Source: Thermoproteota archaeon (GTDB taxonomy: Archaea > Korarchaeota > Korarchaeia > Korarchaeales > Korarchaeaceae). From it: a stretch of 64,000 nucleotides of DNA. Where the stretch lies: NCBI GenBank assembly GCA_027491915.1, contig JAOZGC010000001.1, positions 64,001-128,000 of the forward strand. The letters are read 5' to 3'. Shown here in pieces: positions 1-64,000 of this stretch. The first letter of the stretch is position 1. Each line of letters opens with the position of its first letter. A program made the translations under genes and the position numbers. The notes beneath the pieces are model-generated. The model ran no database searches. It was given only the letters and a program-made list of their open reading frames with translations, and was not told the origin of the DNA.

Positions 1-1
1 C

Positions 2-637
2 ATGGTGGGGGCCGCCGTATACCTGCTGGGGAGGCGCGGCGGGGGGGCCAGGCCGGCTCCGAGGACCCCGACCGCCCCTGCCGGGCCGGCTGCCCCGATC
101 CGGCCCCCGCCGCCGGGCGCGCCCCCGGAGGAGACCGCTGGCGAGGGAGCGGTCGAGGTCGGGGCGTCGGCGCCGGTGTCGGAGGCCGAGGTAGAGCCCC
201 TGGAGGAGTCCCTCTCGAGAAGGCTGCGGGCCGTGAGATCCGACCTGGAGGCCGCACGGGGAAGGCTTAGCGAGGGGATCCCGGGATTGGAGGGAAGGCT
301 GAGGGAGGTCGCCAAGGTGGTCTCGGAGGCCGAGGTGGCCCTGGGCCTCGGCGACTTGGAGCACGCGGGGGAGTCGGTCAGGAGGGCCGAGGAGGCCATG
401 GACTCGCTCAGGGGATTCTTGGATCAGTACGACAACGTGTTCAGGGGGCCAGGGTGGTCCCAGGTGGAGAGGAGGATAACGACCATGCTGAAGGTCTGGG
501 GGAGGGCGCCGGCAACCATGCTGACCATGGTCCCGCCGGAGATGAGGCTGGCCGCCCTGCAGAGATACCTGGAATCCCACCGCGACGCGAACTTGGAGCT
601 CAGGGGGGACGAGCTCCGCCTCGTCGAGGGGGGCTGA
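2..637 (+). CDS. Partial (5'-truncated) membrane-anchored protein: end of TM helix, Pro/Ala linker, coiled coil, small C-terminal domain
   Basis: VGAAVYLLGRR looks like a TM end plus basic stop-transfer; Pro-rich linker; heptad-like E/R/L/A region; host-like codon usage; ORF runs from the window edge. Confidence 0.7.
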   Translation: MVGAAVYLLGRRGGGARPAPRTPTAPAGPAAPIRPPPPGAPPEETAGEGAVEVGASAPVSEAEVEPLEESLSRRLRAVRSDLEAARGRLSEGIPGLEGRLREVAKVVSEAEVALGLGDLEHAGESVRRAEEAMDSLRGFLDQYDNVFRGPGWSQVERRITTMLKVWGRAPATMLTMVPPEMRLAALQRYLESHRDANLELRGDELRLVEGG

Positions 638-705
638 CCCCCCATCAACCCCCCTTATTAACCCCCCTCCACCTCTTTTTAAGGGCCCGGAGCCCGGCCG
701 ACCGG

Positions 706-1095
706 ATGACCTCTGTGAGGCTCGTGGTCCCTGTCGAGGGAGAGACCCTGGGAGAGGGAGAGGCCCTGGAGGCGAGGCCGCTCGGTGGGCGCCCCCCCTG
801 GGGGTGCCTGGCGGTCATAGACATAGACGAGTCCGGGATCCTGAGGATGCTCACCTTCCTGAGGATGGAGCTCTCCGACCCGTCCAGCGCGGCTGACGTC
901 CTCCTCGACCTGAGACCGGACGCGCTCGTCGGCGGGAGAGTGCCGCCGGATCTCCTGGTGGCCCTGATCGAGAACGACGTCCAGGTCTTCGGCGGTGACT
1001 TCTCCTCCCTCCGCGAGGTGGTGGAGGCCTACCTGTCCGGGAGGCTGAGGCCCATAATACCGGGCACCGGGGGCGTGTCCCGCCCCCTGAACTGA
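706..1095 (+). CDS. NifB/NifX (dinitrogenase FeMo-cofactor-binding) family-like small protein
   Basis: ATG at 706 inside ORF 454..1095, after AT-rich boxes at 655-682; ends LREVVEAYLSGRL as is typical of this family; about 130 aa. Confidence 0.55.
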   Translation: MTSVRLVVPVEGETLGEGEALEARPLGGRPPWGCLAVIDIDESGILRMLTFLRMELSDPSSAADVLLDLRPDALVGGRVPPDLLVALIENDVQVFGGDFSSLREVVEAYLSGRLRPIIPGTGGVSRPLN

Positions 1096-1105
1096 GGGAT
1101 CCCAC

Positions 1106-1315
1106 ATGCCCAGGTACGTGGTCCGGCTGCAGGAGAAGAGGTGGGAGAGGGAGGGTAGGGAGTACGTCTCCTTCGTGCTCACCCTCCCCAAGCCCCTGGC
1201 CGAGGTGATGGCGGTGGCCAGGGGGGACCGCTTCGAGGTCAGGCTGGAGCCGGGCGGGGTGTGTTACAGGCTCATCCCGAGGAGGGAGTCCAGGGCGGCG
1301 GTCCTCCCGCTCTAG
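1106..1315 (+). CDS. AbrB/MazE/SpoVT-family DNA-binding protein
   Basis: 69 aa; SFVLTLPKPLAEVMAVARGDRFEVRLE matches the swapped-hairpin pattern. Confidence 0.75.
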   Translation: MPRYVVRLQEKRWEREGREYVSFVLTLPKPLAEVMAVARGDRFEVRLEPGGVCYRLIPRRESRAAVLPL

Positions 1316-1342
1316 CCGCCCTCCCCCACCCACCCGTCCTCC

Positions 1343-2545
1343 TCACTCCACGTAGAGGAGGAACCCCTTGAGATATTCCGTCCACGGGTGCCTCGGGTCC
1401 ACCGGGTGATCCGGCGAGGCGCCCCTGACCCCGCCCAGGAATCTGATCTCCCTTCCGGCCCTCTCGGCCGCCGATATCACTATCCTCCTCAACCTCTCCG
1501 GGGTGACGAACCTGCTGCAGCTGCTGGTGAACATGATCCCGCCCGACCTCACCAGCCCCATGGCCGCCGAGTTGGCCGCGAGGTAGGTCCTCTCGCCGGA
1601 TTTAACCCTGTCCCTCGACGGGACCAGGGCCGGCGGGTCGAGCACGACCAGGTCGAACCTCTCTCCCCTCCTGGAGGCGGCCTCCACGTAGTCCCTCACC
1701 CTCGACCTGACGGCGCTCACCCTCCCCGCGAGGCCGTTCAGCTCTGAGTTGACGAGGCACCCCTCCACCGCGTACTCGGACTCGTCCACCGCGACGGCCC
1801 TCCTGGCGCCCCCCGCCAGGGCGTGGAGGGCGAACCCCCCGGTGTAAGAGTAGAGATCGAGGACCTCCCCCCCCTCGGGCGAGATCTCCTCCACCTCCAT
1901 CCTGTTGTCCCTCTGATCTATGAAGAAACCCGTCTTCTGTCCCCTCATCACGTCCACCTCGAACTCCAGGGGGCCCTCGTGTATCCTGACCCTGGACCCC
2001 CCCTCACCCCATATCCTGGATCTCCACGTCGGGAGTCCCACCTCCCTCCTGGTCCTGCCGTCGTTCCTGCAGAACACGGCCCTAAGGTCAAACTTCCTGG
2101 CCAGCACGTCGGCCACCTCGGAGAGCCTGGCGTCCATCCCCACGGACGTGGAGGACACAACCCCGACATCGCCGTATACGTCCACTATGAGGCCCGGAAG
2201 ACAGTCCGCCTCGCTGTGCACCAGCCTCATGAAGTCTCCCGTCTTGAGTCTCCTCCTCAAGGCCGCCGCCCTCTCCAGTCTCTCCTCCAAGAGGTCCGGG
2301 CCAGGCCTCTCGTCCCTCTCGGTCGAGAGCACCCTCACGGCCACCGCGCCGATCCCCTCGTAGAATCCCCACGCCAGGAACTCCCCGGACGGGTCCTTAA
2401 CCTTGACCACGTCGCCCGGCTCGACCGCCGAATCCACGCCGGTCATCCACTTCAGGTAGATGTTCAGCTCGCCCCTCCTTATCCTCTCGACTCCCTCGCC
2501 GCGGATCGTGAGGCTCCCGGCGGGATTCCACCCCAATCCATTCAT
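1343..2545 (-). CDS. PUA-domain class I SAM-dependent rRNA m5C methyltransferase (RlmI-like)
   Basis: GQKTGFFIDQRDNR, VLDLYSYTGGF, DLVVLDPP, SSCS motifs; ATG at 2545 overlaps the upstream gene stop (ATGA). Confidence 0.9.
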   Translation of the reverse strand: MNGLGWNPAGSLTIRGEGVERIRRGELNIYLKWMTGVDSAVEPGDVVKVKDPSGEFLAWGFYEGIGAVAVRVLSTERDERPGPDLLEERLERAAALRRRLKTGDFMRLVHSEADCLPGLIVDVYGDVGVVSSTSVGMDARLSEVADVLARKFDLRAVFCRNDGRTRREVGLPTWRSRIWGEGGSRVRIHEGPLEFEVDVMRGQKTGFFIDQRDNRMEVEEISPEGGEVLDLYSYTGGFALHALAGGARRAVAVDESEYAVEGCLVNSELNGLAGRVSAVRSRVRDYVEAASRRGERFDLVVLDPPALVPSRDRVKSGERTYLAANSAAMGLVRSGGIMFTSSCSRFVTPERLRRIVISAAERAGREIRFLGGVRGASPDHPVDPRHPWTEYLKGFLLYVE

Positions 2546-3699
2546 CCTCCCTTCCCGGGGATAAGAGGTCCCTCGGGCAGGCCGGCGCTGATCACCTCGG
2601 GGCCGGACGCCCTCACCACCACGGTATCCTCTATCCTGATTCCCCCCCACCCCTTCAGGTACACCCCGGGCTCCACCGTCACGGCCATCCTTCTTGCCAG
2701 CCTCCCCCTGGCCCCGACGAGCAGCCTGGGCATCTCGTGCACCTCCAGCCCGACCCCGTGACCCAGCCCGTGTACGTAATAGTCCAACAGGCCGCTCGAC
2801 TTGAGCACCCTCCTGGCCTCCGCGTCCGGCTCGGAGACCGGGACCCCGGGCCTCACGGCCTCCATCGCTGCCGACTTGGCCCTCCTGACCGCCTCGAACC
2901 TCTTCGAGAATTTCTCATCTGGCCCGCCCAGGTGGAACGTTCTGGTCATGTCGCTTGCGTAGCCCTCCACCGAGGCCCCCCAGTCGAGTAGGACCGCCTC
3001 CCCCTCCCCCAGCCTCCTCATCGTCGGGACGTGGTGGGCGTTGAAGGTGTGCTCCCCGAAGGCCACTATGGGGGGGAAGCTAGGTCCCTCCGCGCCGAGC
3101 TCCCTCATCTCGAACAGGAGCCGGTTGGCCACCTCTCGCTCGGTAACTCCGGGTCTGAGGTGCTCGGCGGCGCGGTAGAACGCCTCCACCGCCGTCCTGG
3201 CGCTCTCCCTGAGCAGGGATATCTCAACCTCGCTCTTGACGGACCTCATCTTGCCTATCTCCTTCCCGACGTCGAGGGTCGGCAGGCTCCTCCTGCCGCC
3301 GACAATCCTCTTAAGGGCCTTCCTGACCTCTCCTCTGAATTCGAGACTTCCATCGACCCCTATTCTCTTCAGGGGGACTCCCCCATCTCTGAGCATCTCC
3401 ACGGCCCTCCCCAGCGGGTCCGCCTTCTTGACGTCTCTCCTTTCGAGTCCGTAGTGAGGGATCACGGTCTCCACCCAGAACGGGCTCTCCTCTTCGGCCA
3501 ACCCGTCGCCGAACGCGTACACCGCGACCAAGAAGGGTTCTCCTTCCAGCGGGATGGCGAGGACGGAAGACTCCGCGGTGCCGGCCAGGTACCTCATGTC
3601 CGCCCTGTTCCCCACGAGGCAGGCGTCGATCCCCCTCCTCCCCATGAACCTCCTGAGCCTGGCCACCCTTCCCTCATACTCGCTGACGGGTACGGGCAT
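2542..3699 (-). CDS. Xaa-Pro dipeptidase/aminopeptidase (M24B)
   Basis: Creatinase-like N-domain; D-x10-D (DWG...SDMTRT), HGLGHGVGLEVHE, TVEPGVY, GIRIED. Confidence 0.92.
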   Translation of the reverse strand: MPVPVSEYEGRVARLRRFMGRRGIDACLVGNRADMRYLAGTAESSVLAIPLEGEPFLVAVYAFGDGLAEEESPFWVETVIPHYGLERRDVKKADPLGRAVEMLRDGGVPLKRIGVDGSLEFRGEVRKALKRIVGGRRSLPTLDVGKEIGKMRSVKSEVEISLLRESARTAVEAFYRAAEHLRPGVTEREVANRLLFEMRELGAEGPSFPPIVAFGEHTFNAHHVPTMRRLGEGEAVLLDWGASVEGYASDMTRTFHLGGPDEKFSKRFEAVRRAKSAAMEAVRPGVPVSEPDAEARRVLKSSGLLDYYVHGLGHGVGLEVHEMPRLLVGARGRLARRMAVTVEPGVYLKGWGGIRIEDTVVVRASGPEVISAGLPEGPLIPGKGG

Positions 3700-3784
3700 C
3701 CGCAGGTCGGCGCCCCCCAGGATATTACGCTTTCCCGTCCCCCCGGGGGCATTAGCTTATTATCTGTCCGAGGCAGCCCGTGGG

Positions 3785-4234
3785 ATGGCTAATAGAGAAG
3801 GAGTGAGGATGCTGATAAACCAGATCGTGGCCATATCCGTGGTGGCCACGCTCTTGTGGGCCCTCTCCCGCCTGCTGGTGATAGGGGTGCCCGTAATAGA
3901 GTCCCCCATCTTCGTCACCGTCGGAGATCTCTTGGTACTGATCGTGGCGCTCGTTCTGGCCTACCTGGTGGTCGGGCTGGGGACCCCCGTGGGCGTCATC
4001 TTCGCCGGCTCTATGGGAGGCAGGACTGCGGCCGTGGCCTCGTCGGCTGCCTCCAAGGCCCTCTGGCTGGTCGCCCTGGGCATAATCTACTTCTCCCTGG
4101 GGAAGCTGGGTAGGTCAGCCCTGGCCATTCCCTTCGGAGCGGACCAGGCGCCGACGGTCTACGACGCCGCGTTCCTCTTCCTAGGGCTGGTGACAGTCTA
4201 CCTCCTGGCCAAGACCCTCTCCGACCTCCTCTGA
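3785..4234 (+). CDS. Hypothetical membrane protein (about 4 TM)
   Basis: Four hydrophobic stretches; ATG 3785 about 25 nt after TTATTAT. Confidence 0.75.
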   Translation: MANREGVRMLINQIVAISVVATLLWALSRLLVIGVPVIESPIFVTVGDLLVLIVALVLAYLVVGLGTPVGVIFAGSMGGRTAAVASSAASKALWLVALGIIYFSLGKLGRSALAIPFGADQAPTVYDAAFLFLGLVTVYLLAKTLSDLL

Positions 4235-4236
4235 GG

Positions 4237-5721
4237 TCACCTGGCCGATCGTGGTACGGTCAGCGGGGCCCCCTCTTCCGGGAGCCTGACCCTGCCCCTG
4301 ATCTGTCGGGGCAGGTAGGCCCGGAGGAGGTCCGGGTGGAGGCTGTGAATCGGGATGACCACCTGGGGGTCCACCTCGGAGACCATCCTCGCGAGATCCT
4401 CTGGATAGGCGTGGCCCGAGACGTGTATCCTGTAGTACACGTCGACCCCGTAAAGGGAGAGCCACCCCAGCACCCTGTCCAACCCCAGGGCGGTCTCCTC
4501 GCTGAAGGGCTCCGACCTGCTCATCACGAAGGTGATCCCCGCGTCGATCCCGGAGGGCGGCAGGAGGTCCTTCAGCAGCCTGGCCGGGTTCGCGGTCAGC
4601 ACGATGTAGCCCGCCCCATCCCTCAGGAGCCTCCCCCTGCCCTCCTCACCCCACATCACCTCCCCGCCGAAACCCTCGGCCAGGGACCTCACCGCCCTGG
4701 ATCTGCCCTCCAGGTAGGCCTCCCCCGATCCCCCCCTCAACTTCTTCTTCCTGAGGAGGAGGTCGTAGTCGCCCCCTCGGGGCAGGTCCCCCACGAGGCC
4801 CGACCGACCAAGCCTGTCCACGATGACGGCGTGGGACTCCGACATGACCAGCCTCCTCCCGACGGACCCGGCGACCCTCCAGACCGTCCTGATCCTGTCC
4901 ACGTCGGCGGGCCCCGAGTCCACCACGACCAGGGAGTCGGGCCTCTCCTCCAGGACCTCCCCCATCCTCTCCCCGACCTCGCGCTCCGACCTGGCCTCCA
5001 GCCTGACCCTCTTGGGGACCCTGGATCCCATCTTGGCGGACGCCATGGCCTCTATCAGCCTGATGACGGCCGATTCCGGGTCTCCCTCCGGGGCCAGGTT
5101 GGTCCCCTCCGTTATCAGGGTGCCGATCCCCTCCTCCCTGGCCGCCTCGACGAAATCCTCCGTCAGATAACCCTTTTCCCCGTGAAATCTCAGATCCCCG
5201 GTGTAGGCCAGGCTCTCGCCGCCGCACCTGACCAGGAAGCCGTAGGATCCGGGGATGGAGTGATCCACATGGATCGGGATCGCCTGGAAGTCTCCGGCCG
5301 GCTCGATCTCCCTCCCGGTCGAGAACGTCTCGACGGACAGGTGGTCAAATCTCCTCCTCCAATCCCTCCTGGCGGACAGCTCCTCCCTGGCCTCCACTAT
5401 CGACCAGGCCGCCTCCCCGACGAAGACCCTGGTCCCGGGTCCGAGCACCGGCGCGTACCCTATGTGATCCCAGTGCGCGTGGGAGATCAGCACCGCGCCC
5501 CCATCCCAGGCGTTCGGCCCGTACAGCCCGCCCACGCGCGGCAGCAGGCCGGTCTTCAGCATGTCCCCGACGTCCGTCGGGGCGAGGAAGGGAGGATCGA
5601 AGTAGAGGGACTCCCTCTGATAGCTGGCCCCGAAGTCCAGCAGGACCCCGCGATCCCCGCACTCGACGAGGACCTTGTTCCCCCCTATCTCACCGATCCC
5701 ACCGAGAACCCTGACCCTCAA
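4237..5721 (-). CDS. Metallo-beta-lactamase/beta-CASP nuclease (RNase J-like)
   Basis: GGIGEIGGN, LLDFG, ISHAHWDH, VDHSIPG, YTGDLR, IHVSGHA, PIHS; start placed at TTG 5721 (ORF track extends to 5796). Confidence 0.85.
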   Translation of the reverse strand: MRVRVLGGIGEIGGNKVLVECGDRGVLLDFGASYQRESLYFDPPFLAPTDVGDMLKTGLLPRVGGLYGPNAWDGGAVLISHAHWDHIGYAPVLGPGTRVFVGEAAWSIVEAREELSARRDWRRRFDHLSVETFSTGREIEPAGDFQAIPIHVDHSIPGSYGFLVRCGGESLAYTGDLRFHGEKGYLTEDFVEAAREEGIGTLITEGTNLAPEGDPESAVIRLIEAMASAKMGSRVPKRVRLEARSEREVGERMGEVLEERPDSLVVVDSGPADVDRIRTVWRVAGSVGRRLVMSESHAVIVDRLGRSGLVGDLPRGGDYDLLLRKKKLRGGSGEAYLEGRSRAVRSLAEGFGGEVMWGEEGRGRLLRDGAGYIVLTANPARLLKDLLPPSGIDAGITFVMSRSEPFSEETALGLDRVLGWLSLYGVDVYYRIHVSGHAYPEDLARMVSEVDPQVVIPIHSLHPDLLRAYLPRQIRGRVRLPEEGAPLTVPRSAR

Positions 5722-5827
5722 CGGGTCCGCCGCCGCCCCGCACTTATTACTCCTCCGGCCGGTCCGTCGGCCTCCGCCCCCCGCGCGGCTGTCCATTTTT
5801 TATACATGAGCGCCGGTTCATCCGGCG

Positions 5828-6985
5828 ATGAGGGTCCTCCCGGCGGTCCTGGCCGCGGCCGTGATCCTGGCCGCGGCCGCCGTCTGCCGAGCCCAGGAGG
5901 GGATCTCCCTCCACATCTTCGGTTCCTCCGCCTGCCCAGAGTGCTGCGAGCTGAAGGACACCCTCTCAAGCCTTTTCGGTGCCGAGTCCATCCGGTTCTA
6001 TGAGGTAATGGGGAACGAGACCAACTTGAAGAGCCTCAGGGAGGCGTCAGAACTGGCCTTCCCGGGCGAGCCCCCCATCTACCCCCTGACGGGCGTGTTC
6101 TCTGGTGGGAGGCTGGTGGCCGTGGTCAGGGGCAACCCCGGAAAATCGATCTGGCTCGACCTCTCGACCAGATCTGGGGCTCCCGTGGCGGTCGGGCCGG
6201 GCGGCGAGGAGATGCCCATCCCGCCCGAGGCGATCCCGAGGCTGGAGTCCCTCCTCCGGGGGGGTCGAGAGACCGGCGTCGGTCGGGGCCCAGGCGGGGG
6301 GAACTCCACCTGCCGCTCCGTCGGCTGGGAGGTGGTGGCGGCCATCCTCTCTGCCGCGGCGGCCGACTCAGTCAATCCCTGCACCTTCAGCGTCTTCACC
6401 GCCCTGACCCTCCTGGCGGCCGCGGCCGGGGGCAGGAGGAGGGCCTCCTCCTCGGGGGCAGCCTTCATAGCAGCCGTCTTCCTGACCTACACCGCCCTGG
6501 GGTTCGGCCTGATCGGGGTGTTCTCCTACGTTCCGTGGGTGAGGTACGCGGTCGGCGCGCTGGGACTGGCGGTGGGGGCCTACGAGGTGGCCTCCTCCCT
6601 TGGGGGAGAATTCAGATCCCCCCTCCCCGGGCCGCTCTACAGGCTCACGTCCGGACTGGTAGACAGGGTGTCATCGTCGGCCGGCGTGCCCCTGGCCTTC
6701 TTGGGGGGCGTCGTGATAAGCCTCACCCTGCTCCCCTGCTCCTCCGGGCCCTACCTGGTGGCGACGTCCCTCCTGTCCGGACTGCCCCCCGGGATCAGGG
6801 TCTCTCTGCTGCTGGCGTACAACGCGATCTTCGTCGCCCCCCTGGCGGCCATACTGGCGGCCGTGCTCCTGCTGGAGAGGTGGGAGAGGGGGATCAAGTC
6901 CTGGAGGAGCAGGAGGTTGTGGTTCCTCAACGTCCTGGCCGGCGCCCTCCTGATCGCGGTATCGGTCTTCGCCCTGCTGGGATGA
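5828..6985 (+). CDS. Thioredoxin/glutaredoxin-like (CPEC) domain fused to a CcdA/DsbD-beta membrane domain
   Basis: Signal peptide, SSACPEC, then DSVNPCTF and LLPCSSGPY conserved Cys motifs in a multi-TM domain. Confidence 0.85.
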   Translation: MRVLPAVLAAAVILAAAAVCRAQEGISLHIFGSSACPECCELKDTLSSLFGAESIRFYEVMGNETNLKSLREASELAFPGEPPIYPLTGVFSGGRLVAVVRGNPGKSIWLDLSTRSGAPVAVGPGGEEMPIPPEAIPRLESLLRGGRETGVGRGPGGGNSTCRSVGWEVVAAILSAAAADSVNPCTFSVFTALTLLAAAAGGRRRASSSGAAFIAAVFLTYTALGFGLIGVFSYVPWVRYAVGALGLAVGAYEVASSLGGEFRSPLPGPLYRLTSGLVDRVSSSAGVPLAFLGGVVISLTLLPCSSGPYLVATSLLSGLPPGIRVSLLLAYNAIFVAPLAAILAAVLLLERWERGIKSWRSRRLWFLNVLAGALLIAVSVFALLG

Positions 6986-7025
6986 TTGGAAATCTTTTTC
7001 TTTTGAGGCGGAGCGCTGGCGTCGG

Positions 7026-7682
7026 GTGATCCGACTGAGCGCCGACCTGGGAAGGTTTGACCCGTCTTACATGATCGGGAAGGCCCTCTCCCTTCTGCTC
7101 AACCCCGCCGGGGCCTACTACACCATGCTGGAGATAAGGGAGAGTCACCCGGGGCTCCTCACCGGCATCGTCTTCGTCGCCTTGATCTCCGTGCTCGAAG
7201 CCTTGGGACAGCTGCTGGGGATTTTCCTGGCCATCCACACCCTCCTCGGTCCCCTCCCTGGAATGGCCGGCGTCTTCCTCGCGCGGGCCCTGCTGACCTC
7301 CCTCGTAGTCGGGCCGATCGTGGGAGTGATAGGGTGGCTCATACTGACCCTGATATCCTACGTGATCGGCAAGATCGTCAGGGGAGAGCCCGTGGAGGTG
7401 CCCATGGGGGAGTTCTCGTCGCTGGCCGTCATGTTCGCCTTCGCCGCGGCCCCCGGGATCCTGATGATCATCCCCTGGATGGCCGCAGGCCCAGCCCTGG
7501 CGTGGCTCGTCAACCTGGCGGTGGGGGCCTGGTCCTACTACTACACCTGGACCGCGGCCAGGGCCATGTTCGAGGTCGACGAGATGAAGGCCGTCATAAT
7601 AACTGCTATTCAGCTCCTGATGTTCCTGTGGTCTCTGATCTCAACCCCGTGGGCCTTCACGGCGGGAGTCGCGCTGCCCTGA
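7026..7682 (+). CDS. Yip1-family membrane protein
   Basis: LLLNPAGAY N-motif, about 5 TM helices, FAFAAAP pattern. Confidence 0.65.
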   Translation: MIRLSADLGRFDPSYMIGKALSLLLNPAGAYYTMLEIRESHPGLLTGIVFVALISVLEALGQLLGIFLAIHTLLGPLPGMAGVFLARALLTSLVVGPIVGVIGWLILTLISYVIGKIVRGEPVEVPMGEFSSLAVMFAFAAAPGILMIIPWMAAGPALAWLVNLAVGAWSYYYTWTAARAMFEVDEMKAVIITAIQLLMFLWSLISTPWAFTAGVALP

Positions 7683-8677
7683 GGGGGCCCGGTTCGTGGG
7701 TCCCGCCGCCCTCCCCCCCTCCCGCCGGGACCGCAGGCCCTCCTCCACCCCACCTCCTCCAGCGCTGCCCCCAGGAGCAGGGGCGTCACGATGGTCGCGT
7801 CGCCCACCACCGTGACCCTGGCCGCCCCCTCCGAGATCTTCCCCCAGGACACCGCCTCCCTGTCCCTGGCCCCGGAGAGGCTGCCGTCGTACTCGGCCGC
7901 GGTGGTCACGTAGACGGCGTAATCCAGGCCCCCCTTGAACATGTTCCACCCTATCGTGTGGTGCTTGGCTATACCCCCGCCCAGGATCAGCGCGCCTGTC
8001 TTCTCCGCCCCGAACACCAGCTCCGCCAACTCGACCTGATCCCTGAGCACGTCCACCTGGAAGTCGGGGTGCGACTCCCTGAACAGCCAGAGCTGGTTCC
8101 CCACCGCCCCGTCTGTTATCCCCGGAACGTACACCGGGACGCCGGCCTCGGCCGCCGCCCTCAGGATCGATCCCGGGCAGGCAAGCTCCTCCCCCATCCT
8201 CCCGACGAGCTCCGCGCACCCCCAGGTTCTCTTCTCCCCGTACGCCGAGGAGAGGAACGGCTGAATCTTCTCCTCCAGGGTCGTGAACTCAGAGATCGGC
8301 ACGAAGACGTTCCCCAGCCTGGCCACACCCCTTCTGTGCAGCTCGGCATCGTCGGCGTAGAAGGATCCCGGGCGGTACGACCCCCAGCACCTGATCAGGT
8401 CGTGGTCTATCGTCCCCGCCGTCGTCACCAGGACGTCGAACATCCCCAGCTCCAAGACCTGGGCCAGCACCCCCCTCAGTCCCGTGGCGACCAGGTTGGC
8501 CGTGAAGGCCAAGAACGTCTTGACCCCCATCTCGCCCCACATGGACGACAGTATCTCCACTCCCCTGGCCAGGTTGACCGCCTGGAACCCCCCCGACCTC
8601 CCGAGGGCGCGCGCCAGATCGGCGACCGTCATTCCGGGCTCCAAGCGGTAATCCTCGACCCTGACCTCCCCCCCCAA
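7610..8677 (-). CDS. dhs: Deoxyhypusine synthase
   Basis: GGFQA, FTANLVATGLR, TTAGTIDHDL, RLGNVFVP, GGGIAKHH, DGSLSGA...EAVSWGK; TTG start at 8677 inferred downstream of a TTAAAA box. Confidence 0.93.
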   Translation of the reverse strand: MGGEVRVEDYRLEPGMTVADLARALGRSGGFQAVNLARGVEILSSMWGEMGVKTFLAFTANLVATGLRGVLAQVLELGMFDVLVTTAGTIDHDLIRCWGSYRPGSFYADDAELHRRGVARLGNVFVPISEFTTLEEKIQPFLSSAYGEKRTWGCAELVGRMGEELACPGSILRAAAEAGVPVYVPGITDGAVGNQLWLFRESHPDFQVDVLRDQVELAELVFGAEKTGALILGGGIAKHHTIGWNMFKGGLDYAVYVTTAAEYDGSLSGARDREAVSWGKISEGAARVTVVGDATIVTPLLLGAALEEVGWRRACGPGGRGGGRRDPRTGPPQGSATPAVKAHGVEIRDHRNIRS

Positions 8678-8917
8678 GCCAGGTCGGCCTCCCGGCGATG
8701 CTCGGTCCCACCTTTTAATCTGTTTGCGGCTTCGCATAGTGACCCCATCCCAAAAGGAGGTTCCGGCGCCAACAGGGGGACTCCAGCGGCCGACGTCGCC
8801 GACCTCCGGGCGCCCCAGCGTGCCGCCGGGGGGGCATACTTATTTATTACCCAACCCGGGCGGTATAGCCTGCCCAATCGGGCAGATGCCCCCCAGTTTA
8901 TGGAGGGGATGGGAAAT

Positions 8918-11599
8918 ATGTGGAGCGAGAGATTGAGGAGGGCTGCCGTCCTAGTGCTGGCAGGCACCATGATCCTATCGATCTTCGCCGTCTCCGTCAG
9001 CGCGCAGCCCGAGAAGGGACCCGCGGTCGACGAGATCATAGTCGAGACGAGGGCCACGGGAGACGTGGCAATAGGAGACGTGGCGACCGGCAGGCTCGAC
9101 GCATATCTGAAGTCCCTGTCTCCAGCGGCCTACTCCGGGATCCCCGAGGATTGGAAGGCCAACCTTAGGTTGATACCCAACTCCGGCGGGATCTGGGAGA
9201 TAACCATGAACCCGGTGCACGACGACGACAGCCCCTACATAGTCACGGTCGAGGGGAAGGAGTACTTCAATCCGTTCGCCATCAGGGAGGTCAGGTTCGC
9301 CCTGAACTACCTCATAAACAGGAAGTACCTGATCGACGAGATCCTCTCCGGCGGCGGCGTCCCCATGTTCGGGGCCGTCAACCCGCTCGGGGCCGGGAAC
9401 GACATGGTGAAGGACATCTATGAGAAGTACGGGTTCACCGAGGAGGGTGACGAGGCCAGAGGCCTCCAGATGATAGAGGAGGCCATGGAGAGGGCCGCCA
9501 GCGAGCTCGGCGGGAGGCTGGTGAAGACCCAGGATCCGAGGGCCCCCGCCGGATACTGGTGGACCTTCGACGGGGAGCCCGTCACCGTCAAGTTCTTCAT
9601 AAGGGTGGAGGACGAGAGGCACGAGGAAGGCCTCTACGTGGCCAACCAGATAGAGAAGGCCGGTATAAAGGTCGACAGGATAGAGGGCAACTTCCAGAAG
9701 TGCATCTACACGGTCTACCTCACCGACCCCAGGGACTACGAGTGGAACCTCTACACCGCCGGGTGGGGGGCCACCTCAGGCTACGGGGCCAAGTACCCGG
9801 ACGACGACGTCGCCTGGTTCTACGCCCCGTGGTACGGGTGGATGCCCGCCTACGAGGTTGAGGGATGGTGGGAGTGGCAGAACGAGACCATAGACGAGCT
9901 GACCCAGGACGTGATACTGGGTAAGATCTCCGGGATGGAGGCCTACTGGGACAGGATAAGGAAGGCCGTGGACATAGGGGTTTACGAGAGCATAAGGGTG
10001 TTCACCGTCCTGACGATAGACTACTTCCCGGTGAACGACATACACGTCACCAAGATCGGTTACGACCTGACCACCGGCCTCTGGTCCTACTGGCCGTGGA
10101 GGACCGTTGAGACCTCGGACGGGCAGCTCAAGGTGGCCGTCGAGGCCCAGCAGGCGGCCATGTACACCTCTGCCTGGAACCCGATAGGGGGATTCGACGA
10201 CGTCTACTCCCACGCGGTCTGGAGGGCCATCCACGACGAGGGCGCCCCCTCGGACCCGGTCAACGTAGACCCCATCCCGTGCAGGGTGAACTGGACCCTG
10301 CACATGGGATACAACATGACCGACGAGGGACCCGTCGGGACCCTGGACGTGCCGGCCGACGCCGTGGTCTACGACTCGTCCAACGACTCGTGGGTCAAGA
10401 TAGGTCCTGGTCACAAGGCGGTCGCCAAGGTCAACTTCCACCTGCTGTTCGGCAACTGGCACGACGGCTCGCCCATGACCATGGCGGACGTCATGTACTC
10501 CATAGGGTGGGACTACGAGTGGTCCCACCTGGACGGCGAGGGGGACGTCTACTACGATCAGCAGTACGCCTCCAGCATGGGACCCATCCTCGACACGATA
10601 GTGGGCTTCCAGTTCTTCCCGGACAACGACACCGTGGTGGTCTACCACAACTACAAGCACGTCGCCTCCGACGCGTTCACCGCGACCTACTACACGCCGT
10701 GGCCGACCATACCCTGGGAGGTCATGGAGGCCATGAGCGACATGGTGGCCAACGGAGGCGCGTCTGGAACCAACTACAGCTGGTACAAGACCGAGGGACG
10801 TGAGTACATCAGCATGATAACCCCGTCCCACGTCGACGACATAAAGGCGGCCATAAACAAGTTCAGGAGCAGGGGTTACGTGCCTCCCTACATAAGTGGG
10901 GTGGTGACCCCAGGACAGGCCAGGGCCAGGTACGACGCGGCCCTCAGGTTCATAGAGCAGTACCACCACGCTGCCATATCCAACGGCCCGTTCATCCTCG
11001 TGAGGTACGATCCCAACGCCATGTTCATGCAGCTGGTGGCCAACAGGGATCCGACCTACCCGTTCACGCCGGACTACTGGTTCAACAGGCTCTCCATAGT
11101 CACCGAGAGCGTCGAGTCGGTCGACGCCCCGGTCAGCATCACGGCCGGTGAGGACTTCTCGGTGACGGTCAGCGTGACCGAGCAGGGCCAGTTCCCCGAG
11201 AAGTACACCAAACCGGCCGAGGAGGCCTACGTGCTCGTGGAGCTCCTGGATCCGTCGGGCAACACCATATTCTCGCAGCAGGCCGATCTGGTCTCCCCGG
11301 GAACCTTCTCGGTGAGCGTGCCGGGCAGCGCCACAGAGGGCAAGGCCGAGGGATCCTACACCATAAGGGTGACGGCGGCCAAGACGGCCCAGGCCACGGG
11401 CGCCTCCGTGGTCACCCAGGAGCTGGTCGTGACCGCCCCCGCGCCTCCGCCGCCTCCGCCGAGCGGCAACGTCACCCCGACCCCGCCGCCTCCGCCGCCT
11501 CCGCCGCCTGCCGCCGCCGGTCCGAACTGGATGCTCATAGGGGGAATAATCGTAGTAATAATCATAATAGCAGCGGCCCTACTACTGAGAAAGAAGTGA
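8918..11599 (+). CDS. Peptide/oligopeptide ABC transporter substrate-binding protein (family 5), C-terminal Pro linker plus TM anchor
   Basis: ATG 8918 with signal peptide; NPFAIREVRFALNYLINR, WHDGSPMTMADV, SNGPF motifs; Ig-like C-domain; TM plus RKK. Confidence 0.92.
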   Translation: MWSERLRRAAVLVLAGTMILSIFAVSVSAQPEKGPAVDEIIVETRATGDVAIGDVATGRLDAYLKSLSPAAYSGIPEDWKANLRLIPNSGGIWEITMNPVHDDDSPYIVTVEGKEYFNPFAIREVRFALNYLINRKYLIDEILSGGGVPMFGAVNPLGAGNDMVKDIYEKYGFTEEGDEARGLQMIEEAMERAASELGGRLVKTQDPRAPAGYWWTFDGEPVTVKFFIRVEDERHEEGLYVANQIEKAGIKVDRIEGNFQKCIYTVYLTDPRDYEWNLYTAGWGATSGYGAKYPDDDVAWFYAPWYGWMPAYEVEGWWEWQNETIDELTQDVILGKISGMEAYWDRIRKAVDIGVYESIRVFTVLTIDYFPVNDIHVTKIGYDLTTGLWSYWPWRTVETSDGQLKVAVEAQQAAMYTSAWNPIGGFDDVYSHAVWRAIHDEGAPSDPVNVDPIPCRVNWTLHMGYNMTDEGPVGTLDVPADAVVYDSSNDSWVKIGPGHKAVAKVNFHLLFGNWHDGSPMTMADVMYSIGWDYEWSHLDGEGDVYYDQQYASSMGPILDTIVGFQFFPDNDTVVVYHNYKHVASDAFTATYYTPWPTIPWEVMEAMSDMVANGGASGTNYSWYKTEGREYISMITPSHVDDIKAAINKFRSRGYVPPYISGVVTPGQARARYDAALRFIEQYHHAAISNGPFILVRYDPNAMFMQLVANRDPTYPFTPDYWFNRLSIVTESVESVDAPVSITAGEDFSVTVSVTEQGQFPEKYTKPAEEAYVLVELLDPSGNTIFSQQADLVSPGTFSVSVPGSATEGKAEGSYTIRVTAAKTAQATGASVVTQELVVTAPAPPPPPPSGNVTPTPPPPPPPPPAAAGPNWMLIGGIIVVIIIIAAALLLRKK
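11436..11519 (+). repeat. CCGCCT/CCG-type low-complexity repeat encoding a poly-Pro linker
   Basis: gcgcctccgccgcctccgccg ... ccgccgcctccgccgcctccgccgcct. Confidence 0.8.
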
Positions 11600-11610
11600 G
11601 AAACTCCCCC

Positions 11611-11628
11611 CTTTCTTTTCTTTTTTTA
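11611..11628 (+). terminator. Oligo-T archaeal terminator after the SBP gene
   Basis: ctttcttttctttttt immediately after the stop, in a GC-rich genome. Confidence 0.65.
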
Positions 11629-11726
11629 ATAATATATCCCGGATCCGGCCGCCGGACCTCCGCACCTATTTTATAGGGAATCCGGCCCGCAAACTCGAGC
11701 GCGATCCACCCAACAGGGTGCGGTGA

Positions 11727-12791
11727 ATGGGTTTCGGCAGGTTCATCGTGGTTAGGGTTCTGAACGCCCTGCTGGTTCTGGTGATAGCGCTCCTCTTAGT
11801 TTCGGCCATATTCAGCGCCGAGGCCGAGAGGGAGCTCAGGGGCAGGATAGAGGAGCAGATCACCAACCAGCTGAGGAACAACCCCCAGCTCCTCAGGTCC
11901 ATGACCCAGGAGCAGATAGCCCAGTGGAAGGCCGAACAGAGGGAGATACTCTACAGGAGGTACGGTCTGGACAAACCCCTCTGGCAGAGGGTGCTCATTT
12001 ACGCCTGGGATCAGCTGCGGCTGAAGCTGGGCAAGTCGACCTCAATACAGTCTCTGTCCGGTTCCAGCGACGTGGCCACCATAATACTGGAGGCCCTGCC
12101 CAGGACCATACTCCTGTTCACGACGGCGCAGATAATAACGACGGTGATAGGCCTGATCCTGGGGCTTAAGGCGGCCCAGTCCGCCGGCAGCCTGCTCGAC
12201 AAGTCCCTGTCGGTCTTCGCCCTCCTGACGGCGAGCCTCCCCATGTGGTGGACCGGGATGCTCTTCATCATAATATTCTCCTACTACCTGGGGTGGCTCC
12301 CCAGCGGCGGGATGATATCCACCCCCCCGCCGGAGGGATCCCTCGCCCAGATGATGGACATAGGATACCACATGATCCTCCCGGTGTTCACGGCGGTATT
12401 CGTGTCGTTCGGGGCGTGGGCCTACACGGCGAGGAGCGTCGTGATAAATCAGTTCCAAGAGGACTATGTGATGGCCGCCAGGGCTAAGGGCGTCCCCGAG
12501 AGGAGGGTGATCTTCTCCCACGTCCTGAGGGCGGCCGCCCCTCCGATAGTGACCATGATGGCCTTCGGGATCATAGGATCCCTCGGGGGGGCCATGATAT
12601 CGGAGATAGTATTCAATTGGCCCGGGATGGGGAGGCTTTACTGGATAGCCATAGAGCAGAGGGACGTGCCGGTCCTCCTGGGAAACACCACCATAAGCGT
12701 GGATCTGTACCTGCTGGTGGTGGTCCTAATGGACATAATATACGGGTTCCTCGATCCGAGGGTGAAGGTCGGGGCGGCCGCCAAGCTGTGA
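11727..12791 (+). CDS. dppB: Peptide ABC transporter permease (DppB/OppB)
   Basis: YGLDKPL, LPRTILL, EDYVMAARAKG (EAA loop), FNWPGMG, LDPRV. Confidence 0.93.
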   Translation: MGFGRFIVVRVLNALLVLVIALLLVSAIFSAEAERELRGRIEEQITNQLRNNPQLLRSMTQEQIAQWKAEQREILYRRYGLDKPLWQRVLIYAWDQLRLKLGKSTSIQSLSGSSDVATIILEALPRTILLFTTAQIITTVIGLILGLKAAQSAGSLLDKSLSVFALLTASLPMWWTGMLFIIIFSYYLGWLPSGGMISTPPPEGSLAQMMDIGYHMILPVFTAVFVSFGAWAYTARSVVINQFQEDYVMAARAKGVPERRVIFSHVLRAAAPPIVTMMAFGIIGSLGGAMISEIVFNWPGMGRLYWIAIEQRDVPVLLGNTTISVDLYLLVVVLMDIIYGFLDPRVKVGAAAKL

Positions 12792-12792
12792 G

Positions 12793-14232
12793 GTGTGGGC
12801 GATGAGGTGGGAAGATCTCAAGGCCTCCATCGGCGAGTTCTGGTACGAGTTCCGGCGGGAGCCATCTGGGATAGCCGGATTGGCCCTCCTCCTCCTCTTC
12901 GTCGGGATAGCGGTGGGCGCCCCCCTCCTGGCCCCCCCGGAGGCCTCCACCAGGTGGAGGGACATAACCTACTGGGAGGGGCTGCCCAGATCGGCCCCCC
13001 CAGAGTGGATCAATCTCTTCTCCTCCAGAAAGCTGCCTCCCCACCTGACTCTCACCAACCCTGAGGTCGAGGTGCAGGGAGGGGGGGCCATACGCAGGGT
13101 GATCATGAACTTCTCCTACGACTTCCAGTACGACGATCCCCCGACCGACCTCATGGTCTACCTCACCATCAACCTGACGGACGCCGAGAATCCGCCGACC
13201 ATGGTGGTCAGCATAGTGAGGCCCGACGGTCAGAAGATACAACTCTACAACTCGAAGTTGAGGTCGATAACCCCCGGCAAGAGGAGCAGGATCCTGGTCA
13301 CCGCGGAGGACTCGGCCGTGGCGGCCGCCATGGCCTTCGGGAGGAAGTACGAGACCCCGGAGAACATGGACAAGGTGCTCACCCAGCTGCTCAACCCGCT
13401 GCAGCCCATATTCTCAGAGGCACAGCCGGGGATGATGCTGAAGGATCAGGCGGTCCCCCTGAAGGGGAGGTACATCATCAACGTGCAGCTGTTCCTCTTC
13501 AATCCGGGGGACGAGGTGCAGGACGTCCGGGTCACCATGGCCGGCGAGGTCTACGGGCTGCTCGGGACGGACAACAACAGGAGGGACCTCTACGCCGGCC
13601 TGATATGGGGGACCCAGGTGTCCCTGGTGGTGGGCGTCGTGACCTCCATCTTGTCCACCGGGATAGGAGTCATCCTGGGAGTTCTGGCGGCCTACGTCGG
13701 GGGCTGGTGGGACGAGGGCATAGGCAGGGTGACGGAGATAGTCGCCTCCATCCCGGTACTCCCTCTCCTGATAATAATCTTCAGCCTCTGGAAACCGTCG
13801 ATCTGGCCCGTCATAATCCTGATGGGCATACTGGGGTGGAGCGGGACGCAGAAGGTCGTCAGGAGCATGGGGTTCCAGCTCAAGGAGGCCACCTACGTGG
13901 ACGCCGCCAGGGCCCTGGGGGCCAGGGCCTGGTGGATCATAAGCAGGCACATGGTCCCCCAGATACTTCCATATCTGTTCGCCAGCATAGCGCTGTCCGT
14001 CCCGGGATACATCCTCCTGGAGGCGGGTCTGTCCTTCCTGGGACTGGGGGACGCCACCAAGGTCACGTGGGGCCAGATCCTCCACGACGCCGAGGCCGGG
14101 GCGGCCACCATAAAGGGGATGTGGTGGTGGGTGATCCCGCCCGGGGTGGCCATAATGCTGGTCGGCCTCTCCTTCGCCCTCCTCGGGACCGCCCTCAACA
14201 GGATACTGAGCCCCAAGATGAGGACCCTGTGA
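12793..14232 (+). CDS. dppC: Peptide ABC transporter permease (DppC/OppC) with large extracellular loop
   Basis: LLGTDNNRRD, YVDAARALGA, EAGLSFLGLG, WWWVIPPG. Confidence 0.93.
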   Translation: MWAMRWEDLKASIGEFWYEFRREPSGIAGLALLLLFVGIAVGAPLLAPPEASTRWRDITYWEGLPRSAPPEWINLFSSRKLPPHLTLTNPEVEVQGGGAIRRVIMNFSYDFQYDDPPTDLMVYLTINLTDAENPPTMVVSIVRPDGQKIQLYNSKLRSITPGKRSRILVTAEDSAVAAAMAFGRKYETPENMDKVLTQLLNPLQPIFSEAQPGMMLKDQAVPLKGRYIINVQLFLFNPGDEVQDVRVTMAGEVYGLLGTDNNRRDLYAGLIWGTQVSLVVGVVTSILSTGIGVILGVLAAYVGGWWDEGIGRVTEIVASIPVLPLLIIIFSLWKPSIWPVIILMGILGWSGTQKVVRSMGFQLKEATYVDAARALGARAWWIISRHMVPQILPYLFASIALSVPGYILLEAGLSFLGLGDATKVTWGQILHDAEAGAATIKGMWWWVIPPGVAIMLVGLSFALLGTALNRILSPKMRTL

Positions 14233-14258
14233 TGGCCATGTGATGGAGGTGTCGAGGG

Positions 14259-15218
14259 ATGGCTCTGCTGGAAGTCGAGGGCCTGAAGTCGTACTACCTG
14301 ACCTCCAGGGGCGAGGTGAAGGCGGTCGACAACGTCTCCTTCGACCTGGAGAGGGGCGAGTCCCTGGCCCTCGCGGGGGAGTCCGGCTGCGGGAAGAGCA
14401 CCCTCGGTTTCAGCCTGATAAATCTCCTCCCGCCCCCGGGCAGGATAGTCGGGGGGAGCATCAGGATAGACGGGATCGAGGTAGTGGGCATGCCGGAGGA
14501 CCGCCTCCGGAGCGAGGTCAGGTGGCGCAAGATCTCAATGATATTTCAGGGGGCCATGAACGCCTTGAATCCGGTCCACACGATAGGCAGGCAGCTGGCC
14601 GAGCCCCTGGTTTTCCACCAGGGTGTCAGCTGGGCCGACGCCATCTCTCGGGCCAGGGAGTACCTGGAGCTCGTCGGCCTCGACCCGGACATAGTGAACA
14701 GGTACCCGCACGAGCTCAGCGGCGGCATGAAGCAGAGGGCCGTCATAGCCATGGCCCTCCTGGAGCATCCGGACCTGGTAATAGCCGACGAGCCGACGAC
14801 CGCCCTGGACGTCATAGTCCAGGCCCAGATACTGAACCTAATGAAGTCCCTGAAGAGGAAGCTGAACCTGTCAATAATCATGATATCCCACGACCTGGCC
14901 GTCCTCTCCGAGATAGCCGACAGAATCGCTATAATGTACGCCGGGAAGATAGTGGAGATAGGACCGTCCGAGAAGGTGTACGGCAACCCCAAGCACCCCT
15001 ACACCCAAAAGCTCCTGGGCGCCATACCGAGGCTGAGGCAGAAGCAGGAGAGGCTGGAGTTCATACCCGGCGCCCCTCCCAACCTGCTCAATCCCCCGGC
15101 GGGCTGCAGGTTCCACCCCAGGTGCCCGAGCAGGTTCGAGCCCTGCGACAGGAGGGAGCCGGAGCTGGTCGAGGTGGAGCCGGGCCACTGGGTGGCCTGT
15201 CACCTTTACTCGTGGTGA
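14259..15218 (+). CDS. dppD: Peptide ABC transporter ATPase (DppD)
   Basis: GESGCGKS, LSGGMKQR, IADEPTTALD, C-terminal CRFHPRC...C...C. Confidence 0.95.
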   Translation: MALLEVEGLKSYYLTSRGEVKAVDNVSFDLERGESLALAGESGCGKSTLGFSLINLLPPPGRIVGGSIRIDGIEVVGMPEDRLRSEVRWRKISMIFQGAMNALNPVHTIGRQLAEPLVFHQGVSWADAISRAREYLELVGLDPDIVNRYPHELSGGMKQRAVIAMALLEHPDLVIADEPTTALDVIVQAQILNLMKSLKRKLNLSIIMISHDLAVLSEIADRIAIMYAGKIVEIGPSEKVYGNPKHPYTQKLLGAIPRLRQKQERLEFIPGAPPNLLNPPAGCRFHPRCPSRFEPCDRREPELVEVEPGHWVACHLYSW

Positions 15219-15224
15219 TGCGTT

Positions 15225-16250
15225 ATGGAGGGAGTAACGGAGTCTCCGGGAGAGGAGCCCATACTCAGGGTTGAGAACCTCAAGAAGTACTTCTACCTCC
15301 GGAGGTCTCTCTCAGAGTTCCTCACCGGAAAGCCCCCGAGGGCCGTCAAGGCCGTGGATGGAATCTCCTTCGAGATCAAGAGGGGGGAGATCTTCGCCCT
15401 CGCCGGCGAGTCCGGCTGCGGGAAGACCACCACAGGCAGGATGGTGGTCAAGCTCGAGACCCCGACGGAGGGCAAGATATACTTCAAGGGAGCGGACGTC
15501 ACGGTCCTCTCGAGGGAGGAAGAAAAGGAATACAGGAAGAAGGTTCAAATAGTCTTCCAGGATCCCTACGGGTCCCTGAACCCCAGGTTCAGGGTTTACG
15601 ACGTCCTGGAGGAACCCCTCCTCCTCGCGGGCGTCGGCGAGTCCAGGGCCGAGAGGGAGGAGATGATAATCAGGGCCCTGGAGGACGTGAGGATGACCCC
15701 CCCCGAGGAGTTCCTGGGGAGGCTGCCCCACCAGCTCAGCGGGGGGCAGAGGCAGAGGGTGGCCCTGGCCAGATCCCTCATACTCAGCCCGGAGCTGATA
15801 GTGGCCGACGAGCCCGTGTCGATGCTGGACCTGTCCATCAGGGCGGAGATACTGAACCTGATGGAGGACGTGAGGAGGAAGAGGGGGGTGACCTACCTCT
15901 ACATAACCCACGACCTCTCCACCGCCAGGTACTTCGCCCACAGGATAGCCATAATGTACCTGGGCAAGCTGGTGGAGGTCACCACGACCGACAGGCTTGT
16001 GGAGAACCCGCTCCACCCCTACACTAAGGCCCTGCTGGCCGCGGTCCCGGAGCCAGATCCCTCCATGAAGGACGTCATAAAGGAGATCCCGATAAAGGGA
16101 GAGGTCCCGAGCGCCGCCAACGTCCCCCCGGGCTGCAGGTTCCACCCCAGGTGTCCCTACGCCTTCGAGCCCTGCGACAAGGAGGAGCCGGAGCTGGTCG
16201 AGGTGGAGCCGGGCCACTGGGTGGCCTGCCACCTGGTGAGCGGGGGTTGA
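15225..16250 (+). CDS. dppF: Peptide ABC transporter ATPase (DppF)
   Basis: GESGCGKT, LSGGQRQR, VADEPVSMLD, C-terminal Cys cluster. Confidence 0.95.
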   Translation: MEGVTESPGEEPILRVENLKKYFYLRRSLSEFLTGKPPRAVKAVDGISFEIKRGEIFALAGESGCGKTTTGRMVVKLETPTEGKIYFKGADVTVLSREEEKEYRKKVQIVFQDPYGSLNPRFRVYDVLEEPLLLAGVGESRAEREEMIIRALEDVRMTPPEEFLGRLPHQLSGGQRQRVALARSLILSPELIVADEPVSMLDLSIRAEILNLMEDVRRKRGVTYLYITHDLSTARYFAHRIAIMYLGKLVEVTTTDRLVENPLHPYTKALLAAVPEPDPSMKDVIKEIPIKGEVPSAANVPPGCRFHPRCPYAFEPCDKEEPELVEVEPGHWVACHLVSGG

Positions 16251-16819
16251 TCGGGAGCCTGGACCTCCCCGGCTGGGCCGGCCGGGAAGCCGGCGTCAGG
16301 AGGCGGGTTCTGGCGATCTCCACCCTCGGCCTGCTCATGATGCTCTTCGCCCTGGCGTCATCCCTCTACATGGTGCTGCCGGCTGAGTCTAGGTCGGCTG
16401 GCGACTGGGTCCGGTCCGACCTGGGCCCGACCCACGGGAGGTACGAGTTCGTCCTGGACGAATCCCTGGAAGGTTTCAACGTGCTTGGGTGCTACGGGGA
16501 GATCAACATCACCTCGACCAGTCCAGGTAGGGCCCAGGTTGAGCTGGTCTACGCCGGCGAGAGCAGGACGAGCGAGCTGACCCTCAGGGTCGGGGAGGTA
16601 TCCACGGTGGACCTGCTCGGGGGAATCCCACGCTCGGTCGAGTACGAGCTGTCGGCCCCCGGGGTCATCTCTCTGTCGTCAGACATCAGGGCCTCCTACC
16701 AGAGGCCCGCCGACCCGCTGTGGGTCCTGGCTTCGGCGGCCGCCGCCCTCCTCGGGGCCGCCTTATCCCTGTCCGGATTGACCTCGCTGCTCCTGGGAGA
16801 GGGAGATCGCCTTAGATGA
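16247..16819 (+). CDS. Hypothetical protein with two TM helices flanking a beta-rich domain
   Basis: TTG 16247 overlaps the dppF stop; N- and C-terminal hydrophobic helices. Confidence 0.65.
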   Translation: MIGSLDLPGWAGREAGVRRRVLAISTLGLLMMLFALASSLYMVLPAESRSAGDWVRSDLGPTHGRYEFVLDESLEGFNVLGCYGEINITSTSPGRAQVELVYAGESRTSELTLRVGEVSTVDLLGGIPRSVEYELSAPGVISLSSDIRASYQRPADPLWVLASAAAALLGAALSLSGLTSLLLGEGDRLR

Positions 16820-17293
16820 CGCGAGGAGGATCAGAAGGGCGGTCTTCCCGTCCTCTATCCTCCCCTCCATCACCCAGCGGACGGCCTCCCTCAGGCTGAC
16901 CCTCAGAACCTCTATCCTCTCTCCCGGCTCCGGCGAGGGCTCCCCCACGCTCAGGTCGCTGGCCAGGAACATGTGGAGCACCTCGGTGGAGTATCCCGGG
17001 GAGGAGTAGAATTTCCCCGCCGGCTCCAGGGTTCCAGCCGCGATCCCAGTCTCCTCCCTCAGCTCCCTCAGGGCGCAATCCTCCGGGGACTCCCCCTCCT
17101 CCAGGGTCCCGGCGGGCGCCTCTATTAACCAGCGGCCCACCGAGGGCCTCCACTGCCTCTCCAGGTACACGTACTCCCCGTCGACCGGCAGGACCACCAC
17201 CGCCCCGGGGTGGACCACCACCTCCTCCCTGATCCCCCCCTCCCACCTCACGTGGACCTCGAACCTCCTGCCGGCGTAGACGACCCTGTCCAG
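16763..17293 (-). CDS. NUDIX hydrolase (ADP-ribose pyrophosphatase-like)
   Basis: Nudix box PAGTLEEGESPEDCALRELREETG, HPGAVVVLP, SSPG; in-frame extension VVYAGRRF back to CTG 17293. Confidence 0.9.
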   Translation of the reverse strand: MDRVVYAGRRFEVHVRWEGGIREEVVVHPGAVVVLPVDGEYVYLERQWRPSVGRWLIEAPAGTLEEGESPEDCALRELREETGIAAGTLEPAGKFYSSPGYSTEVLHMFLASDLSVGEPSPEPGERIEVLRVSLREAVRWVMEGRIEDGKTALLILLASSKAISLSQEQRGQSGQG

Positions 17294-17312
17294 ATCACCT
17301 CCGCCTCCGACC

Positions 17313-18680
17313 CTACCCGCACCCAGCTTCCATCACCATCCCGAGGCCCATCTCCCTCAGCCTCTCCAGGTCCTCCACCCTCCTGGCCTCCGCGACCACC
17401 TTAACCTGCGGCAGGGTGTTTGAGGCCCGCACCAGGATCCACCCCTCGGGGAAGTAGGCCTTGACCCCGTCTATGAGCGAGATCCTCTTGGCCTCCCTCC
17501 CCAGCCTCTCCGCAACCTCCGCCACCACCTCAAACTTCCTCTCGTCCGGGCAGTCTACCACCATTACCCCGGAGTTGAAGAACTTGGGCAGGGAGTCGAC
17601 GAGCGAGGACAGGGGTCCCCTCCTGGCCGCCAGCTCGGCCATCCTCAGCGAGGCGAATATGGCGTCGTCGAAGCCGTACATCTCCGGAAAGTAGAGGTGA
17701 CCGCTCTTCTCCCCGCCCAGCACGGCCCCCCTCCTCCTCATCTCCTTCTTTATGTGAACGTGTCCTGTTTTGGTCTCCACGGGAACCCCCCCCGCCCTCC
17801 TGACGGCCTCCTCCACCACCGCCGAGCAGGAGACGTCGTAGACCACAGCCCCCCCTCCGGACCGACGGAGGTACTCCGCGGCCATTATGGCCAGGGATAG
17901 GTCTCCGTCCAGTATCCTGCCCCGGTCGTCCACGAATATGGCCCTGTCCCCGTCCCCGTCGAAGCCGACGCCCAGGTCCGCCCCCGACTCGATCACCATC
18001 TCCGCCAACCCAGCGAGCGTCTCCGGCCCGGGCTCCGGAGGGTGGCCGGGGAAGCGCCCGTCCACCTGCCAGTTGATCACCCCCACGTCGAACCCGGCCG
18101 AGCTCAGCAGCCTGGGAGCCACGTCCGCCGCCACCCCGTTGGACGCGTCGATGGCCACCAGGATCCCGCCGCCCGCCCCGCCCGGACCAGACGCGCCGAT
18201 CCTCCTGAGGGCCTCCTCCAGGTAATCGTCCACAACGTCGATCTCTTCCAGGCTCCCCCCGCCACCCCCGCGGGGATGGGACCCGAACGCCAGCTCGGCG
18301 ATGCGCTCGAGCCCGCTGCCCATGCCTATCATCTCCCCGCCCGGTCCAACCAGCTTGAACCCGTTCCACTCGGGCGGGTTGTGGCTGGCCGTCACCATGA
18401 CGCCCCCGTCCAGGTTCAGCGAGGCGACCGCGTAGTACAGGAGGGGCGTGGGGATCCTCCCCAAGTCCGCCACGTGCGCCCCCGATTCCACCAGTCCCTC
18501 TATCAGACCATCCCTAAGGGCCGGTGAGCTCGTCCTCCCGTCCATTCCCACCGCCACCCTGGCGCCGGGCCCGACGAACATCCCGAAGGCCGCCCCGAGA
18601 ACCCTGGCGCCGTCTTCGTCCAGGTCTCGGCCGTACACCCCCCTCACGTCGTACGAGCGGAAGGCCCCCCTAGACAGCAC
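17313..18680 (-). CDS. Phosphomannomutase/phosphoglucomutase
   Basis: FRSYDVRG, TASHNP, DGDGDR, GGEKSGH, VRASNT. Confidence 0.95.
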   Translation of the reverse strand: MLSRGAFRSYDVRGVYGRDLDEDGARVLGAAFGMFVGPGARVAVGMDGRTSSPALRDGLIEGLVESGAHVADLGRIPTPLLYYAVASLNLDGGVMVTASHNPPEWNGFKLVGPGGEMIGMGSGLERIAELAFGSHPRGGGGGSLEEIDVVDDYLEEALRRIGASGPGGAGGGILVAIDASNGVAADVAPRLLSSAGFDVGVINWQVDGRFPGHPPEPGPETLAGLAEMVIESGADLGVGFDGDGDRAIFVDDRGRILDGDLSLAIMAAEYLRRSGGGAVVYDVSCSAVVEEAVRRAGGVPVETKTGHVHIKKEMRRRGAVLGGEKSGHLYFPEMYGFDDAIFASLRMAELAARRGPLSSLVDSLPKFFNSGVMVVDCPDERKFEVVAEVAERLGREAKRISLIDGVKAYFPEGWILVRASNTLPQVKVVAEARRVEDLERLREMGLGMVMEAGCG

Positions 18681-18690
18681 CCCCCCCTCG

Positions 18691-19512
18691 TCACCTCCCG
18701 AACCTCCTGCTCCTCCTCTGATACTCCCTTATGGCCCTCAGGAAATCCACCTTCCTGAGGGCCGGCAGGTAGACGTCCAGGAACATGAGCTCAGAGTAGG
18801 CGGAGTGCCACAGGAGGAAGTTGCTTATCCTCTCCTCCCCCGAGGTCCGGATTATCAGGTCGGGGGACGGCACGTCGGCCAGGTAGGTGTGCCTGGTTAT
18901 CGTGTCCTCGTTTATCTCCCCCGGGAGGATCTCCCCGGAGGCCACCTTCTCGGCTATCCTCCGCACAGCGTCGACTATCTCCGCCCTCCCGCCGTAGGCC
19001 ACCGCCACGTTGAGGGTCCTCCCCCCGTTCCCCCTGGTCTCCTCCTCCAACCTCTCCGCCAGGGCCCTCAGATCCTCCGGCAGCCTCTCCATCCTCCCTA
19101 TGAACCTGACGGAGACGCCCAGCTCCCTCAGCCTCCCCAGGTCCTCCCTGAGCACCCTGGATATCTCCTCCCTGAGGGTGTCCAACACCGCCTCCAACTC
19201 CTCGCCCCTCCTCCTGAGGTTCTCCGTCGACAGGCTGTACAGGGTGACGTGATCTATCCCCAGCTCGACGCACCAGTCCAGTATCTCCCTCGCCTTCTTG
19301 GCCCCCAGCCTGTAGGCCGCCCTCAGGTCTAGGCCCTGGGACCTGGCGAACCTCCGGTTCCCGTCGAGGATGACTCCGACGTGCCTGGGAACGGGACCGC
19401 CCTTGAGCTTCTCCGCCAGGTACCTCTCGTACGCCCCCATCTGGAGCCGGCTCATGATCCTGTAGGCGACGTCCCCCAGGCGGATGGCGATCCCGGATGG
19501 AGAGGGGCCCAA
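18691..19512 (-). CDS. uppS: cis-Prenyltransferase (polyprenyl diphosphate synthase)
   Basis: HVGVILDGNRR, LSTENLRR, YGGRAEI, IRTSGEERISNFLLW, RRFG. Confidence 0.95.
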   Translation of the reverse strand: MGPSPSGIAIRLGDVAYRIMSRLQMGAYERYLAEKLKGGPVPRHVGVILDGNRRFARSQGLDLRAAYRLGAKKAREILDWCVELGIDHVTLYSLSTENLRRRGEELEAVLDTLREEISRVLREDLGRLRELGVSVRFIGRMERLPEDLRALAERLEEETRGNGGRTLNVAVAYGGRAEIVDAVRRIAEKVASGEILPGEINEDTITRHTYLADVPSPDLIIRTSGEERISNFLLWHSAYSELMFLDVYLPALRKVDFLRAIREYQRRSRRFGR

Positions 19513-19527
19513 AGGGGATCCCCCCGA

Positions 19528-20475
19528 TCAGAGTCTCTCCAGCACCTTGACCATTTCCTCCTCCGACAGGGGGAACTCTATCACGTAGTACCTGCCGTCC
19601 CTGCGCACCTGGACCGACCCGACCTCCACCCCGGCCACGCGGAACTCTTGGGTCAGGTCCGATATGGCCCGCTGGGCTGCCGAGGCCGAGGCCTCCGTGT
19701 CGAAGGCCACGACCATCCTGCCGGCGGCGGAGGAACCGCGCCTGTAAAGGTAGAGGACGGTCAACCTAGATCCGTTGACGCCCCGCTCCGTCAACTTCAG
19801 TGCCAGGGGGACCCCATCGCCGTCGATTGCCCTCTCCATGGCGCCCCTCGAGGTCTCGTCGGACAGCACGCCGTTCTCCCCTTCTCCACCCCACAGGCCT
19901 ATCATCTCCTCCACGATCCCCCTGCCGGCGCTGGCGTTCCCCGAGACCATGAGCAGAACGTCGTCTCCTACCGCGGCGAACGACACGATGTCTCCGTTGT
20001 AGTCCCCGGTCAGCGTCTTCCCGACCGAGTAGAACACGGTGAAGTTCCCGACCTTATACCTGAGGAGCCTGCTCTTGGCCATCGCCCTGAATAGGGTTTC
20101 GGAGGATCCGTCCCTGAGCTGGTAGATCACCGCTATGAGGGGGGTCTCCCCACCGCAGTCGGCCACGCACCCGCCCCTCCCGGGCACGACGAGGACCTCT
20201 ATATCCGAGGGCCTCAGCACCAGGTATCTCACGCCGAATATCTGGACCTGGCCGCCAACTAGGTCGCCCAGGCCGCCGACCCTCGCCATGTTCGATATGT
20301 AGTAGACCCTGACGGGGGGGCCGACCTCGGCGGGGAGGATCCTCATCCACTCCTGCTCCCACGCGCCCGCCTGCCCACCCCCGCCGCCGGCCTCGGGGAC
20401 CCCCATCAGGTAAAGTCCGGCGGCTATGACGGCGACCGCCGACGCGAGGATCACCAGCACCGTCCGCAGGCCCAT
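19528..20475 (-). CDS. Hypothetical membrane-anchored/secreted protein
   Basis: N-terminal TM plus Gly linker; host-like codons; no recognised motif. Confidence 0.65.
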   Translation of the reverse strand: MGLRTVLVILASAVAVIAAGLYLMGVPEAGGGGGQAGAWEQEWMRILPAEVGPPVRVYYISNMARVGGLGDLVGGQVQIFGVRYLVLRPSDIEVLVVPGRGGCVADCGGETPLIAVIYQLRDGSSETLFRAMAKSRLLRYKVGNFTVFYSVGKTLTGDYNGDIVSFAAVGDDVLLMVSGNASAGRGIVEEMIGLWGGEGENGVLSDETSRGAMERAIDGDGVPLALKLTERGVNGSRLTVLYLYRRGSSAAGRMVVAFDTEASASAAQRAISDLTQEFRVAGVEVGSVQVRRDGRYYVIEFPLSEEEMVKVLERL

Positions 20476-20541
20476 GGAACTCTCGCCTCATCAGCCTCCC
20501 CCCATTATATAATTGAGCGACGTTTACCGTCGGACCGGCAG

Positions 20542-21480
20542 ATGACCCGCGTGAGTTCCCCGCGATCCGAGGCCGGGGGTGGGAGGGTCTACGCGGCCGT
20601 GGGCCACCTGACGATCGACGAGGAGTGGGAGGGGCTCCGCCTGATGTTCAGGTCCCTCGGCGGCGGCGCGCTCTACGGATCCATGGCGGCCCTCGGGATG
20701 GGGTGGGAGGCCAGGGCGCTGGTCCGGATCGGCCTCGACTTCCCGGATCCGTGGCTGAGGATAGTCTCGAGCTTCGGGGTCGAGCTGAGGGCGCTGAGGT
20801 CGGGTTCGACGACAAGGTACGCGGTGGTGTCTTCCGGCGGCCGGTCCAGGAGGATCCTCACCTCCTCGGCCCCTCGCTTCGGCGAGGAGGAGATCCTATC
20901 GGCCCTGGCGGAGTGGATGCCATCGGTCCTCCACGTGGGATCGGTGGCGGGGGAGGTGGATCCCGACGTGCTCCCAAAGCTCTCCGGGGTGAGGGTTGGG
21001 GTAGACGCCCAGGGCTTCGTCAGGAGGTTCGACGAGGTCGGTCGGGTGAGTCTGGCCAGGTCGCCGGAGCTGGAGGCGGTCCTCGGGTCGGTGGACGTGC
21101 TGCACGCGAACTCGGAGGAGGCCGCGGCCCTGACGGGATCCGCCGACCCGGCGGAGGCCGCGGAGGCCCTGTCTCGCCTGGGGCCGGCGGCGCTCGTCAG
21201 CCTCGGTGATGGGGGCCTCCTTCTCTCCGACGACTCGAACCTCGTGTTCGTTCCGGCCTACAGGCCCGCCTCCCAAGTCTCCGACGTCGGCGCGGGCGAC
21301 GTGCTCCTGGCGGTCTTCCTCATCTCCACGGCCGAGGGGGCCGACCCCGTCTCGGCGGCTGTCACGGCGGCCGCCGCGGCAGGGCTGTCGGTGTCCCGCG
21401 CCGGTCCCGACCCGGTGGACAGGAAGCTGGTCGAGGAGGCCGCCCGAACCCTGGAGGGCGGGGTGGTGAGGCTGAGGTGA
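20542..21480 (+). CDS. PfkB/ribokinase-family carbohydrate kinase
   Basis: GHLTID, GGGALY, DAQGFVR, ANSEEA, DVGAGD. Confidence 0.88.
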   Translation: MTRVSSPRSEAGGGRVYAAVGHLTIDEEWEGLRLMFRSLGGGALYGSMAALGMGWEARALVRIGLDFPDPWLRIVSSFGVELRALRSGSTTRYAVVSSGGRSRRILTSSAPRFGEEEILSALAEWMPSVLHVGSVAGEVDPDVLPKLSGVRVGVDAQGFVRRFDEVGRVSLARSPELEAVLGSVDVLHANSEEAAALTGSADPAEAAEALSRLGPAALVSLGDGGLLLSDDSNLVFVPAYRPASQVSDVGAGDVLLAVFLISTAEGADPVSAAVTAAAAAGLSVSRAGPDPVDRKLVEEAARTLEGGVVRLR

Positions 21481-22208
21481 GCTCCCCGGCGCGGCCCGAG
21501 AGGATGGTGAGGCTGAGGAGGGCCGCGGCCAGGAAGGCGGTCCACGCCCTCCTGGCGTGCCTCTCCCTGGCGCCTGCCGCCCTACCCGGTCTGTTCCCCC
21601 TCCCGACCCAGTCCGTCTACGCCGCGGCCCTGGTGGTCGCGGCCTGGCTCAACGCCGTGAAGATATGGGGACCTCCCCCACTCATCGCCAGGATATCCCG
21701 AATCCCCGTCCTGGAGGCCGCTTTCAGGCCCATCAACCTGGCGGCCGCCCGACTCTGGGGCGCTCTGACCGACCTGGAGAGGGAGTACGAGCGCAGGCTC
21801 GGCTGGGTCGGCCTCCTGAATGGGATAATCGGAGTGTCTGCGGCCTACCTCATCTCGGGGGAGTACTCGGCCTACGGGGTTGCGGCGATGGCCACGGTGG
21901 ACGTGTTCTCCACGCTGGTGGGGGAGGCCCTGCCGTCGGCGGAGCTCCCGGCCTCCAGGGGGGCCACCGTCTGCGGAACCGCGGCCGGCGCCCTGTCCTA
22001 CATGGCGCTCCTCCTGACCGTGCTCCCCCCCGCCGAGTCCCTGGTGCTGGCCGCGGCGGCCGGGATAATCGAGGCCTACGGGATCGAGGACAACGTGGAC
22101 GTGCCCCTGCTGACCTCGATCCTGGCCGCGGTCGCCGGCTACCCTCCCCCGCGCCCCCTGAGCAGCGACTTTATGAACCTCTTCAGCATCACGACGTCCT
22201 CCACGTAG
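21477..22208 (+). CDS. Dolichol/phytol kinase-like (SEC59/VTE5, CTP-dependent) membrane protein
   Basis: RKAVH, D-x3-TLVG, IEAYGIEDN; multi-TM. Confidence 0.7.
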   Translation: MSSPARPERMVRLRRAAARKAVHALLACLSLAPAALPGLFPLPTQSVYAAALVVAAWLNAVKIWGPPPLIARISRIPVLEAAFRPINLAAARLWGALTDLEREYERRLGWVGLLNGIIGVSAAYLISGEYSAYGVAAMATVDVFSTLVGEALPSAELPASRGATVCGTAAGALSYMALLLTVLPPAESLVLAAAAGIIEAYGIEDNVDVPLLTSILAAVAGYPPPRPLSSDFMNLFSITTSST

Positions 22209-23302
22209 ACGAACTCTCCGGGGGCGTGGATGTTGTTCTCCTCCCTTATCGCCCCGAAGGCCACCGTCGGTATCCCCATCCTCGCGAAGAAGTACCCGTC
22301 GTTTCCCCCCAGCTCCGCGGCCACTGCGGATCTACCGGTGGCCGACTCCATGGCGGCCAGCGCCTCGGCCACGAACGGGTGGTCCGGGTCGGTGCGCCAC
22401 CCCTCGTTTATGGGCTCCAGTATCTCCACCTCCGCCTCCACCCCCAGGCAGGCCGCCAGCGAGGCCACCCTGGACCTGAGCTCCTCTATGGCCTTGCTCG
22501 GATCCTCCCCGGGGATCAGCCTCATGTCGAACCCGGCCTCGGCCGAGTCCGGTATGACGTTGTGCTTCCCGCCGGCCCTCAGTACGGTGACCGTGAACCT
22601 ACCCCACAGCCTCCCGACCGGGCTCCCGGGGGGGCTCGGGAGGTCGGAGAGCCTGGCGGCCCTGAACTCGGAGAACCTCTCCAACCCCTCGACCATCCTG
22701 GCCAGGGACCACACCGGGTTCCGCGCCCTGTGGGGGTACCCGGCGTGTCCCCCCCTCCCCCTGACCCTGACCCAGCCGTGCACCACCCCGCTAGCCCCGA
22801 CGCTCAGGTAGTCGGCAGCGGCGTCCACCACGACGACCCTGTCCCCGGGGACCCCGGCCTCCACCACCTCCTCTATCCCCCTCCCCCCAACCTCCTCGTC
22901 CCCCGTCACCACCACCACGGGGTTGTACCTGAGTCTCTCCCCCCTGAGCTCCCTGACAGCGGCCAGCGATGCCGCCACAGCCGACTTGTCGTCGGCCGCC
23001 CCCCTTCCGTATATCCTGCCGTCCACCTCCACCGGCTCGAAGGGATCTAACTCCATACCCGAGACCCTCCAGGGACCGCGGGCCGGGACCACGTCGTAGT
23101 GGCTGACCAGGGCCAGGTCCATCTCGGCGCCGGCGTCCAGCCTGGCCACCACGTTTGGGACCTCCCTGCCGACTATCTCCGCCTCCATCCCCAGGGAGGC
23201 GGCCTCGTCCATCACCAGCCTGGCGGCCTCCCCGTAGTTGCTCTTCCTCAGGGAGTCTGTGTTCAGGGAGACCAGCCTCTTCAGCAGCTCCACCTCGTAC
23301 AT
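22139..23302 (-). CDS. M20/ArgE/DapE-family metallopeptidase
   Basis: SHYDVVP, GRGAADDK, DEEVG, NVIP, NIHAPGE. Confidence 0.92.
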   Translation of the reverse strand: MYEVELLKRLVSLNTDSLRKSNYGEAARLVMDEAASLGMEAEIVGREVPNVVARLDAGAEMDLALVSHYDVVPARGPWRVSGMELDPFEPVEVDGRIYGRGAADDKSAVAASLAAVRELRGERLRYNPVVVVTGDEEVGGRGIEEVVEAGVPGDRVVVVDAAADYLSVGASGVVHGWVRVRGRGGHAGYPHRARNPVWSLARMVEGLERFSEFRAARLSDLPSPPGSPVGRLWGRFTVTVLRAGGKHNVIPDSAEAGFDMRLIPGEDPSKAIEELRSRVASLAACLGVEAEVEILEPINEGWRTDPDHPFVAEALAAMESATGRSAVAAELGGNDGYFFARMGIPTVAFGAIREENNIHAPGEFVYVEDVVMLKRFIKSLLRGRGGG

Positions 23303-23361
23303 GTCCGGTCCCGGCCACCTGACGCGGAACGATTTAACGTTGTGCGGCGCCGGTCTTGGTG

Positions 23362-24561
23362 ATGAGGGTGCTCCTGATAGGCGCCGGCAGGATGGCCTCG
23401 GCCATAGCGGCCTACCTCTCGGACCCCAGGTTCGGGAGGCCAGCCGATGCCATCACCGTGGCGGACGTCCGTCGAGACGCGGCCTCCTCGCTTGTGGAGC
23501 GGCTGGAAGGGAGGGGCGCGTCCTCCTCCCTATCCTGGATCGTGCTGGACGCCTCCGACAGGGACGCCGTGGCGGAGGCCGCCGCGGCGGCCGGCGCGGA
23601 CGTCGTGATAGACGCCGCCCTGTTCGACACCATTCCGGCGTCCACGCTCGGGGCCCTGGACGCGGGCGCCAACTACCTCGACCTGGGGAGCGACAGGGAG
23701 ACCCTCCAGTGGCAGATATCCCTCTCCCGGGATTTCGCGGAGCGGGGGACTGTCGCCGTCCCCGGGATGGGCGGGTCGCCCGGGCTCATAAACGTCCTGG
23801 CCAGGGCCGCGGCGGACAGGCTGGACTCGGTCTCCGAGATGCGCATGAGGGAGGGGTGGAGGGACTTCGTCGACTACGACTCGCTGGGGGTGCCCCTGCC
23901 GGTCCCCTACTCCCTGGAGACCATACTGGACGAGTTCGAGTCCGAGGCCGAGGTGTTCTCGGACGGCGACGTCGTCAAGGTCCCGGGCATGTCGGGCCGG
24001 GAGGTCTGCGAGATGCCCGACCCGGTGGGGAGGGTGGAGTGCTACTACGTGGACCACCAGGAGGTCTGGAGCGTCGGAGTCTCCCTCTCTGACAGGGGGC
24101 TGAGGAGGGTGGACTACAAGCTCTCATTCCCTAGGGAGCTGTACGAGAAGTACCGCCTCCTCTCCGACCTCGGGTACGGGTCGGCGGAGCCCCTAGATCT
24201 GGACGGTCAAATATCCCCGCTGAGGCTGTTGGGGGTCTTGGTGCGGGAAAATCTGTCTGGAAAGAACTGGAGGCCGGACGACGTCGATCTGATGATGGTC
24301 AGGGCCATAGGCAAGTCGGCGGGACGAGACTCCAGGGTTGACGCCTTCGCGGAGGCGCGCTCGCTGGAGGATCCGCCCATCTCGTCTCACGCCGTTATGG
24401 TGGCGGCCCCGGCTTCCACGGCCGCCAGGTGGATAGTCGATGGGAGGCTGGACGCCCGGGGGGTCCTGCTCCCCGAGGTGTTCTTCGATCCAGGCGAGTT
24501 CCTGGGTGAGGTGTCCTCCCTGGGAATCAGGGTGTGGGTGGACGGCCCGACCTCTTTTTAA
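23362..24561 (+). CDS. Saccharopine dehydrogenase / carboxy(nor)spermidine synthase-like oxidoreductase
   Basis: LIGAGRMA Rossmann motif, NYLDL, GMGGSPGLINVLA, YVDHQEV, GVLLPE. Confidence 0.8.
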   Translation: MRVLLIGAGRMASAIAAYLSDPRFGRPADAITVADVRRDAASSLVERLEGRGASSSLSWIVLDASDRDAVAEAAAAAGADVVIDAALFDTIPASTLGALDAGANYLDLGSDRETLQWQISLSRDFAERGTVAVPGMGGSPGLINVLARAAADRLDSVSEMRMREGWRDFVDYDSLGVPLPVPYSLETILDEFESEAEVFSDGDVVKVPGMSGREVCEMPDPVGRVECYYVDHQEVWSVGVSLSDRGLRRVDYKLSFPRELYEKYRLLSDLGYGSAEPLDLDGQISPLRLLGVLVRENLSGKNWRPDDVDLMMVRAIGKSAGRDSRVDAFAEARSLEDPPISSHAVMVAAPASTAARWIVDGRLDARGVLLPEVFFDPGEFLGEVSSLGIRVWVDGPTSF

Positions 24562-24586
24562 TTGGAATCCGGGATCTCGGTTGGGA

Positions 24587-25321
24587 ATGCCGACCAAGAG
24601 GCTGTACTACCTAGATCAGTACATCAAGAGCTTCGAGTCCAGGGTCGAGGCCGTCTCGGAGGAGGGGGATCTTATGGGGGTCGTCCTTGAGGAGACGGCC
24701 TTCTACCCCAGGGGGGGAGGTCAGCCCTCCGACACGGGGACCCTGGCAGGGGGATCCTGGAAACTCAGAGTCGAGTCCGTGGAGGAGAGGGGGGGCGGAG
24801 AGATCGTCCATCTGGGACGGGCGGACGGCCGCCCCTCCGAGGGGGACCCGGTCCGGGGGACCCTGGATTGGGACAGGAGGTACAGGCTCATGAGGATGCA
24901 CACGGCGGCCCACATACTGATGGCCTCCGTCTCCAGGGTGTTCGGCAGGGTCGTGGACGTGGTGGGCAGCGGGCTCTCGGTGGAGAGGGGCAGGATGGAT
25001 TTCGCCGAGAGGATCAGGGCCAATCACGTGCCCGACATAGAGGCCGCGGCCAACAAGATAATCGCATCGGACGTCGAGGTCAGGGCCGCCTTCTTCCCCA
25101 GGGAGGGGGCTCGGGAGATCCTGGCCAAGTACGGGAGGAACCTGGGAGCGCCCCAGGCCGGGATGGAGACCGTCAGGATAGTGGAGATATCCGGAGTGGA
25201 CGCCGACCCCTGCGGGGGCACCCACGTCTCCAGGACCTCCGAGGTCGGGTCCCTCAGGATACTGAAGAGGGACAACAAGGGGAGGGGAGTCACGAGGCTG
25301 GTGTTCTCGGTTGAGCCCTGA
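24587..25321 (+). CDS. alaX: Alanyl-tRNA editing protein AlaX-M
   Basis: TAFYPRGGGQPSDTG, MRMHTAAH (HxxxH), CGGTH. Confidence 0.93.
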   Translation: MPTKRLYYLDQYIKSFESRVEAVSEEGDLMGVVLEETAFYPRGGGQPSDTGTLAGGSWKLRVESVEERGGGEIVHLGRADGRPSEGDPVRGTLDWDRRYRLMRMHTAAHILMASVSRVFGRVVDVVGSGLSVERGRMDFAERIRANHVPDIEAAANKIIASDVEVRAAFFPREGAREILAKYGRNLGAPQAGMETVRIVEISGVDADPCGGTHVSRTSEVGSLRILKRDNKGRGVTRLVFSVEP

Positions 25322-27674
25322 GAGGCTCCCCACCATCAGGGAGGTCAGGATAAGGAACTTCAAGTCCTTCAGATCCCTGAACCTCCCCCTCCTACCCGGG
25401 ATCACCGGCATAACCGGGCCCAACGGCAGCGGGAAGTCGAACCTGCTCGAGTCCATAGCCTTCGTCCTGGGCCACAGGGGGAGGGGCCTCAGGGCCGCCC
25501 GCCTCGGCAATCTGGTCAGCAGGGGGGCGAGACGGGCCGAGGTCACCCTGAAGATAGCGACTCGTTCCGGCGAGAGGACCGTGAGCAGGGGGATCAGGGG
25601 GTCAACCGGCTTCTACAGGATCGGGGGGAGGATCGTCCCCAGGTACAGGGCCGAGCTCCTCCTGAGGGAGCTCGGGTACAGGGCGGACTGGTACACCTAC
25701 GTGGCCCAGGGGACCGTCACCAGGCTGGTCGAGATGAGCCCCAGGGAGAGGGTCGGGATAGTGGAGGAGATAAGCGGCGTCAGGGAGTTCGAGAGGAGGA
25801 GGGCCGAGATACTGACCAGGCTCGGGGAGGTGGAGGGGAGGCTGGAGGTGATCAGGGCCAGGCTCTCTGAGAGGGAGAGGTTCCTCAGCTCCCTGGCCCG
25901 GAGGATAGAACTGATGAGGCGCAGGGAGGAGCTGGAGAGGAGGGCCCTCTCCCTGAGGAAGGCCGTCCTGCTGGAGGAGCTGAACCGCGTCAGGGGGAGG
26001 ATATCCGAGCTGCGCCTGGGATTGGAGGGTGGGGGGGAGGCGGGGGGAGATTCTAATCCCGACGTGGAAATGGAGGCCGTTGAGGCGGCCATAAGGGAGG
26101 CCGAGCGCAGGCTGAGGGAGCTGGAATCGGACGAACACATGAGGATCGCGAGGGAGGCCGAGTCCGTCAGACTGAGGATTAGGTCCAAGAGGAGAGAGCT
26201 ATCAGCCGTGGAGAGGGAGATCGAGGCGATCAGGGCCACCCTATCCTCGGTGGGGGAGCTTGGTGTTCCCAGGGAGATATCCGGGGTCGAGGGAGTGTTG
26301 GGAACCGTGTCTCAGCTGATAAAACCGCTGCCCGGTTACGAGCGAGCCTACAGGGCGGCCGCGGGTGGGAGGGCGGGGGACGTGGTGGTCGAGAGCCTGG
26401 ACCTGGCGCTGAGCCTCCGGGGGGCGCTCAGGAGGTCCGGGCGGAGGGTGAGGCTGATCCCGCTCGACGTGGTCAGGCCGGGCCGACCGCCCTCCCCGCC
26501 TGGGTACTCCCTCGGCCTCATGATAGAGCACCTATCTTACGATCCAGACCTGGACGGTGTCGCCAGGGCGGTCTTCGGGGGGACCGTGGTGGTGAGGGAC
26601 CTGAGGGACGTTTCCAGGGGGGACATAGGGAGGGCCAGGTTCGTCAGCCTGGACGGGGACCTCATGGAGAGGGACGGGAGCGTCATAGTCACCCCCGACA
26701 GGTCTGGGGTCAGGGGAAGGCTGGAGAGGCTGGACGAGTTGGAGGCCGAGAGGGAGAGGCTGCGATCGGAGTTGGCGGATCTGGAGAGGAGGGTCTCTTC
26801 CCTTCCAGACGAGTCCTCCGTCCGCAGGATGGCGGAGGAGCTGAGGGGGGTCCGATCCTCCCTGTCGAGGCTGAGGGAGCGCAAGGAGAGGATCCTCCGC
26901 CTGAGACTCGAGGAGGCCAGGAGGAGGGCCGCCGTCTCAGAAGAGCTGGGGAGGCTGGAGGCGAGGGAGGAGCAGATCCTTCGTGAGCTCGACTCCCTTG
27001 GGGACGTGGAACCGGCCGACCCCGGGTGGGGCGACCCTTCATCTGCCCTGGCGGCCGTCAGGGCCGAGCTGAGGTCGCTGCCCGCCCCCGATCCCGGGCT
27101 CGAGGAAGAGTACGGTCGGGAGCTCGAGAAGGTCAAGCTCGCGAGGGCCGAGGCGGAGGAGATAGAGAGGGAGAGAATGGAGGTGCTGGAGGCGCTCAGG
27201 AGGGCAACGGGGGAGAGGGACGGGGCTCTGGCGGACGCCGTGGGTAGGCTGGCGGAGGCCTTCTCCAAGATCTACGGGGAGGTGTCCGGCGGATCCGCCA
27301 GGATGTGGCTGAGCGGGAGCTGGCCCGACGCTGCCCTGGAGATAGAGGTGATCCCCCCAGGGAAGCCCCCGACGAGGCTCGAGTCGCTGTCCGGCGGGGA
27401 GAAATCGGTGGCCGCCCTGGCCCTCGTGGCGGCCGTGGCCGCGGTCAGGCCATCCCCCATATACCTGTTCGACGAGGCCGACGCCATGCTCGACGCGGAG
27501 AACTGCCGGAGGTTCGCCAAGATACTGCGGATCCTGGCCTACTCTGGATCCCAGGTCCTCGTGGTGTCCTTGAAGAGGGAGACCCTGTCGGAGGCCGACA
27601 GGATTCTCGGCGTGACCGACTCGGGCGGGAGATCGAGGGTGGTCGGGGTTGACCTCTCCAGGTACCCGGGATGA
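25311..27674 (+). CDS. smc: Smc-family chromosome ATPase, short-armed (787 aa) with hinge
   Basis: NFKSF, Walker A GPNGSGKSN, R-loop LRA, Q-loop VAQG, hinge GVLGTVSQLI...LIPLD...FGGTVVV...VSLDG, signature LSGGEKS, Walker B/D-loop LFDEADAMLD, VVSLK. Confidence 0.92.
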   Translation: MSPERLPTIREVRIRNFKSFRSLNLPLLPGITGITGPNGSGKSNLLESIAFVLGHRGRGLRAARLGNLVSRGARRAEVTLKIATRSGERTVSRGIRGSTGFYRIGGRIVPRYRAELLLRELGYRADWYTYVAQGTVTRLVEMSPRERVGIVEEISGVREFERRRAEILTRLGEVEGRLEVIRARLSERERFLSSLARRIELMRRREELERRALSLRKAVLLEELNRVRGRISELRLGLEGGGEAGGDSNPDVEMEAVEAAIREAERRLRELESDEHMRIAREAESVRLRIRSKRRELSAVEREIEAIRATLSSVGELGVPREISGVEGVLGTVSQLIKPLPGYERAYRAAAGGRAGDVVVESLDLALSLRGALRRSGRRVRLIPLDVVRPGRPPSPPGYSLGLMIEHLSYDPDLDGVARAVFGGTVVVRDLRDVSRGDIGRARFVSLDGDLMERDGSVIVTPDRSGVRGRLERLDELEAERERLRSELADLERRVSSLPDESSVRRMAEELRGVRSSLSRLRERKERILRLRLEEARRRAAVSEELGRLEAREEQILRELDSLGDVEPADPGWGDPSSALAAVRAELRSLPAPDPGLEEEYGRELEKVKLARAEAEEIERERMEVLEALRRATGERDGALADAVGRLAEAFSKIYGEVSGGSARMWLSGSWPDAALEIEVIPPGKPPTRLESLSGGEKSVAALALVAAVAAVRPSPIYLFDEADAMLDAENCRRFAKILRILAYSGSQVLVVSLKRETLSEADRILGVTDSGGRSRVVGVDLSRYPG

Positions 27675-28251
27675 GTCGAAGTCCCGCGTCGAGGAGGCCC
27701 TCAGGGAGTTCTCCGTCAGGGGGGACCTCGAGGTCCTCGCGCTCCGCCTGCTGCTGATAAGCGAGGATCTGGCCTCCAGGGCGGCTAGGCTCCTCAGGTC
27801 GATCCTCCCTGGGGAGGGAACCAGACCCCGGGGTTCCGGGGGGAGGGCCGGCGGGACCGCCCGGAACGTGCCCCCCCTCACCCCCAGGATGGGGCGGATC
27901 GTGATGATACCCCCCTCGGCCCGGGAGTTCGAAGTCGAGAGAGATTGGGCATCCAGCCTGGTGGGCCGGGCCCGGGAGGCTGTCAGGGTCGTGGCGGCCC
28001 TGGCCGCCGATCTCCTCAGGGAGATCGAGCGGCTCAGGGAGAGGATATCGACCCTCCTCAGGGAGGGCAGGGGGACCTTCACCCTGAGGGAGCTGGCGAG
28101 GGACAGGGAGGAGGCGTCGGCCTACCTTATATCCCTCCTCCTGCTGGAGAGGGAGGGGGAGGTCCTACTCTCTCAGGACAGGATCTACGGGGACCTGGTG
28201 GTGAGGGTGAGTCCCGTTGGCGGGGGAGGTGGACGCGGCCCTCCTGGTTGA
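27649..28251 (+). CDS. scpA: Kleisin ScpA (compact, divergent)
   Basis: N-helices DLEVLALRLLLISEDLASRAARLL; C-terminal wHTH FTLRELA...YLISLLLLEREGEVLLSQDRIYGDLVV; lies between smc and scpB. Confidence 0.82.
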   Translation: MTSPGTRDESKSRVEEALREFSVRGDLEVLALRLLLISEDLASRAARLLRSILPGEGTRPRGSGGRAGGTARNVPPLTPRMGRIVMIPPSAREFEVERDWASSLVGRAREAVRVVAALAADLLREIERLRERISTLLREGRGTFTLRELARDREEASAYLISLLLLEREGEVLLSQDRIYGDLVVRVSPVGGGGGRGPPG

Positions 28252-28705
28252 GGCGGCCCTCTTCGCGGCCGGGAGGCCCATGTCCGTCGAGGAGATATCT
28301 GAGGCGACCGGCCTGGAGGTCGAGGAGGTCGAGTCGGTCATTCCGAGGATCTCCGAGTCCCTGAAGGGGAGGCCCTACTTCCTCCAGGAGAGGCCCGACG
28401 GCCTGTTCATGACCCTGAGGCCGGAGTACAGGGAGGTGGCGGAACGCGTCTCGGCCAGGCCGGAGCTCTCCAGGGCCGAGCTCAGAACCCTCGCCGTGAT
28501 ATCGGCCCTCGGCCCGCTCAGCCTATCTAGGTTGGCCGAGCTGAGGGGTTCCTCGGCCTACGCGCACGTCAAGAAGTTGAGGAAGAAGGGGTTGATCTAC
28601 GTCAAGAGGGCCGGGCGGGGAAGGGTGGTCGGCGTCACGAGGGACTTTCGGAGGTTCTTCGAGCCCCCGGGACCCGAGCTTATTAAGGGAGCCGGGGGGG
28701 AGTGA
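28217..28705 (+). CDS. scpB: Kite subunit ScpB
   Basis: VEAALFAAGRPMS, LSRAELRTLAVI, LRGSSAYAHVKKL...GLI, VTRDFRRFF; alternative GTG start at 28229. Confidence 0.92.
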   Translation: MAGEVDAALLVEAALFAAGRPMSVEEISEATGLEVEEVESVIPRISESLKGRPYFLQERPDGLFMTLRPEYREVAERVSARPELSRAELRTLAVISALGPLSLSRLAELRGSSAYAHVKKLRKKGLIYVKRAGRGRVVGVTRDFRRFFEPPGPELIKGAGGE

Positions 28706-28708
28706 AGG

Positions 28709-30613
28709 GTGCCCCCGATGGCGGTGGGGGAGAGGGTCTCGAGGGAGCTGCGGGAGAGGGCCCTCGCCGAGGACGTCGACCAGGTCCTGAAGGCCCTAGA
28801 GAGGGAGGGGCTGCTGGACGCGTTCGAGGGCTATCTCCTGGCCCGGGACATATCCCTCTCCCTGTGCGGGGGCCTCGTGAGCATAGGGTCTCCGACCGCC
28901 AAGGAGATCAGGGCCAAGTTGGAGTCCCTGGGGGGGGAGGCGGCCTCACTCCTCTCCACCCTGGCCAGATCCAGCGGGAAGGGCGGATTCCCCTTCTCCG
29001 GCGGGATCCCGTCGGAGCTGGTCTCCGAGGCGGATCGGGCCCTTGACTCCCTGATCTCAGAGCTGGAGGGGGCGACCTACCTGCTCATCTCCGAGGCGCT
29101 CCGACTGGTGGGACCGACCAGGGAGTCGGTGCTGCGCACGGCCAGGTCACTCCTTGATTCCCTCGTGGGGGGTACCAAGCTTGGAGAACGGTGGGAGAGG
29201 ATACCCGATCTGATATCGGCTCTGGAACAGCTTTCCCCCCCCTCGGAGGGCTCGCCGCCCGGAGACGTCAGAGACTACGTCTCGCTGGTGGCAGAGGTCA
29301 AGGCCGCGGTATCGGAGGTGGAGGAGAGGCTCTCAAGATCGAAGGAGGCGACGGAGAGGCTAGGCCTCGCGCTGACCGAGCTCGAGTCTACCATAGAGGA
29401 GATCAGAAGGGAGATCTCCGCCGCCGAGGAGGAGGGGATCAGGGCCGAGTTCATGGCCGAGACGATCGAGTGGGCTCTGGTCAGGGCCAAGAGACTCAGG
29501 AGGAGGTGCCAACCCGGGGACGTGGAGTGCGCCGAGAAGGCGGCCGAGGACGCCGTCAGGCTGGGGAACAGGATAAGGGAGATGGCGGAGTCGGGGATAA
29601 GGCAGCTCAGGGAACTTACTGATCTAATGAGGGAGGTGACAGGACTCATTCCGGAGGCGGAGGCCGCGGCCGAGGCCCTGGGGAGGGAGCTCTCCTCCGA
29701 CTCGCTCAGGCTGATAGTCAGGGACGCCGCGGCCGAGCTCTCCGGATACATGGGTGGAATGGTCATTAAGGATCAGGATGAGATGGAGAACTTCCGAACC
29801 AGGCTCCTCGAGATGAGGGACGTCCTGAGATCACTGATCTCCCTAAGGAGAGCCTCGGAGGAGGCCGGCGGCCTGGAAGAGATGGCCTCCAGAATAGCAG
29901 ATGGGCTGTCCTCCTTGGCCATAATAAGGGCGGTGCTCGCCAAGTCGGAAGAAGATCCGAGCATACTGACGAGAGAAGCCCTCCCAGCACTCAAAGAATT
30001 TGGGGAGAAGATATCGGAGTATAGAGAGGCCCAGAGGGACGCTGAGAGGTTGTATCCCTACTGGAAGAGGTACCTGCTGGATCTGGCAAGGGAGCGCGGC
30101 GGGCGGGTGAGCGCGGGAGAGCTGACCAGGATCCCCCAGAGGTGGAGGCCGTGGTTCCTCAGGAGGGTGGAGGAAGAGGGTATTGCCTCGGTCTCTGAGG
30201 GTATTGTGGCCGTGACGATGCCGCAAGAGGGTCCGCCCAGAGCCAGCGTGGGGGCTGGCCCGACGTTCGAGAGGGAGGCCCCGGCCGCCGCGAAGCCCGC
30301 TGGACGGGCTCCAGAGATCATCGGATCGGCCGGGGCGGAGGCCCCTCCCCCGGAGGCCCCTCCCCCGGAGGCCCCTTCCCCCCGCACTACTTCCCTCTCC
30401 CCCTCCCCAACTCCGCCCAGGCCGAGGTCCGCCCCCGCAGGGATTCGAGGCAGGATGGGTGGTAGGGCGGGGATGAGATCGTCGATCTCACCGGCCCACG
30501 CGCTCATTCGACTGGCCCTTGAGCTGCTCTCTTCCGAGACCGGGGCCAACGTCCCGCCCGCCCAACCAGACGCGGAGGACTTGAAGCGTAGGATAGCGGC
30601 CCACCTCATCTGA
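28709..30613 (+). CDS. Uncharacterised alpha-helical/coiled-coil protein with internal small domain and Pro-rich tail
   Basis: 634 aa, E/R/L/A-rich helices; aromatic motif YPYWKRYL...IPQRWRPWFL; EAPPP repeats. Confidence 0.8.
   Translation: MPPMAVGERVSRELRERALAEDVDQVLKALEREGLLDAFEGYLLARDISLSLCGGLVSIGSPTAKEIRAKLESLGGEAASLLSTLARSSGKGGFPFSGGIPSELVSEADRALDSLISELEGATYLLISEALRLVGPTRESVLRTARSLLDSLVGGTKLGERWERIPDLISALEQLSPPSEGSPPGDVRDYVSLVAEVKAAVSEVEERLSRSKEATERLGLALTELESTIEEIRREISAAEEEGIRAEFMAETIEWALVRAKRLRRRCQPGDVECAEKAAEDAVRLGNRIREMAESGIRQLRELTDLMREVTGLIPEAEAAAEALGRELSSDSLRLIVRDAAAELSGYMGGMVIKDQDEMENFRTRLLEMRDVLRSLISLRRASEEAGGLEEMASRIADGLSSLAIIRAVLAKSEEDPSILTREALPALKEFGEKISEYREAQRDAERLYPYWKRYLLDLARERGGRVSAGELTRIPQRWRPWFLRRVEEEGIASVSEGIVAVTMPQEGPPRASVGAGPTFEREAPAAAKPAGRAPEIIGSAGAEAPPPEAPPPEAPSPRTTSLSPSPTPPRPRSAPAGIRGRMGGRAGMRSSISPAHALIRLALELLSSETGANVPPAQPDAEDLKRRIAAHLI
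30336..30375 (+). repeat. 15-bp tandem repeat (cggaggcccctcccc) x about 2.7 encoding EAPPP
   Basis: cggaggcccctcccc cggaggcccctcccc ggaggcccct. Confidence 0.85.
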
Positions 30614-30712
30614 AATTGTCCCCCACGGCGGCGGGGAGGACCGCGACTTCAGGAATGGACAAACGGTCCATATGGTTTATTAACCGGGCGGGGGGCGCTC
30701 TCTCGATAGGAC

Positions 30713-32107
30713 GTGATAGTGGTAAATGCCGTGCTGTCCGAGAGCGAGCTGTCCCAAGAACTCAGATATCTCCTCCTGAAGCTCAGAGAGAGACATCCCG
30801 ACTCCGTCTCCGTCTACTTCTACGACGTATCCAGCATAAAGAAAAAGAAGGAGGTGAAGAACCTCCCGGAGATCAAGATAGACGGGCTCTCGCTCTCGGG
30901 AGAGGAGGCCCTGGCAGCGGCCGAGACGCTGCTGGACCTGCTCGAGTCGGGCGTCTCCCCCACGCCTCCTCTCATACTCCGGAAGATCAGGGAGCGGAGG
31001 CTGGCAATAATAAGCGAGGCGAAGGAGGCCCTGAGGAGGCTGGAAGAGGTAACCTCCGTCATACCCCCCGAGAGGAGGACCGTGATGGAGAGGTACAGGG
31101 AGGAGCTCCAGGCCATATCCACGGGAATGTTCGGATACAGCAAGAGGTCTATAGAGAGGGCCAGAGAGGAGCTGGATCGGATAAACTACCTCATAAGGAA
31201 GCTGGCCTCGGAGGGGGTAGAGGACAGGCTATCCAGCAGGATAGCCCTGATACACAGGGGGGTGTTCGAGGCCCTGAGCGAGGCAGAGGAGATCTCCCGC
31301 CTGCTGGGCGCGGAGGTGAGGTCGGAGATCCTGGAGTCGCTGCGAGGGGCCCTGGCCGAACTCAGGGAGGGCCCGAAGAACGTGGGCGATATAGCCGAGG
31401 CCGCCCTGGGCAAGCTCGGGGAGGTGGTCGAATTGGAGCGGCGGCGGATACAGTGGCTGGAGAGGGTGCAGGGCCGACTGACGAAGGTCAGGAGCAGGGT
31501 GGGCGGTTGGTTGGCCTCGGCCAGCTCCCTGGACGCCGGGATCGGAATCAACTGGTTCACCAAGATGAGCGTCGCCGTCCTGACCAGGCTGTTCGTTAGG
31601 CTGGCCTTCCCGTCGGGAGACTGGCTAGCCTCCCTCAGGGAGATAGACGACATGATAAATCAGCTCGACCTGATCCCCCTGATCTCCGAGACCGTCGACT
31701 CCGCAGCCCAGTCCGGGATAGACGCCGGAATGAGGGCGGTGGAGACCCTCAGGCTCGCCGTCAGGAGGATGGACCCCGAGAAGGCGACCCTCGATGACAT
31801 GAATTCTATGATAGAGGAGATCAGGGCGGCCGCCGCCGGGGCCGCCGGGGGCCGCGGGGCGCCCGTCTCCCTGGAGATCAAGATCGACGAGATCTCGGAG
31901 AAGGTGTCCCGGCTGATAGACACGGCCTCCCGGCTGGTCAAACTGGGGGTCGAGGCCGACCGGGAGCTGGCGGAACTGCTCGAGGTGGAGGGCTCCCTGA
32001 AGGTCCTCAGGAGGAGGCTCTCCGCGGGGGAGGACGTGTCTGAGGAGCTGGACGAAGTGGAGCGCCGGGTGGAGTCGATAGGTCGATCCGTGAAGGCAAA
32101 GGTGTGA
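30713..32107 (+). CDS. Uncharacterised protein: Cys-less thioredoxin-like N-domain plus helical/coiled-coil body
   Basis: 464 aa; VNAVLSESELSQEL...VYFYDV...VKNLPEIKIDG pattern; heptad-rich remainder; TTTATTAA about 30 nt upstream. Confidence 0.75.
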   Translation: MIVVNAVLSESELSQELRYLLLKLRERHPDSVSVYFYDVSSIKKKKEVKNLPEIKIDGLSLSGEEALAAAETLLDLLESGVSPTPPLILRKIRERRLAIISEAKEALRRLEEVTSVIPPERRTVMERYREELQAISTGMFGYSKRSIERAREELDRINYLIRKLASEGVEDRLSSRIALIHRGVFEALSEAEEISRLLGAEVRSEILESLRGALAELREGPKNVGDIAEAALGKLGEVVELERRRIQWLERVQGRLTKVRSRVGGWLASASSLDAGIGINWFTKMSVAVLTRLFVRLAFPSGDWLASLREIDDMINQLDLIPLISETVDSAAQSGIDAGMRAVETLRLAVRRMDPEKATLDDMNSMIEEIRAAAAGAAGGRGAPVSLEIKIDEISEKVSRLIDTASRLVKLGVEADRELAELLEVEGSLKVLRRRLSAGEDVSEELDEVERRVESIGRSVKAKV

Positions 32108-32164
32108 GCCAACATTCTTAAGGGTGCGGGGGCCGGCGGCGACCGTCGACGGGGGCCTCGGGAG

Positions 32165-33358
32165 ATGAGATGGTTCGGGGTCGGTCTGGGGGGCGCGGGC
32201 GGCGCCATAATGGACGCCACATATGAAGTCTTCTCCTCGAGGTCCCCGGAGGGCCTCATAGGGGCCGTCGTCTTCAACACGGCCGAGTCGGACAGGGCCA
32301 AGCTCAGGCACCTCAAGGAGTCCTTCTACCTGTTCGGAGAGTTCGGGGGGGCCGGAGTCGGCGCCCGGTGGAAGGACTCCATGAGGGCCATGGGATCCCC
32401 GGAAGCCAAAGAGATGGTCAGGTCGGTGCTCGAGCGGAGGGGGATCTCAGGGGCCACGGGGGTGCTCCTGTCGACCGCCCTCGGGGGAGGGACGGGAAGC
32501 GGATCGACCCCCCTGGTGGCCAGGTACGTCAGGGAGATCCTGGGCGGAGAATCCTCCGTCCAGCCTATAGTCTCGGTGGGGGTCCTCCCCTTCAGGTACC
32601 CCCGGGAGTCCATGAGGTTCGCCTACAACAGCGCCGTGTCTCTCTCCAACCTCCTCTCCCCGACCGACTCGGTCTTCCTGTTGGACAACGACGTGGTCTG
32701 GAATAGGGTGGTTTCAGATGAACCGAACCTCAGCGACGAGGAGGCGCTTCAGAGGATAAACAGGCTGGCCGGACTGTTCCTGAGGGCCATATCCGTCGCC
32801 TCCTCCAACCCAATGATGGGCGGCTTCAAGACCACCCTCGACTCCCAGGACCTCAGGTCGATGGTGAGGTTCTTCGAGGCCTCCATATGCGTCCCGTGCT
32901 ACGCCTCCGTCAGGGTGGAGGCGGTTGAGGGGTCCCTGGAGTTCCTGATGGAGCTGGCCCTGGGGGAGGGCTGCTTCGCCGAGGTGGAGCCCAAGACCGC
33001 CCTGAAGGCGGCCTTCGTCATAAGGGGGCCGGAGAGGTACCTGAACGTCAACTCCCTCTTCGAGGCCAAGAGGGTCCTGGCCGAGAGGATAGCGGGCATA
33101 GACGTCAGGGAGGGGCTGGCCGCGGCGCCGGAGGATGAGAAGAGATTCGAGATCTCCGTGCTGCTCGTGGAGCCCAGGGTCCCGAGGATAGATGAGATAC
33201 TCGAGCAGGCGGAGCTCTACTACAACGTCCACGAGGACGAGTTGACCAAGATGGAGGACACCCCAAGGGACGAGTTCGAGGGATACCTGGAGAGGCTGAG
33301 GTCCCACCTGGAGAAGGCCGAGGAGTCCAGGAGGGGATTGGAGGCTGGGTCGGGCTGA
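32165..33358 (+). CDS. FtsZ/tubulin-superfamily GTPase, CetZ-like
   Basis: GLGGAGG (T1), NTAESD, GAGVG (T3), LGGGTGSG signature (T4), VLPF, LLDND, T7-like LDSQDL, C-terminal VPRIDEI helix. Confidence 0.9.
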   Translation: MRWFGVGLGGAGGAIMDATYEVFSSRSPEGLIGAVVFNTAESDRAKLRHLKESFYLFGEFGGAGVGARWKDSMRAMGSPEAKEMVRSVLERRGISGATGVLLSTALGGGTGSGSTPLVARYVREILGGESSVQPIVSVGVLPFRYPRESMRFAYNSAVSLSNLLSPTDSVFLLDNDVVWNRVVSDEPNLSDEEALQRINRLAGLFLRAISVASSNPMMGGFKTTLDSQDLRSMVRFFEASICVPCYASVRVEAVEGSLEFLMELALGEGCFAEVEPKTALKAAFVIRGPERYLNVNSLFEAKRVLAERIAGIDVREGLAAAPEDEKRFEISVLLVEPRVPRIDEILEQAELYYNVHEDELTKMEDTPRDEFEGYLERLRSHLEKAEESRRGLEAGSG

Positions 33359-33417
33359 GCCCGGAAGTCCCATCGTATATTTTTTTAACTATCGCCGCCG
33401 CCCGCCGCGGTGGTCCC

Positions 33418-34884
33418 GTGTCCGACCTGGAGAGGTTCTTCTCCCCGAGATCGATAGCCGTGATAGGGGCTTCCAGGGATCCCGGGTCGGTTGGTCACGA
33501 GCTCCTGAGGATACTGGCGGAGAACAGGCTGAGGGGGGGATTTGATTGGAGGCTCTACGCAGTGAACCCCAGGGCCGACTCCGACATACTGGGGGTGCCC
33601 ACCTACAGATCCGTCAACGAAGTCCCCGGGGACGTCGACCTTGGCGTGATAGTGACCCCGGCCAGGTACGTGCCGTCTATAGTTGAAGAGTGCGGGCTCA
33701 GGGGAATAAAGAACCTCATAGTGATAAGCGGGGGCTTCGCCGAGGTGGGAGAGGAGGGTAAGAGGCTTCAGGACGCCCTGATCCGGGCGGCCAGGCGGAG
33801 GGGAATGAGGATCCTAGGTCCGAACTGCGTCGGGGTGGTGGTCCCCAGGACCGGGGTGGACACGGCCTTCCTCCCGGTCGAGAAGCCCTTCGGAGACGGG
33901 AGCCTGGAATCCCTCCCCCGACCGCCCCCCGGGAACATATCCCTCATATCCCAGTCGGGCGCCTTCGGCGTGGCATGCCTGGACTACATGGCGGGTGAGG
34001 GTCTGGGGCTGGCCAAGTTCGTCAGCTACGGAAACAAGGCGGACGTGGACGAGGTGGACCTGATAGGGTACCTGGCCGACGATCCCGAGACCCGGGTGAT
34101 AATAGTCTACGCCGAATCCATAGAGAGGGGGAGGGAGTTCTTGGAGGCCGTCCGGAGGGCGGTGGCCAAGAAACCGGTGGTCGTGCTCAAGGCGGGGAGG
34201 ACGTCGGCCGGGGCGAGGGCCGCAAGCTCCCACACGGCCGCCCTCGCCGGATCCGACGAGGTGTACGAGGCGGCCCTGAGGCAGGCCGGCGCCATCAGGG
34301 TATACGAGGTCGAGGAACTGTTCGACGCGACCAAGGCCCTCTCCATGCAGCCGCCGGCCCGGGGGAGGAGGGTGGCAGTCCTCACAGACGGCGGGGGGGC
34401 CGGCGTGATGGCCACGGACGAGTTGGAGTCCAGAGGGGCATCCGTTCCGAGACTATCCGGGCGGACCCTGGCCGAGCTCGAGAGGATGAGGGAGGAGGGG
34501 GAGATCCCGCCCATATCCGGCATATCCAACCCGGTCGACCTGACCGGCAGCGCCACGGACGAGCACTTCGTCAGATCACTCGAGGTCCTACTGGGGGATC
34601 CCGGGATAGACGGCGTGGTGGTGCTCGCCCTCCACCACGTCCCTGGGGTCACGGACGAACTTCCCTCCAAGCTCGCCCGGGTCGCGGCCGACGGGGGGAA
34701 GCCCGTGGTCGCCTGCGACATAGGACAGGGGAGTTATTCGGTCGCCTTCAGGGACCTGTTCGACCGCGCCGGGATACCCGCCTACCCGACCCCTGAGAGG
34801 GCCGCCAGGGCCATGGTGCACCTGATACGCTACGGGGAGGCCCTGGCCAGGGTCTCCCCCCTCAGGTCCTCACCGACGCCCTAG
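33418..34884 (+). CDS. acdA: ADP-forming acetate/acyl-CoA ligase alpha subunit
   Basis: IAVIGAS, GPNCVG, SQSGA, GNKADV, SHTAAL (phospho-His), NPVDLTG. Confidence 0.92.
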   Translation: MSDLERFFSPRSIAVIGASRDPGSVGHELLRILAENRLRGGFDWRLYAVNPRADSDILGVPTYRSVNEVPGDVDLGVIVTPARYVPSIVEECGLRGIKNLIVISGGFAEVGEEGKRLQDALIRAARRRGMRILGPNCVGVVVPRTGVDTAFLPVEKPFGDGSLESLPRPPPGNISLISQSGAFGVACLDYMAGEGLGLAKFVSYGNKADVDEVDLIGYLADDPETRVIIVYAESIERGREFLEAVRRAVAKKPVVVLKAGRTSAGARAASSHTAALAGSDEVYEAALRQAGAIRVYEVEELFDATKALSMQPPARGRRVAVLTDGGGAGVMATDELESRGASVPRLSGRTLAELERMREEGEIPPISGISNPVDLTGSATDEHFVRSLEVLLGDPGIDGVVVLALHHVPGVTDELPSKLARVAADGGKPVVACDIGQGSYSVAFRDLFDRAGIPAYPTPERAARAMVHLIRYGEALARVSPLRSSPTP

Positions 34885-35521
34885 GCCTCCTCGTCACCGC
34901 CAGGAAGTCGATCTCCATTGGAGCCCCTCTGGGAAGGTTGGTCACCTCGACCAACGTGCGGGCTGGCCTGTATGTGGGGTAGTAGGCCTCGAATATGGAG
35001 TTTATCGGGATTATGTACTTCAGGTCCCTGACGTAGACCGTGACCCTCACCACGTCCTCCAGCGAGGACCCGGACACCCTGAGTATCTCCTTGGCCGACT
35101 CGAACACCAGCCTGGTGGCCTCCCTGATGTCCTCGGATATTATCTCCCCGGTCTCTGGATCTATCGGAATGAGCCCGGACACGAAGACGAAGGGACCGGC
35201 CACGACCGCGTGGCTGTACGGGCCGAGCGTCCCCGGGAGCTTGGCAGCCACCACCGGCTCCCTCTCCATCTTTACGAGGGGCCTCTCCGGCCTGACCAGG
35301 GCGAGCCCCAGGGTTCCCCCAACCCCCATTATCAGGAGGGCGCCGACCGTCCACACTATGAGGACCCAGGCCAGATAGTAGGTGTCTATGCGGCCTCGGA
35401 TTAGCTCGCTGGTGAAGAGCACGTAGATTATCATGGCCGCCGACCAGATGGCTATCAGGGAGTAGGTGAGCCTCTCGAGCCACTCAACCTGATAGGGCTT
35501 TGCCTCCTGCTGGACGGACAG
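34862..35521 (-). CDS. RidA/YjgF/UK114 enamine deaminase with N-terminal two-TM extension
   Basis: GPYSHAV, FVSGLIP, PARTLVEV, LPRGAPMEID; hydrophobic N-extension; frame open to CTG 35521 (ATG alternative 35434). Confidence 0.85.
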   Translation of the reverse strand: MSVQQEAKPYQVEWLERLTYSLIAIWSAAMIIYVLFTSELIRGRIDTYYLAWVLIVWTVGALLIMGVGGTLGLALVRPERPLVKMEREPVVAAKLPGTLGPYSHAVVAGPFVFVSGLIPIDPETGEIISEDIREATRLVFESAKEILRVSGSSLEDVVRVTVYVRDLKYIIPINSIFEAYYPTYRPARTLVEVTNLPRGAPMEIDFLAVTRRPRASVRT

Positions 35522-35584
35522 AGCTGTTCACCCCTCCCCGACCGGGGGACAATCAATAAAATAGGTTTCCAGCCCAGCCGACGA

Positions 35585-35914
35585 TCACTCGATCTCTATC
35601 CTGTCCTCCTCTATCCCCCAATCCTCGACCAGCATCTTCTTGACCTTGGACCTCTGATCACCCTGGAGGAGTATGTAGCCGTCCTTGTAGGTTCCCCCGC
35701 AGGCCAGCTTGGTCTTCATGTCCTTCACCATCCTCTTCATCATATCTTTTGGAAATGATAATCCTTCTATTATCGTAACATACTTGTGCCTTCTTCTCTC
35801 AACCTTTATACGGACAATCTGTTGCTCCTTCTCTATTTCCTCCCATGCCAGCAGTTCTATTGGAAGCCCCGTGATCGGATCCCTCAGCCTCTCCTCCTGG
35901 GGTATCTTGTCCAT
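35585..35914 (-). CDS. Translation initiation factor SUI1 (aIF1)
   Basis: DPITGLP, KYVTIIEG, KLACGGTYK, LQGDQR. Confidence 0.95.
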   Translation of the reverse strand: MDKIPQEERLRDPITGLPIELLAWEEIEKEQQIVRIKVERRRHKYVTIIEGLSFPKDMMKRMVKDMKTKLACGGTYKDGYILLQGDQRSKVKKMLVEDWGIEEDRIEIE

Positions 35915-36020
35915 GCCCAGACGTCGGGGGACGCCTAAGATTTAAGGCTATCCGTTGGACCGAGGCCGGGCCCACGCCTCTACATTATTATACAAACCCT
36001 CCCCGGCCCGATGATGCCCG

Positions 36021-36641
36021 TTGGCCGCGGTCAGACCACAGTTAGTGCTGCTGATACAGCCCCTCGTTGACCCCCTGACGGGCAGGGAGGTCCCCCCCTG
36101 GCTCCTGTCTGAGGTTGAGAGGTCGGCGGTCGACCACCTCCCCCCCGCCAGGGTGATCAGGCTCCCGGTGCTGCCCATGCCGAGGTCGGCGTTCGTCGCC
36201 GACAGGGGGCAGTACCTGTCCAGCCTCCTGCTCAATTACGTCGGGAGGAGGCTGTGGGAGCTGAACGGCGAAGAGGACCTCGTTATGGGGAGGCTGGCGG
36301 GCCACCCCAGATCCAGGCTTATCGCGCTGGCCCCCGCCGACGCCTTCGAGAGGGGGCTCAACTTCGTGTTCGGCCAGGCCGAGCTGGGGGGTCCCGCCGG
36401 GGTGGTCTACCTGGACAGGCTGAGGGGCGACCCGGAGACCTGGACCTCCAGGGTGGTCAAGGAGGTCCTCCACGAGCTGGGGCACACCCTGGGGCTGGGT
36501 CACTGCGAGAACCCCAGGTGCGTCATGAGCTTCAGCAATTCCGTGCGCGAGGTGGACCTGAAGGGGCCCGGATACTGTGATGGGTGCTTCCGGGCGATCA
36601 CCTCCGCCCTGGCTCCCCTACCCCCCCTAATCTTGGAGTAG
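36021..36641 (+). CDS. Archaemetzincin (M54) zinc protease
   Basis: RGQY, LNFVFGQA, KEVLHELGHTLGLGHC, CVMSFSNS, CDGC. Confidence 0.93.
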   Translation: MAAVRPQLVLLIQPLVDPLTGREVPPWLLSEVERSAVDHLPPARVIRLPVLPMPRSAFVADRGQYLSSLLLNYVGRRLWELNGEEDLVMGRLAGHPRSRLIALAPADAFERGLNFVFGQAELGGPAGVVYLDRLRGDPETWTSRVVKEVLHELGHTLGLGHCENPRCVMSFSNSVREVDLKGPGYCDGCFRAITSALAPLPPLILE

Positions 36642-38511
36642 CCCGGCGCCTCCTGGCCTCACCCCCCCTGCCACCCCTGCCGGCGGCCCCCCGGGGTCGC
36701 CTCGACCCGCCGCCTACCCTCTCCTCCCTCCCCCTTCTCCTCCTGACGAGGACCGAGGCGTACCCTCCGACGGCCAGGGCGGATGCCGCCGCTATGAGGT
36801 GGGCTGAACCAACCCTGTATCCCCCGAGATAGGCCACCAGATCGAATCGGAACCTCAGCGTCCTGACAGACCCACCCCTGAGTATGACGTCGTCGCTCTC
36901 GACTTCCCGGCCGACCCCAACCCTGACCTCGTAGGCTCCCTCTGGAACCTCTATGGTCCAAGAACCGTCCGGGCCGGTGACGCCCACCTCCGACTCGCCC
37001 GAGAGGTCTGTTATCGAGATCTCGGCCCCCGGTATCGGCTGACCGAGGGCGCCCACGACCTCCACCCTGAGGGTCGACGGTGCGGGGACCTCCACCGAGA
37101 TGGGGCCGACCTCCACCCTCCTCTCGACCCCGGTGGGATCCAAGTACGACGCCTCGATAGAAAGGTTGTTCTCCCCCTCCGACAGCGACAGCGAGAAGAT
37201 CCCGCTCGCTGATTCTCCGGGACCCAGCGAGTCGACCTGGATCGGAACCCCGCCGACGACCTCAACTCCCCCAGATCCCTCCACCCAGGCCGATAACTCG
37301 GCTGCCGTCCCGTTTCCCACGTTGGTAACCGTCAGGTTGACGCGGGCTGGCTTCCCGGGGATCACCCAACCCTCCGGGATTACGGAGGCTGTCAGGTTCA
37401 CCCCATAACTACAACCCTTCAACCTGGATGCCAGGCTCTCCAGCTGCCAGCTCAGGGGGGAGCCCGACGAGAGGTTGGCCACTAGCCAGTCTGGGTCGGT
37501 TCCCATCGCAGAGTCGACCCAGGGGCCGGCCCCCTGTGGAACAACCGGTACCCAGGCCATCGTCCTCCCCTCCACGGCCGAGGCCGCGGCCAGGGCCGTG
37601 GCCCCCTCCCGGTACCCGCCGGGATCCCCAGGGAGGTACACCAGGCCGTCGAAATTCCTGAGGAGACCCACGGGCGGAACCTCGCCGTCGGACCAAAGCA
37701 GGATCGCCAGGGGCCACCCGCCCGATCTGAGTAGGTCCGCAGCCTCTCCGTAGATAGCCGGGCCGATCTCCGGGGAGTACACCAGGAAGATCACGTCCCT
37801 CCCCGCGAGTTTCAGGCCCCCGAGGGAGACGACGTCCGCCGAAGCCGACACCACGGCGGAGGCTATGTCCTGCGGCTGATCCGATTCCGGGAAAACGACC
37901 GGCACCACCGGGGCGGTCGTCCCTTCCCCGCCGGTCACGGGGCTCCTGACCGCCACCCCGTCCACCGCGCCCGGCGCCGCCCTGGGGGGCGAGGGGCCGT
38001 CGGCCGAGTAGAAGATGAGCATCCTACCCCCCGGCCTCTCCCTCTCTATCGAGGTCTCCGAGTCCATCGCAGGGGCCGGTATCCTTATCTTACCCTCCAT
38101 CTCCCCGGGGGATTGGAAGTCCCTCACCCCGAGGACCGTCCCGTTCTCCCCCGGGGCCACCACCTCGACGGACAGGCGGCCGCCGGACTTCCAGATCTCG
38201 AACTCTACGGTATCGTTCTCCAGTTCTCCAAGGACGACGCTGATGTTGGCGGAGAAGACGCCGCCGAAATCCCCCGAGAAACCGTCCTCTCCCCTCCTCA
38301 CGAGCTCGCAATCGTCGCACGAGAAGGCCAGCAGGCGGGCTCCCCTGATCTCCATCGAGAAGTGGACGGAGCTCCCCTCCACCCTGATCACCGCCAGGTG
38401 CAGGCTCGCCCCGCCGCCCTCGGCGTGACACGAGCGGACCAAGGTGACGGTCATCAGGAGGACGAGGGCGAGCCTCGCCGCCGCTGCCCCCGCGCCGCCT
38501 TTCCTAACCAT
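36598..38511 (-). CDS. Secreted, C-terminally TM-anchored surface protein (CARDB-like and carboxypeptidase-regulatory-like Ig domains)
   Basis: Signal peptide; VTNVGNGTA; GQPIPGAEI...TGPDG...VPEGAYEV; TM plus RRRR. Confidence 0.7.
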   Translation of the reverse strand: MVRKGGAGAAAARLALVLLMTVTLVRSCHAEGGGASLHLAVIRVEGSSVHFSMEIRGARLLAFSCDDCELVRRGEDGFSGDFGGVFSANISVVLGELENDTVEFEIWKSGGRLSVEVVAPGENGTVLGVRDFQSPGEMEGKIRIPAPAMDSETSIERERPGGRMLIFYSADGPSPPRAAPGAVDGVAVRSPVTGGEGTTAPVVPVVFPESDQPQDIASAVVSASADVVSLGGLKLAGRDVIFLVYSPEIGPAIYGEAADLLRSGGWPLAILLWSDGEVPPVGLLRNFDGLVYLPGDPGGYREGATALAAASAVEGRTMAWVPVVPQGAGPWVDSAMGTDPDWLVANLSSGSPLSWQLESLASRLKGCSYGVNLTASVIPEGWVIPGKPARVNLTVTNVGNGTAAELSAWVEGSGGVEVVGGVPIQVDSLGPGESASGIFSLSLSEGENNLSIEASYLDPTGVERRVEVGPISVEVPAPSTLRVEVVGALGQPIPGAEISITDLSGESEVGVTGPDGSWTIEVPEGAYEVRVGVGREVESDDVILRGGSVRTLRFRFDLVAYLGGYRVGSAHLIAAASALAVGGYASVLVRRRRGREERVGGGSRRPRGAAGRGGRGGEARRRRATPRLGGVGEPGRR

Positions 38512-39097
38512 AGGAGCCCCCCCTGGCCAGGCGCGCGGCCCCCTTCAGGTCCTCCTCCAGCAGGGGCCTGAGTCCCGGATTGTAGATCGCTGCGGCCGGG
38601 TGGATGGTGGGGATCACCGATACATCCACGCCCCCCACCCTCCCCCTCAGGACCCTCCCCCTGAATCTGAGGATCGAGTCTAGCCTGACCCCCACCTGGG
38701 AGGCCAGGAACCTGGAGCTGTGCCTTCCCAGGGCCACTATCACCCTCGGGCCTATCGCCCTCACCTGCTCCAGCAGGAAGCGCGAGCACGCCCTAACCTC
38801 CCCGGGGGAGGGGTCCCTGTTGCCCGGCGGCCTGCACTTCACCAGGTTGGTTATGAAGACTTCTCCCCTCGACAGGCCGGCCCCCCTGAGGGCCAACTCC
38901 AACACCTTGCCGGCCGCCCCGACGAAGGGACGACCCGACTCGTCCTCCCTCCTCCCCGGCGCCTCGCCCACCAGCATTATCTCTGCGGCCGGGTCGCCCT
39001 CTCCTGGGACAGGGTTCTTCCTCTCCCTCCAGAGGTCGCAGGCCCGACACCTGAGGATCTGCAGGCCTATCTCCTCCAGCCTCCCCCGGGATCCCAC
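38504..39097 (-). CDS. udg: Family 4 uracil-DNA glycosylase (4Fe-4S)
   Basis: CRACDL, GEAPG, GRPFVG, TNLVKCRPP, HPAA. Confidence 0.95.
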   Translation of the reverse strand: MGSRGRLEEIGLQILRCRACDLWRERKNPVPGEGDPAAEIMLVGEAPGRREDESGRPFVGAAGKVLELALRGAGLSRGEVFITNLVKCRPPGNRDPSPGEVRACSRFLLEQVRAIGPRVIVALGRHSSRFLASQVGVRLDSILRFRGRVLRGRVGGVDVSVIPTIHPAAAIYNPGLRPLLEEDLKGAARLARGGSYG

Positions 39098-39115
39098 AGG
39101 ATCGGCTGGCGGGGG

Positions 39116-39130
39116 CGGATAAATAATCCT
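39116..39130. promoter_or_regulatory. AT-rich TATA-like element in the short divergent gap between udg and the GTPase
   Basis: ggataaataatcc within a 51-bp divergent intergenic region. Confidence 0.45.
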
Positions 39131-39148
39131 TCTCCGCCTGGGATCGAG

Positions 39149-39934
39149 ATGAGGACCGCCGGTTGGGGAGAGGTCCTAAGGATGCTCAGATCGGCGGATC
39201 TCGTGTTGGAGGTGGTCGACGCCCGCGCCCCCGAGATCACGAGGAGTCGGAGGCTGGAGCGGATGGCAGAATCCAGGGGCAGGCCGGTAGTAATCGTCCT
39301 GAACAAGTCAGACTTGGTTCCGGACGACGTGTCCCTCCGGTGGGCGCGCGAGTTCTCCCTCGAGGGGGTGCCCACCCTCAGGACGAGCGCGACGAGGAGG
39401 ATGGGCACCCTCCTCCTGAGGAGGAGGTTGGAGGATCTCCTCCCGAAACCCTCAACGGTCCTGGTGGCCGGATACCCGAAGGTTGGCAAGAGCTCCCTCA
39501 TCAACGTCCTGAAGGGGAGGCATTCCGCCCGGACGAGCTCGGTTCCCGGGAATCCCGGGTACACCAGGCACTTCCAGAGGTACAGGATCTCCAAGGGGAT
39601 CTCCCTGTTGGACTCCCCCGGAATACTCCCCCCGGGAGGGAGGCCCGTCGAGATCTTCCTCAGGGGGGCCAGCCCCGAGGAGGTCCCCAATCCTGTGGAG
39701 GTCGCGGCCGACTTCATAAGGGTCGCGTCCTCCGTCTGCCCGGGGGCCCTCTCCCCATACGGGGCGGGGTCAGGCGACCCCCTGAAGGTCTTGGAGGCCA
39801 TCGCGATTAGGAGGGGGCTGAGATACGACGACGGCGAGCCCAATCTGGAGGAGGCCGCCAGGTTGGTCATGAGGGACTACCACAGGGGGAGGATACCCTT
39901 CTACATCCCCCCGGGACTGAGGGAGCTGCCTTGA
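39149..39934 (+). CDS. Circularly permuted ribosome-biogenesis GTPase (RbgA/YlqF family)
   Basis: VDARAP, NKSD (G4) before GYPKVGKSS (G1), GYT (G2), DSPG (G3). Confidence 0.92.
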   Translation: MRTAGWGEVLRMLRSADLVLEVVDARAPEITRSRRLERMAESRGRPVVIVLNKSDLVPDDVSLRWAREFSLEGVPTLRTSATRRMGTLLLRRRLEDLLPKPSTVLVAGYPKVGKSSLINVLKGRHSARTSSVPGNPGYTRHFQRYRISKGISLLDSPGILPPGGRPVEIFLRGASPEEVPNPVEVAADFIRVASSVCPGALSPYGAGSGDPLKVLEAIAIRRGLRYDDGEPNLEEAARLVMRDYHRGRIPFYIPPGLRELP

Positions 39935-40037
39935 TGAAATAGACGGGGCCTCCGATCGCGACGTCCCGCGCCCCCGGATCGTGGCCGACCGCCCGGCGAG
40001 GGAGGGGGGCCGTGCCGGGAGGGCCCTCGTCTAATCT

Positions 40038-40171
40038 GGGAGAGGTAGACCGCCCGAGAAATTCTCTCGACTTGAATCCCCCTATCATCCCCCTTAAGGG
40101 GGAGGAACGGGCAGAAGGGGCCTTCTACCCGTGGAGGCCAGCCTCTGAGTTCGCTGGCTCGTCCCTCTCCA
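40038..40171 (-). ncRNA. Putative structured RNA (closed multi-hairpin junction), family unknown
   Basis: Closing stem GGAGAGG-GAC/GUC-UA-CCUCUCC enclosing four hairpins; plus-strand C-A mismatches become G-U pairs on the minus strand. Confidence 0.4.
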
Positions 40172-40220
40172 CAAACCCTTCCCCTCCCCCCACCAACCCC
40201 AACCTCCCCTCGTCGGCCCA

Positions 40221-42005
40221 TCAGCCCTCATCTGAAATAGCCCTCAACTGCTCCCTATACATCTCCAGGATCTCCTCCTCGGTGGTGGCGTCCTGGGGCG
40301 ACTTGTCAGTCCTCCACCTCCCCGTGAACCTTGGGAACCTTATGGCCAGCCCGGCCCCCTCCTTGACCCTCCCCCAGGCGCACGTGTGGACAGGGCTGAG
40401 GGTTATCTCGTCCCCTATGACCTCCAGGACCCTGGCCGGGGTGAACCACACGTCGGCCTCTATGTTGCTGACGACGCTGGGGTGCCTGTGGTCGAGCCTG
40501 AAATCCGCGAGCATCTCGGGCAGGGCGTCCAGCTCCTCGTCGGAGAACCCGGTTCCCATCTTGCAGACGGTCTTGAAGGAGTCCGTCTCCGGATCGTAGG
40601 CCGCCAGCAGCAGCGCCCCGTACTTCCCCGCCCTCCTCCCCCTGCCATAGAACGCGCCGACGACCACCAGGTCGACGGGCTCCACCATCTTCGACATGTA
40701 GCTCCTCTTCAGCTTGATCCAGGACCACCCTCTGACGCCGGCCTGGTACCTGGAATCCAGATCCTTTATCATGAGGCCCTCCGTCCCCCTCTCCACGGCC
40801 TCCTCCAGGTACCTCTCGAGATCCTCGGCCCTCCACTCTCCGATCCTGCCCTCGGCCAGCTTGACCCCCTCGGACTCCCTCACAACCTCGGCCAGCCTCT
40901 CCCTCCTCTCCCTGAGCGGCCTCTGGATGTACTCCTCCCCGTCCAGGTAGAGCAGGTCGAAGAGGTAGATCACGGTAGGTATCTCTTCCATCATCTTCTT
41001 CACTCCGTACTTCCTCCTCCTGTGCATCAGCTCCTGGAACGGCCTTATCTCTCCGGTGATCGGGTTTATACCGACGCACTCGCCGTCGAGGACGGCCGCC
41101 CTCCCCCCAACGGCCTCCCTCACCGACGCCACCACGTCCGGGTACGGGTGTGTTATGTTCTCTAGCCTCCTGGAGAACAGCTCCACCCTGCCGTCGGGCC
41201 AGACGTGCACCTGCATCCTCTCCCCGTCGTACTTGAACTCTGCCAGGAACCTGTTCCCCATTTTCTCCAGTATCTCCTCCGGAGATTTGAGCCTCTGGGC
41301 CAGCATCGGCCTGATCGGCACGCCCAACGTCATCCTTATCTCGGACAGGGCGTCCTCCCCTCCCAGGGCCAGGGCCCTGGCTATCCTCCCTATGTCCGGG
41401 TAGGCGTTGTACCTCTCCTCCAGCGCCGGCCTCCTCCCCCTGGACCCCAGGAAGGCCTCGGCCAGGGCGTCCAGGAGGGTCATGTCCCTGACCCCGAGCC
41501 TGAGCTTTCCCATCACTATCCTGACTATGTACCTGGCCTCCACCGGTTCGGCGTCAGCGAGGAGGCCGCTCAGGGTCCTTATCTTGACGTCCTGCGAGCT
41601 CCTCCCGGATGCGGCCGCTATCTTGCGGAGGGAATCGAACACCCTGCCCACCGTCAGCTCCTCCCTGAAGAAAGCCCTGGTCGCCCTGTTCTCGATCGCC
41701 CACTCGGCCGCGCTGCCCGCGTCCCCCAGCTCCCTGACCTTATCCTCTATCCTCTCCAGGGGGAATCCGGTGGCGAGGGATATGGCCCTCATGACCAGCT
41801 TCTCCCCCAGTCCGAGTTCTACGTCCTCGAACTCCGGGGCAACCCTACCCAGGGTCATGTAGGCCACCTTATCTATTATCTCAGCCGGGGTCTCTCGGAA
41901 CAAGTCGCTCAGAAGGGATATCATGTCCAGCCTGCCGCTGGTCCCCTCTATCCTCTCGTAGTACTCGACCAGCCTGCGGAAGGGCATGTCCCCCATCTGG
42001 ACCAC
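40221..42005 (-). CDS. lig: ATP-dependent DNA ligase
   Basis: PMLA, EFKYDGER (motif I), EGLMIK, WIKLK, RFPRF. Confidence 0.97.
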   Translation of the reverse strand: MVQMGDMPFRRLVEYYERIEGTSGRLDMISLLSDLFRETPAEIIDKVAYMTLGRVAPEFEDVELGLGEKLVMRAISLATGFPLERIEDKVRELGDAGSAAEWAIENRATRAFFREELTVGRVFDSLRKIAAASGRSSQDVKIRTLSGLLADAEPVEARYIVRIVMGKLRLGVRDMTLLDALAEAFLGSRGRRPALEERYNAYPDIGRIARALALGGEDALSEIRMTLGVPIRPMLAQRLKSPEEILEKMGNRFLAEFKYDGERMQVHVWPDGRVELFSRRLENITHPYPDVVASVREAVGGRAAVLDGECVGINPITGEIRPFQELMHRRRKYGVKKMMEEIPTVIYLFDLLYLDGEEYIQRPLRERRERLAEVVRESEGVKLAEGRIGEWRAEDLERYLEEAVERGTEGLMIKDLDSRYQAGVRGWSWIKLKRSYMSKMVEPVDLVVVGAFYGRGRRAGKYGALLLAAYDPETDSFKTVCKMGTGFSDEELDALPEMLADFRLDHRHPSVVSNIEADVWFTPARVLEVIGDEITLSPVHTCAWGRVKEGAGLAIRFPRFTGRWRTDKSPQDATTEEEILEMYREQLRAISDEG

Positions 42006-42011
42006 CGTCTC

Positions 42012-42356
42012 TCACTCCACCGGTATCTCCCTGTACCCCCCAGACCTGAGCGGGGCCTCCACTATCAGGATCCCCCGCCTGAACCTCGCCCTGGCCCCCT
42101 CGGGGTCGACGGAGACTGGCAGCCTTAGGAGCTTCCGATAGGTGGTCTCTAATCCAGAGATCTCGGCCCTGGCCTCGACCAGGATCTCCCTCTCACCTAT
42201 CCTGAGCCTGACGTCGGACGCCCTCGCCCCCGGCAGGTCGACCGTGGCTATCACCCTGTCCCTCTCCACCCTGACGTCCGACAGTGGCTCCACCGGACCA
42301 CCGTAAGCGTAGAGGGTCCACCTGACGTGTTTGTAGAACCATCCCACAGAGATCAC
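42012..42356 (-). CDS. Small heat-shock protein (Hsp20)
   Basis: EPLSDV, VDLPGA, LPVSVDP...ARFRRGILIV. Confidence 0.88.
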   Translation of the reverse strand: MISVGWFYKHVRWTLYAYGGPVEPLSDVRVERDRVIATVDLPGARASDVRLRIGEREILVEARAEISGLETTYRKLLRLPVSVDPEGARARFRRGILIVEAPLRSGGYREIPVE

Positions 42357-42357
42357 C

Positions 42358-43092
42358 TCACCCGATGTAGGAGGGGGCCGCGCCGGCCTCCGGGGGGGTC
42401 ATCACCTTGGTCGTCTGCCTCATTAGCTCCTTCAGCTTGAGTCTGATCGCCTCCGACTCCCTCTCCAGGGACTCGACGTTCACCTCTCTATCCAAGACGG
42501 GTTTGAGGGCCTCTATCAGGCTGGCCGCCGCGCCGGGATCGGGGTAATTCGGGAAGGACTGGGCCAGCAGGGCGGCCGCCGGGACGCCCCTCCTCCTCGC
42601 CTCTCGGAGGAAGTAGGCGGCGAACCCACTTATGTAGCCGCCGGACAGATCCTCTCCGCCTATCTCATCTCCTCTGGAGACCTTCACCCCCCGACTGCTG
42701 AATATCCTGAACACCCCGGGCCTCTCGAGGTCCATCCTCTCCCTCTCGCCCACCCCACCGAGGAGCAGCACCAGGTCGAAGCCCCTCACCTTGGCCCAGT
42801 TCAGCACGTCTCCGAGCATCGCCACCAGGGGATCCGGTGGTATCGGGACCTCCGATTTTATCACGACCGTTCTGCCGTCCTGGAATATCCCTATGGGGTG
42901 TCTGACTACGCCCCCGTCGACCCCCATGACAGGGGGGAGGTCCGACCTGTCCACGTAGCCCACCCGCTCCATCCCGAGCTCCCTCACCAGGAAGTCGGCG
43001 GCTATCACCCCGACCAGCCCGGGACCCGGGAACCCCAGCAGCAGGACGAGGGGCCTCCCCGTCCCCCTGACCCTCTCCACTATGGCGGTCAA
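42358..43092 (-). CDS. PAC2-family proteasome assembly chaperone
   Basis: GFPGPGLVGVIAA, LLLGG, YPDPGAA; TTG start 43092 inferred. Confidence 0.88.
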   Translation of the reverse strand: MTAIVERVRGTGRPLVLLLGFPGPGLVGVIAADFLVRELGMERVGYVDRSDLPPVMGVDGGVVRHPIGIFQDGRTVVIKSEVPIPPDPLVAMLGDVLNWAKVRGFDLVLLLGGVGERERMDLERPGVFRIFSSRGVKVSRGDEIGGEDLSGGYISGFAAYFLREARRRGVPAAALLAQSFPNYPDPGAAASLIEALKPVLDREVNVESLERESEAIRLKLKELMRQTTKVMTPPEAGAAPSYIG

Positions 43093-43179
43093 GCGGCACC
43101 CCCTCGTTGGGTGGGGCGGCCCCATGAATATAGCCTTGTCTCAAAGGTTATCAGGGGGGAGGGCGGTCCCCGACCCGCC

Positions 43180-44604
43180 ATGGTGGGACGCGATCCCAGC
43201 GGGCTGAGGCTGTTCTTCGAACCCCGGAGCGTTGCGGTGGTCGGGGCCTCCACCAGGCCGGGCAAGGTTGGCCACGAAACCCTGAGGAGCCTGGTGAATG
43301 GGAGGTACGGCGGCAGGATCTACCCGATCAACCCCAGGGCGGACGAGGTCCTGGGACTCCGGGCCTACCCCTCCCTCTCCGAGCTGCCCGAGGTCCCCGA
43401 CATGACCGTGGTGGTCATCCCGGCGGAGGCCGCGGCGCGCGCGGTCGAGGAGGCCGCCTCAATGGGATCCAAGGCGATAGTCGTAATCTCCGGAGGTTTC
43501 GCCGAGGTGGGGGGATCCGGGAGAGACCTCCAGCGCAGGATGGTCTCCGCCGCCAGGGCCGCCGGCGCCAGGATCGTCGGGCCGAACTGCATCGGCGTCT
43601 TCGACGGGTGGAGCGGGGTGGACACCCTCTTCCAGAGCGCCGAGAGGCTGCCGCGCCCTCCAGCCGGTCCCCTGGCCTTCCTCTCCCAGAGCGGTACGTA
43701 CGGGATAGCCTTCCTCGACTGGGCCGCCGAGGAGGGTCTGGGCGTGGGGAGGTTCGTCAGCCTGGGGAACCGGGCCGACGTGGACGAGTCAGACGTCATA
43801 GACTTCCTCTCCGACGACGAGAAGACCTCGACCATAGCCGTCTACGTGGAGAGCTTCACGGACGGCAGGTCTCTCTTCGAGGCCGTCGCCGACTGCGACA
43901 AACCGGTTCTCTTCTACCTGGCCGGGAGGACTCCGCGGGGGGCCCGCGTGGCGCGCTCCCACACGGGGAGGATGGCCGCGAGGTACGAGATCGCCAGCTC
44001 GGCCCTGAGGCAGGCGGGGGCCTTCGTGGCCAGGTCCTTCGAGGGGCTCTACGCGGCCGCCAAGGCGGTGTCCCTCCAGCCACCCTGGAGGGACGGGGGT
44101 TTCGCCATGGTGACGAACGGGGCCGGACCCTGCGTGGCCGCCGCCGACGCCATGCAAGAACTGGACCTCCCCCTCGCGACCCCGTCGGAGGAGACCGTGA
44201 GGGAGCTCGGGAGGAGGCTCCCGCGGTACGCCATCCCTGGTAACCCGGTCGACCTAACGGGGAGCGCCAAGACCGACGACTACGCCGAGTCCGTCGAGGC
44301 GCTGGCGTCCGACGACTCGGTCGGCCTGATAGGCATCTTCGTCGTCTTCCAGGACACTCCCCTGGAGGACGACTTCGTCGAGGCGGTGCCGGGGTTCGAG
44401 TTCCGCGGGAAGCCGGTCCTGGTCTACGGGGCGGGCGGCAGGTACGCCAGGGAGAAACTCGTCAGGCTGAACAGGTCCGGCATACCCGCCTACGGGAGGC
44501 TGGACGATCTGGTGGAGGCTGCCAGGGCCCTGAGGTGGGCCGGCGCCCGGTTCCCCCGAGGCCGAGGGGGAGGGTCAGCCTCGACAGCCCGGCCGACATC
44601 CTGA
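43180..44604 (+). CDS. ADP-forming acyl-CoA synthetase alpha subunit (second paralog)
   Basis: VAVVGAS, GPNCIG, SQSG, GNRADV, SHTG, NPVDLTG; ATG 43180. Confidence 0.9.
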   Translation: MVGRDPSGLRLFFEPRSVAVVGASTRPGKVGHETLRSLVNGRYGGRIYPINPRADEVLGLRAYPSLSELPEVPDMTVVVIPAEAAARAVEEAASMGSKAIVVISGGFAEVGGSGRDLQRRMVSAARAAGARIVGPNCIGVFDGWSGVDTLFQSAERLPRPPAGPLAFLSQSGTYGIAFLDWAAEEGLGVGRFVSLGNRADVDESDVIDFLSDDEKTSTIAVYVESFTDGRSLFEAVADCDKPVLFYLAGRTPRGARVARSHTGRMAARYEIASSALRQAGAFVARSFEGLYAAAKAVSLQPPWRDGGFAMVTNGAGPCVAAADAMQELDLPLATPSEETVRELGRRLPRYAIPGNPVDLTGSAKTDDYAESVEALASDDSVGLIGIFVVFQDTPLEDDFVEAVPGFEFRGKPVLVYGAGGRYAREKLVRLNRSGIPAYGRLDDLVEAARALRWAGARFPRGRGGGSASTARPTS

Positions 44605-44860
44605 CGAAGTCCGCCAGACCTGGGGGCCTGCGGAGCTCCGCGTACCTCCTCGCCAGGGATCGGGCCAGCTCACCGGGGACCCCCTCCCTCTCGAGCCGCC
44701 TCCTCAGGGAGGCCGCCGTCCTCCGGCTGGTCAGCCTGTACAGCTCCACGACGACTGCCGCCCCCGCGGCCGCGGCGGCCACGGCGACGGCCGCCCCGAC
44801 GCCCGCCAGGGCCGCGAGGAAGTAGGATGAGATCCGCCTGAGCCCCTGGCGCCACCTCAC
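44462..44860 (-). CDS. Small hypothetical membrane protein
   Basis: TM helix then LEREGVPGELARSLARRY; GTGA overlap with the upstream gene. Confidence 0.55.
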   Translation of the reverse strand: MRWRQGLRRISSYFLAALAGVGAAVAVAAAAAGAAVVVELYRLTSRRTAASLRRRLEREGVPGELARSLARRYAELRRPPGLADFVRMSAGLSRLTLPLGLGGTGRRPTSGPWQPPPDRPASRRRVCRTCSA

Positions 44861-45240
44861 CCTCTCCCTTCCTCCTCGTCTTCCTCTTCCTCCTCCTCTT
44901 CTTCCCTCTCCCTCTTTCCGATCGCGGACCCGATCTCCTCTATCTTCCTCTCCACCTCGCCGCTCTTGATCCCCCCTATCGCGCCCGAGGCCAGCTGGGA
45001 GATCAGCTTGTCTATCACCATGGACCTGTCGAAGAACTCCTCGGTCATCCTGATCGCGACCTCCCTCGGCAGCCCGGACTCCGACAGCTTCCTGTAGAAG
45101 CTGGCGACGCTCTCTCCCACCTTCTCTCCGGTGTCCCTCGAGTATATCGCGTCGAATATCTGCTTCAGGACGGAGGGGAGCCTGTCCAGGAACTCGGCTA
45201 TGACCGACAGCACCTGCCTGAGCTCCTCGACATCCTCCAT
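44857..45240 (-). CDS. Hypothetical protein with acidic tail
   Basis: FYRKLSESGLPREVAIRMTEEF helical motif; poly-Glu C-terminus; ATG 45240. Confidence 0.7.
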   Translation of the reverse strand: MEDVEELRQVLSVIAEFLDRLPSVLKQIFDAIYSRDTGEKVGESVASFYRKLSESGLPREVAIRMTEEFFDRSMVIDKLISQLASGAIGGIKSGEVERKIEEIGSAIGKREREEEEEEEEDEEEGRG

Positions 45241-45310
45241 CTCCTCATCTCGTCCGCCTTCCTCTCCGACCAAGGCATCACCCCCAGATCTTGGGGGGCA
45301 GACCACGGAG

Positions 45311-45748
45311 TTAACCTTGCCGCCCACCCGTGATCAGTTCGTACCTCCTCCCCCTCCCTCCCCCAACCTCCCTGATGAGGCCGAGGGCGGCCAGCCTCCT
45401 CACCCTCTCCGATATTATCCTCCTGGAGGCCGTCCCCCTCAGCTTCTTCACCGCCCTGGTGATCTCCGATATGTTCATAGGTCCCTGGAACGCGAGAGAC
45501 TCGACTATGGCCCTGTTTATCCCGTCGGCCAGGTTCCTGGCCTCCAAGAACCTCTCTGCCCTCAGGGCGGCTGAGGCCACCTCCAGTCCCCCCCTGTTCA
45601 GCTGCAGGGCCTTGAGGGTGAGCATGACCATGTACCTGGCCTCGGGATCACCCTCCACGGCTCCCTGTATGATCTCCAGCCTCCTCACCGTCTCGGTCAG
45701 CAGGCGCTCGAGCCGCTCCAGCCTCCGTCGGAGGTCGTCCTCCGCCAA
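45311..45748 (-). CDS. Winged-helix transcriptional regulator with N-terminal coiled coil
   Basis: GPMNISEITRAVK...SRRIISERVRRLAALGLIREV. Confidence 0.8.
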   Translation of the reverse strand: MAEDDLRRRLERLERLLTETVRRLEIIQGAVEGDPEARYMVMLTLKALQLNRGGLEVASAALRAERFLEARNLADGINRAIVESLAFQGPMNISEITRAVKKLRGTASRRIISERVRRLAALGLIREVGGGRGRRYELITGGRQG

Positions 45749-45826
45749 GCCCCTCCCCCCACCCCCGAAAACTACCCCGCCGGGCGCGCCCCTTCAGGAT
45801 ATTAACCAGGCAGCCGCCGGGGGATC

Positions 45827-47905
45827 ATGTTGGGATCCGGGTCTGGCTTCCCCAGGCTGCGCGCCGCGGCCCTGGTCGCCCTGCTCCTGGCCGCGGCGGC
45901 CCCGGCGGCCGCCGGGGATGGGATCAGGTTTACGCTCGTGATAAATCCGGGCAAGATATACCGGGGAACCGAGGTGAAGATATCCGGAATAATACCGAAT
46001 CACAACGCCTACGCCTGCTCGGAGCGGGTGAAGATAGAGGATCCGTCTGGACAGGTCGTCTCATCCGGGGACGCCCAGGACTGGCTGATTAACGACGACA
46101 CCAAGTTCAAGTACTCCTGGACCGTCCCGAGGGACGCGCCGACCGGGACCTACACCGCGAAGGTCGTTGTGGTCTGCCAGGGATACGACCCGAGCTGGGG
46201 TTCCAAGGAGCCGAGTTTCTCGGTCCTCAACCACCCCCCCGTGATAGGATCCGTGTCCGTAGGGCCGAGGAGGGTCAAGAGGACCAAGAAGGTGACCATC
46301 AGGATGAACGCCTCGGACCCCGACGGGACCATAAGCGAGGCTGGCGTCAGGGTGATCTCCCCCTCGGGGAACTCCTTCTCCGTTCGTCTGGAGGGCGGAT
46401 CGGCCTCCTGGTCCCCCCCTCCGGGGTGCGAGCTGGGGGACTACGACGTCGTCGCCTGGGTCGTCGACAACGACGGCGAGGAGGCCAGCAAGACGTACCG
46501 CGGCGCCTTCTCCGTCGAGAACGTCCCCCCGAAGATCGTCAACCTGACGGTCAGCCGTCCAAGATCCGGGAGGAAGGGGTGGGGCGTCCGGGCGTGCTCG
46601 ACCGACCCGGACGACTCCCCGGGCGGGGTCAACCTGTCCCTGAGGGTGACCTCGTCTCCCGGGGGGCTGCTGGCCTCCGGCTCAACCTCCAAGAAGTGCC
46701 TGAGCCTCAGCTTCTCTCCCCCGAGCAACGCGAGGACCGTGAAGATAGAGGCCAGGGCCGTTGACGGAGACGGCGGCGAGGGGAGGGCCTCCAGGACCAT
46801 CAAGCTGGGCGGGGGGAAGTCGCCCCCCGGATCCGGGCCCGGGTCGGGCGACTCCGACGAGCCGTCCGGCGACTTGCCGTCCGGGGAGCACGGGAAGGGG
46901 GTCGCCGGGATCCCGGAGGAACGGGTCGGTCCCGGGGAGGCGGCCGCCCCTCCGGGGGTGGAGCTGGGCTCCCTGACCCCGGCCCCCGGCGGCAAGCTGG
47001 AGGCCAGGTTCCTGGTCTACGGCCCTCCGGGGGTCACCGCCTCGGTGTGGGTCGGAAACAGCGGTGAGATCTCCACACTAGACGGGGAAATACCGGGGGA
47101 GCTGACCCTCGAGATCGACGCCCGAGGAATGGGAGAGGGAGACGAGCTAACGTTCGGCGCGAGGGTGTTCAGCGGGGTGAGCCTCGTCTGGGAGGGCCGC
47201 CTGTCCGCCGAGGTCCCCGGCTGGTCCGACCTGAGGCTGACCGTCGGCGACCCGTCCTGCACCGGCGGCATACCGGCGGAGGTGGCCAACCTGGGGACGG
47301 AGCCCGCCGAGGCCGAGGTGTCCGCCGAGTTCGGTGGGGACGTGTTCTGGGAGACCAACCTGACCCTGGAGCCCTGGGGCAGGTCTGAGCTGGAGGTCCC
47401 GCTGCCGCCCAACCTGTCGGGCGGGGCGATCTCCGTTTACGCGAGGCCCGTGGGCCGGGGTGATCTGAATCCCGGGGACAACAGGGCTTCCGTCGAGATC
47501 TCGTGCGCCGTCCGGTTGGACGTGGACGTGATTTCCCCGGGCGGCGGGATCGTCGAGGCGGACGTGACGGGCGACGTGGTCTCATTCAACTACACCGTCT
47601 ACGTGGACGGGATCCCCGTTGGTGGAGGATCATCCGACCTGACCGACGGGCGGGCGCGCCTCCGCCTGGACTCCGGCGGCTGGAACCTGAGCGCCGGCCC
47701 GCACGAGGTGAGGGTGGTGGTGGAGTCCTCGGGCCTGCGGGCGGAGGACTCGGCCCGCCTGTACGTGCCCTCCGGAGGGGGGGAGACGGGCGTGGGGGCG
47801 GCCTCCTGGTCTGACCTGGCGTCCGCGTTCGCCAGCCCTTACTTCCTGCCCATATACGCCGTCCTCGCTGCCTACCTGGTGAGGAGGAGGCTGGCCCACT
47901 CCTAA
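45827..47905 (+). CDS. Secreted multi-Ig-domain surface protein, C-terminal TM anchor
   Basis: Signal peptide; VPRDAPTGTY; NHPP/NVPP-DPD repeats; CARDB-like NPGDN; TM plus RRR. Confidence 0.75.
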   Translation: MLGSGSGFPRLRAAALVALLLAAAAPAAAGDGIRFTLVINPGKIYRGTEVKISGIIPNHNAYACSERVKIEDPSGQVVSSGDAQDWLINDDTKFKYSWTVPRDAPTGTYTAKVVVVCQGYDPSWGSKEPSFSVLNHPPVIGSVSVGPRRVKRTKKVTIRMNASDPDGTISEAGVRVISPSGNSFSVRLEGGSASWSPPPGCELGDYDVVAWVVDNDGEEASKTYRGAFSVENVPPKIVNLTVSRPRSGRKGWGVRACSTDPDDSPGGVNLSLRVTSSPGGLLASGSTSKKCLSLSFSPPSNARTVKIEARAVDGDGGEGRASRTIKLGGGKSPPGSGPGSGDSDEPSGDLPSGEHGKGVAGIPEERVGPGEAAAPPGVELGSLTPAPGGKLEARFLVYGPPGVTASVWVGNSGEISTLDGEIPGELTLEIDARGMGEGDELTFGARVFSGVSLVWEGRLSAEVPGWSDLRLTVGDPSCTGGIPAEVANLGTEPAEAEVSAEFGGDVFWETNLTLEPWGRSELEVPLPPNLSGGAISVYARPVGRGDLNPGDNRASVEISCAVRLDVDVISPGGGIVEADVTGDVVSFNYTVYVDGIPVGGGSSDLTDGRARLRLDSGGWNLSAGPHEVRVVVESSGLRAEDSARLYVPSGGGETGVGAASWSDLASAFASPYFLPIYAVLAAYLVRRRLAHS

Positions 47906-47938
47906 AATTTTTAATATCGATACCGATATATCCTCGCG

Positions 47939-48607
47939 ATGGGCCTGGCCTACGAGCTCAGGGGGGTGTGGAAGGTCTACGGCTCCGGGGAGGGGGCGGT
48001 GGCGGCCCTAAGGGGTATAGACCTGGACATAGAGGACTCGGAATTCCTGGCGATAATGGGGCCGTCCGGCTCCGGGAAGACCACCCTCCTCGACCTCCTG
48101 GGCCTCCTGGCCAGGCCGACCAGGGGATCCCTCAGGCTCTTCGGGGAGGACGTGACTGAGATCCCAGACTCCAGGTCCACCGAGATCAGGAGGAATACCA
48201 TAGGGTTCGTCTTCCAGACCTTCAACCTAGTCCCCTGGCTGTCGGCCCTGGACAACGTGGAGCTCGCCCTGGCCATAGGCGGCTACCGGGGGGACAGGAG
48301 GGAGAGGGCCAGGCGGCTCCTGGAGTCCGTCGGCCTCGGCGGGAGGCTGAACCACAGACCCTCCCAGATGTCCGGCGGGGAGCAGCAGAGGGTGGCCATA
48401 GCCAGGGCCCTGGCCAACGACCCCAGGATAATACTGGCGGACGAGCCCACGGGTAACCTGGACAGCGAGTCCGGGAGGAAGATAGTGGGCCTCCTCCGGG
48501 ACCTGTCCAGGTCCGGCAGGTGCGTCGTCATGGTCACCCACGACGAGGAGATGGCCGCGCTGGCGGACCGCATCGTGCGCCTGAGGGACGGGGTCATAGT
48601 GGGCTAG
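47939..48607 (+). CDS. LolD/MacB-type ABC ATPase
   Basis: GPSGSGKT, GFVFQTFNL, MSGGEQQR, ADEPTGNLD, VTHD. Confidence 0.95.
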   Translation: MGLAYELRGVWKVYGSGEGAVAALRGIDLDIEDSEFLAIMGPSGSGKTTLLDLLGLLARPTRGSLRLFGEDVTEIPDSRSTEIRRNTIGFVFQTFNLVPWLSALDNVELALAIGGYRGDRRERARRLLESVGLGGRLNHRPSQMSGGEQQRVAIARALANDPRIILADEPTGNLDSESGRKIVGLLRDLSRSGRCVVMVTHDEEMAALADRIVRLRDGVIVG

Positions 48608-48639
48608 GCATCGGGAGATTCGGTTTGGAGGTGGTGGTG

Positions 48640-50208
48640 TTGGAGAGGTCTATTTCCGTCGTCGCCTCGCTGGCGCTGGCCTTGATCCTCGCCTCGGCGG
48701 TTCAGGTTAGCTCCAGGCCTGATGAGACCGACGTTGAGGTGGTTCGGGCCTTCTGGGCCACCCCGGGCGGCGGGAACCCGTACCCCGGGGTCGGCCCGGT
48801 CAGGCTCGTGGTCTACCTGAAGAACGTCGGGTCCGGCTCCATCAGACCCGACTTCATAATACTGCACATCCCCCGACCCCTGAGAACCGGGGAGGGGGAC
48901 AACCAATCCTGGATCAGCCCGGCAGGTCCCATATCTCCGGGCCAGACCGTGAGGCTGGACTTCGACCTCTACGTGCCGGCGTCAGCCAGGCCGGGGAGAT
49001 ACAACTTCACCTTGGAGCTGAACTACACCGAGGTCCGGGTCGAGAGGTTCAGGGTGGTCAGGGAGACCAGGGAGGAGGAGGTCAGCTTCTTGCTCGCGCT
49101 CAGGCAGGGTCCCGAGGTGAGGATGGTGATCTCGCCGCCGGAATCAGCTGAGGAGGGAGAGATATTCAAGGTCTGGCTGGTGCTCGACAACGTGGGATCC
49201 GAGCAGATATCCCTCCAGTCCCTGAGGGTGACCTCGCCCAACGCTGAGGTGCTCACCCAGGACCTGGGTTCCCCGGGCCAGCTGGCCCCCGGGGAGTCCC
49301 TGACGAGGGAGGTTTACGTCAGGGCCCCGCGGGATTCTCCCGACGAATGCGTTATACTGATAGCCTCCGCGACCTACGCCGTGGGAGGAGAGGCGAGGAC
49401 CGACGAGGCGACGGTCTCCATCCCCCTGTCCCCCCACAAGTTCCGCTTCTCCGTCGACGTCGATAGGAGCTCTCTGACCCCCGGAGAAGAGAACGAGGTC
49501 ACCATTTTCATCAGGAACGTAGGGTCCGCCGCCGCCGAGGACGTGGAGGTGAGCGTCGGGGCATCGGAGGGACTCACGGTGGTGGGCCCGTCCGAGTTCT
49601 GGCTTGGGGACATCCCCCCCGGGGGAGAGGCCGCCATCGAGGTGGATCTCCTCCCGATCGGATCGCTCCAGGCCTACACGATCGCCCTGACCATCTCCCC
49701 TTCAGACGGCGAGCCGGACGCGGTGACCGTCGGGTTCTCGTCCAGCGAGATGGGTAACGTCTCCATCGCGTCGCTGAAGGCCGAGTACGACGGGGAGAAG
49801 CTGAAGGTCAGGGGGGTACTGGCCAACTTGGGGTCTGGGACGGCCAGGTACGTCAACGTCAGCCTGACCTCGGGCCCGTGCAGGGGTGAGTCCAACTACA
49901 TAGGCGACCTGGATTCCGGCGAGACCTCCGGGTTCTACCTCTCCTGCGAGGCGAGTCTCGCGGGCGAGGAGGAGGTGACCGTCTCCGCCTACTACCAGGC
50001 CTCCCCCGGAGTCTGGAGGACGGCCACGAAGTCCACCACGGTGCTCGCTCCCGGATCGACCGGCGGACAGGGGGCCGCCGGGGCCGGGGGAGGGGGCAAC
50101 GTGAGCGGGGGCGGCGCCGGGGGAGGCATCTTGACCTACCTCGCGGCCGCGGCGGGCATAATATCAGGATTCTTCGCCGGCAAGATCTACGTCGAGAGGA
50201 GGAGGTAG
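48640..50208 (+). CDS. S-layer-domain (COG1361-like) multi-Ig protein with C-terminal TM
   Basis: Repeated xNVGS...A/ LxPGE motifs; signal peptide; TM plus RRR; lies between the ABC ATPase and permease. Confidence 0.75.
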   Translation: MERSISVVASLALALILASAVQVSSRPDETDVEVVRAFWATPGGGNPYPGVGPVRLVVYLKNVGSGSIRPDFIILHIPRPLRTGEGDNQSWISPAGPISPGQTVRLDFDLYVPASARPGRYNFTLELNYTEVRVERFRVVRETREEEVSFLLALRQGPEVRMVISPPESAEEGEIFKVWLVLDNVGSEQISLQSLRVTSPNAEVLTQDLGSPGQLAPGESLTREVYVRAPRDSPDECVILIASATYAVGGEARTDEATVSIPLSPHKFRFSVDVDRSSLTPGEENEVTIFIRNVGSAAAEDVEVSVGASEGLTVVGPSEFWLGDIPPGGEAAIEVDLLPIGSLQAYTIALTISPSDGEPDAVTVGFSSSEMGNVSIASLKAEYDGEKLKVRGVLANLGSGTARYVNVSLTSGPCRGESNYIGDLDSGETSGFYLSCEASLAGEEEVTVSAYYQASPGVWRTATKSTTVLAPGSTGGQGAAGAGGGGNVSGGGAGGGILTYLAAAAGIISGFFAGKIYVERRR

Positions 50209-50257
50209 GACAGCCGAGACGGGCGATCGGACGGGGTGGAGTCGAAAGGGTGAGGCC

Positions 50258-51463
50258 TTGTCGCTCGGCGACATAGTCAGGTACTCGCTGAAGGCCTTCC
50301 TCAGCAGGAAGAGGAGGACCGTCCTTACCCTGACCGGGGTCCTGGTCGGGGTCCTGACGCTCACGGCCGTGGTCTCCGTGGCCGAGGGATACGGCTCCGG
50401 GGTCAAGAGCGTGATAAAGACTTCCAGCACCAGGCTGATCCTCGTGCTGTCCAGGTCCGAGCCCTTCGACGACATGGACGTGGAGTCCCTCTCCTCCGTC
50501 CCCGGGGTAGAGAGGGTCATGCCGCTCGTGAGGATCCCGGTCGAGGTCAGGGCCTTCGGCGGGACCTACACCATACTGGCCACGGGGATGGATCTCGACT
50601 ACCTGGAGGACGTGTTCCCCGGCATAAAGTTGGAGGACGGAGACTATCCGGCGACCAGGGCCAGCAGGGAGGCCGTGGTCGGCTGCCTGGCCCTGGGGAA
50701 CTACACCGGCGATATGGTGGGGGGGTCCGTCAGGCTCTCCCTGGGGCCGGTCTCGGAGAGGGTGAGGGTATCCGGCGTTGTGGCCCCATACGGGACCTCC
50801 TTCCTGGGAGACGTCGACAAGGGGATGATCCTCCCCATAGACTACGCCCTCTCCCTCTACCAGAGGGCGACCGGGTCGAGGGAGTACGGGGGGCTCGTCG
50901 TCATAGCCGAGGGCGCGGATCAGGTCGACGGGATAATCTGGGAGATAAGGTCCCTCTACGGGGAATCCGCCACGTACTTCGCCATGAGGGACATCCAGGG
51001 CGCGCTGGACACCGCCGTCAGGATGGCCGTCCTCGTGATGGGCGCCATAGCCTCCATGACCCTGGTCGTGGCCTCCATAGGCATCATGAACGCCATGTAC
51101 ACGGCGGTCACCGAGAGAACCAGGATAATAGGGGTCATGAGGGCCATGGGGGCCACCAAGAGGGACGTGGCCCTCATGTTCGTCTTCGAGGGAGCCCTCA
51201 TGGGGGCCATTGGGGTCTTCCTCGGCATGACCCTGGGATACGCCGCGGCGCACGTGCTGGCGGCGCTGTTCTTCGGTGGATCCTCCGTCCCATCCGGCCA
51301 CGGCCCCATGGCCGGCCAGACCCTATCCGTCACGCCGATCCTGCCGCCGGTCGACGCCGCCGCGATAGTGGCCGTCACCCTAGGAATAGCCACCCTGGGG
51401 TCGGTGCCCCCCTCGATGCAGGCGGCCAGCCTGGAGCCCGTGGAGGCCCTCAGATACGAGTGA
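50258..51463 (+). CDS. MacB/FtsX-type ABC permease
   Basis: RTVLTLTGV, GIMNAMYTAVTERTRIIGVMRAMGA, PVEALRYE. Confidence 0.93.
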   Translation: MSLGDIVRYSLKAFLSRKRRTVLTLTGVLVGVLTLTAVVSVAEGYGSGVKSVIKTSSTRLILVLSRSEPFDDMDVESLSSVPGVERVMPLVRIPVEVRAFGGTYTILATGMDLDYLEDVFPGIKLEDGDYPATRASREAVVGCLALGNYTGDMVGGSVRLSLGPVSERVRVSGVVAPYGTSFLGDVDKGMILPIDYALSLYQRATGSREYGGLVVIAEGADQVDGIIWEIRSLYGESATYFAMRDIQGALDTAVRMAVLVMGAIASMTLVVASIGIMNAMYTAVTERTRIIGVMRAMGATKRDVALMFVFEGALMGAIGVFLGMTLGYAAAHVLAALFFGGSSVPSGHGPMAGQTLSVTPILPPVDAAAIVAVTLGIATLGSVPPSMQAASLEPVEALRYE

Positions 51464-51537
51464 CTCCCAGGGTTTGGTGGGACCGATTCGGCCGCCGGTG
51501 ATCGGGCGGCGGGGGATCAATCGTTGGAGTGCGGAGG

Positions 51538-51636
<99 letters not shown>

Positions 51637-51671
51637 CTTCCCCCCTCTCCCTGACAATCGCGTCCCCCTCT

Positions 51672-53411
51672 TTATGTTTGCGCGAGCGCCGCGGCCGCGA
51701 GCGTCAGGGTCGGCAGGATCGATCCGAGGGCCACCAGCGGAATTCCGTACCCGGACACCTCGGCCGCGTAGGAGAGGCCGTTCATGGCGTCAGATCCGGC
51801 GAGACACACGTCCACATCCACCAGGGAGCATCTGACCTCGGACGGCCTGGCCCGGCGGACCGCCTCCCTCACGGCCGCCGCGGCGGCGGCCGCTATCTCT
51901 CTCCAGAGTCCCTCCCCCTCAGAGCCGACCTGGTTCACGGGCCTGCCGGGGCTCAGGGTGGCGTGGGTGTCCGTGGTGCATATCACCGGCAGCGCCCCCC
52001 CGCCAGCGCGGGTCACCTCCCCGCGGACGATCTCCCCGAGCCCGGGAACCATATTGTTACCGTCGAAGCACACGTACGCCGTCCCCTCGCCCATCACCTC
52101 AATGTAGAACGCTCTGATCCCGCCGGCGCCCACGCTCGGGACCACTATCTCGGCCTTCCCGAATCCAACCTTCGGGCGGTCCGTCCTCTCCGACCGGGCC
52201 GCCTCGACGACGGCCCTCTCCAGGAGGTTCACCAGGAGATCCTCTTCCTTGGAGAAGGCGGAGATCATCAGAGCGTCCTCCGGGTCTGAGAGGCTGTCAT
52301 GCCTGTCGATCACCAGCGGGACGACGTCCAATCCCCTGGCCTCGATCCTCCTCCTCAATCTCTCTTCGACCGACTTTGGAACGTCCTCCAGGGACGCCGG
52401 GTGGCCGGAAACCGTCGCCAGCACCCACCGGGAGAAGGCCTGGGCGGTCACCGTGAAGGGCCCCTCCCTCATGACCACGGTCTTTCCGACGGAGACCCGG
52501 GATCCCCGGGCCGAGCGGGCCGCCTCCGCTACCCTCAGGACGTCCCTCCTCGTGCAGAGGTTCCTGGAGTGGGTCCCGACCCTCCTCAGGTAGATGCCAG
52601 CCAGGCCCGCCCCCTCCACCTCCCGCACGACTATGGCCGGCCCATCAGAGCTCCCGACCCCGTCGAGCGGCCCCGGATGGAAGTCGGGCGCGACCAGGAT
52701 CCCCTGATCTGAGCTAGCCACGAAGACGGAGCACCTGCCCCTAACCCCGGACCTCTCCAGGCACCTCTCGAGCCCGGTCGGGTCCCCGACCAGCAGCACT
52801 CCCGTCAGCGCCCTCAGGCTCTCGACCCCGCCGCACCCCAGGAGCCCCCCGGATACCTCCCCCACCACCATCCAGGTAAGGGCGCCCGCGATCGCCGCGG
52901 CCGCGTAGGAAGAGGCGGCGACCAGCCCCCAGCGGATCGAGGCCGCCGAGGGGACCGCCGGTACCAGGGCCGCCAGGGAGCAGGCGGCCGAGCGGGCCCT
53001 CCCGGCCCCCATGGCTGGCGCGGCCAGGATCCTCAGGTATATGGAGGGGTAGACCGAGATCGCGGCGGCGGCCTCCAGCCCAACCCCAGCCCAGCTGAGG
53101 ATGGAGAAGACGGCGGCCGAGGGGAGGGCCGTCAGGGCGCCCAGCCAGATGGAGCGCCTCGCGTCGAGCGGGCCGCTCCCCCTCCAGACCGAAGTGGAAC
53201 CGACAAAGATGTTCAATGCAAAAAGCATGACCTCGAGCGTCGGTTCCCTAAATCCTCCCCTGAGGTACCCCCCCAAACCAGAGATTATGGAGACGAGGAA
53301 TCCGGCCGCCAGGGCCCGGATCACGCTTCCCAACCTGAATATCTTCTCCGCTGAACGGATAACCCCACCGCTGCTCCTATTGAACTCCAACTCGCTATCC
53401 CCCACCATCAA
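51672..53411 (-). CDS. DUF2070-like membrane protein
   Basis: Multi-TM N-half; HPGP...GS, IDRHDS, FDGNNM, TTDTH motifs. Confidence 0.75.
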   Translation of the reverse strand: MMVGDSELEFNRSSGGVIRSAEKIFRLGSVIRALAAGFLVSIISGLGGYLRGGFREPTLEVMLFALNIFVGSTSVWRGSGPLDARRSIWLGALTALPSAAVFSILSWAGVGLEAAAAISVYPSIYLRILAAPAMGAGRARSAACSLAALVPAVPSAASIRWGLVAASSYAAAAIAGALTWMVVGEVSGGLLGCGGVESLRALTGVLLVGDPTGLERCLERSGVRGRCSVFVASSDQGILVAPDFHPGPLDGVGSSDGPAIVVREVEGAGLAGIYLRRVGTHSRNLCTRRDVLRVAEAARSARGSRVSVGKTVVMREGPFTVTAQAFSRWVLATVSGHPASLEDVPKSVEERLRRRIEARGLDVVPLVIDRHDSLSDPEDALMISAFSKEEDLLVNLLERAVVEAARSERTDRPKVGFGKAEIVVPSVGAGGIRAFYIEVMGEGTAYVCFDGNNMVPGLGEIVRGEVTRAGGGALPVICTTDTHATLSPGRPVNQVGSEGEGLWREIAAAAAAAVREAVRRARPSEVRCSLVDVDVCLAGSDAMNGLSYAAEVSGYGIPLVALGSILPTLTLAAAALAQT

Positions 53412-53500
53412 GAAACATTTTTATTCTACTTCCTGAGCGTGTTTATGCTGCCCAACGTATGTAGGGTGTGAGATGGATAGCGTGAGGGGTGATGTGAAGT

Positions 53501-53989
53501 ATGCCCAGACAGAAGGGTCTGACCGTGAAGGAGTTAAATATCCTCAGGAAGCTGGTCGACAACGGCCGCATCACCTACACCCAGATAGCCCGGGAGCTGG
53601 GCATGAGCCCCGCCGGCGTCATGAAAAAGGTTAAGCGGCTGGAGGAGCTCGGCCTCATCAAGGGGTACACGGCCATTGTCGACCACGGGATGCTCGGCAA
53701 GGGGTACAAGTACATAATCCTGGTCAAGACAGAGCCCGGCAAGCACACCGAGGTGGCCAAGAAGATAGCCGAGGTGGCCGCCGACAACGTTCTCGAGGTC
53801 CACGAGATAACCGGCCCCTTCGACATAGTGGTCAAGGCCCTGGCCGGGGATCAGGCGGAGCTCAACGACCTGCTCAAGAAGATAATGTCCATACCGGGAA
53901 TAAGGGAGACCAACACCTCCCTGGTGCTGGACACCGTCAAGGAGAGACCCTCCATAGTCCCGGAGAAGGTCCCCGGGGTAACGAAGTGA
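53501..53989 (+). CDS. Lrp/AsnC-family transcriptional regulator
   Basis: NGRITYTQIARELG...LEELGLIKGY; EITGPFDI RAM domain. Confidence 0.93.
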   Translation: MPRQKGLTVKELNILRKLVDNGRITYTQIARELGMSPAGVMKKVKRLEELGLIKGYTAIVDHGMLGKGYKYIILVKTEPGKHTEVAKKIAEVAADNVLEVHEITGPFDIVVKALAGDQAELNDLLKKIMSIPGIRETNTSLVLDTVKERPSIVPEKVPGVTK

Positions 53990-54005
53990 GTCCCGGAACC
54001 TCCCG

Positions 54006-55001
54006 CTAGATCGGAGAGAACCACCTGCTGGGGAGTGGCCTCGAGCCTATCCCCAGCACCTTCTCTATGCTCTCCGCCAGCTCCCTGGTCCTGCCGGCCA
54101 CTGTGAGGGCCACCTCCGGGTCGGCCCTCTCGACCACCTCCAAGAGGCCCCAGTAGTCCGCGTGGGAGCTCAGGGGGAATGCCGCGGCCGACCTGGGCCG
54201 CCGGACCACGACCCACCCGGTCGCCACGGCCCTCTCCACCCGACTCCCGGGCCTCCACCCCGGGAACCTGTTCGACACCACCACGTGTCGTCCGCCACCC
54301 GGTCCCTCCGTGTAGTCCAGGTCGACGAAGCCGTCCAGGGCCCGGGTCACGGCCAGGGCCTCCCCGGACACCACCACCTCCATGTTGGAGAGCGAATTGA
54401 AGGTCTTTATCAGCTCCTGGGCCTTCCCCAGCGAGTACCCCCTTATGACCGGGACGGCGCCGGATCTCGCCACCGAGGCCGCCCACTCCACCACCTCCAG
54501 CCTTACCTCGTCCTGGTCGGGCAGGGCCAGGGAGGGGGATCCGTACGTCGACTCCACTATCACCACGTCCGACCTGGGGATGGAGTCCGGCGGCTCGACC
54601 GAGAGGCCCCCCCTCGGGTTCACGTCCCCGGTGTAGAGGATCCTCGCCTCTCCCTCTATCAGGAACATCGCCGACCCCGGAACGTGGCCGGCCGGCAGCG
54701 GGGTGACCCTCAGGTCCCCGAACCTCAGGGTCTCCCCGAAGCCCACCTCCGAGGGGACGCCCGGGGGCGTCCTGTACCTCACCCTCATTACGGCCGCGGT
54801 GGCCGGCGTCGCGTACACCGGCCCGATCGGCCTTCCCACGTCCCGCGGAACGTGGTCCGAGTGGGCGTGGGTTACGAGGGAGGGGACCCCCGCCTCGGTC
54901 CTCGCCGGGTCCAGCAGGATCCTGTCCTCCCCCTGAACCACCTCTATCCCGTTGCCGAGCCTTACCCTCAGGTCCGCCCCCCCGGCCCCCTCCAGAATCA
55001 T
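54006..55001 (-). CDS. MBL-fold beta-CASP (Cft2-like) nuclease
   Basis: THAHSDH, AGHVPGS, YTGD, ESTYG, GKAQE, SSHAD. Confidence 0.88.
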   Translation of the reverse strand: MILEGAGGADLRVRLGNGIEVVQGEDRILLDPARTEAGVPSLVTHAHSDHVPRDVGRPIGPVYATPATAAVMRVRYRTPPGVPSEVGFGETLRFGDLRVTPLPAGHVPGSAMFLIEGEARILYTGDVNPRGGLSVEPPDSIPRSDVVIVESTYGSPSLALPDQDEVRLEVVEWAASVARSGAVPVIRGYSLGKAQELIKTFNSLSNMEVVVSGEALAVTRALDGFVDLDYTEGPGGGRHVVVSNRFPGWRPGSRVERAVATGWVVVRRPRSAAAFPLSSHADYWGLLEVVERADPEVALTVAGRTRELAESIEKVLGIGSRPLPSRWFSPI

Positions 55002-55041
55002 TAATTAAGTGATTCTCGCGCTGCCCCCGGGTGACCCGATC

Positions 55042-55206
55042 ATGCCCAGGAGGAAGAAGGGGCAGAACTACATGCCCATGTCGACGGCCGGGCTCCTCTC
55101 CTTCTCTCAGGAGTACAGCGGCGGTCTCAGGGTCCCTAAGTGGTTTCCGGTCGTCTTCAGCGCCGCGTGCGTCGCGGCCATAATCGCGCTGAACATCCTG
55201 TGGTGA
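55042..55206 (+). CDS. Preprotein translocase subunit Sec61-beta
   Basis: Basic N-terminus, STAGLLSF, single C-terminal TM, 54 aa. Confidence 0.85.
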   Translation: MPRRKKGQNYMPMSTAGLLSFSQEYSGGLRVPKWFPVVFSAACVAAIIALNILW

Positions 55207-55213
55207 TAGGGGA

Positions 55214-55540
55214 TTGGACCTGTCGGAAGCTCAGCGGCTCATGCGCGAGATCTACGGGAGGAGGGACCGCGAGAGGGGGGCCGCCCTCACCGCCCTCCAC
55301 CTGGTCGAGGAGGTCGGCGAGCTCTTCGAGGCGGTCAGGACCGGCGGCGCGGTCGAGGTGGAGGAGGAGCTGGCCGACGTCTTGGCCTGGCTCCTCAGCC
55401 TGTCGGACCTCCTGGGGGTAGACATGGATTCGGCCTTCGAGGACAGGTACGGATCGGGGTGCCCCAAGTGCGGGCGCTCCCCCTGCGCCTGCCCCCCTCT
55501 CCCGACCGGGAGGTGGTCTCCCTGGACGTCGGTTTCCTGA
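55214..55540 (+). CDS. MazG-like nucleotide pyrophosphohydrolase
   Basis: LVEEVGEL, EELADVLAW, C-terminal CPKC...CAC. Confidence 0.9.
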   Translation: MDLSEAQRLMREIYGRRDRERGAALTALHLVEEVGELFEAVRTGGAVEVEEELADVLAWLLSLSDLLGVDMDSAFEDRYGSGCPKCGRSPCACPPLPTGRWSPWTSVS

Positions 55541-56097
55541 CGGTCCGCCCCGAGGACCTGGTCCCCCTCTCCATGGAGCTGGCCTCCAAGGTGAGGGACT
55601 CGGGCTTCAGGCCAGACGCTATGGTGGCCATACACAGGGGGGGAATGATAGTGGCGAGGTTCCTGAGCGACTACCTGGACGTCAGGGACATAAGGGCCAT
55701 CAGGGTGGAGCACTACTCCGGGGTAGGTAGGAGGGGGGGAGTCAGGATAGCGGAGCCCCTGCCGACCAGCCTAGGCGGGAAGTCCGTCCTCCTGGTGGAC
55801 GACGTGGCCGACACGGGCGACTCCCTGGAAGTGGCCAGGGAGCACATAATCTCCAGGGGGGCCAGGGAGGTCAGGATAGCCACCATGCACTACAAGCCGT
55901 GGTCCAGGGTGGTGCCCGACTACTACGTGGTCGAGACCACCGACTGGGTCGTCTACTGCTGGGAGTACGCTGAGACCGCCAGGTCCCTCATGGAGATACT
56001 CACGGCGGAGGGCAAGAGCAGGGAGGAGGCCATAGGGATCATAACAAACGACGCCGGAGTCCCGGAAGAGGTCCTGAGGTGGGTGGGGATCCTTTGA
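55513..56097 (+). CDS. Purine phosphoribosyltransferase (type I PRTase)
   Basis: AIHRGG, LLVDDVADTGDS, PDYY. Confidence 0.9.
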   Translation: MVSLDVGFLTVRPEDLVPLSMELASKVRDSGFRPDAMVAIHRGGMIVARFLSDYLDVRDIRAIRVEHYSGVGRRGGVRIAEPLPTSLGGKSVLLVDDVADTGDSLEVAREHIISRGAREVRIATMHYKPWSRVVPDYYVVETTDWVVYCWEYAETARSLMEILTAEGKSREEAIGIITNDAGVPEEVLRWVGIL

Positions 56098-57614
56098 CGG
56101 GACCCGGGGCCTCCGCGTTCAACGAGGTCGTGGCCCTGGCCGCCAGGAGGGGTTTCTTCTGGCCCTCCTCCAGGGACCTGTACTCGGACGCTCCGGCCGG
56201 CTTCTGGGTCTACGGCCCCCTGGGCCTCAGGGTGAAGAACAAGATAATCGACATGTGGAGGAGGAGGATACTGGCCAGGGAGGGGGCCCAGGAGATAGAG
56301 ACCCCGAGCGTACTCCCGCTGAAGGTATTCGAGGCATCCGGCCACCTGGAACACTTCTTCGACAGGCTGGTCGAGTGCGGGAGGTGCCACTCGAGGCTCA
56401 GGGCGGACAAGCTCTTGGAGGAGGCCACGGGATCCCAGATCTCCCTCGAAGGACTGTCCGACGAGGAGCTGCACGACCTGCTGGTGGGGCGCGGCGTCAG
56501 GTGCCCCGTGTGCGGGGCGTCCGAGTGGACGGGGATAAGGAGGTTCAACCTCATGTTCACGCTGGCCGTCGGGGCGGAGGCGGAGTCGCCCAACGCGGCC
56601 CTCAGGCCGGAGACCACCCAGGGCAGCGTGGTCGAGTTCAAGAGGACCTTCACGGTGTCCAGGGGGAAGCTCCCCTTCGTGATGGCCCAGGTCGGCCGGG
56701 TCTACAGGAACGAGATCTCCCCCAGGAGGGCCCTCCTGAGGATGAGGGAGTTCCAGCAGCTCGAGGTCCACGTCTTCTTCGACCCGGAGGACACCTCCGC
56801 CTACGAGTCCAAGCTGGCCGAGTTCTCCGGGTACAGGCTCAGGTTCCTCAGGGGGGAGGACAGGGAGACCGGGGAGATAACGGAGATGACCGTGGAGGAG
56901 GCCCTCTCGTCCGGGTACACCGTCAACCCGCTGATAACCTACTGGCTGGCCCTCTATCAGAGGTTCTTCGAGGAACTGGGATTCCCGAGGGACAGGCTGA
57001 GGTACAGGGAGCTCCTGGAGGGGGAGAAGGCTCACTACGCCCTGGTCCACTGGGACCTGGAGGTCTACACCGAGGACCTCGGGTGGGTCGAGCTGGTCAA
57101 CAACGCCTACAGGACGGACTACGACCTCTCCGGGCACTCCAGGGTCAGCGGAGTAGACCTGAGCGTGGACACCCCGAGGGGGAAGGTGCTGCCCCACCTG
57201 TACGAGCCCTCCATAGGAATAGACAGGGTGATCCTGCACCTCCTCCTCCTGTCCTACAGGAGGGACGAGCGGAGGGTGTGGCTCGCCCTCCCCAGGGAGC
57301 TGGCCCCCTACGACGTCGCGGTCTTCCCCCTAGTCAAGAAGGACGGGCTGCCTGAGAGGGCCGTCGAGGTGGCCCGCCGACTCTCCCGGGAGTTCGCCGT
57401 GTTCTACGACGACAAGGGATCGATAGGGAAGAGGTACAGGAGGATGGACGAGGTGGGGACCCCGGCCTGCGTCACCGTTGACCACCGGACCCTGGAAGAT
57501 TCGACCGTGACCATCAGGGACAGGGACACCATGGAGCAGGTCAGGGTCCCGGAGGAGCGCCTCGCGGACTCCCTACGCAGGTTCCTGTCCGGGGCAGATC
57601 TGCGAGAGGCGTGA
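56094..57614 (+). CDS. glyS: Glycine--tRNA ligase (archaeal/eukaryotic alpha2 type)
   Basis: YGPLG, SGH, FNLMF, LRPETTQG, RNEISPR, EPSIGIDR, SIGKRYRRMDEVGTP. Confidence 0.96.
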   Translation: MTGPGASAFNEVVALAARRGFFWPSSRDLYSDAPAGFWVYGPLGLRVKNKIIDMWRRRILAREGAQEIETPSVLPLKVFEASGHLEHFFDRLVECGRCHSRLRADKLLEEATGSQISLEGLSDEELHDLLVGRGVRCPVCGASEWTGIRRFNLMFTLAVGAEAESPNAALRPETTQGSVVEFKRTFTVSRGKLPFVMAQVGRVYRNEISPRRALLRMREFQQLEVHVFFDPEDTSAYESKLAEFSGYRLRFLRGEDRETGEITEMTVEEALSSGYTVNPLITYWLALYQRFFEELGFPRDRLRYRELLEGEKAHYALVHWDLEVYTEDLGWVELVNNAYRTDYDLSGHSRVSGVDLSVDTPRGKVLPHLYEPSIGIDRVILHLLLLSYRRDERRVWLALPRELAPYDVAVFPLVKKDGLPERAVEVARRLSREFAVFYDDKGSIGKRYRRMDEVGTPACVTVDHRTLEDSTVTIRDRDTMEQVRVPEERLADSLRRFLSGADLREA

Positions 57615-58564
57615 GGATGGGACCGGCCGGCAGCGGGAGGAGGGTGGCCGTAGTCCACGGGGACGTCGACGGCATGGTCTGCGCGGCCATCGTCAAGAGG
57701 TGCCTGGGCGGGAACCTGGAGGTGATCTTCTCGGGACCCAGGAGAATAGCCCACACCCTGAGGGAGATCGACGGGCCCGGGGGGGAGCTCATAGTGGCCG
57801 ACATAGGGATAAACGAGGGGACCTGCCCCGGCGTCATCCTGGAGCTCTCCCGCCTCAGGGGGTCCGGGTGGATCCTGGTCTGGGTTGACCACCACATCCC
57901 CCCCGGAGGCTGCTCCGAGCACCTCGGGTCGGTGGCCGACCTGGTGGTGATAAGGAGGGCCCCCAGCGCCGCCTCCCTGCTCCCGGACGTCTTGGGCTGC
58001 GCGGGGGAGGTGGACGACCTGGTCCGCCTGGCCGAAGACGCCGACACCGCCGCCTACTCCCTTCGGGAGGCCAGGCTCCTGAGGGCCGTCTCCGGGATGG
58101 GCCGCCTGAGGTTCAGGGCCGTCGACCAGCTGGCTGAGGCTGGCGGCATCTTCGGGGACCTGCTCGACAGGGCCGAGAGGGGGCTCGCCCGAGAGGAGGC
58201 CCTGATCAGGAAGTGGGCCGCCAGGGCTTCCTTCAGGGTCACCTCGGCCGGTAGGAGGTACGCCCTGGTACTCCTCCCGCGGGGGGGGCCCGGGTCGCTC
58301 ATAGCGCTGGAGCTGAGGTCCACCGGCGTGGCCTTCACCCTGGTGGTGAGGGGAAGCGGCAGCTTCTCCCTCTACTCCGGCGGGGACCGGGAGGTCGACC
58401 TGAGGAAGGTCTGCCGCGAGAGGGGCGGCGGGGGACACCCGTACGCGTGCGGCGGTCCACTCCGGCTGGGACTGATCAAGAGGATCCTGTTCCGCCTCCT
58501 GGGCCCGTGGTACGTCCCGTCGGAGGTCTGGGACCTGGTAGAAGAGGTTGAGGAGGCTTACTGA
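57611..58564 (+). CDS. DHH/DHHA1 phosphoesterase
   Basis: HGDVDG, VADIG, VDHH, GGGHPYACG. Confidence 0.85.
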   Translation: MRMGPAGSGRRVAVVHGDVDGMVCAAIVKRCLGGNLEVIFSGPRRIAHTLREIDGPGGELIVADIGINEGTCPGVILELSRLRGSGWILVWVDHHIPPGGCSEHLGSVADLVVIRRAPSAASLLPDVLGCAGEVDDLVRLAEDADTAAYSLREARLLRAVSGMGRLRFRAVDQLAEAGGIFGDLLDRAERGLAREEALIRKWAARASFRVTSAGRRYALVLLPRGGPGSLIALELRSTGVAFTLVVRGSGSFSLYSGGDREVDLRKVCRERGGGGHPYACGGPLRLGLIKRILFRLLGPWYVPSEVWDLVEEVEEAY

Positions 58565-58595
58565 CATTTTTTAGACAGCAGGACGGCTGCGCCGG

Positions 58596-59732
58596 GTGCG
58601 AGACTTGCACGAGCGGCTCTCCATAAGGGACGTCATGGCCAGGTGTCGGGTCCTGGCCTCGTCCGGTCGTCGGGTCGTCAACGCCCATATAGGGGCGCCC
58701 TCCCACGACCCCCCCGTCGATCCCGCCGACCTGCTCTCCCGCATGGAGGACCTGGCGGCGGAGTACGGGCTGGAGGGCGTCGGCCGCAGGTACACAGACT
58801 TCAGGGGGGTGGAGAGGGTCAGGGAGGCCGCGGCGGACTACGCCCGGAGGTTCTTCGGCAGGTCCGGCGACCCGGATAGGGTGGTGATGACCGCCAGCGG
58901 GGCGCACGCCCTGTTCGTCGTCTTCTCGACCCTCATGGGATCGGAGATACTGGTTCCGAGGCCCGGATTCGCCCTCTACTACCCCCAGATGGAGAGGGCG
59001 GGCGTGGTCCCCAGGTTCTACGATCCGACGGCCGGGGACCTGAGGTCCGAGATACTGGGGGCCCTGGGTCGGTCGACGGGGGCGGTCCTCATCAACTACC
59101 CCCACAACCCGACCGGCCACCAGCCCCCGGCCGGGGAGCTGTCCTCCCTCTGGGAGGACCTGAGGGACAGGGGGGTGATCCTCATCAACGACTTCGTCTA
59201 CCACGAGATATACTACGGGGAGAGACCCCCAGCGGTCGGAGACGTGATACTCGAGTCCTCCTCGAAGAGCCTCGGCCTGCCCGGCATAAGGATCGGGTTC
59301 ATCTACCTCGAGGATCCTAATCTGGCCGTCAGGGTCGGGAGGGCTGTCTACCACACGACGGCCGGAACGGCGGACGTGACCCAGGTGCTGGCGGCGGAGG
59401 AGATGAGGGCGGCCTCCCACGAGTACTTCTCGGCCGTGAGGGCACACTACAGGCCCAAACGAGACGCCCTGGTGTCCGGGCTGAGGGAGCTCGGCTTCGA
59501 GTTCCCGGAACCCCGGGGTGCCTTCTACATATTCGCCAGGCACCCCGCCGTGTCGGACGCCTACGGGCTGGCCGAGAGGCTGCTGGACGAGTCGAGGGAG
59601 GTCTGCGTCGGGGTGGTCCCCGGACCCGAGTTCGGCGGGAGATCTGAGTGGATTAGGCTCAGCTTCGGCTCCCTCACGGATGGGGACGTCGACGCGATGG
59701 TCCGGGAGCTGAGGTCGGAGGTGATCGGGTGA
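58596..59732 (+). CDS. PLP-dependent aminotransferase class I/II
   Basis: NYPHNPTG, DFVY, SSSKSLGLPGIRIG, GAFYIF, IRLSF. Confidence 0.92.
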   Translation: MRDLHERLSIRDVMARCRVLASSGRRVVNAHIGAPSHDPPVDPADLLSRMEDLAAEYGLEGVGRRYTDFRGVERVREAAADYARRFFGRSGDPDRVVMTASGAHALFVVFSTLMGSEILVPRPGFALYYPQMERAGVVPRFYDPTAGDLRSEILGALGRSTGAVLINYPHNPTGHQPPAGELSSLWEDLRDRGVILINDFVYHEIYYGERPPAVGDVILESSSKSLGLPGIRIGFIYLEDPNLAVRVGRAVYHTTAGTADVTQVLAAEEMRAASHEYFSAVRAHYRPKRDALVSGLRELGFEFPEPRGAFYIFARHPAVSDAYGLAERLLDESREVCVGVVPGPEFGGRSEWIRLSFGSLTDGDVDAMVRELRSEVIG

Positions 59733-60430
59733 TGGGCGAGATGTCCGGCAGGGTGGGCGTGGTGACCGGCGCCGGGCGCGGCATAGGGAGGGCTATAGCC
59801 GTGAAGCTCTCCTCCATGGGCGCCTCGACGGTCCTCGTCTCCAGAACGGAATCCGAGCTCGAGGAGACGGCGGCCCTGTGCGAGGAGGTTGGGGGGAGGC
59901 CTCAGATACTACCGGGGGATGTGAGAGACCCGTCAACGGCCAAGGAGGCCGTCTCGATGGCCTTGGACTCTGGGGGGATAGACTTCCTGGTGAACAACGC
60001 GGGCGTGGCCCACGTCGGCAGGGTTTGGGAGATCGACCCGGGGCTGGCCGAGGAGATGGTCGAGGTCAACCTGATGGGCGCCTTCTACATGATGAGGGAG
60101 GCGATCCCCCACATGCTGGAGAGGGGCCGGGGGGACGTGGTCAACGTGATATCCCAGCTGGGCAAGTGGACGGCCCCCGGGTGGGGCATGTACTCGGCCT
60201 CCAAGCACGCCCTCGCCGCCCTGACCGCCACCCTGAGGGAGGAGCTGGCCGGGACCGGGGTCAGGGTCGTGGGGGTGTACCCGGGGGCCGTGGACACCCC
60301 CCTGCTCAGGAGGCTGGGCAGGACCAGGCCCGGCATCCTCTCCCCGGACGACGTCGCCGACGCGGTCGCCTTCGTCCTCAGCAGGAGGGCCGGGGTTATG
60401 ATATACGACGTCACCATACTTCCCGGGTGA
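59729..60430 (+). CDS. Short-chain dehydrogenase/reductase
   Basis: TGAGRGIG, NNAG, YSASK, PGAVDT. Confidence 0.93.
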   Translation: MMGEMSGRVGVVTGAGRGIGRAIAVKLSSMGASTVLVSRTESELEETAALCEEVGGRPQILPGDVRDPSTAKEAVSMALDSGGIDFLVNNAGVAHVGRVWEIDPGLAEEMVEVNLMGAFYMMREAIPHMLERGRGDVVNVISQLGKWTAPGWGMYSASKHALAALTATLREELAGTGVRVVGVYPGAVDTPLLRRLGRTRPGILSPDDVADAVAFVLSRRAGVMIYDVTILPG

Positions 60431-60434
60431 GCGG

Positions 60435-61016
60435 GTGGACCTCTTAGAGGTGCTCGCCAGGAGGAGGTCGGTCAGGTCCTACCTGCCGGATCCCCCGGAC
60501 GAGGGGGACCTGAACCTGATCCTCGAGGCGGCCTCAACCGCCCCGTCGGCAGGCGACCTCCAGGCCTACGTCTGCGTGGTGGTCAGGAGGCGAGAATCCC
60601 TAAGGAGACTGGCCGATGCCTGTTACGGCCAGGATTTCGTCGCCGAGGCGCCGGCGGCGCTGGTGTTCCTGGCGGATCCGGACAGGTCCGCCCGGAGGTA
60701 CGGCAGCAGGGGGAGGAACTTGTACTGCGTTCAGGACGCTACAATAGCCGCGTCCTACGCCCAGCTCGCCGCCGAGGACCTGGGCTACGGGAGCTGCTGG
60801 GTGGGCGCCTTCGACGACCGGTCCGTGCGGGGCGCGGTCGGGGCGGGGAGGGAGCTGATCCCCATAGCCGTGATTCCCCTGGGGAGGCCGGCTGAGATCC
60901 CGGAGGTCACCCCCAGGAGGCCTATCCCGGAGGTGTTCAGGCTGGAGGACGTAGGGACCCCTTTCCCGCATCGACCCGTCAGGAGGGATCTCCTCAGACC
61001 CGCTGCCCGTTTTTAA
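60435..61016 (+). CDS. Nitroreductase family protein
   Basis: RRSVRSY, APSAGDLQ, LGYGSCWVGAF. Confidence 0.92.
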   Translation: MDLLEVLARRRSVRSYLPDPPDEGDLNLILEAASTAPSAGDLQAYVCVVVRRRESLRRLADACYGQDFVAEAPAALVFLADPDRSARRYGSRGRNLYCVQDATIAASYAQLAAEDLGYGSCWVGAFDDRSVRGAVGAGRELIPIAVIPLGRPAEIPEVTPRRPIPEVFRLEDVGTPFPHRPVRRDLLRPAARF

Positions 61017-61040
61017 TAGAATTCCGCCCCCGGTGATCCC

Positions 61041-61397
61041 ATGCCGACGCCGCCTGCCGCGGGCGCGGTGAGACTCGTCGTGGGATTCTTGATTAACGCG
61101 CTGGTGCTCTGGATTGCCCAGAAGGCCGTCCTGCCGTCTGACAAGGAGAAAGGCCTGCTCTCTGTGGCAGCGCTGGCCCTGCTGGGATCGGTGGTCAGCT
61201 GGTTCCTGTCTGCGGTCATCCCCTTCTGGCTCCTCTACGAGCTGGTCTACCTGGCGGTCTGGATCTGGATGATAGCCAAGTGGTTCGACGTTGGATACGT
61301 CCTGGCGGCCGCCATAGCCTTCGTGGCCTGGCTGGTGCACCTGGCGGTGGGCCTGGTCATAGGCGCCGTGAAGCTGGCGGCGTCCGTGCTGCCGTGA
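61041..61397 (+). CDS. Small 4-TM hypothetical membrane protein
   Basis: Four hydrophobic segments; ATG about 25 nt after TTTTTAATA. Confidence 0.7.
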   Translation: MPTPPAAGAVRLVVGFLINALVLWIAQKAVLPSDKEKGLLSVAALALLGSVVSWFLSAVIPFWLLYELVYLAVWIWMIAKWFDVGYVLAAAIAFVAWLVHLAVGLVIGAVKLAASVLP

Positions 61398-61445
61398 CCG
61401 AGCGGAAGACGCTTCGCCGGGGAGGTGGTGTTAGTGGTGGTCGAG

Positions 61446-63287
61446 ATGGCCTCGGGTTCCCGCGGGGGCCGCCTGCTGGTTGGCCTGGCGGCGGTCCTGG
61501 CTTTCCTGGCGGTAGCCCCCGCGGTTCCGACCCTGTCCGAGGAGCAGGGGTACCCGCCGGGGGAGCCGATATCGGGGATCTACTACCCGAGGATAGTTGC
61601 GCCGGCCATCGTGGCCCCGGGATCGAGCTTCCAGGCGTGGGTGTCCGGGGAGGGGATAACCCCATCCTCGGCCGTCCTCGTGCCGACCTCGCCCCTGGCC
61701 GGGGAGGTGGAGCTCCAGATAGGCGGCGTTGAGAGCCGAGGCGGGCTGACCAGGGTGACGCTGTCCGTGCCGGAGGACGCCGCCCTCGGACTCTACGGCC
61801 TCCGCCTCGAGACCCCCAGCGGGACCCTCTCGGAGCCGAGGTCCGTGGCCGTAGTGAACCAGTCGAAGGGATCCCTCCTGGTGGCCCAGATCACCGACTC
61901 CCACATGTCTTTCCAGGGAATAAGGAGGAGGGCCATAGGAACTTTCCTCAGGTCCCTGCAGGCCGCCGAGGCCATGGGGGCCGACGTGATCCTCCTGACC
62001 GGGGACATCCTAGACGCCAACGCGGCCAGGCCGGAGTACGAGTGGTTCAGGAATCTCCTCTCCGAGGAGGGACCGGACGTTCCCATCCTGTTCGTCCTGG
62101 GGAACAGCGAGGACTACAGGGAGAGGAAGAAGCCGCTGAACCTCATCTACCTGACCCCCAGGAACTACACCGCCAGGTACGGACCCGTCGAGTTCTTCGT
62201 CTGGAACACCGACACCGGGAAGCCGGACGAGGTGCAGCCGGGGTGGAGGGACTGGCTGGACTCCGTCACGGCGGCCTCGGACGCCCCCACCAAGGTCATA
62301 CTCCAGCACTACCCGTTCGTGTCGGAGGACTTCGGTCCCAGGGACGACGAGCTCGACATATGTGGGAGGAACGGGGTCGACGCCATCATAACGGGCCACT
62401 GGCACAGCGAGTTCCTGCTGACGAACCAGAGTCCCATCCTCGTCGTCACAGTCGCCACGGAGCCCTTCGCCAGGAAGGTGCCCGGTGGGGGTAGGAGGTA
62501 CGTCGGCTTCAGGATCATGAGGATGGACGCCGAGGGGGTCCACCTGGAGCCGGACCCGGTCAACGCCCCCGGGTTCGACGCCTCCATCCCCCTGGCCAAC
62601 CTGTCCTACGAGTACCTCTCGGACGCCCTGGGGTCCAGCCCGGCCGTCAGGATAAGCGTCAGGAACGGACTCATCTTCCCGCTGACCTTCCGCCCGACCT
62701 TCCTCCTCAGGGGGATCGGGTCGCCCCTGGAGGTCTCGGGCCATCCGGCCGAGATGTCTTACCTGGAGGCGCCGGACGGGACCCTGGTGGTATCCCTGAA
62801 CTTCACCGCCGAGCCGGGGGAGGCCTTCAACATCACGGTCTCCCCGGAGGGATACTCCGACGATTCTCCGCCAGAGTTGTCGCTGCAGGGCCCCTCGGAG
62901 TTCAAGCCCGGCGAGAAGAACGTCGTCCTGATAGACGTGAGCGACGTGGGACTTGGGGTCTCCGAAGTCAGGGTTCAGGCCAGCGCCGACAACAGGACGT
63001 GGACCGACGTCGAGGTCGAGAAGCTCTACTTTTACAAGGGGAGGGGGAGGTATATGGCCATGGTCCCAGCCCCGGAGGGTTCCTCCGGGATGTACGTGAG
63101 GGCGACCGCGGAGGACGCCGCGGGGAACTCCGCCGAGGCCAGCGCCGTCCTGGGCAGCCCCTCTGCGCCGGCTCCTGCCCAGCCCGCCCGGACGCAGGGC
63201 CAGGGCGGGGTCGACCTCATCCCGGTCGTGGCGGTGGCCGCCGTCCTGGCCGCCGCCCTGGTGGTCGCCTTGGCGAGGAGGAGGTGA
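61446..63287 (+). CDS. Secreted, TM-anchored calcineurin-like metallophosphoesterase
   Basis: Signal peptide; TDSH, TGDILD, GNSE, QHYP, GHWH; C-terminal TM plus RRR; ORF track start 61425. Confidence 0.82.
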   Translation: MASGSRGGRLLVGLAAVLAFLAVAPAVPTLSEEQGYPPGEPISGIYYPRIVAPAIVAPGSSFQAWVSGEGITPSSAVLVPTSPLAGEVELQIGGVESRGGLTRVTLSVPEDAALGLYGLRLETPSGTLSEPRSVAVVNQSKGSLLVAQITDSHMSFQGIRRRAIGTFLRSLQAAEAMGADVILLTGDILDANAARPEYEWFRNLLSEEGPDVPILFVLGNSEDYRERKKPLNLIYLTPRNYTARYGPVEFFVWNTDTGKPDEVQPGWRDWLDSVTAASDAPTKVILQHYPFVSEDFGPRDDELDICGRNGVDAIITGHWHSEFLLTNQSPILVVTVATEPFARKVPGGGRRYVGFRIMRMDAEGVHLEPDPVNAPGFDASIPLANLSYEYLSDALGSSPAVRISVRNGLIFPLTFRPTFLLRGIGSPLEVSGHPAEMSYLEAPDGTLVVSLNFTAEPGEAFNITVSPEGYSDDSPPELSLQGPSEFKPGEKNVVLIDVSDVGLGVSEVRVQASADNRTWTDVEVEKLYFYKGRGRYMAMVPAPEGSSGMYVRATAEDAAGNSAEASAVLGSPSAPAPAQPARTQGQGGVDLIPVVAVAAVLAAALVVALARRR

Positions 63288-63341
63288 ACCCGCCGGGCGA
63301 CCATTTTTATTATTCCGCCCCCGGTGGGATCAGGTGATCCC

Positions 63342-64000
63342 TTGAGGATCCCGAAGTACGCGCTGTTGGTGGTGCCGCTGGCGGTACTCTTCGTCCTACC
63401 AGCCTTCTCCGCGATCTCCGCGCAGCAGCAGAAGGTGATAGCCCTTGACCTGACCGAGGGCAGGCCGAAGGATCCGGGCCACGAGACCGCCTGGATCCCC
63501 GCGATAGAGGGCAACCTGACCCAGGCCGGCTATAGGGTGATCGAGATAACCGACGGTATAACCCCGGAGAAGCTCCAGGGGGTCGACGCCCTTGTGGTCC
63601 CCAAGCTCTACAACGCCCAGTCCGTCTACTCGAACGCCGAGATTCGGGCCATAGCCGACTGGTTCAAGGAGGGCGACAAGTTCCTCTGGATAGGGGCGGA
63701 CAGCGACTGGGTCGAGGACTACCTGAAGGACACCGGCTGCGGGTTCAAGACCGTGAACCCGAACAAGATCCTGGAGGCCGTGGGCTCTCACCTGAGGCTG
63801 GATCCCTGCAGCATAGAGGACCCGGAGACCAACGCTGGGGCGCCCTACAGGGTTGTGTCGAACCACACCAACAAGCAGCCGTGGGCCTCCGAGATAACCC
63901 AGGGCGTGACCCAGGTCCTGTTCCACGGGCCGACCCACGTGATCGGGTATAAGGACGGACAGTACGTCCCGCTCGATCAGGTCCTGGGCGACAACCTCAT
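63342..64000 (+). CDS. Partial (3'-truncated) secreted protein, GATase-like/DUF4350-like domain
   Basis: Read manually from TTG 63342: MRIPKYALLVVPLAVLFVLPAFSA signal, ITPEKLQGVDALVVP, EIRAIADWF...LWIGADSD; no stop seen before the window end. Confidence 0.7.
   Translation, partial: MRIPKYALLVVPLAVLFVLPAFSAISAQQQKVIALDLTEGRPKDPGHETAWIPAIEGNLTQAGYRVIEITDGITPEKLQGVDALVVPKLYNAQSVYSNAEIRAIADWFKEGDKFLWIGADSDWVEDYLKDTGCGFKTVNPNKILEAVGSHLRLDPCSIEDPETNAGAPYRVVSNHTNKQPWASEITQGVTQVLFHGPTHVIGYKDGQYVPLDQVLGDNL

What the first reader, a model, noticed from the sequence alone, without database searches (positions are those of the whole stretch)
25311..33358. Candidate condensin-cytoskeleton system: mini-Smc, ScpA, ScpB, two coiled-coil proteins and a CetZ/tubulin-like GTPase in one co-oriented run
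Seen: six consecutive plus-strand genes. smc/scpA/scpB overlap, the 634-aa gene starts 3 bp after scpB, and the remaining gaps are 99 and 57 bp. Established: Smc-ScpAB organises chromosomes; tubulin-family GTPases form filaments, and TubZ segregates plasmids via adaptors; scpAB are not normally clustered with tubulin-family genes. Inference: the two helical proteins are adaptors linking a compact condensin to a GTP-driven filament for chromosome segregation or shape/division coupling. Caveats: TATA-like boxes at about 28680, 30676 and 32114 could give separate transcription, and alaX also overlaps smc, so adjacency alone is not proof. Korarchaeota are known to carry multiple FtsZ paralogs, so existing literature should be checked for novelty.
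Basis: partly seen in the sequence, partly recalled or inferred. Interest (0 to 1): 0.88.

Follow-up and report, generated by a model that had tools for sequence, protein, structure and literature searches.

The report
CetZ-like tubulin and partner beside condensin
In this Korarchaeote an ordinary, short-armed condensin operon lies next to a lineage-specific gene pair, a CetZ-like tubulin and a new helical protein predicted to bind it, and that pair, not a condensin-cytoskeleton machine, is what deserves attention.

Summary
The six co-oriented genes are real and lie at the stated coordinates. They do not behave as one conserved system.

smc-scpA-scpB is the genome's only hinge-bearing condensin. 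Its short SMC (758-833 aa open frames) is typical of this Korarchaeal family.

The conserved novelty is a two-gene module. P0004 (28709-30613) founds a helical family with no known relative, and that family is almost confined to this one Korarchaeal family. P0006 (32165-33358) is a divergent CetZ-like tubulin. P0004-type genes sit directly upstream of the tubulin in 10 of 12 informative loci of relatives.

A structure model supports binding without showing it. The score was 0.75 against a best control of 0.01, and the interface uses the invariant motifs of both families.

Condensin adjoins this pair in only two genera. One genus has the pair but no short SMC or ScpB. Another has the condensin but no CetZ-like ortholog.

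P0005 is an orphan insert.

Paralogs of P0004 pair with Ras-like GTPases in relatives.

Verdict: the condensin-cytoskeleton coupling is unlikely (about 0.1). The tubulin-partner module is a new variant of a known kind.

The parts
24587..25321 (+). alaX-like editing protein. First gene of the probable alaX-smc-scpA-scpB transcription unit; context only, not part of the module.
   Evidence: tRNA_SAD and tRNA-synt_2c domains. The reading frame was fixed by GC3. A TTTTTAATT run at 24555-24563 lies about 25 nt upstream of the ATG. The gene overlaps the smc start by 11 nt.
25311..27674 (+). Short-armed SMC, the only hinge-bearing SMC of the genome.
   Evidence: SMC_N 151.4 bits and SMC_hinge 70.7 bits (residues 327-432). 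TIGR02169 scores 397.8 bits, under the 729.4 cut-off. Walker A at 36-43, signature motif at 693-699, Walker B at 719-725. It is the only ORF in the genome over the SMC_N cut-off. Orthologs have open frames of 758-833 aa.
27649..28251 (+). Divergent short kleisin (ScpA-like).
   Evidence: The Rad21_Rec8 C-terminal region hits weakly (E 1.3e-3, 18.4 bits). The gene lies between smc and scpB in four genera. Among 7 orthologs scanned, 4 hit SMC_ScpA or Rad21_Rec8 at E <= 0.05, the best at 24.0 bits, over the cut-off.
28217..28705 (+). ScpB (kite subunit).
   Evidence: SMC_ScpB 92.9 bits. TIGR00281 60.7 bits, under its cut-off.
28680..28686 (+). TATA-like AT run (TTATTAA) inside the 3' end of scpB, about 25 nt upstream of the P0004 start.
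   Evidence: Comparable AT-rich boxes precede the P0004 orthologs in g2 and g5. No transcript data are available.
28709..30613 (+). P0004, founder of a Korarchaeal all-helical family ('HEL'). It has helical repeats at 1-462 and a small winged-helix-like domain at 466-502 that carries the invariant YPxW and IPxxWR motifs. A Pro-rich disordered linker spans 506-594, followed by two C-terminal helices. It is the predicted binder of P0006.
   Evidence: No Pfam or NCBIfam family. AlphaFold2 model with mean pLDDT 77. No Foldseek match at E <= 0.001 among 259 with E <= 10. A profile search of 1.84 billion representatives found 32 hits. Complex model. Invariant columns W452, P476 and W479.
30676..30683 (+). 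TATA-like AT run (TTTATTAA), about 30 nt upstream of P0005.
30713..32107 (+). P0005, an orphan helical protein inserted between P0004 and the tubulin gene in this genus only.
   Evidence: GC3 is 0.85 in frame. The 5.8-billion-protein word search returned only the gene itself. The other 35 family genomes gave one weak hit (E 0.008) and no other match. It is absent from the 57-60 nt gap in g2. No significant likeness to P0004 and no Atlas hit.
32165..33358 (+). P0006, a divergent CetZ-like tubulin-superfamily GTPase. The GGGTGSG motif is at 107-113 and an acidic T7-type segment at 222-229. The predicted partner-binding face is 249-268 (S7 to H9, the M-loop side).
   Evidence: Tubulin domain 61.8 bits. 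The top solved relatives by sequence and by fold are the three CetZ structures. AlphaFold2 model with pLDDT 91.9. Motif positions. Interface.
33418..34884 (+). ADP-forming acyl-CoA-synthetase-like gene. It follows the tubulin gene in g1, g2 and g3 as conserved neighbourhood of an unrelated function; context only.
   Evidence: Succ_CoA_lig and CoA_binding domains. Synteny. An AT run lies at 33376-33388.

Best explanation
The run is two neighbouring units, not one machine.

Unit 1, alaX-smc-scpA-scpB, is the organism's housekeeping condensin: a naturally short-armed SMC with a short kleisin and a kite subunit. It probably has one promoter at about 24555 and overlapping genes.

Unit 2 is a Korarchaeia-specific cytoskeletal module.
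- P0006 is a CetZ-like tubulin that keeps its GTP-binding and T7-type residues, so it should polymerise in a GTP-dependent way (inferred).
- P0004 is an elongated all-helical scaffold. Its C-terminal winged-helix-like domain uses the family's invariant YPxW / IPxxWR motifs to dock on the side of the tubulin's C-terminal domain, at the S7-H9 or M-loop face (modelled, not shown).
- Binding on a lateral face would let P0004 decorate, bundle or tether protofilaments. Its Pro-rich linker and conserved C-terminal amphipathic helix would reach a second, unknown target (inferred).
- The likely role is in cell shape, envelope or division, as for CetZ.

P0005 is a genus-specific orphan inserted into the pair.

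The two units became neighbours in the common ancestor of genera g1 and g2. Read-through co-transcription there is possible but is not the basis of the module.
For: Pairing:
- A P0004-type gene lies directly upstream of the P0006 ortholog in 10 of 12 informative loci among 14 species representatives; 2 loci are cut by contig ends.
- In g3 the two genes overlap by 4 bp.

Binding model:
- Scores were 0.75, 0.73 and 0.76, and the best of 3 controls was 0.01.
- That mark was reached by 58 of 80 solved complexes and 2 of 110 mismatched pairs. These counts hold only roughly, because my own alignments were used.
- The runs agree in at least 26% of contacts, and the partner's pLDDT is at least 88.
- The model supports binding; it does not show it.

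Interface:
- On P0004 it covers 437-455 and 474-479, which contain the invariant W452, P476 and W479.
- On P0006 it covers 249-268, a segment conserved in the Korarchaeal clade but different in the Hydrothermarchaeota relative.
- Contact positions 445 and 474 differ between tubulin-paired P0004 relatives (A; K/R/S in 10 of 10) and GTPase-paired ones (L/I; F in 5 of 5).

Identity of the two proteins:
- P0006 is CetZ-like. CetZ1, CetZ2 and M. thermophila CetZ are the top matches by sequence and by fold (TM 0.91, 0.88 and 0.80 on the target length).
- P0006 sits on the non-FtsZ side of a branch with 100% support.
- P0004 has no known relative, so a pass 'from memory' is unlikely.

Separateness from condensin:
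- smc-scpAB stands alone in g4 and g5.
- In g3 no ScpB was found in 0 of 5 genomes and no short-SMC ortholog in 0 of 5.
- g4 has no P0006 ortholog; the best E was 1.8e-7 to 5e-4 in 10 of 10 genomes.
- TATA-like boxes precede P0004 here and its orthologs in g2 and g5.
- Short SMC is family-wide. Its arm of roughly 160 residues (my estimate from domain limits) fits the minor 163-aa mode of natural SMC arm lengths reported in PMC5344682 (passages).
Against: - P0004 starts 3 nt after scpB here. Its ortholog follows scpB at 0-66 nt in g2, with smc-scpAB-P0004 adjacency in 5 of 5 g2 genomes. Co-transcription and a functional tie in these two genera cannot be excluded.
- The complex is a prediction only.
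- The invariant motif is also kept in P0004 paralogs that have no tubulin neighbour, and in g4, which lacks the CetZ-like ortholog. Tubulin binding alone therefore does not explain its conservation; part of it may be structural.
- Two Methanodesulfokora genomes carry the CetZ-like gene without an adjacent P0004-type gene.
- g3 orthologs of P0006 have lost the acidic T7-type residues, so GTP-driven dynamics are not universal in the clade.
- There are no expression data. Polymerisation, the lateral-face assignment and the cellular role are all inferred.
Confidence: 0.62

Rival explanations
1. All six genes form one condensin-cytoskeleton system. P0004, and perhaps P0005, physically links Smc-ScpAB to a GTP-driven CetZ-like filament for chromosome segregation or for coupling segregation to division.
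For: - The gap between scpB and P0004 is 3 nt.
- smc-scpAB-P0004-tubulin order is conserved in the sister genus g2, in 4 of 4 loci with all genes on one contig plus a fifth genome with smc-scpAB-P0004 on one contig.
- P0004 has a winged-helix-like domain, a fold class also used by kleisin and kite subunits (the comparison is from general knowledge).
- P0004 is modelled to bind the tubulin.
- Precedents exist for SMC-like proteins in cytoskeletal roles, namely Sph3 and arcadin-4 (PMC10869688 passages).
Against: - The two blocks are separate in g5.
- g3 has the pair but no short SMC or ScpB was found, in 0 of 5 genomes.
- g4 has the condensin but no CetZ-like ortholog, in 10 of 10 genomes.
- alaX and an acyl-CoA-synthetase-like gene are equally tight or equally conserved neighbours.
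- TATA-like boxes lie upstream of P0004 in three genera.
- P0005 is an orphan.
- The precedents involve hingeless SMC-like proteins, whereas this is the genome's only true SMC.
- No P0004-condensin contact was tested.
Confidence: 0.1
2. P0004 is a negative regulator rather than an adaptor. By covering the M-loop/H9 face it would block lateral association or sequester subunits, much as stathmin, SulA or MciZ act on tubulin or FtsZ.
For: - The modelled interface covers the S7-H9 segment, which in tubulins mediates lateral contacts (the role of the M-loop is from general knowledge and from the legends in PMC9856176).
- The one-to-one gene pairing, with overlap in g3, suggests stoichiometric production.
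Against: - A 500-600-aa elongated scaffold with a linker and a conserved C-terminal helix is more than a cap or sequestering peptide would need.
- Paralogs pair with small GTPases, which suits a scaffold or effector role.
- Nothing tested here separates this model from the adaptor model.
Confidence: 0.15
3. The pairing and the modelled interface are coincidental. P0004 works with something else, for example DNA through its winged helix or a small GTPase, and merely shares a neighbourhood with the tubulin gene.
For: - The invariant motif is kept in paralogs and genera that lack the CetZ-like gene.
- 2 of 110 mismatched pairs reached the same mark in the tool's calibration.
- The acyl-CoA-synthetase-like neighbour shows that conserved adjacency occurs here without any functional link.
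Against: - Adjacency holds in 10 of 12 informative loci across genera whose tubulins share only 36-63% identity with P0006.
- The genes overlap by 4 bp in g3.
- The score of 0.75 compares with controls of 0.00-0.01.
- The interface falls on the most conserved residues of both proteins.
Confidence: 0.08

Closest known systems
CetZ1 / CetZ2 of Haloferax volcanii and CetZ of Methanosaeta thermophila (PDB 4B46, 4B45, 3ZID)
   Same: They are the best solved relatives of P0006 by sequence: E 3.1e-16, 2e-8 and 7.9e-12 for the single sequence, and 9e-40, 2e-30 and 3e-26 for the profile. They are also the best by fold: ranks 1-4, TM 0.91, 0.88 and 0.80 on the target length. P0006 has the GGGTGSG motif and an acidic T7-type segment. 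The CetZ_C Pfam domain is seen in 10 of 14 family members at E <= 0.01.
   Different: Identity is only 23-24%. P0006 itself scores under the CetZ_C cut-off, 18.7 against 21.6 bits. It belongs to a separate clade found only in Korarchaeia, with 14 loci in the species collection. Passages I read state that CetZ was confidently found only in Euryarchaeota (PMC9856176) and that none had been found in TACK archaea (PMC10606840). No dedicated, gene-paired binding partner is mentioned in the CetZ passages I read.
Prokaryotic Smc-ScpAB condensin
   Same: It has an ABC head with Walker A, signature and Walker B motifs, a hinge, a kleisin-like gene and a ScpB gene in one overlapping operon. smc-scpA adjacency in 3 Korarchaeota is already in print (PMC7055376 passages).
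   Different: The arms are about half the usual length: 787 aa against models of 1165-1181 positions. TIGR02169 scores under its cut-off. The kleisin is very short and barely recognisable. Both traits are family-wide rather than locus-specific.
Tubulin-family filaments with a dedicated gene-paired partner: TubZ-TubR(-TubY), BtubAB-BtubC, and FtsZ with SepF, ZapA or EzrA (named from general knowledge)
   Same: The logic is the same: a tubulin-superfamily GTPase encoded next to a non-enzymatic partner that binds it. EzrA is likewise a long helical-repeat protein.
   Different: P0004 shows no sequence or fold likeness to any of them. EzrA appeared only at Foldseek rank 45 with E 2.4. TubZ is a far weaker relative of P0006 than CetZ, 6.6e-11 against 9e-40. 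No centromere-like repeats were looked for. The modelled contact is on the side of the tubulin body, not on a C-terminal tail.
SMC-like proteins in archaeal cell shape: Sph3 with RdfA in Haloferax, and arcadin-4 with crenactin
   Same: This is a precedent for SMC-superfamily genes lying next to, and working with, shape or cytoskeleton genes (PMC10869688 passages).
   Different: Those are hingeless SMC-like proteins. Here the SMC has a hinge, a kleisin and a kite, and it is the genome's only SMC. The ASRP and arcadin-4 models score far under their cut-offs.
Archaeal Ras/Arf-like small GTPase with a Roadblock/LC7 partner (MglA/MglB-like pairs, named from general knowledge)
   Same: Paralogs of P0004 in relatives sit next to such a GTPase. 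In g4 the GTPase directly follows in 7 of 10 loci. In g3 it is divergently oriented in 4 of 4 loci, with a Roadblock/LC7 gene next to it in the one locus scanned.
   Different: The window's own genome has no such GTPase by tblastn at E 1e-4. The link to P0004 itself is by family membership only.

Membership tests
Prokaryotic SMC (Smc-ScpAB) | Split ABC ATPase head with Walker A, signature and Walker B motifs | tested here: met
   SMC_N scores 151.4 bits against a 40-bit cut-off. The motifs lie at 36-43, 693-699 and 719-725.
Prokaryotic SMC (Smc-ScpAB) | Hinge dimerisation domain | tested here: met
   SMC_hinge scores 70.7 bits against a 22.5-bit cut-off, at residues 327-432.
Prokaryotic SMC (Smc-ScpAB) | Full-length match to the SMC equivalog model, with arms of about 340 residues | tested here: not met
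   TIGR02169 scores 397.8 bits against a 729.4 cut-off, in 3 stretches. The protein has 787 aa, with arms of about 160 residues (my estimate). Natural short-arm SMCs exist as a minor mode at 163 aa (PMC5344682 passages), so this is a short-arm variant rather than a non-member.
Prokaryotic SMC (Smc-ScpAB) | Kleisin (ScpA) and kite (ScpB) partners | tested here: met
   ScpB scores 92.9 bits. ScpA is weak here, at 18.4 bits on the Rad21_Rec8 C-terminal region. Among orthologs, 4 of 7 hit ScpA or Rad21_Rec8 at E <= 0.05, one of them over the cut-off. The gene order is conserved.
CetZ | Tubulin/FtsZ GTPase domain with the GGGTG(S/T)G motif | tested here: met
   PF00091 scores 61.8 bits against a 33-bit cut-off. 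The motif lies at 107-113.
CetZ | CetZ-type C-terminal domain (PF21011) | tested here: inconclusive
   P0006 scores 18.7 bits against a 21.6 cut-off. At E <= 0.01, 10 of 14 aligned relatives match, the best at 3.4e-21. That alignment includes one Hydrothermarchaeota protein.
CetZ | Closer to solved CetZ than to FtsZ or tubulin | tested here: met
   CetZ structures take the three top places by sequence and the top four chains by fold.
CetZ | Placement inside the CetZ clade as defined with named CetZ1 and CetZ2, and the CetZ signature residues of Brown and Duggin 2023 | not tested
   No named CetZ sequences were available for my tree. In the quick tree of 44 rows the clade falls on the non-FtsZ side of a branch with 100% support, together with CetZ_C-bearing proteins. 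The signature residues were not compared.
FtsZ | FtsZ C-terminal domain and the FtsZ equivalog model | tested here: not met
   There is no FtsZ_C hit. TIGR00065 scores 36.4 bits against a 295.2 cut-off. The genome has two other FtsZ-type genes on contig C3.
TubZ-TubR type segregation system | A TubZ-clade GTPase with a small DNA-binding adaptor and centromere repeats | tested here: not met
   TubZ (4xcq) scores 6.6e-11 against 9e-40 for CetZ1 with the family profile. P0004 has no TubR likeness. Repeats were not searched for.
ASRP / arcadin-4 (hingeless SMC-like cytoskeletal proteins) | An SMC-like head with no hinge, and a match to the ASRP or Rkd4 model | tested here: not met
   A hinge is present. 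ASRP scores 85.4 bits against a 300 cut-off, and Rkd4 27.4 bits against 860.

The most novel reading that the evidence does not exclude
The P0004 family is a Korarchaeia-specific scaffold that couples GTPase switches to filaments. Its invariant winged-helix motif would grasp tubulin-superfamily polymers: the CetZ-like protein here, and the five tandem FtsZ-like paralogs near its g4 homolog. Sister copies are wired to a Ras/Arf-like GTPase and its Roadblock partner. That would be a prokaryotic counterpart of small-GTPase control of the eukaryotic cytoskeleton. In genera g1 and g2 the module has in addition been placed behind scpB, so that filament assembly is expressed with, and perhaps positioned by, condensin.
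Probability: 0.15. Interest if true: 0.85.

Novelty: new variant of a known kind. Interest (0 to 1): 0.55.

Why it matters
Passages I read say that CetZ-type tubulins are confined to Euryarchaeota and have not been found in TACK archaea. Here a CetZ-like clade appears in Korarchaeia.

It comes with something the CetZ passages I read do not mention: a dedicated, gene-paired partner with a specific, testable interface. That gives a direct route to how a CetZ-like filament is anchored or regulated.

Korarchaeota are uncultured. The only member imaged so far is an ultrathin filament (PMC7613921 passage), so cytoskeletal parts specific to the lineage are of interest.

The partner family's paralogs are also linked to Ras-like GTPases. 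This hints at an archaeal link between small GTPases and a filament system, which bears on ideas about the origin of the eukaryotic cytoskeleton.

The condensin side is ordinary. It is useful mainly as a clean natural example of a short-armed SMC with a minimal kleisin.

Tried and rejected
- P0004 and P0005 as paralogs: rejected as unproven. BLASTP gave E 0.40 and hhalign gave probability 26%. Distant family members P0040 and P0042 have an extra N-terminal domain that looks like the start of P0005, but BLASTP gave only E 0.28 and 0.007 over short stretches.
- Word-index homology search with P0004 found only the protein itself. It misses real relatives, as the exhaustive profile search showed. 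The same caveat applies to P0005, which I backed up with a search of 36 genomes.
- Fold search of P0004: 0 matches at E <= 0.001. The top hits are generic helical bundles. The PDB profile search returned only coiled-coil or designed helical proteins. The ESM Atlas gave a best score of 0.78, below the usable range, and nothing for P0005.
- The search for related loci with the broad P0004 alignment failed because no stretch was conserved enough. I used the genome search with the same alignment instead.
- The one related-loci scan with the tubulin alignment used a clade-specific pattern. It therefore returned only the Korarchaeal clade and no named CetZ sequences for a tree.
- The careful tree did not finish in 288 s. 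The quick tree, with SH-aLRT support only, is what I report. All 44 rows were kept, and three long branches are flagged there.
- RNA evidence: no RNA holder was listed for 27600-33400, and read laying was not used. The operon structure therefore rests on spacing and TATA-like boxes only.
- Only one complex job was allowed. It went to P0004 (residues 20-634) with P0006 (residues 1-383), trimmed to fit 1000 residues. P0004 or P0005 with Smc, ScpA or ScpB was not modelled.
- Is g3 truly without condensin? A 3.2-kb contig of one 75%-complete g3 genome ends in a canonical long-armed SMC fragment. It is unlike the 604-613-aa hingeless SMC-like protein of the other g3 genomes. It may be real or contamination, so I write 'no short SMC or ScpB found', not 'absent'.
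- One g4 genome (G003, 99% complete) gave only a weak SMC match.
- Literature: I found no paper describing a Korarchaeal CetZ-like protein, its helical partner or a condensin-tubulin cluster. One search was uninformative because its terms were too general. I saw only listings, abstract starts and the passages cited. Supplementary tables were closed and may list such proteins, for example Table S1 of PMC9856176 and the ArvA tables of PMC10927574. Duggin et al. 2015 is not held, and what I say of it is recalled.

Full report
OBSERVATION

Their translations are open and of the stated lengths. Family assignments from Pfam and NCBIfam:
- P0001 (25311-27674, 787 aa) is an SMC. SMC_N scores 151 bits and the hinge 70.7 bits at residues 327-432. 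Walker A, signature and Walker B motifs are intact.
- P0003 (28217-28705) is ScpB, at 92.9 bits.
- P0002 (27649-28251) is only weakly kleisin-like, with the Rad21_Rec8 C-terminal region at 18.4 bits under its cut-off. It sits between smc and scpB in four genera. Of 7 orthologs, 4 give weak ScpA or Rad21_Rec8 hits, one over a cut-off.
- P0006 (32165-33358) has a tubulin/FtsZ GTPase domain at 61.8 bits and a sub-threshold CetZ_C match.
- P0004 (28709-30613) and P0005 (30713-32107) match no family.

alaX (probable start 24587) overlaps smc. GC3 is 0.80-0.90 in frame for all six genes, so P0005 looks coding. AT-only TATA-like runs lie at 24555, 28680, 30676 and 33376, and a weaker TTCTTAA at about 32116. 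Named relatives are Korarchaeota. The genome has 1.12 Mb in 4 contigs and is 91% complete.

THE CONDENSIN PART IS ORDINARY FOR THIS LINEAGE

In the window's genome only this ORF exceeds the SMC_N cut-off. A second, 1036-aa open frame on another contig is below it and was not studied.

A search of 26 genomes of the same family found strong orthologs of the short SMC, with open frames of 758-833 aa:
- g2: 5 of 5 genomes.
- g4: 10 of 11 genomes. One 99%-complete genome gave only a weak hit.
- g5: 4 of 4 genomes.
- g3: 0 of 5 genomes.

So 'mini-Smc' is the family's normal SMC. I estimate its arm at about 160 residues from the domain limits. That matches the minor 163-residue mode of natural SMC arm lengths reported by Burmann et al. 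2017 (PMC5344682, passages). smc-scpA adjacency in three Korarchaeota is already in print (PMC7055376, passages).

SYNTENY SEPARATES TWO BLOCKS

I fetched the regions around the P0006 orthologs and around the SMC orthologs and mapped ORFs.

The smc-scpA-scpB triad is present in g1, g2, g4 and g5.
- In g4 it is followed by an unrelated gene.
- In g5 the next gene is on the opposite strand. There the triad lies on different contigs from the helical/tubulin pair.

The P0004-type gene and the tubulin gene are adjacent in several genera:
- g2: 4 of 4 loci.
- g3: 3 of 3 loci, with a 4-bp overlap.
- g5: 2 of 3 loci.

A later scan of one genome per species found 14 loci with a P0006 ortholog, all in Korarchaeal records by title. 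Two are cut by contig ends. Of the 12 informative ones, 10 have the P0004-type gene directly upstream. The two exceptions are Methanodesulfokora.

The two blocks touch only in this genome and in g2. The window's proteins are closest to those of g2: 61-63% identity for the tubulin and 41-44% for SMC, against 35-54% and 36-41% for the other genera.

The phyletic patterns also differ.
- The 10 g4 genomes have no P0006 ortholog, with best E between 1.8e-7 and 5e-4.
- In g3, neither ScpB (protein query and Pfam model, 0 of 5 each) nor the short SMC was found.
- One fragmentary g3 genome has a contig-end piece of a canonical long SMC, so I claim 'not found' rather than 'absent'.

The acyl-CoA-synthetase-like gene downstream of the tubulin is conserved in g1, g2 and g3. 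Conserved adjacency here therefore need not mean a shared function. TATA-like boxes also precede the P0004 orthologs of g2 and g5 and the tubulin gene of g2.

P0005

P0005 has no relative.
- The word-index search returned only the protein itself.
- None of the 10 syntenic loci of relatives matches it, and the g2 gap of 57-60 nt leaves no room for it.
- Among the other 35 genomes of the family there was one weak hit, at E 0.008.
- It has no second copy in its own genome.
- Likeness to P0004 is not significant, and the Atlas gave nothing.

It is a genus-specific insert with its own TATA-like box. Its function is unknown, and it cannot be a conserved adaptor.

P0006

Sequence evidence:
- By sequence, the three best solved relatives are 4B46, 3ZID and 4B45. 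A family profile raises them to 9e-40, 2e-30 and 3e-26, ahead of any FtsZ, whose best score is 5.7e-21.
- 4B46 and 4B45 are CetZ1 and CetZ2 of Haloferax volcanii (legends in PMC9856176; titles).
- The CetZ_C domain is seen in 10 of 14 aligned relatives at E <= 0.01.

Fold and tree evidence:
- The AlphaFold2 model is confident, with pLDDT 91.9 and pTM 0.92. Its top four Foldseek chains are the CetZ structures, with TM 0.91, 0.88 and 0.80 on the target length and 23-24% identity.
- In a quick tree of 44 tubulin-family rows, the Korarchaeal clade (13 rows, support 99) lies with CetZ_C-bearing proteins on the non-FtsZ side of a branch with 100% support.
- On the FtsZ side of that branch lie the genome's two other paralogs and the five tandem paralogs of a g4 genome.

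Motifs and prior reports:
- GGGTGSG lies at 107-113 and an acidic T7-type segment at 222-229. The g3 orthologs have lost those acidic residues.
- Passages I read say that CetZ was confidently found only in Euryarchaeota (PMC9856176). They also say none had been found in TACK archaea (PMC10606840).

P0004

The ten syntenic orthologs align over their whole length, with an invariant YPxW ... IPxxWR signature. An exhaustive profile search of 1.84 billion representatives found only 32 proteins at E <= 0.001.

A broader profile hit 33 of 43 genomes of the phylum sample:
- g2: 5 of 5.
- g4: 18 of 21.
- g5: 4 of 4.
- g3: 4 of 5.
- Outside the family: one weak 47-residue hit among 8 genomes.

In five further genomes (two of the same phylum already in that sample, three of other phyla) only two hits appeared, at E 0.002-0.007.

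The AlphaFold2 model has mean pLDDT 77, and is high through residue 500. It shows:
- long helical hairpins or bundles up to residue 462;
- a small helix-strand domain at 466-502, which I call winged-helix-like from its element order (not tested by fold search on its own);
- a disordered Pro-rich stretch at 506-594;
- two short C-terminal helices.

No fold or sequence relative was found. In g2 the extreme C-terminus is a strongly amphipathic basic helix, with a hydrophobic moment of 0.67-0.81 against a 95th percentile of 0.63 within P0004. The window's own tail is less clear, at 0.52.

THE COMPLEX MODEL

P0004 residues 20-634 (alignment of 24 rows) and P0006 residues 1-383 (14 rows) were folded together.
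- The scores were 0.75, 0.73 and 0.76, and the best of three controls was 0.01.
- The tool's mark was reached by 58 of 80 solved complexes and 2 of 110 mismatched pairs. These counts hold only roughly because my own alignments were used.
- The runs agree in at least 26% of contacts, and the partner's pLDDT is at least 88.
- The tool's verdict is that the model supports binding and does not show it.

The confident contacts are P0004 residues 397, 437-455 and 474-479, and P0006 residues 249-268 and 326. The P0004 contacts contain the three columns invariant in all 27 aligned family members (W452, P476, W479).

The P0006 contacts are the end of strand 240-250, the short helix 251-254 and helix 258-268. 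In tubulin nomenclature this is the S7-H9 region with the M-loop, a lateral face; that assignment is my inference. The segment is nearly constant in the Korarchaeal clade and different in the Hydrothermarchaeota relative.

Two contact positions split by genomic partner:
- Position 445 is A in 10 of 10 tubulin-paired proteins and L or I in 5 of 5 GTPase-paired ones.
- Position 474 is K, R or S in the former and F in the latter.

Because P0004 has no solved relative, a pass from memory of a known complex is unlikely.

A caveat applies. The invariant residues are also kept where no CetZ-like gene exists, so part of their conservation must have another cause.

PARALOGS AND GTPases

P0004-family paralogs in relatives are tied to a Ras/Arf-like small GTPase.
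- In g4 the GTPase gene directly follows the P0004-type gene in 7 of 10 loci, 5 of them with a 4-bp overlap. It lies one gene away in 2 more, and was not seen in 1.
- In four g4 loci with enough flank, this pair lies 3-4 kb from FtsZ-like paralogs. In the one locus I scanned, these are five tandem genes.
- In g3 a second paralog is divergently adjacent to the GTPase in 4 of 4 loci. A Roadblock/LC7 gene lies next to the GTPase in the one locus scanned.
- Eight g5 paralog loci have neither neighbour.
- The window's genome has a single family member and no such GTPase by tblastn.

The family therefore recurs beside GTPases of two different superfamilies. That suits a scaffold, effector or regulator role and is the basis of the bolder reading.

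VERDICT

The idea that this links condensin to a filament is not supported by comparative genomics. It remains possible only for two genera, and I give it about 0.1.

The most likely account (0.62) is an ordinary condensin operon abutting a lineage-specific CetZ-like filament with a lateral-binding helical partner. This is a new variant of the known kind 'tubulin-family filament with a dedicated partner', found in a phylum where passages I read say CetZ had not been found.

Polymerisation, the lateral-face assignment, the target of the P0004 tail and the cellular role are inferred, not shown. No transcript data could be had.

Noticed in passing
L036 3592-9158 and 12463-14651 (a closed 1.59-Mb g4 genome); also L039, L042, L044: Five tandem FtsZ/tubulin-family paralogs of 323-342 aa lie 3-4 kb from an operon made of a P0004-family gene and a Ras/Arf-like small GTPase, which overlap by 4 bp. 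The arrangement recurs in four g4 loci.
   Followed up: partly
L037 5467-8529; also L048, L049, L050 (genus g3): A second P0004-family paralog of 590-608 aa is divergently adjacent to a Ras-like small GTPase in 4 of 4 loci. In L037 a Roadblock/LC7 gene follows the GTPase.
   Followed up: partly
L018 3436-4623, L019 3688-4875, L021 1725-2909: The g3 orthologs of the CetZ-like protein have replaced the acidic T7-type segment kept in g1, g2 and g5, although they overlap their partner gene by 4 bp. They may be hydrolysis-dead polymers or caps.
   Followed up: no
Window 25311-27674 and its orthologs: All SMCs of this Korarchaeal family are short, with open frames of 758-833 aa and arms of roughly 160 residues. 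Their kleisins are very short (174-200 aa) and barely recognisable. They are a natural short-arm condensin class.
   Followed up: partly
L076 963-2777 (g3) and L077 3-1808 (g3, contig end): g3 genomes carry a 604-613-aa hingeless SMC-like protein instead of the short SMC. One fragmentary g3 genome also has a contig-end piece of a canonical long-armed SMC, which could be real or contamination.
   Followed up: partly
Proteins P0040, P0042, P0052, P0054: Distant members of the P0004 family carry extra N-terminal parts. P0040 and P0042 have a small alpha/beta-looking domain. P0052 and P0054 have a long region with hydrophobic, membrane-like segments. All four keep the IPxxWR part of the signature; the YPxW part survives intact only in P0054 and is altered in the other three. 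Their genomic context is unknown.
   Followed up: no
Window 33376-33388: The longest AT-only run of the region (13 nt) sits between the tubulin gene and the acyl-CoA-synthetase-like gene. It is a likely strong promoter or terminator element for the downstream gene.
   Followed up: no
Window 21557-23302: A 497-aa plus-strand ORF with no family overlaps a minus-strand M20 peptidase gene (22139-23302). The plus-strand ORF is probably a spurious high-GC shadow ORF.
   Followed up: no
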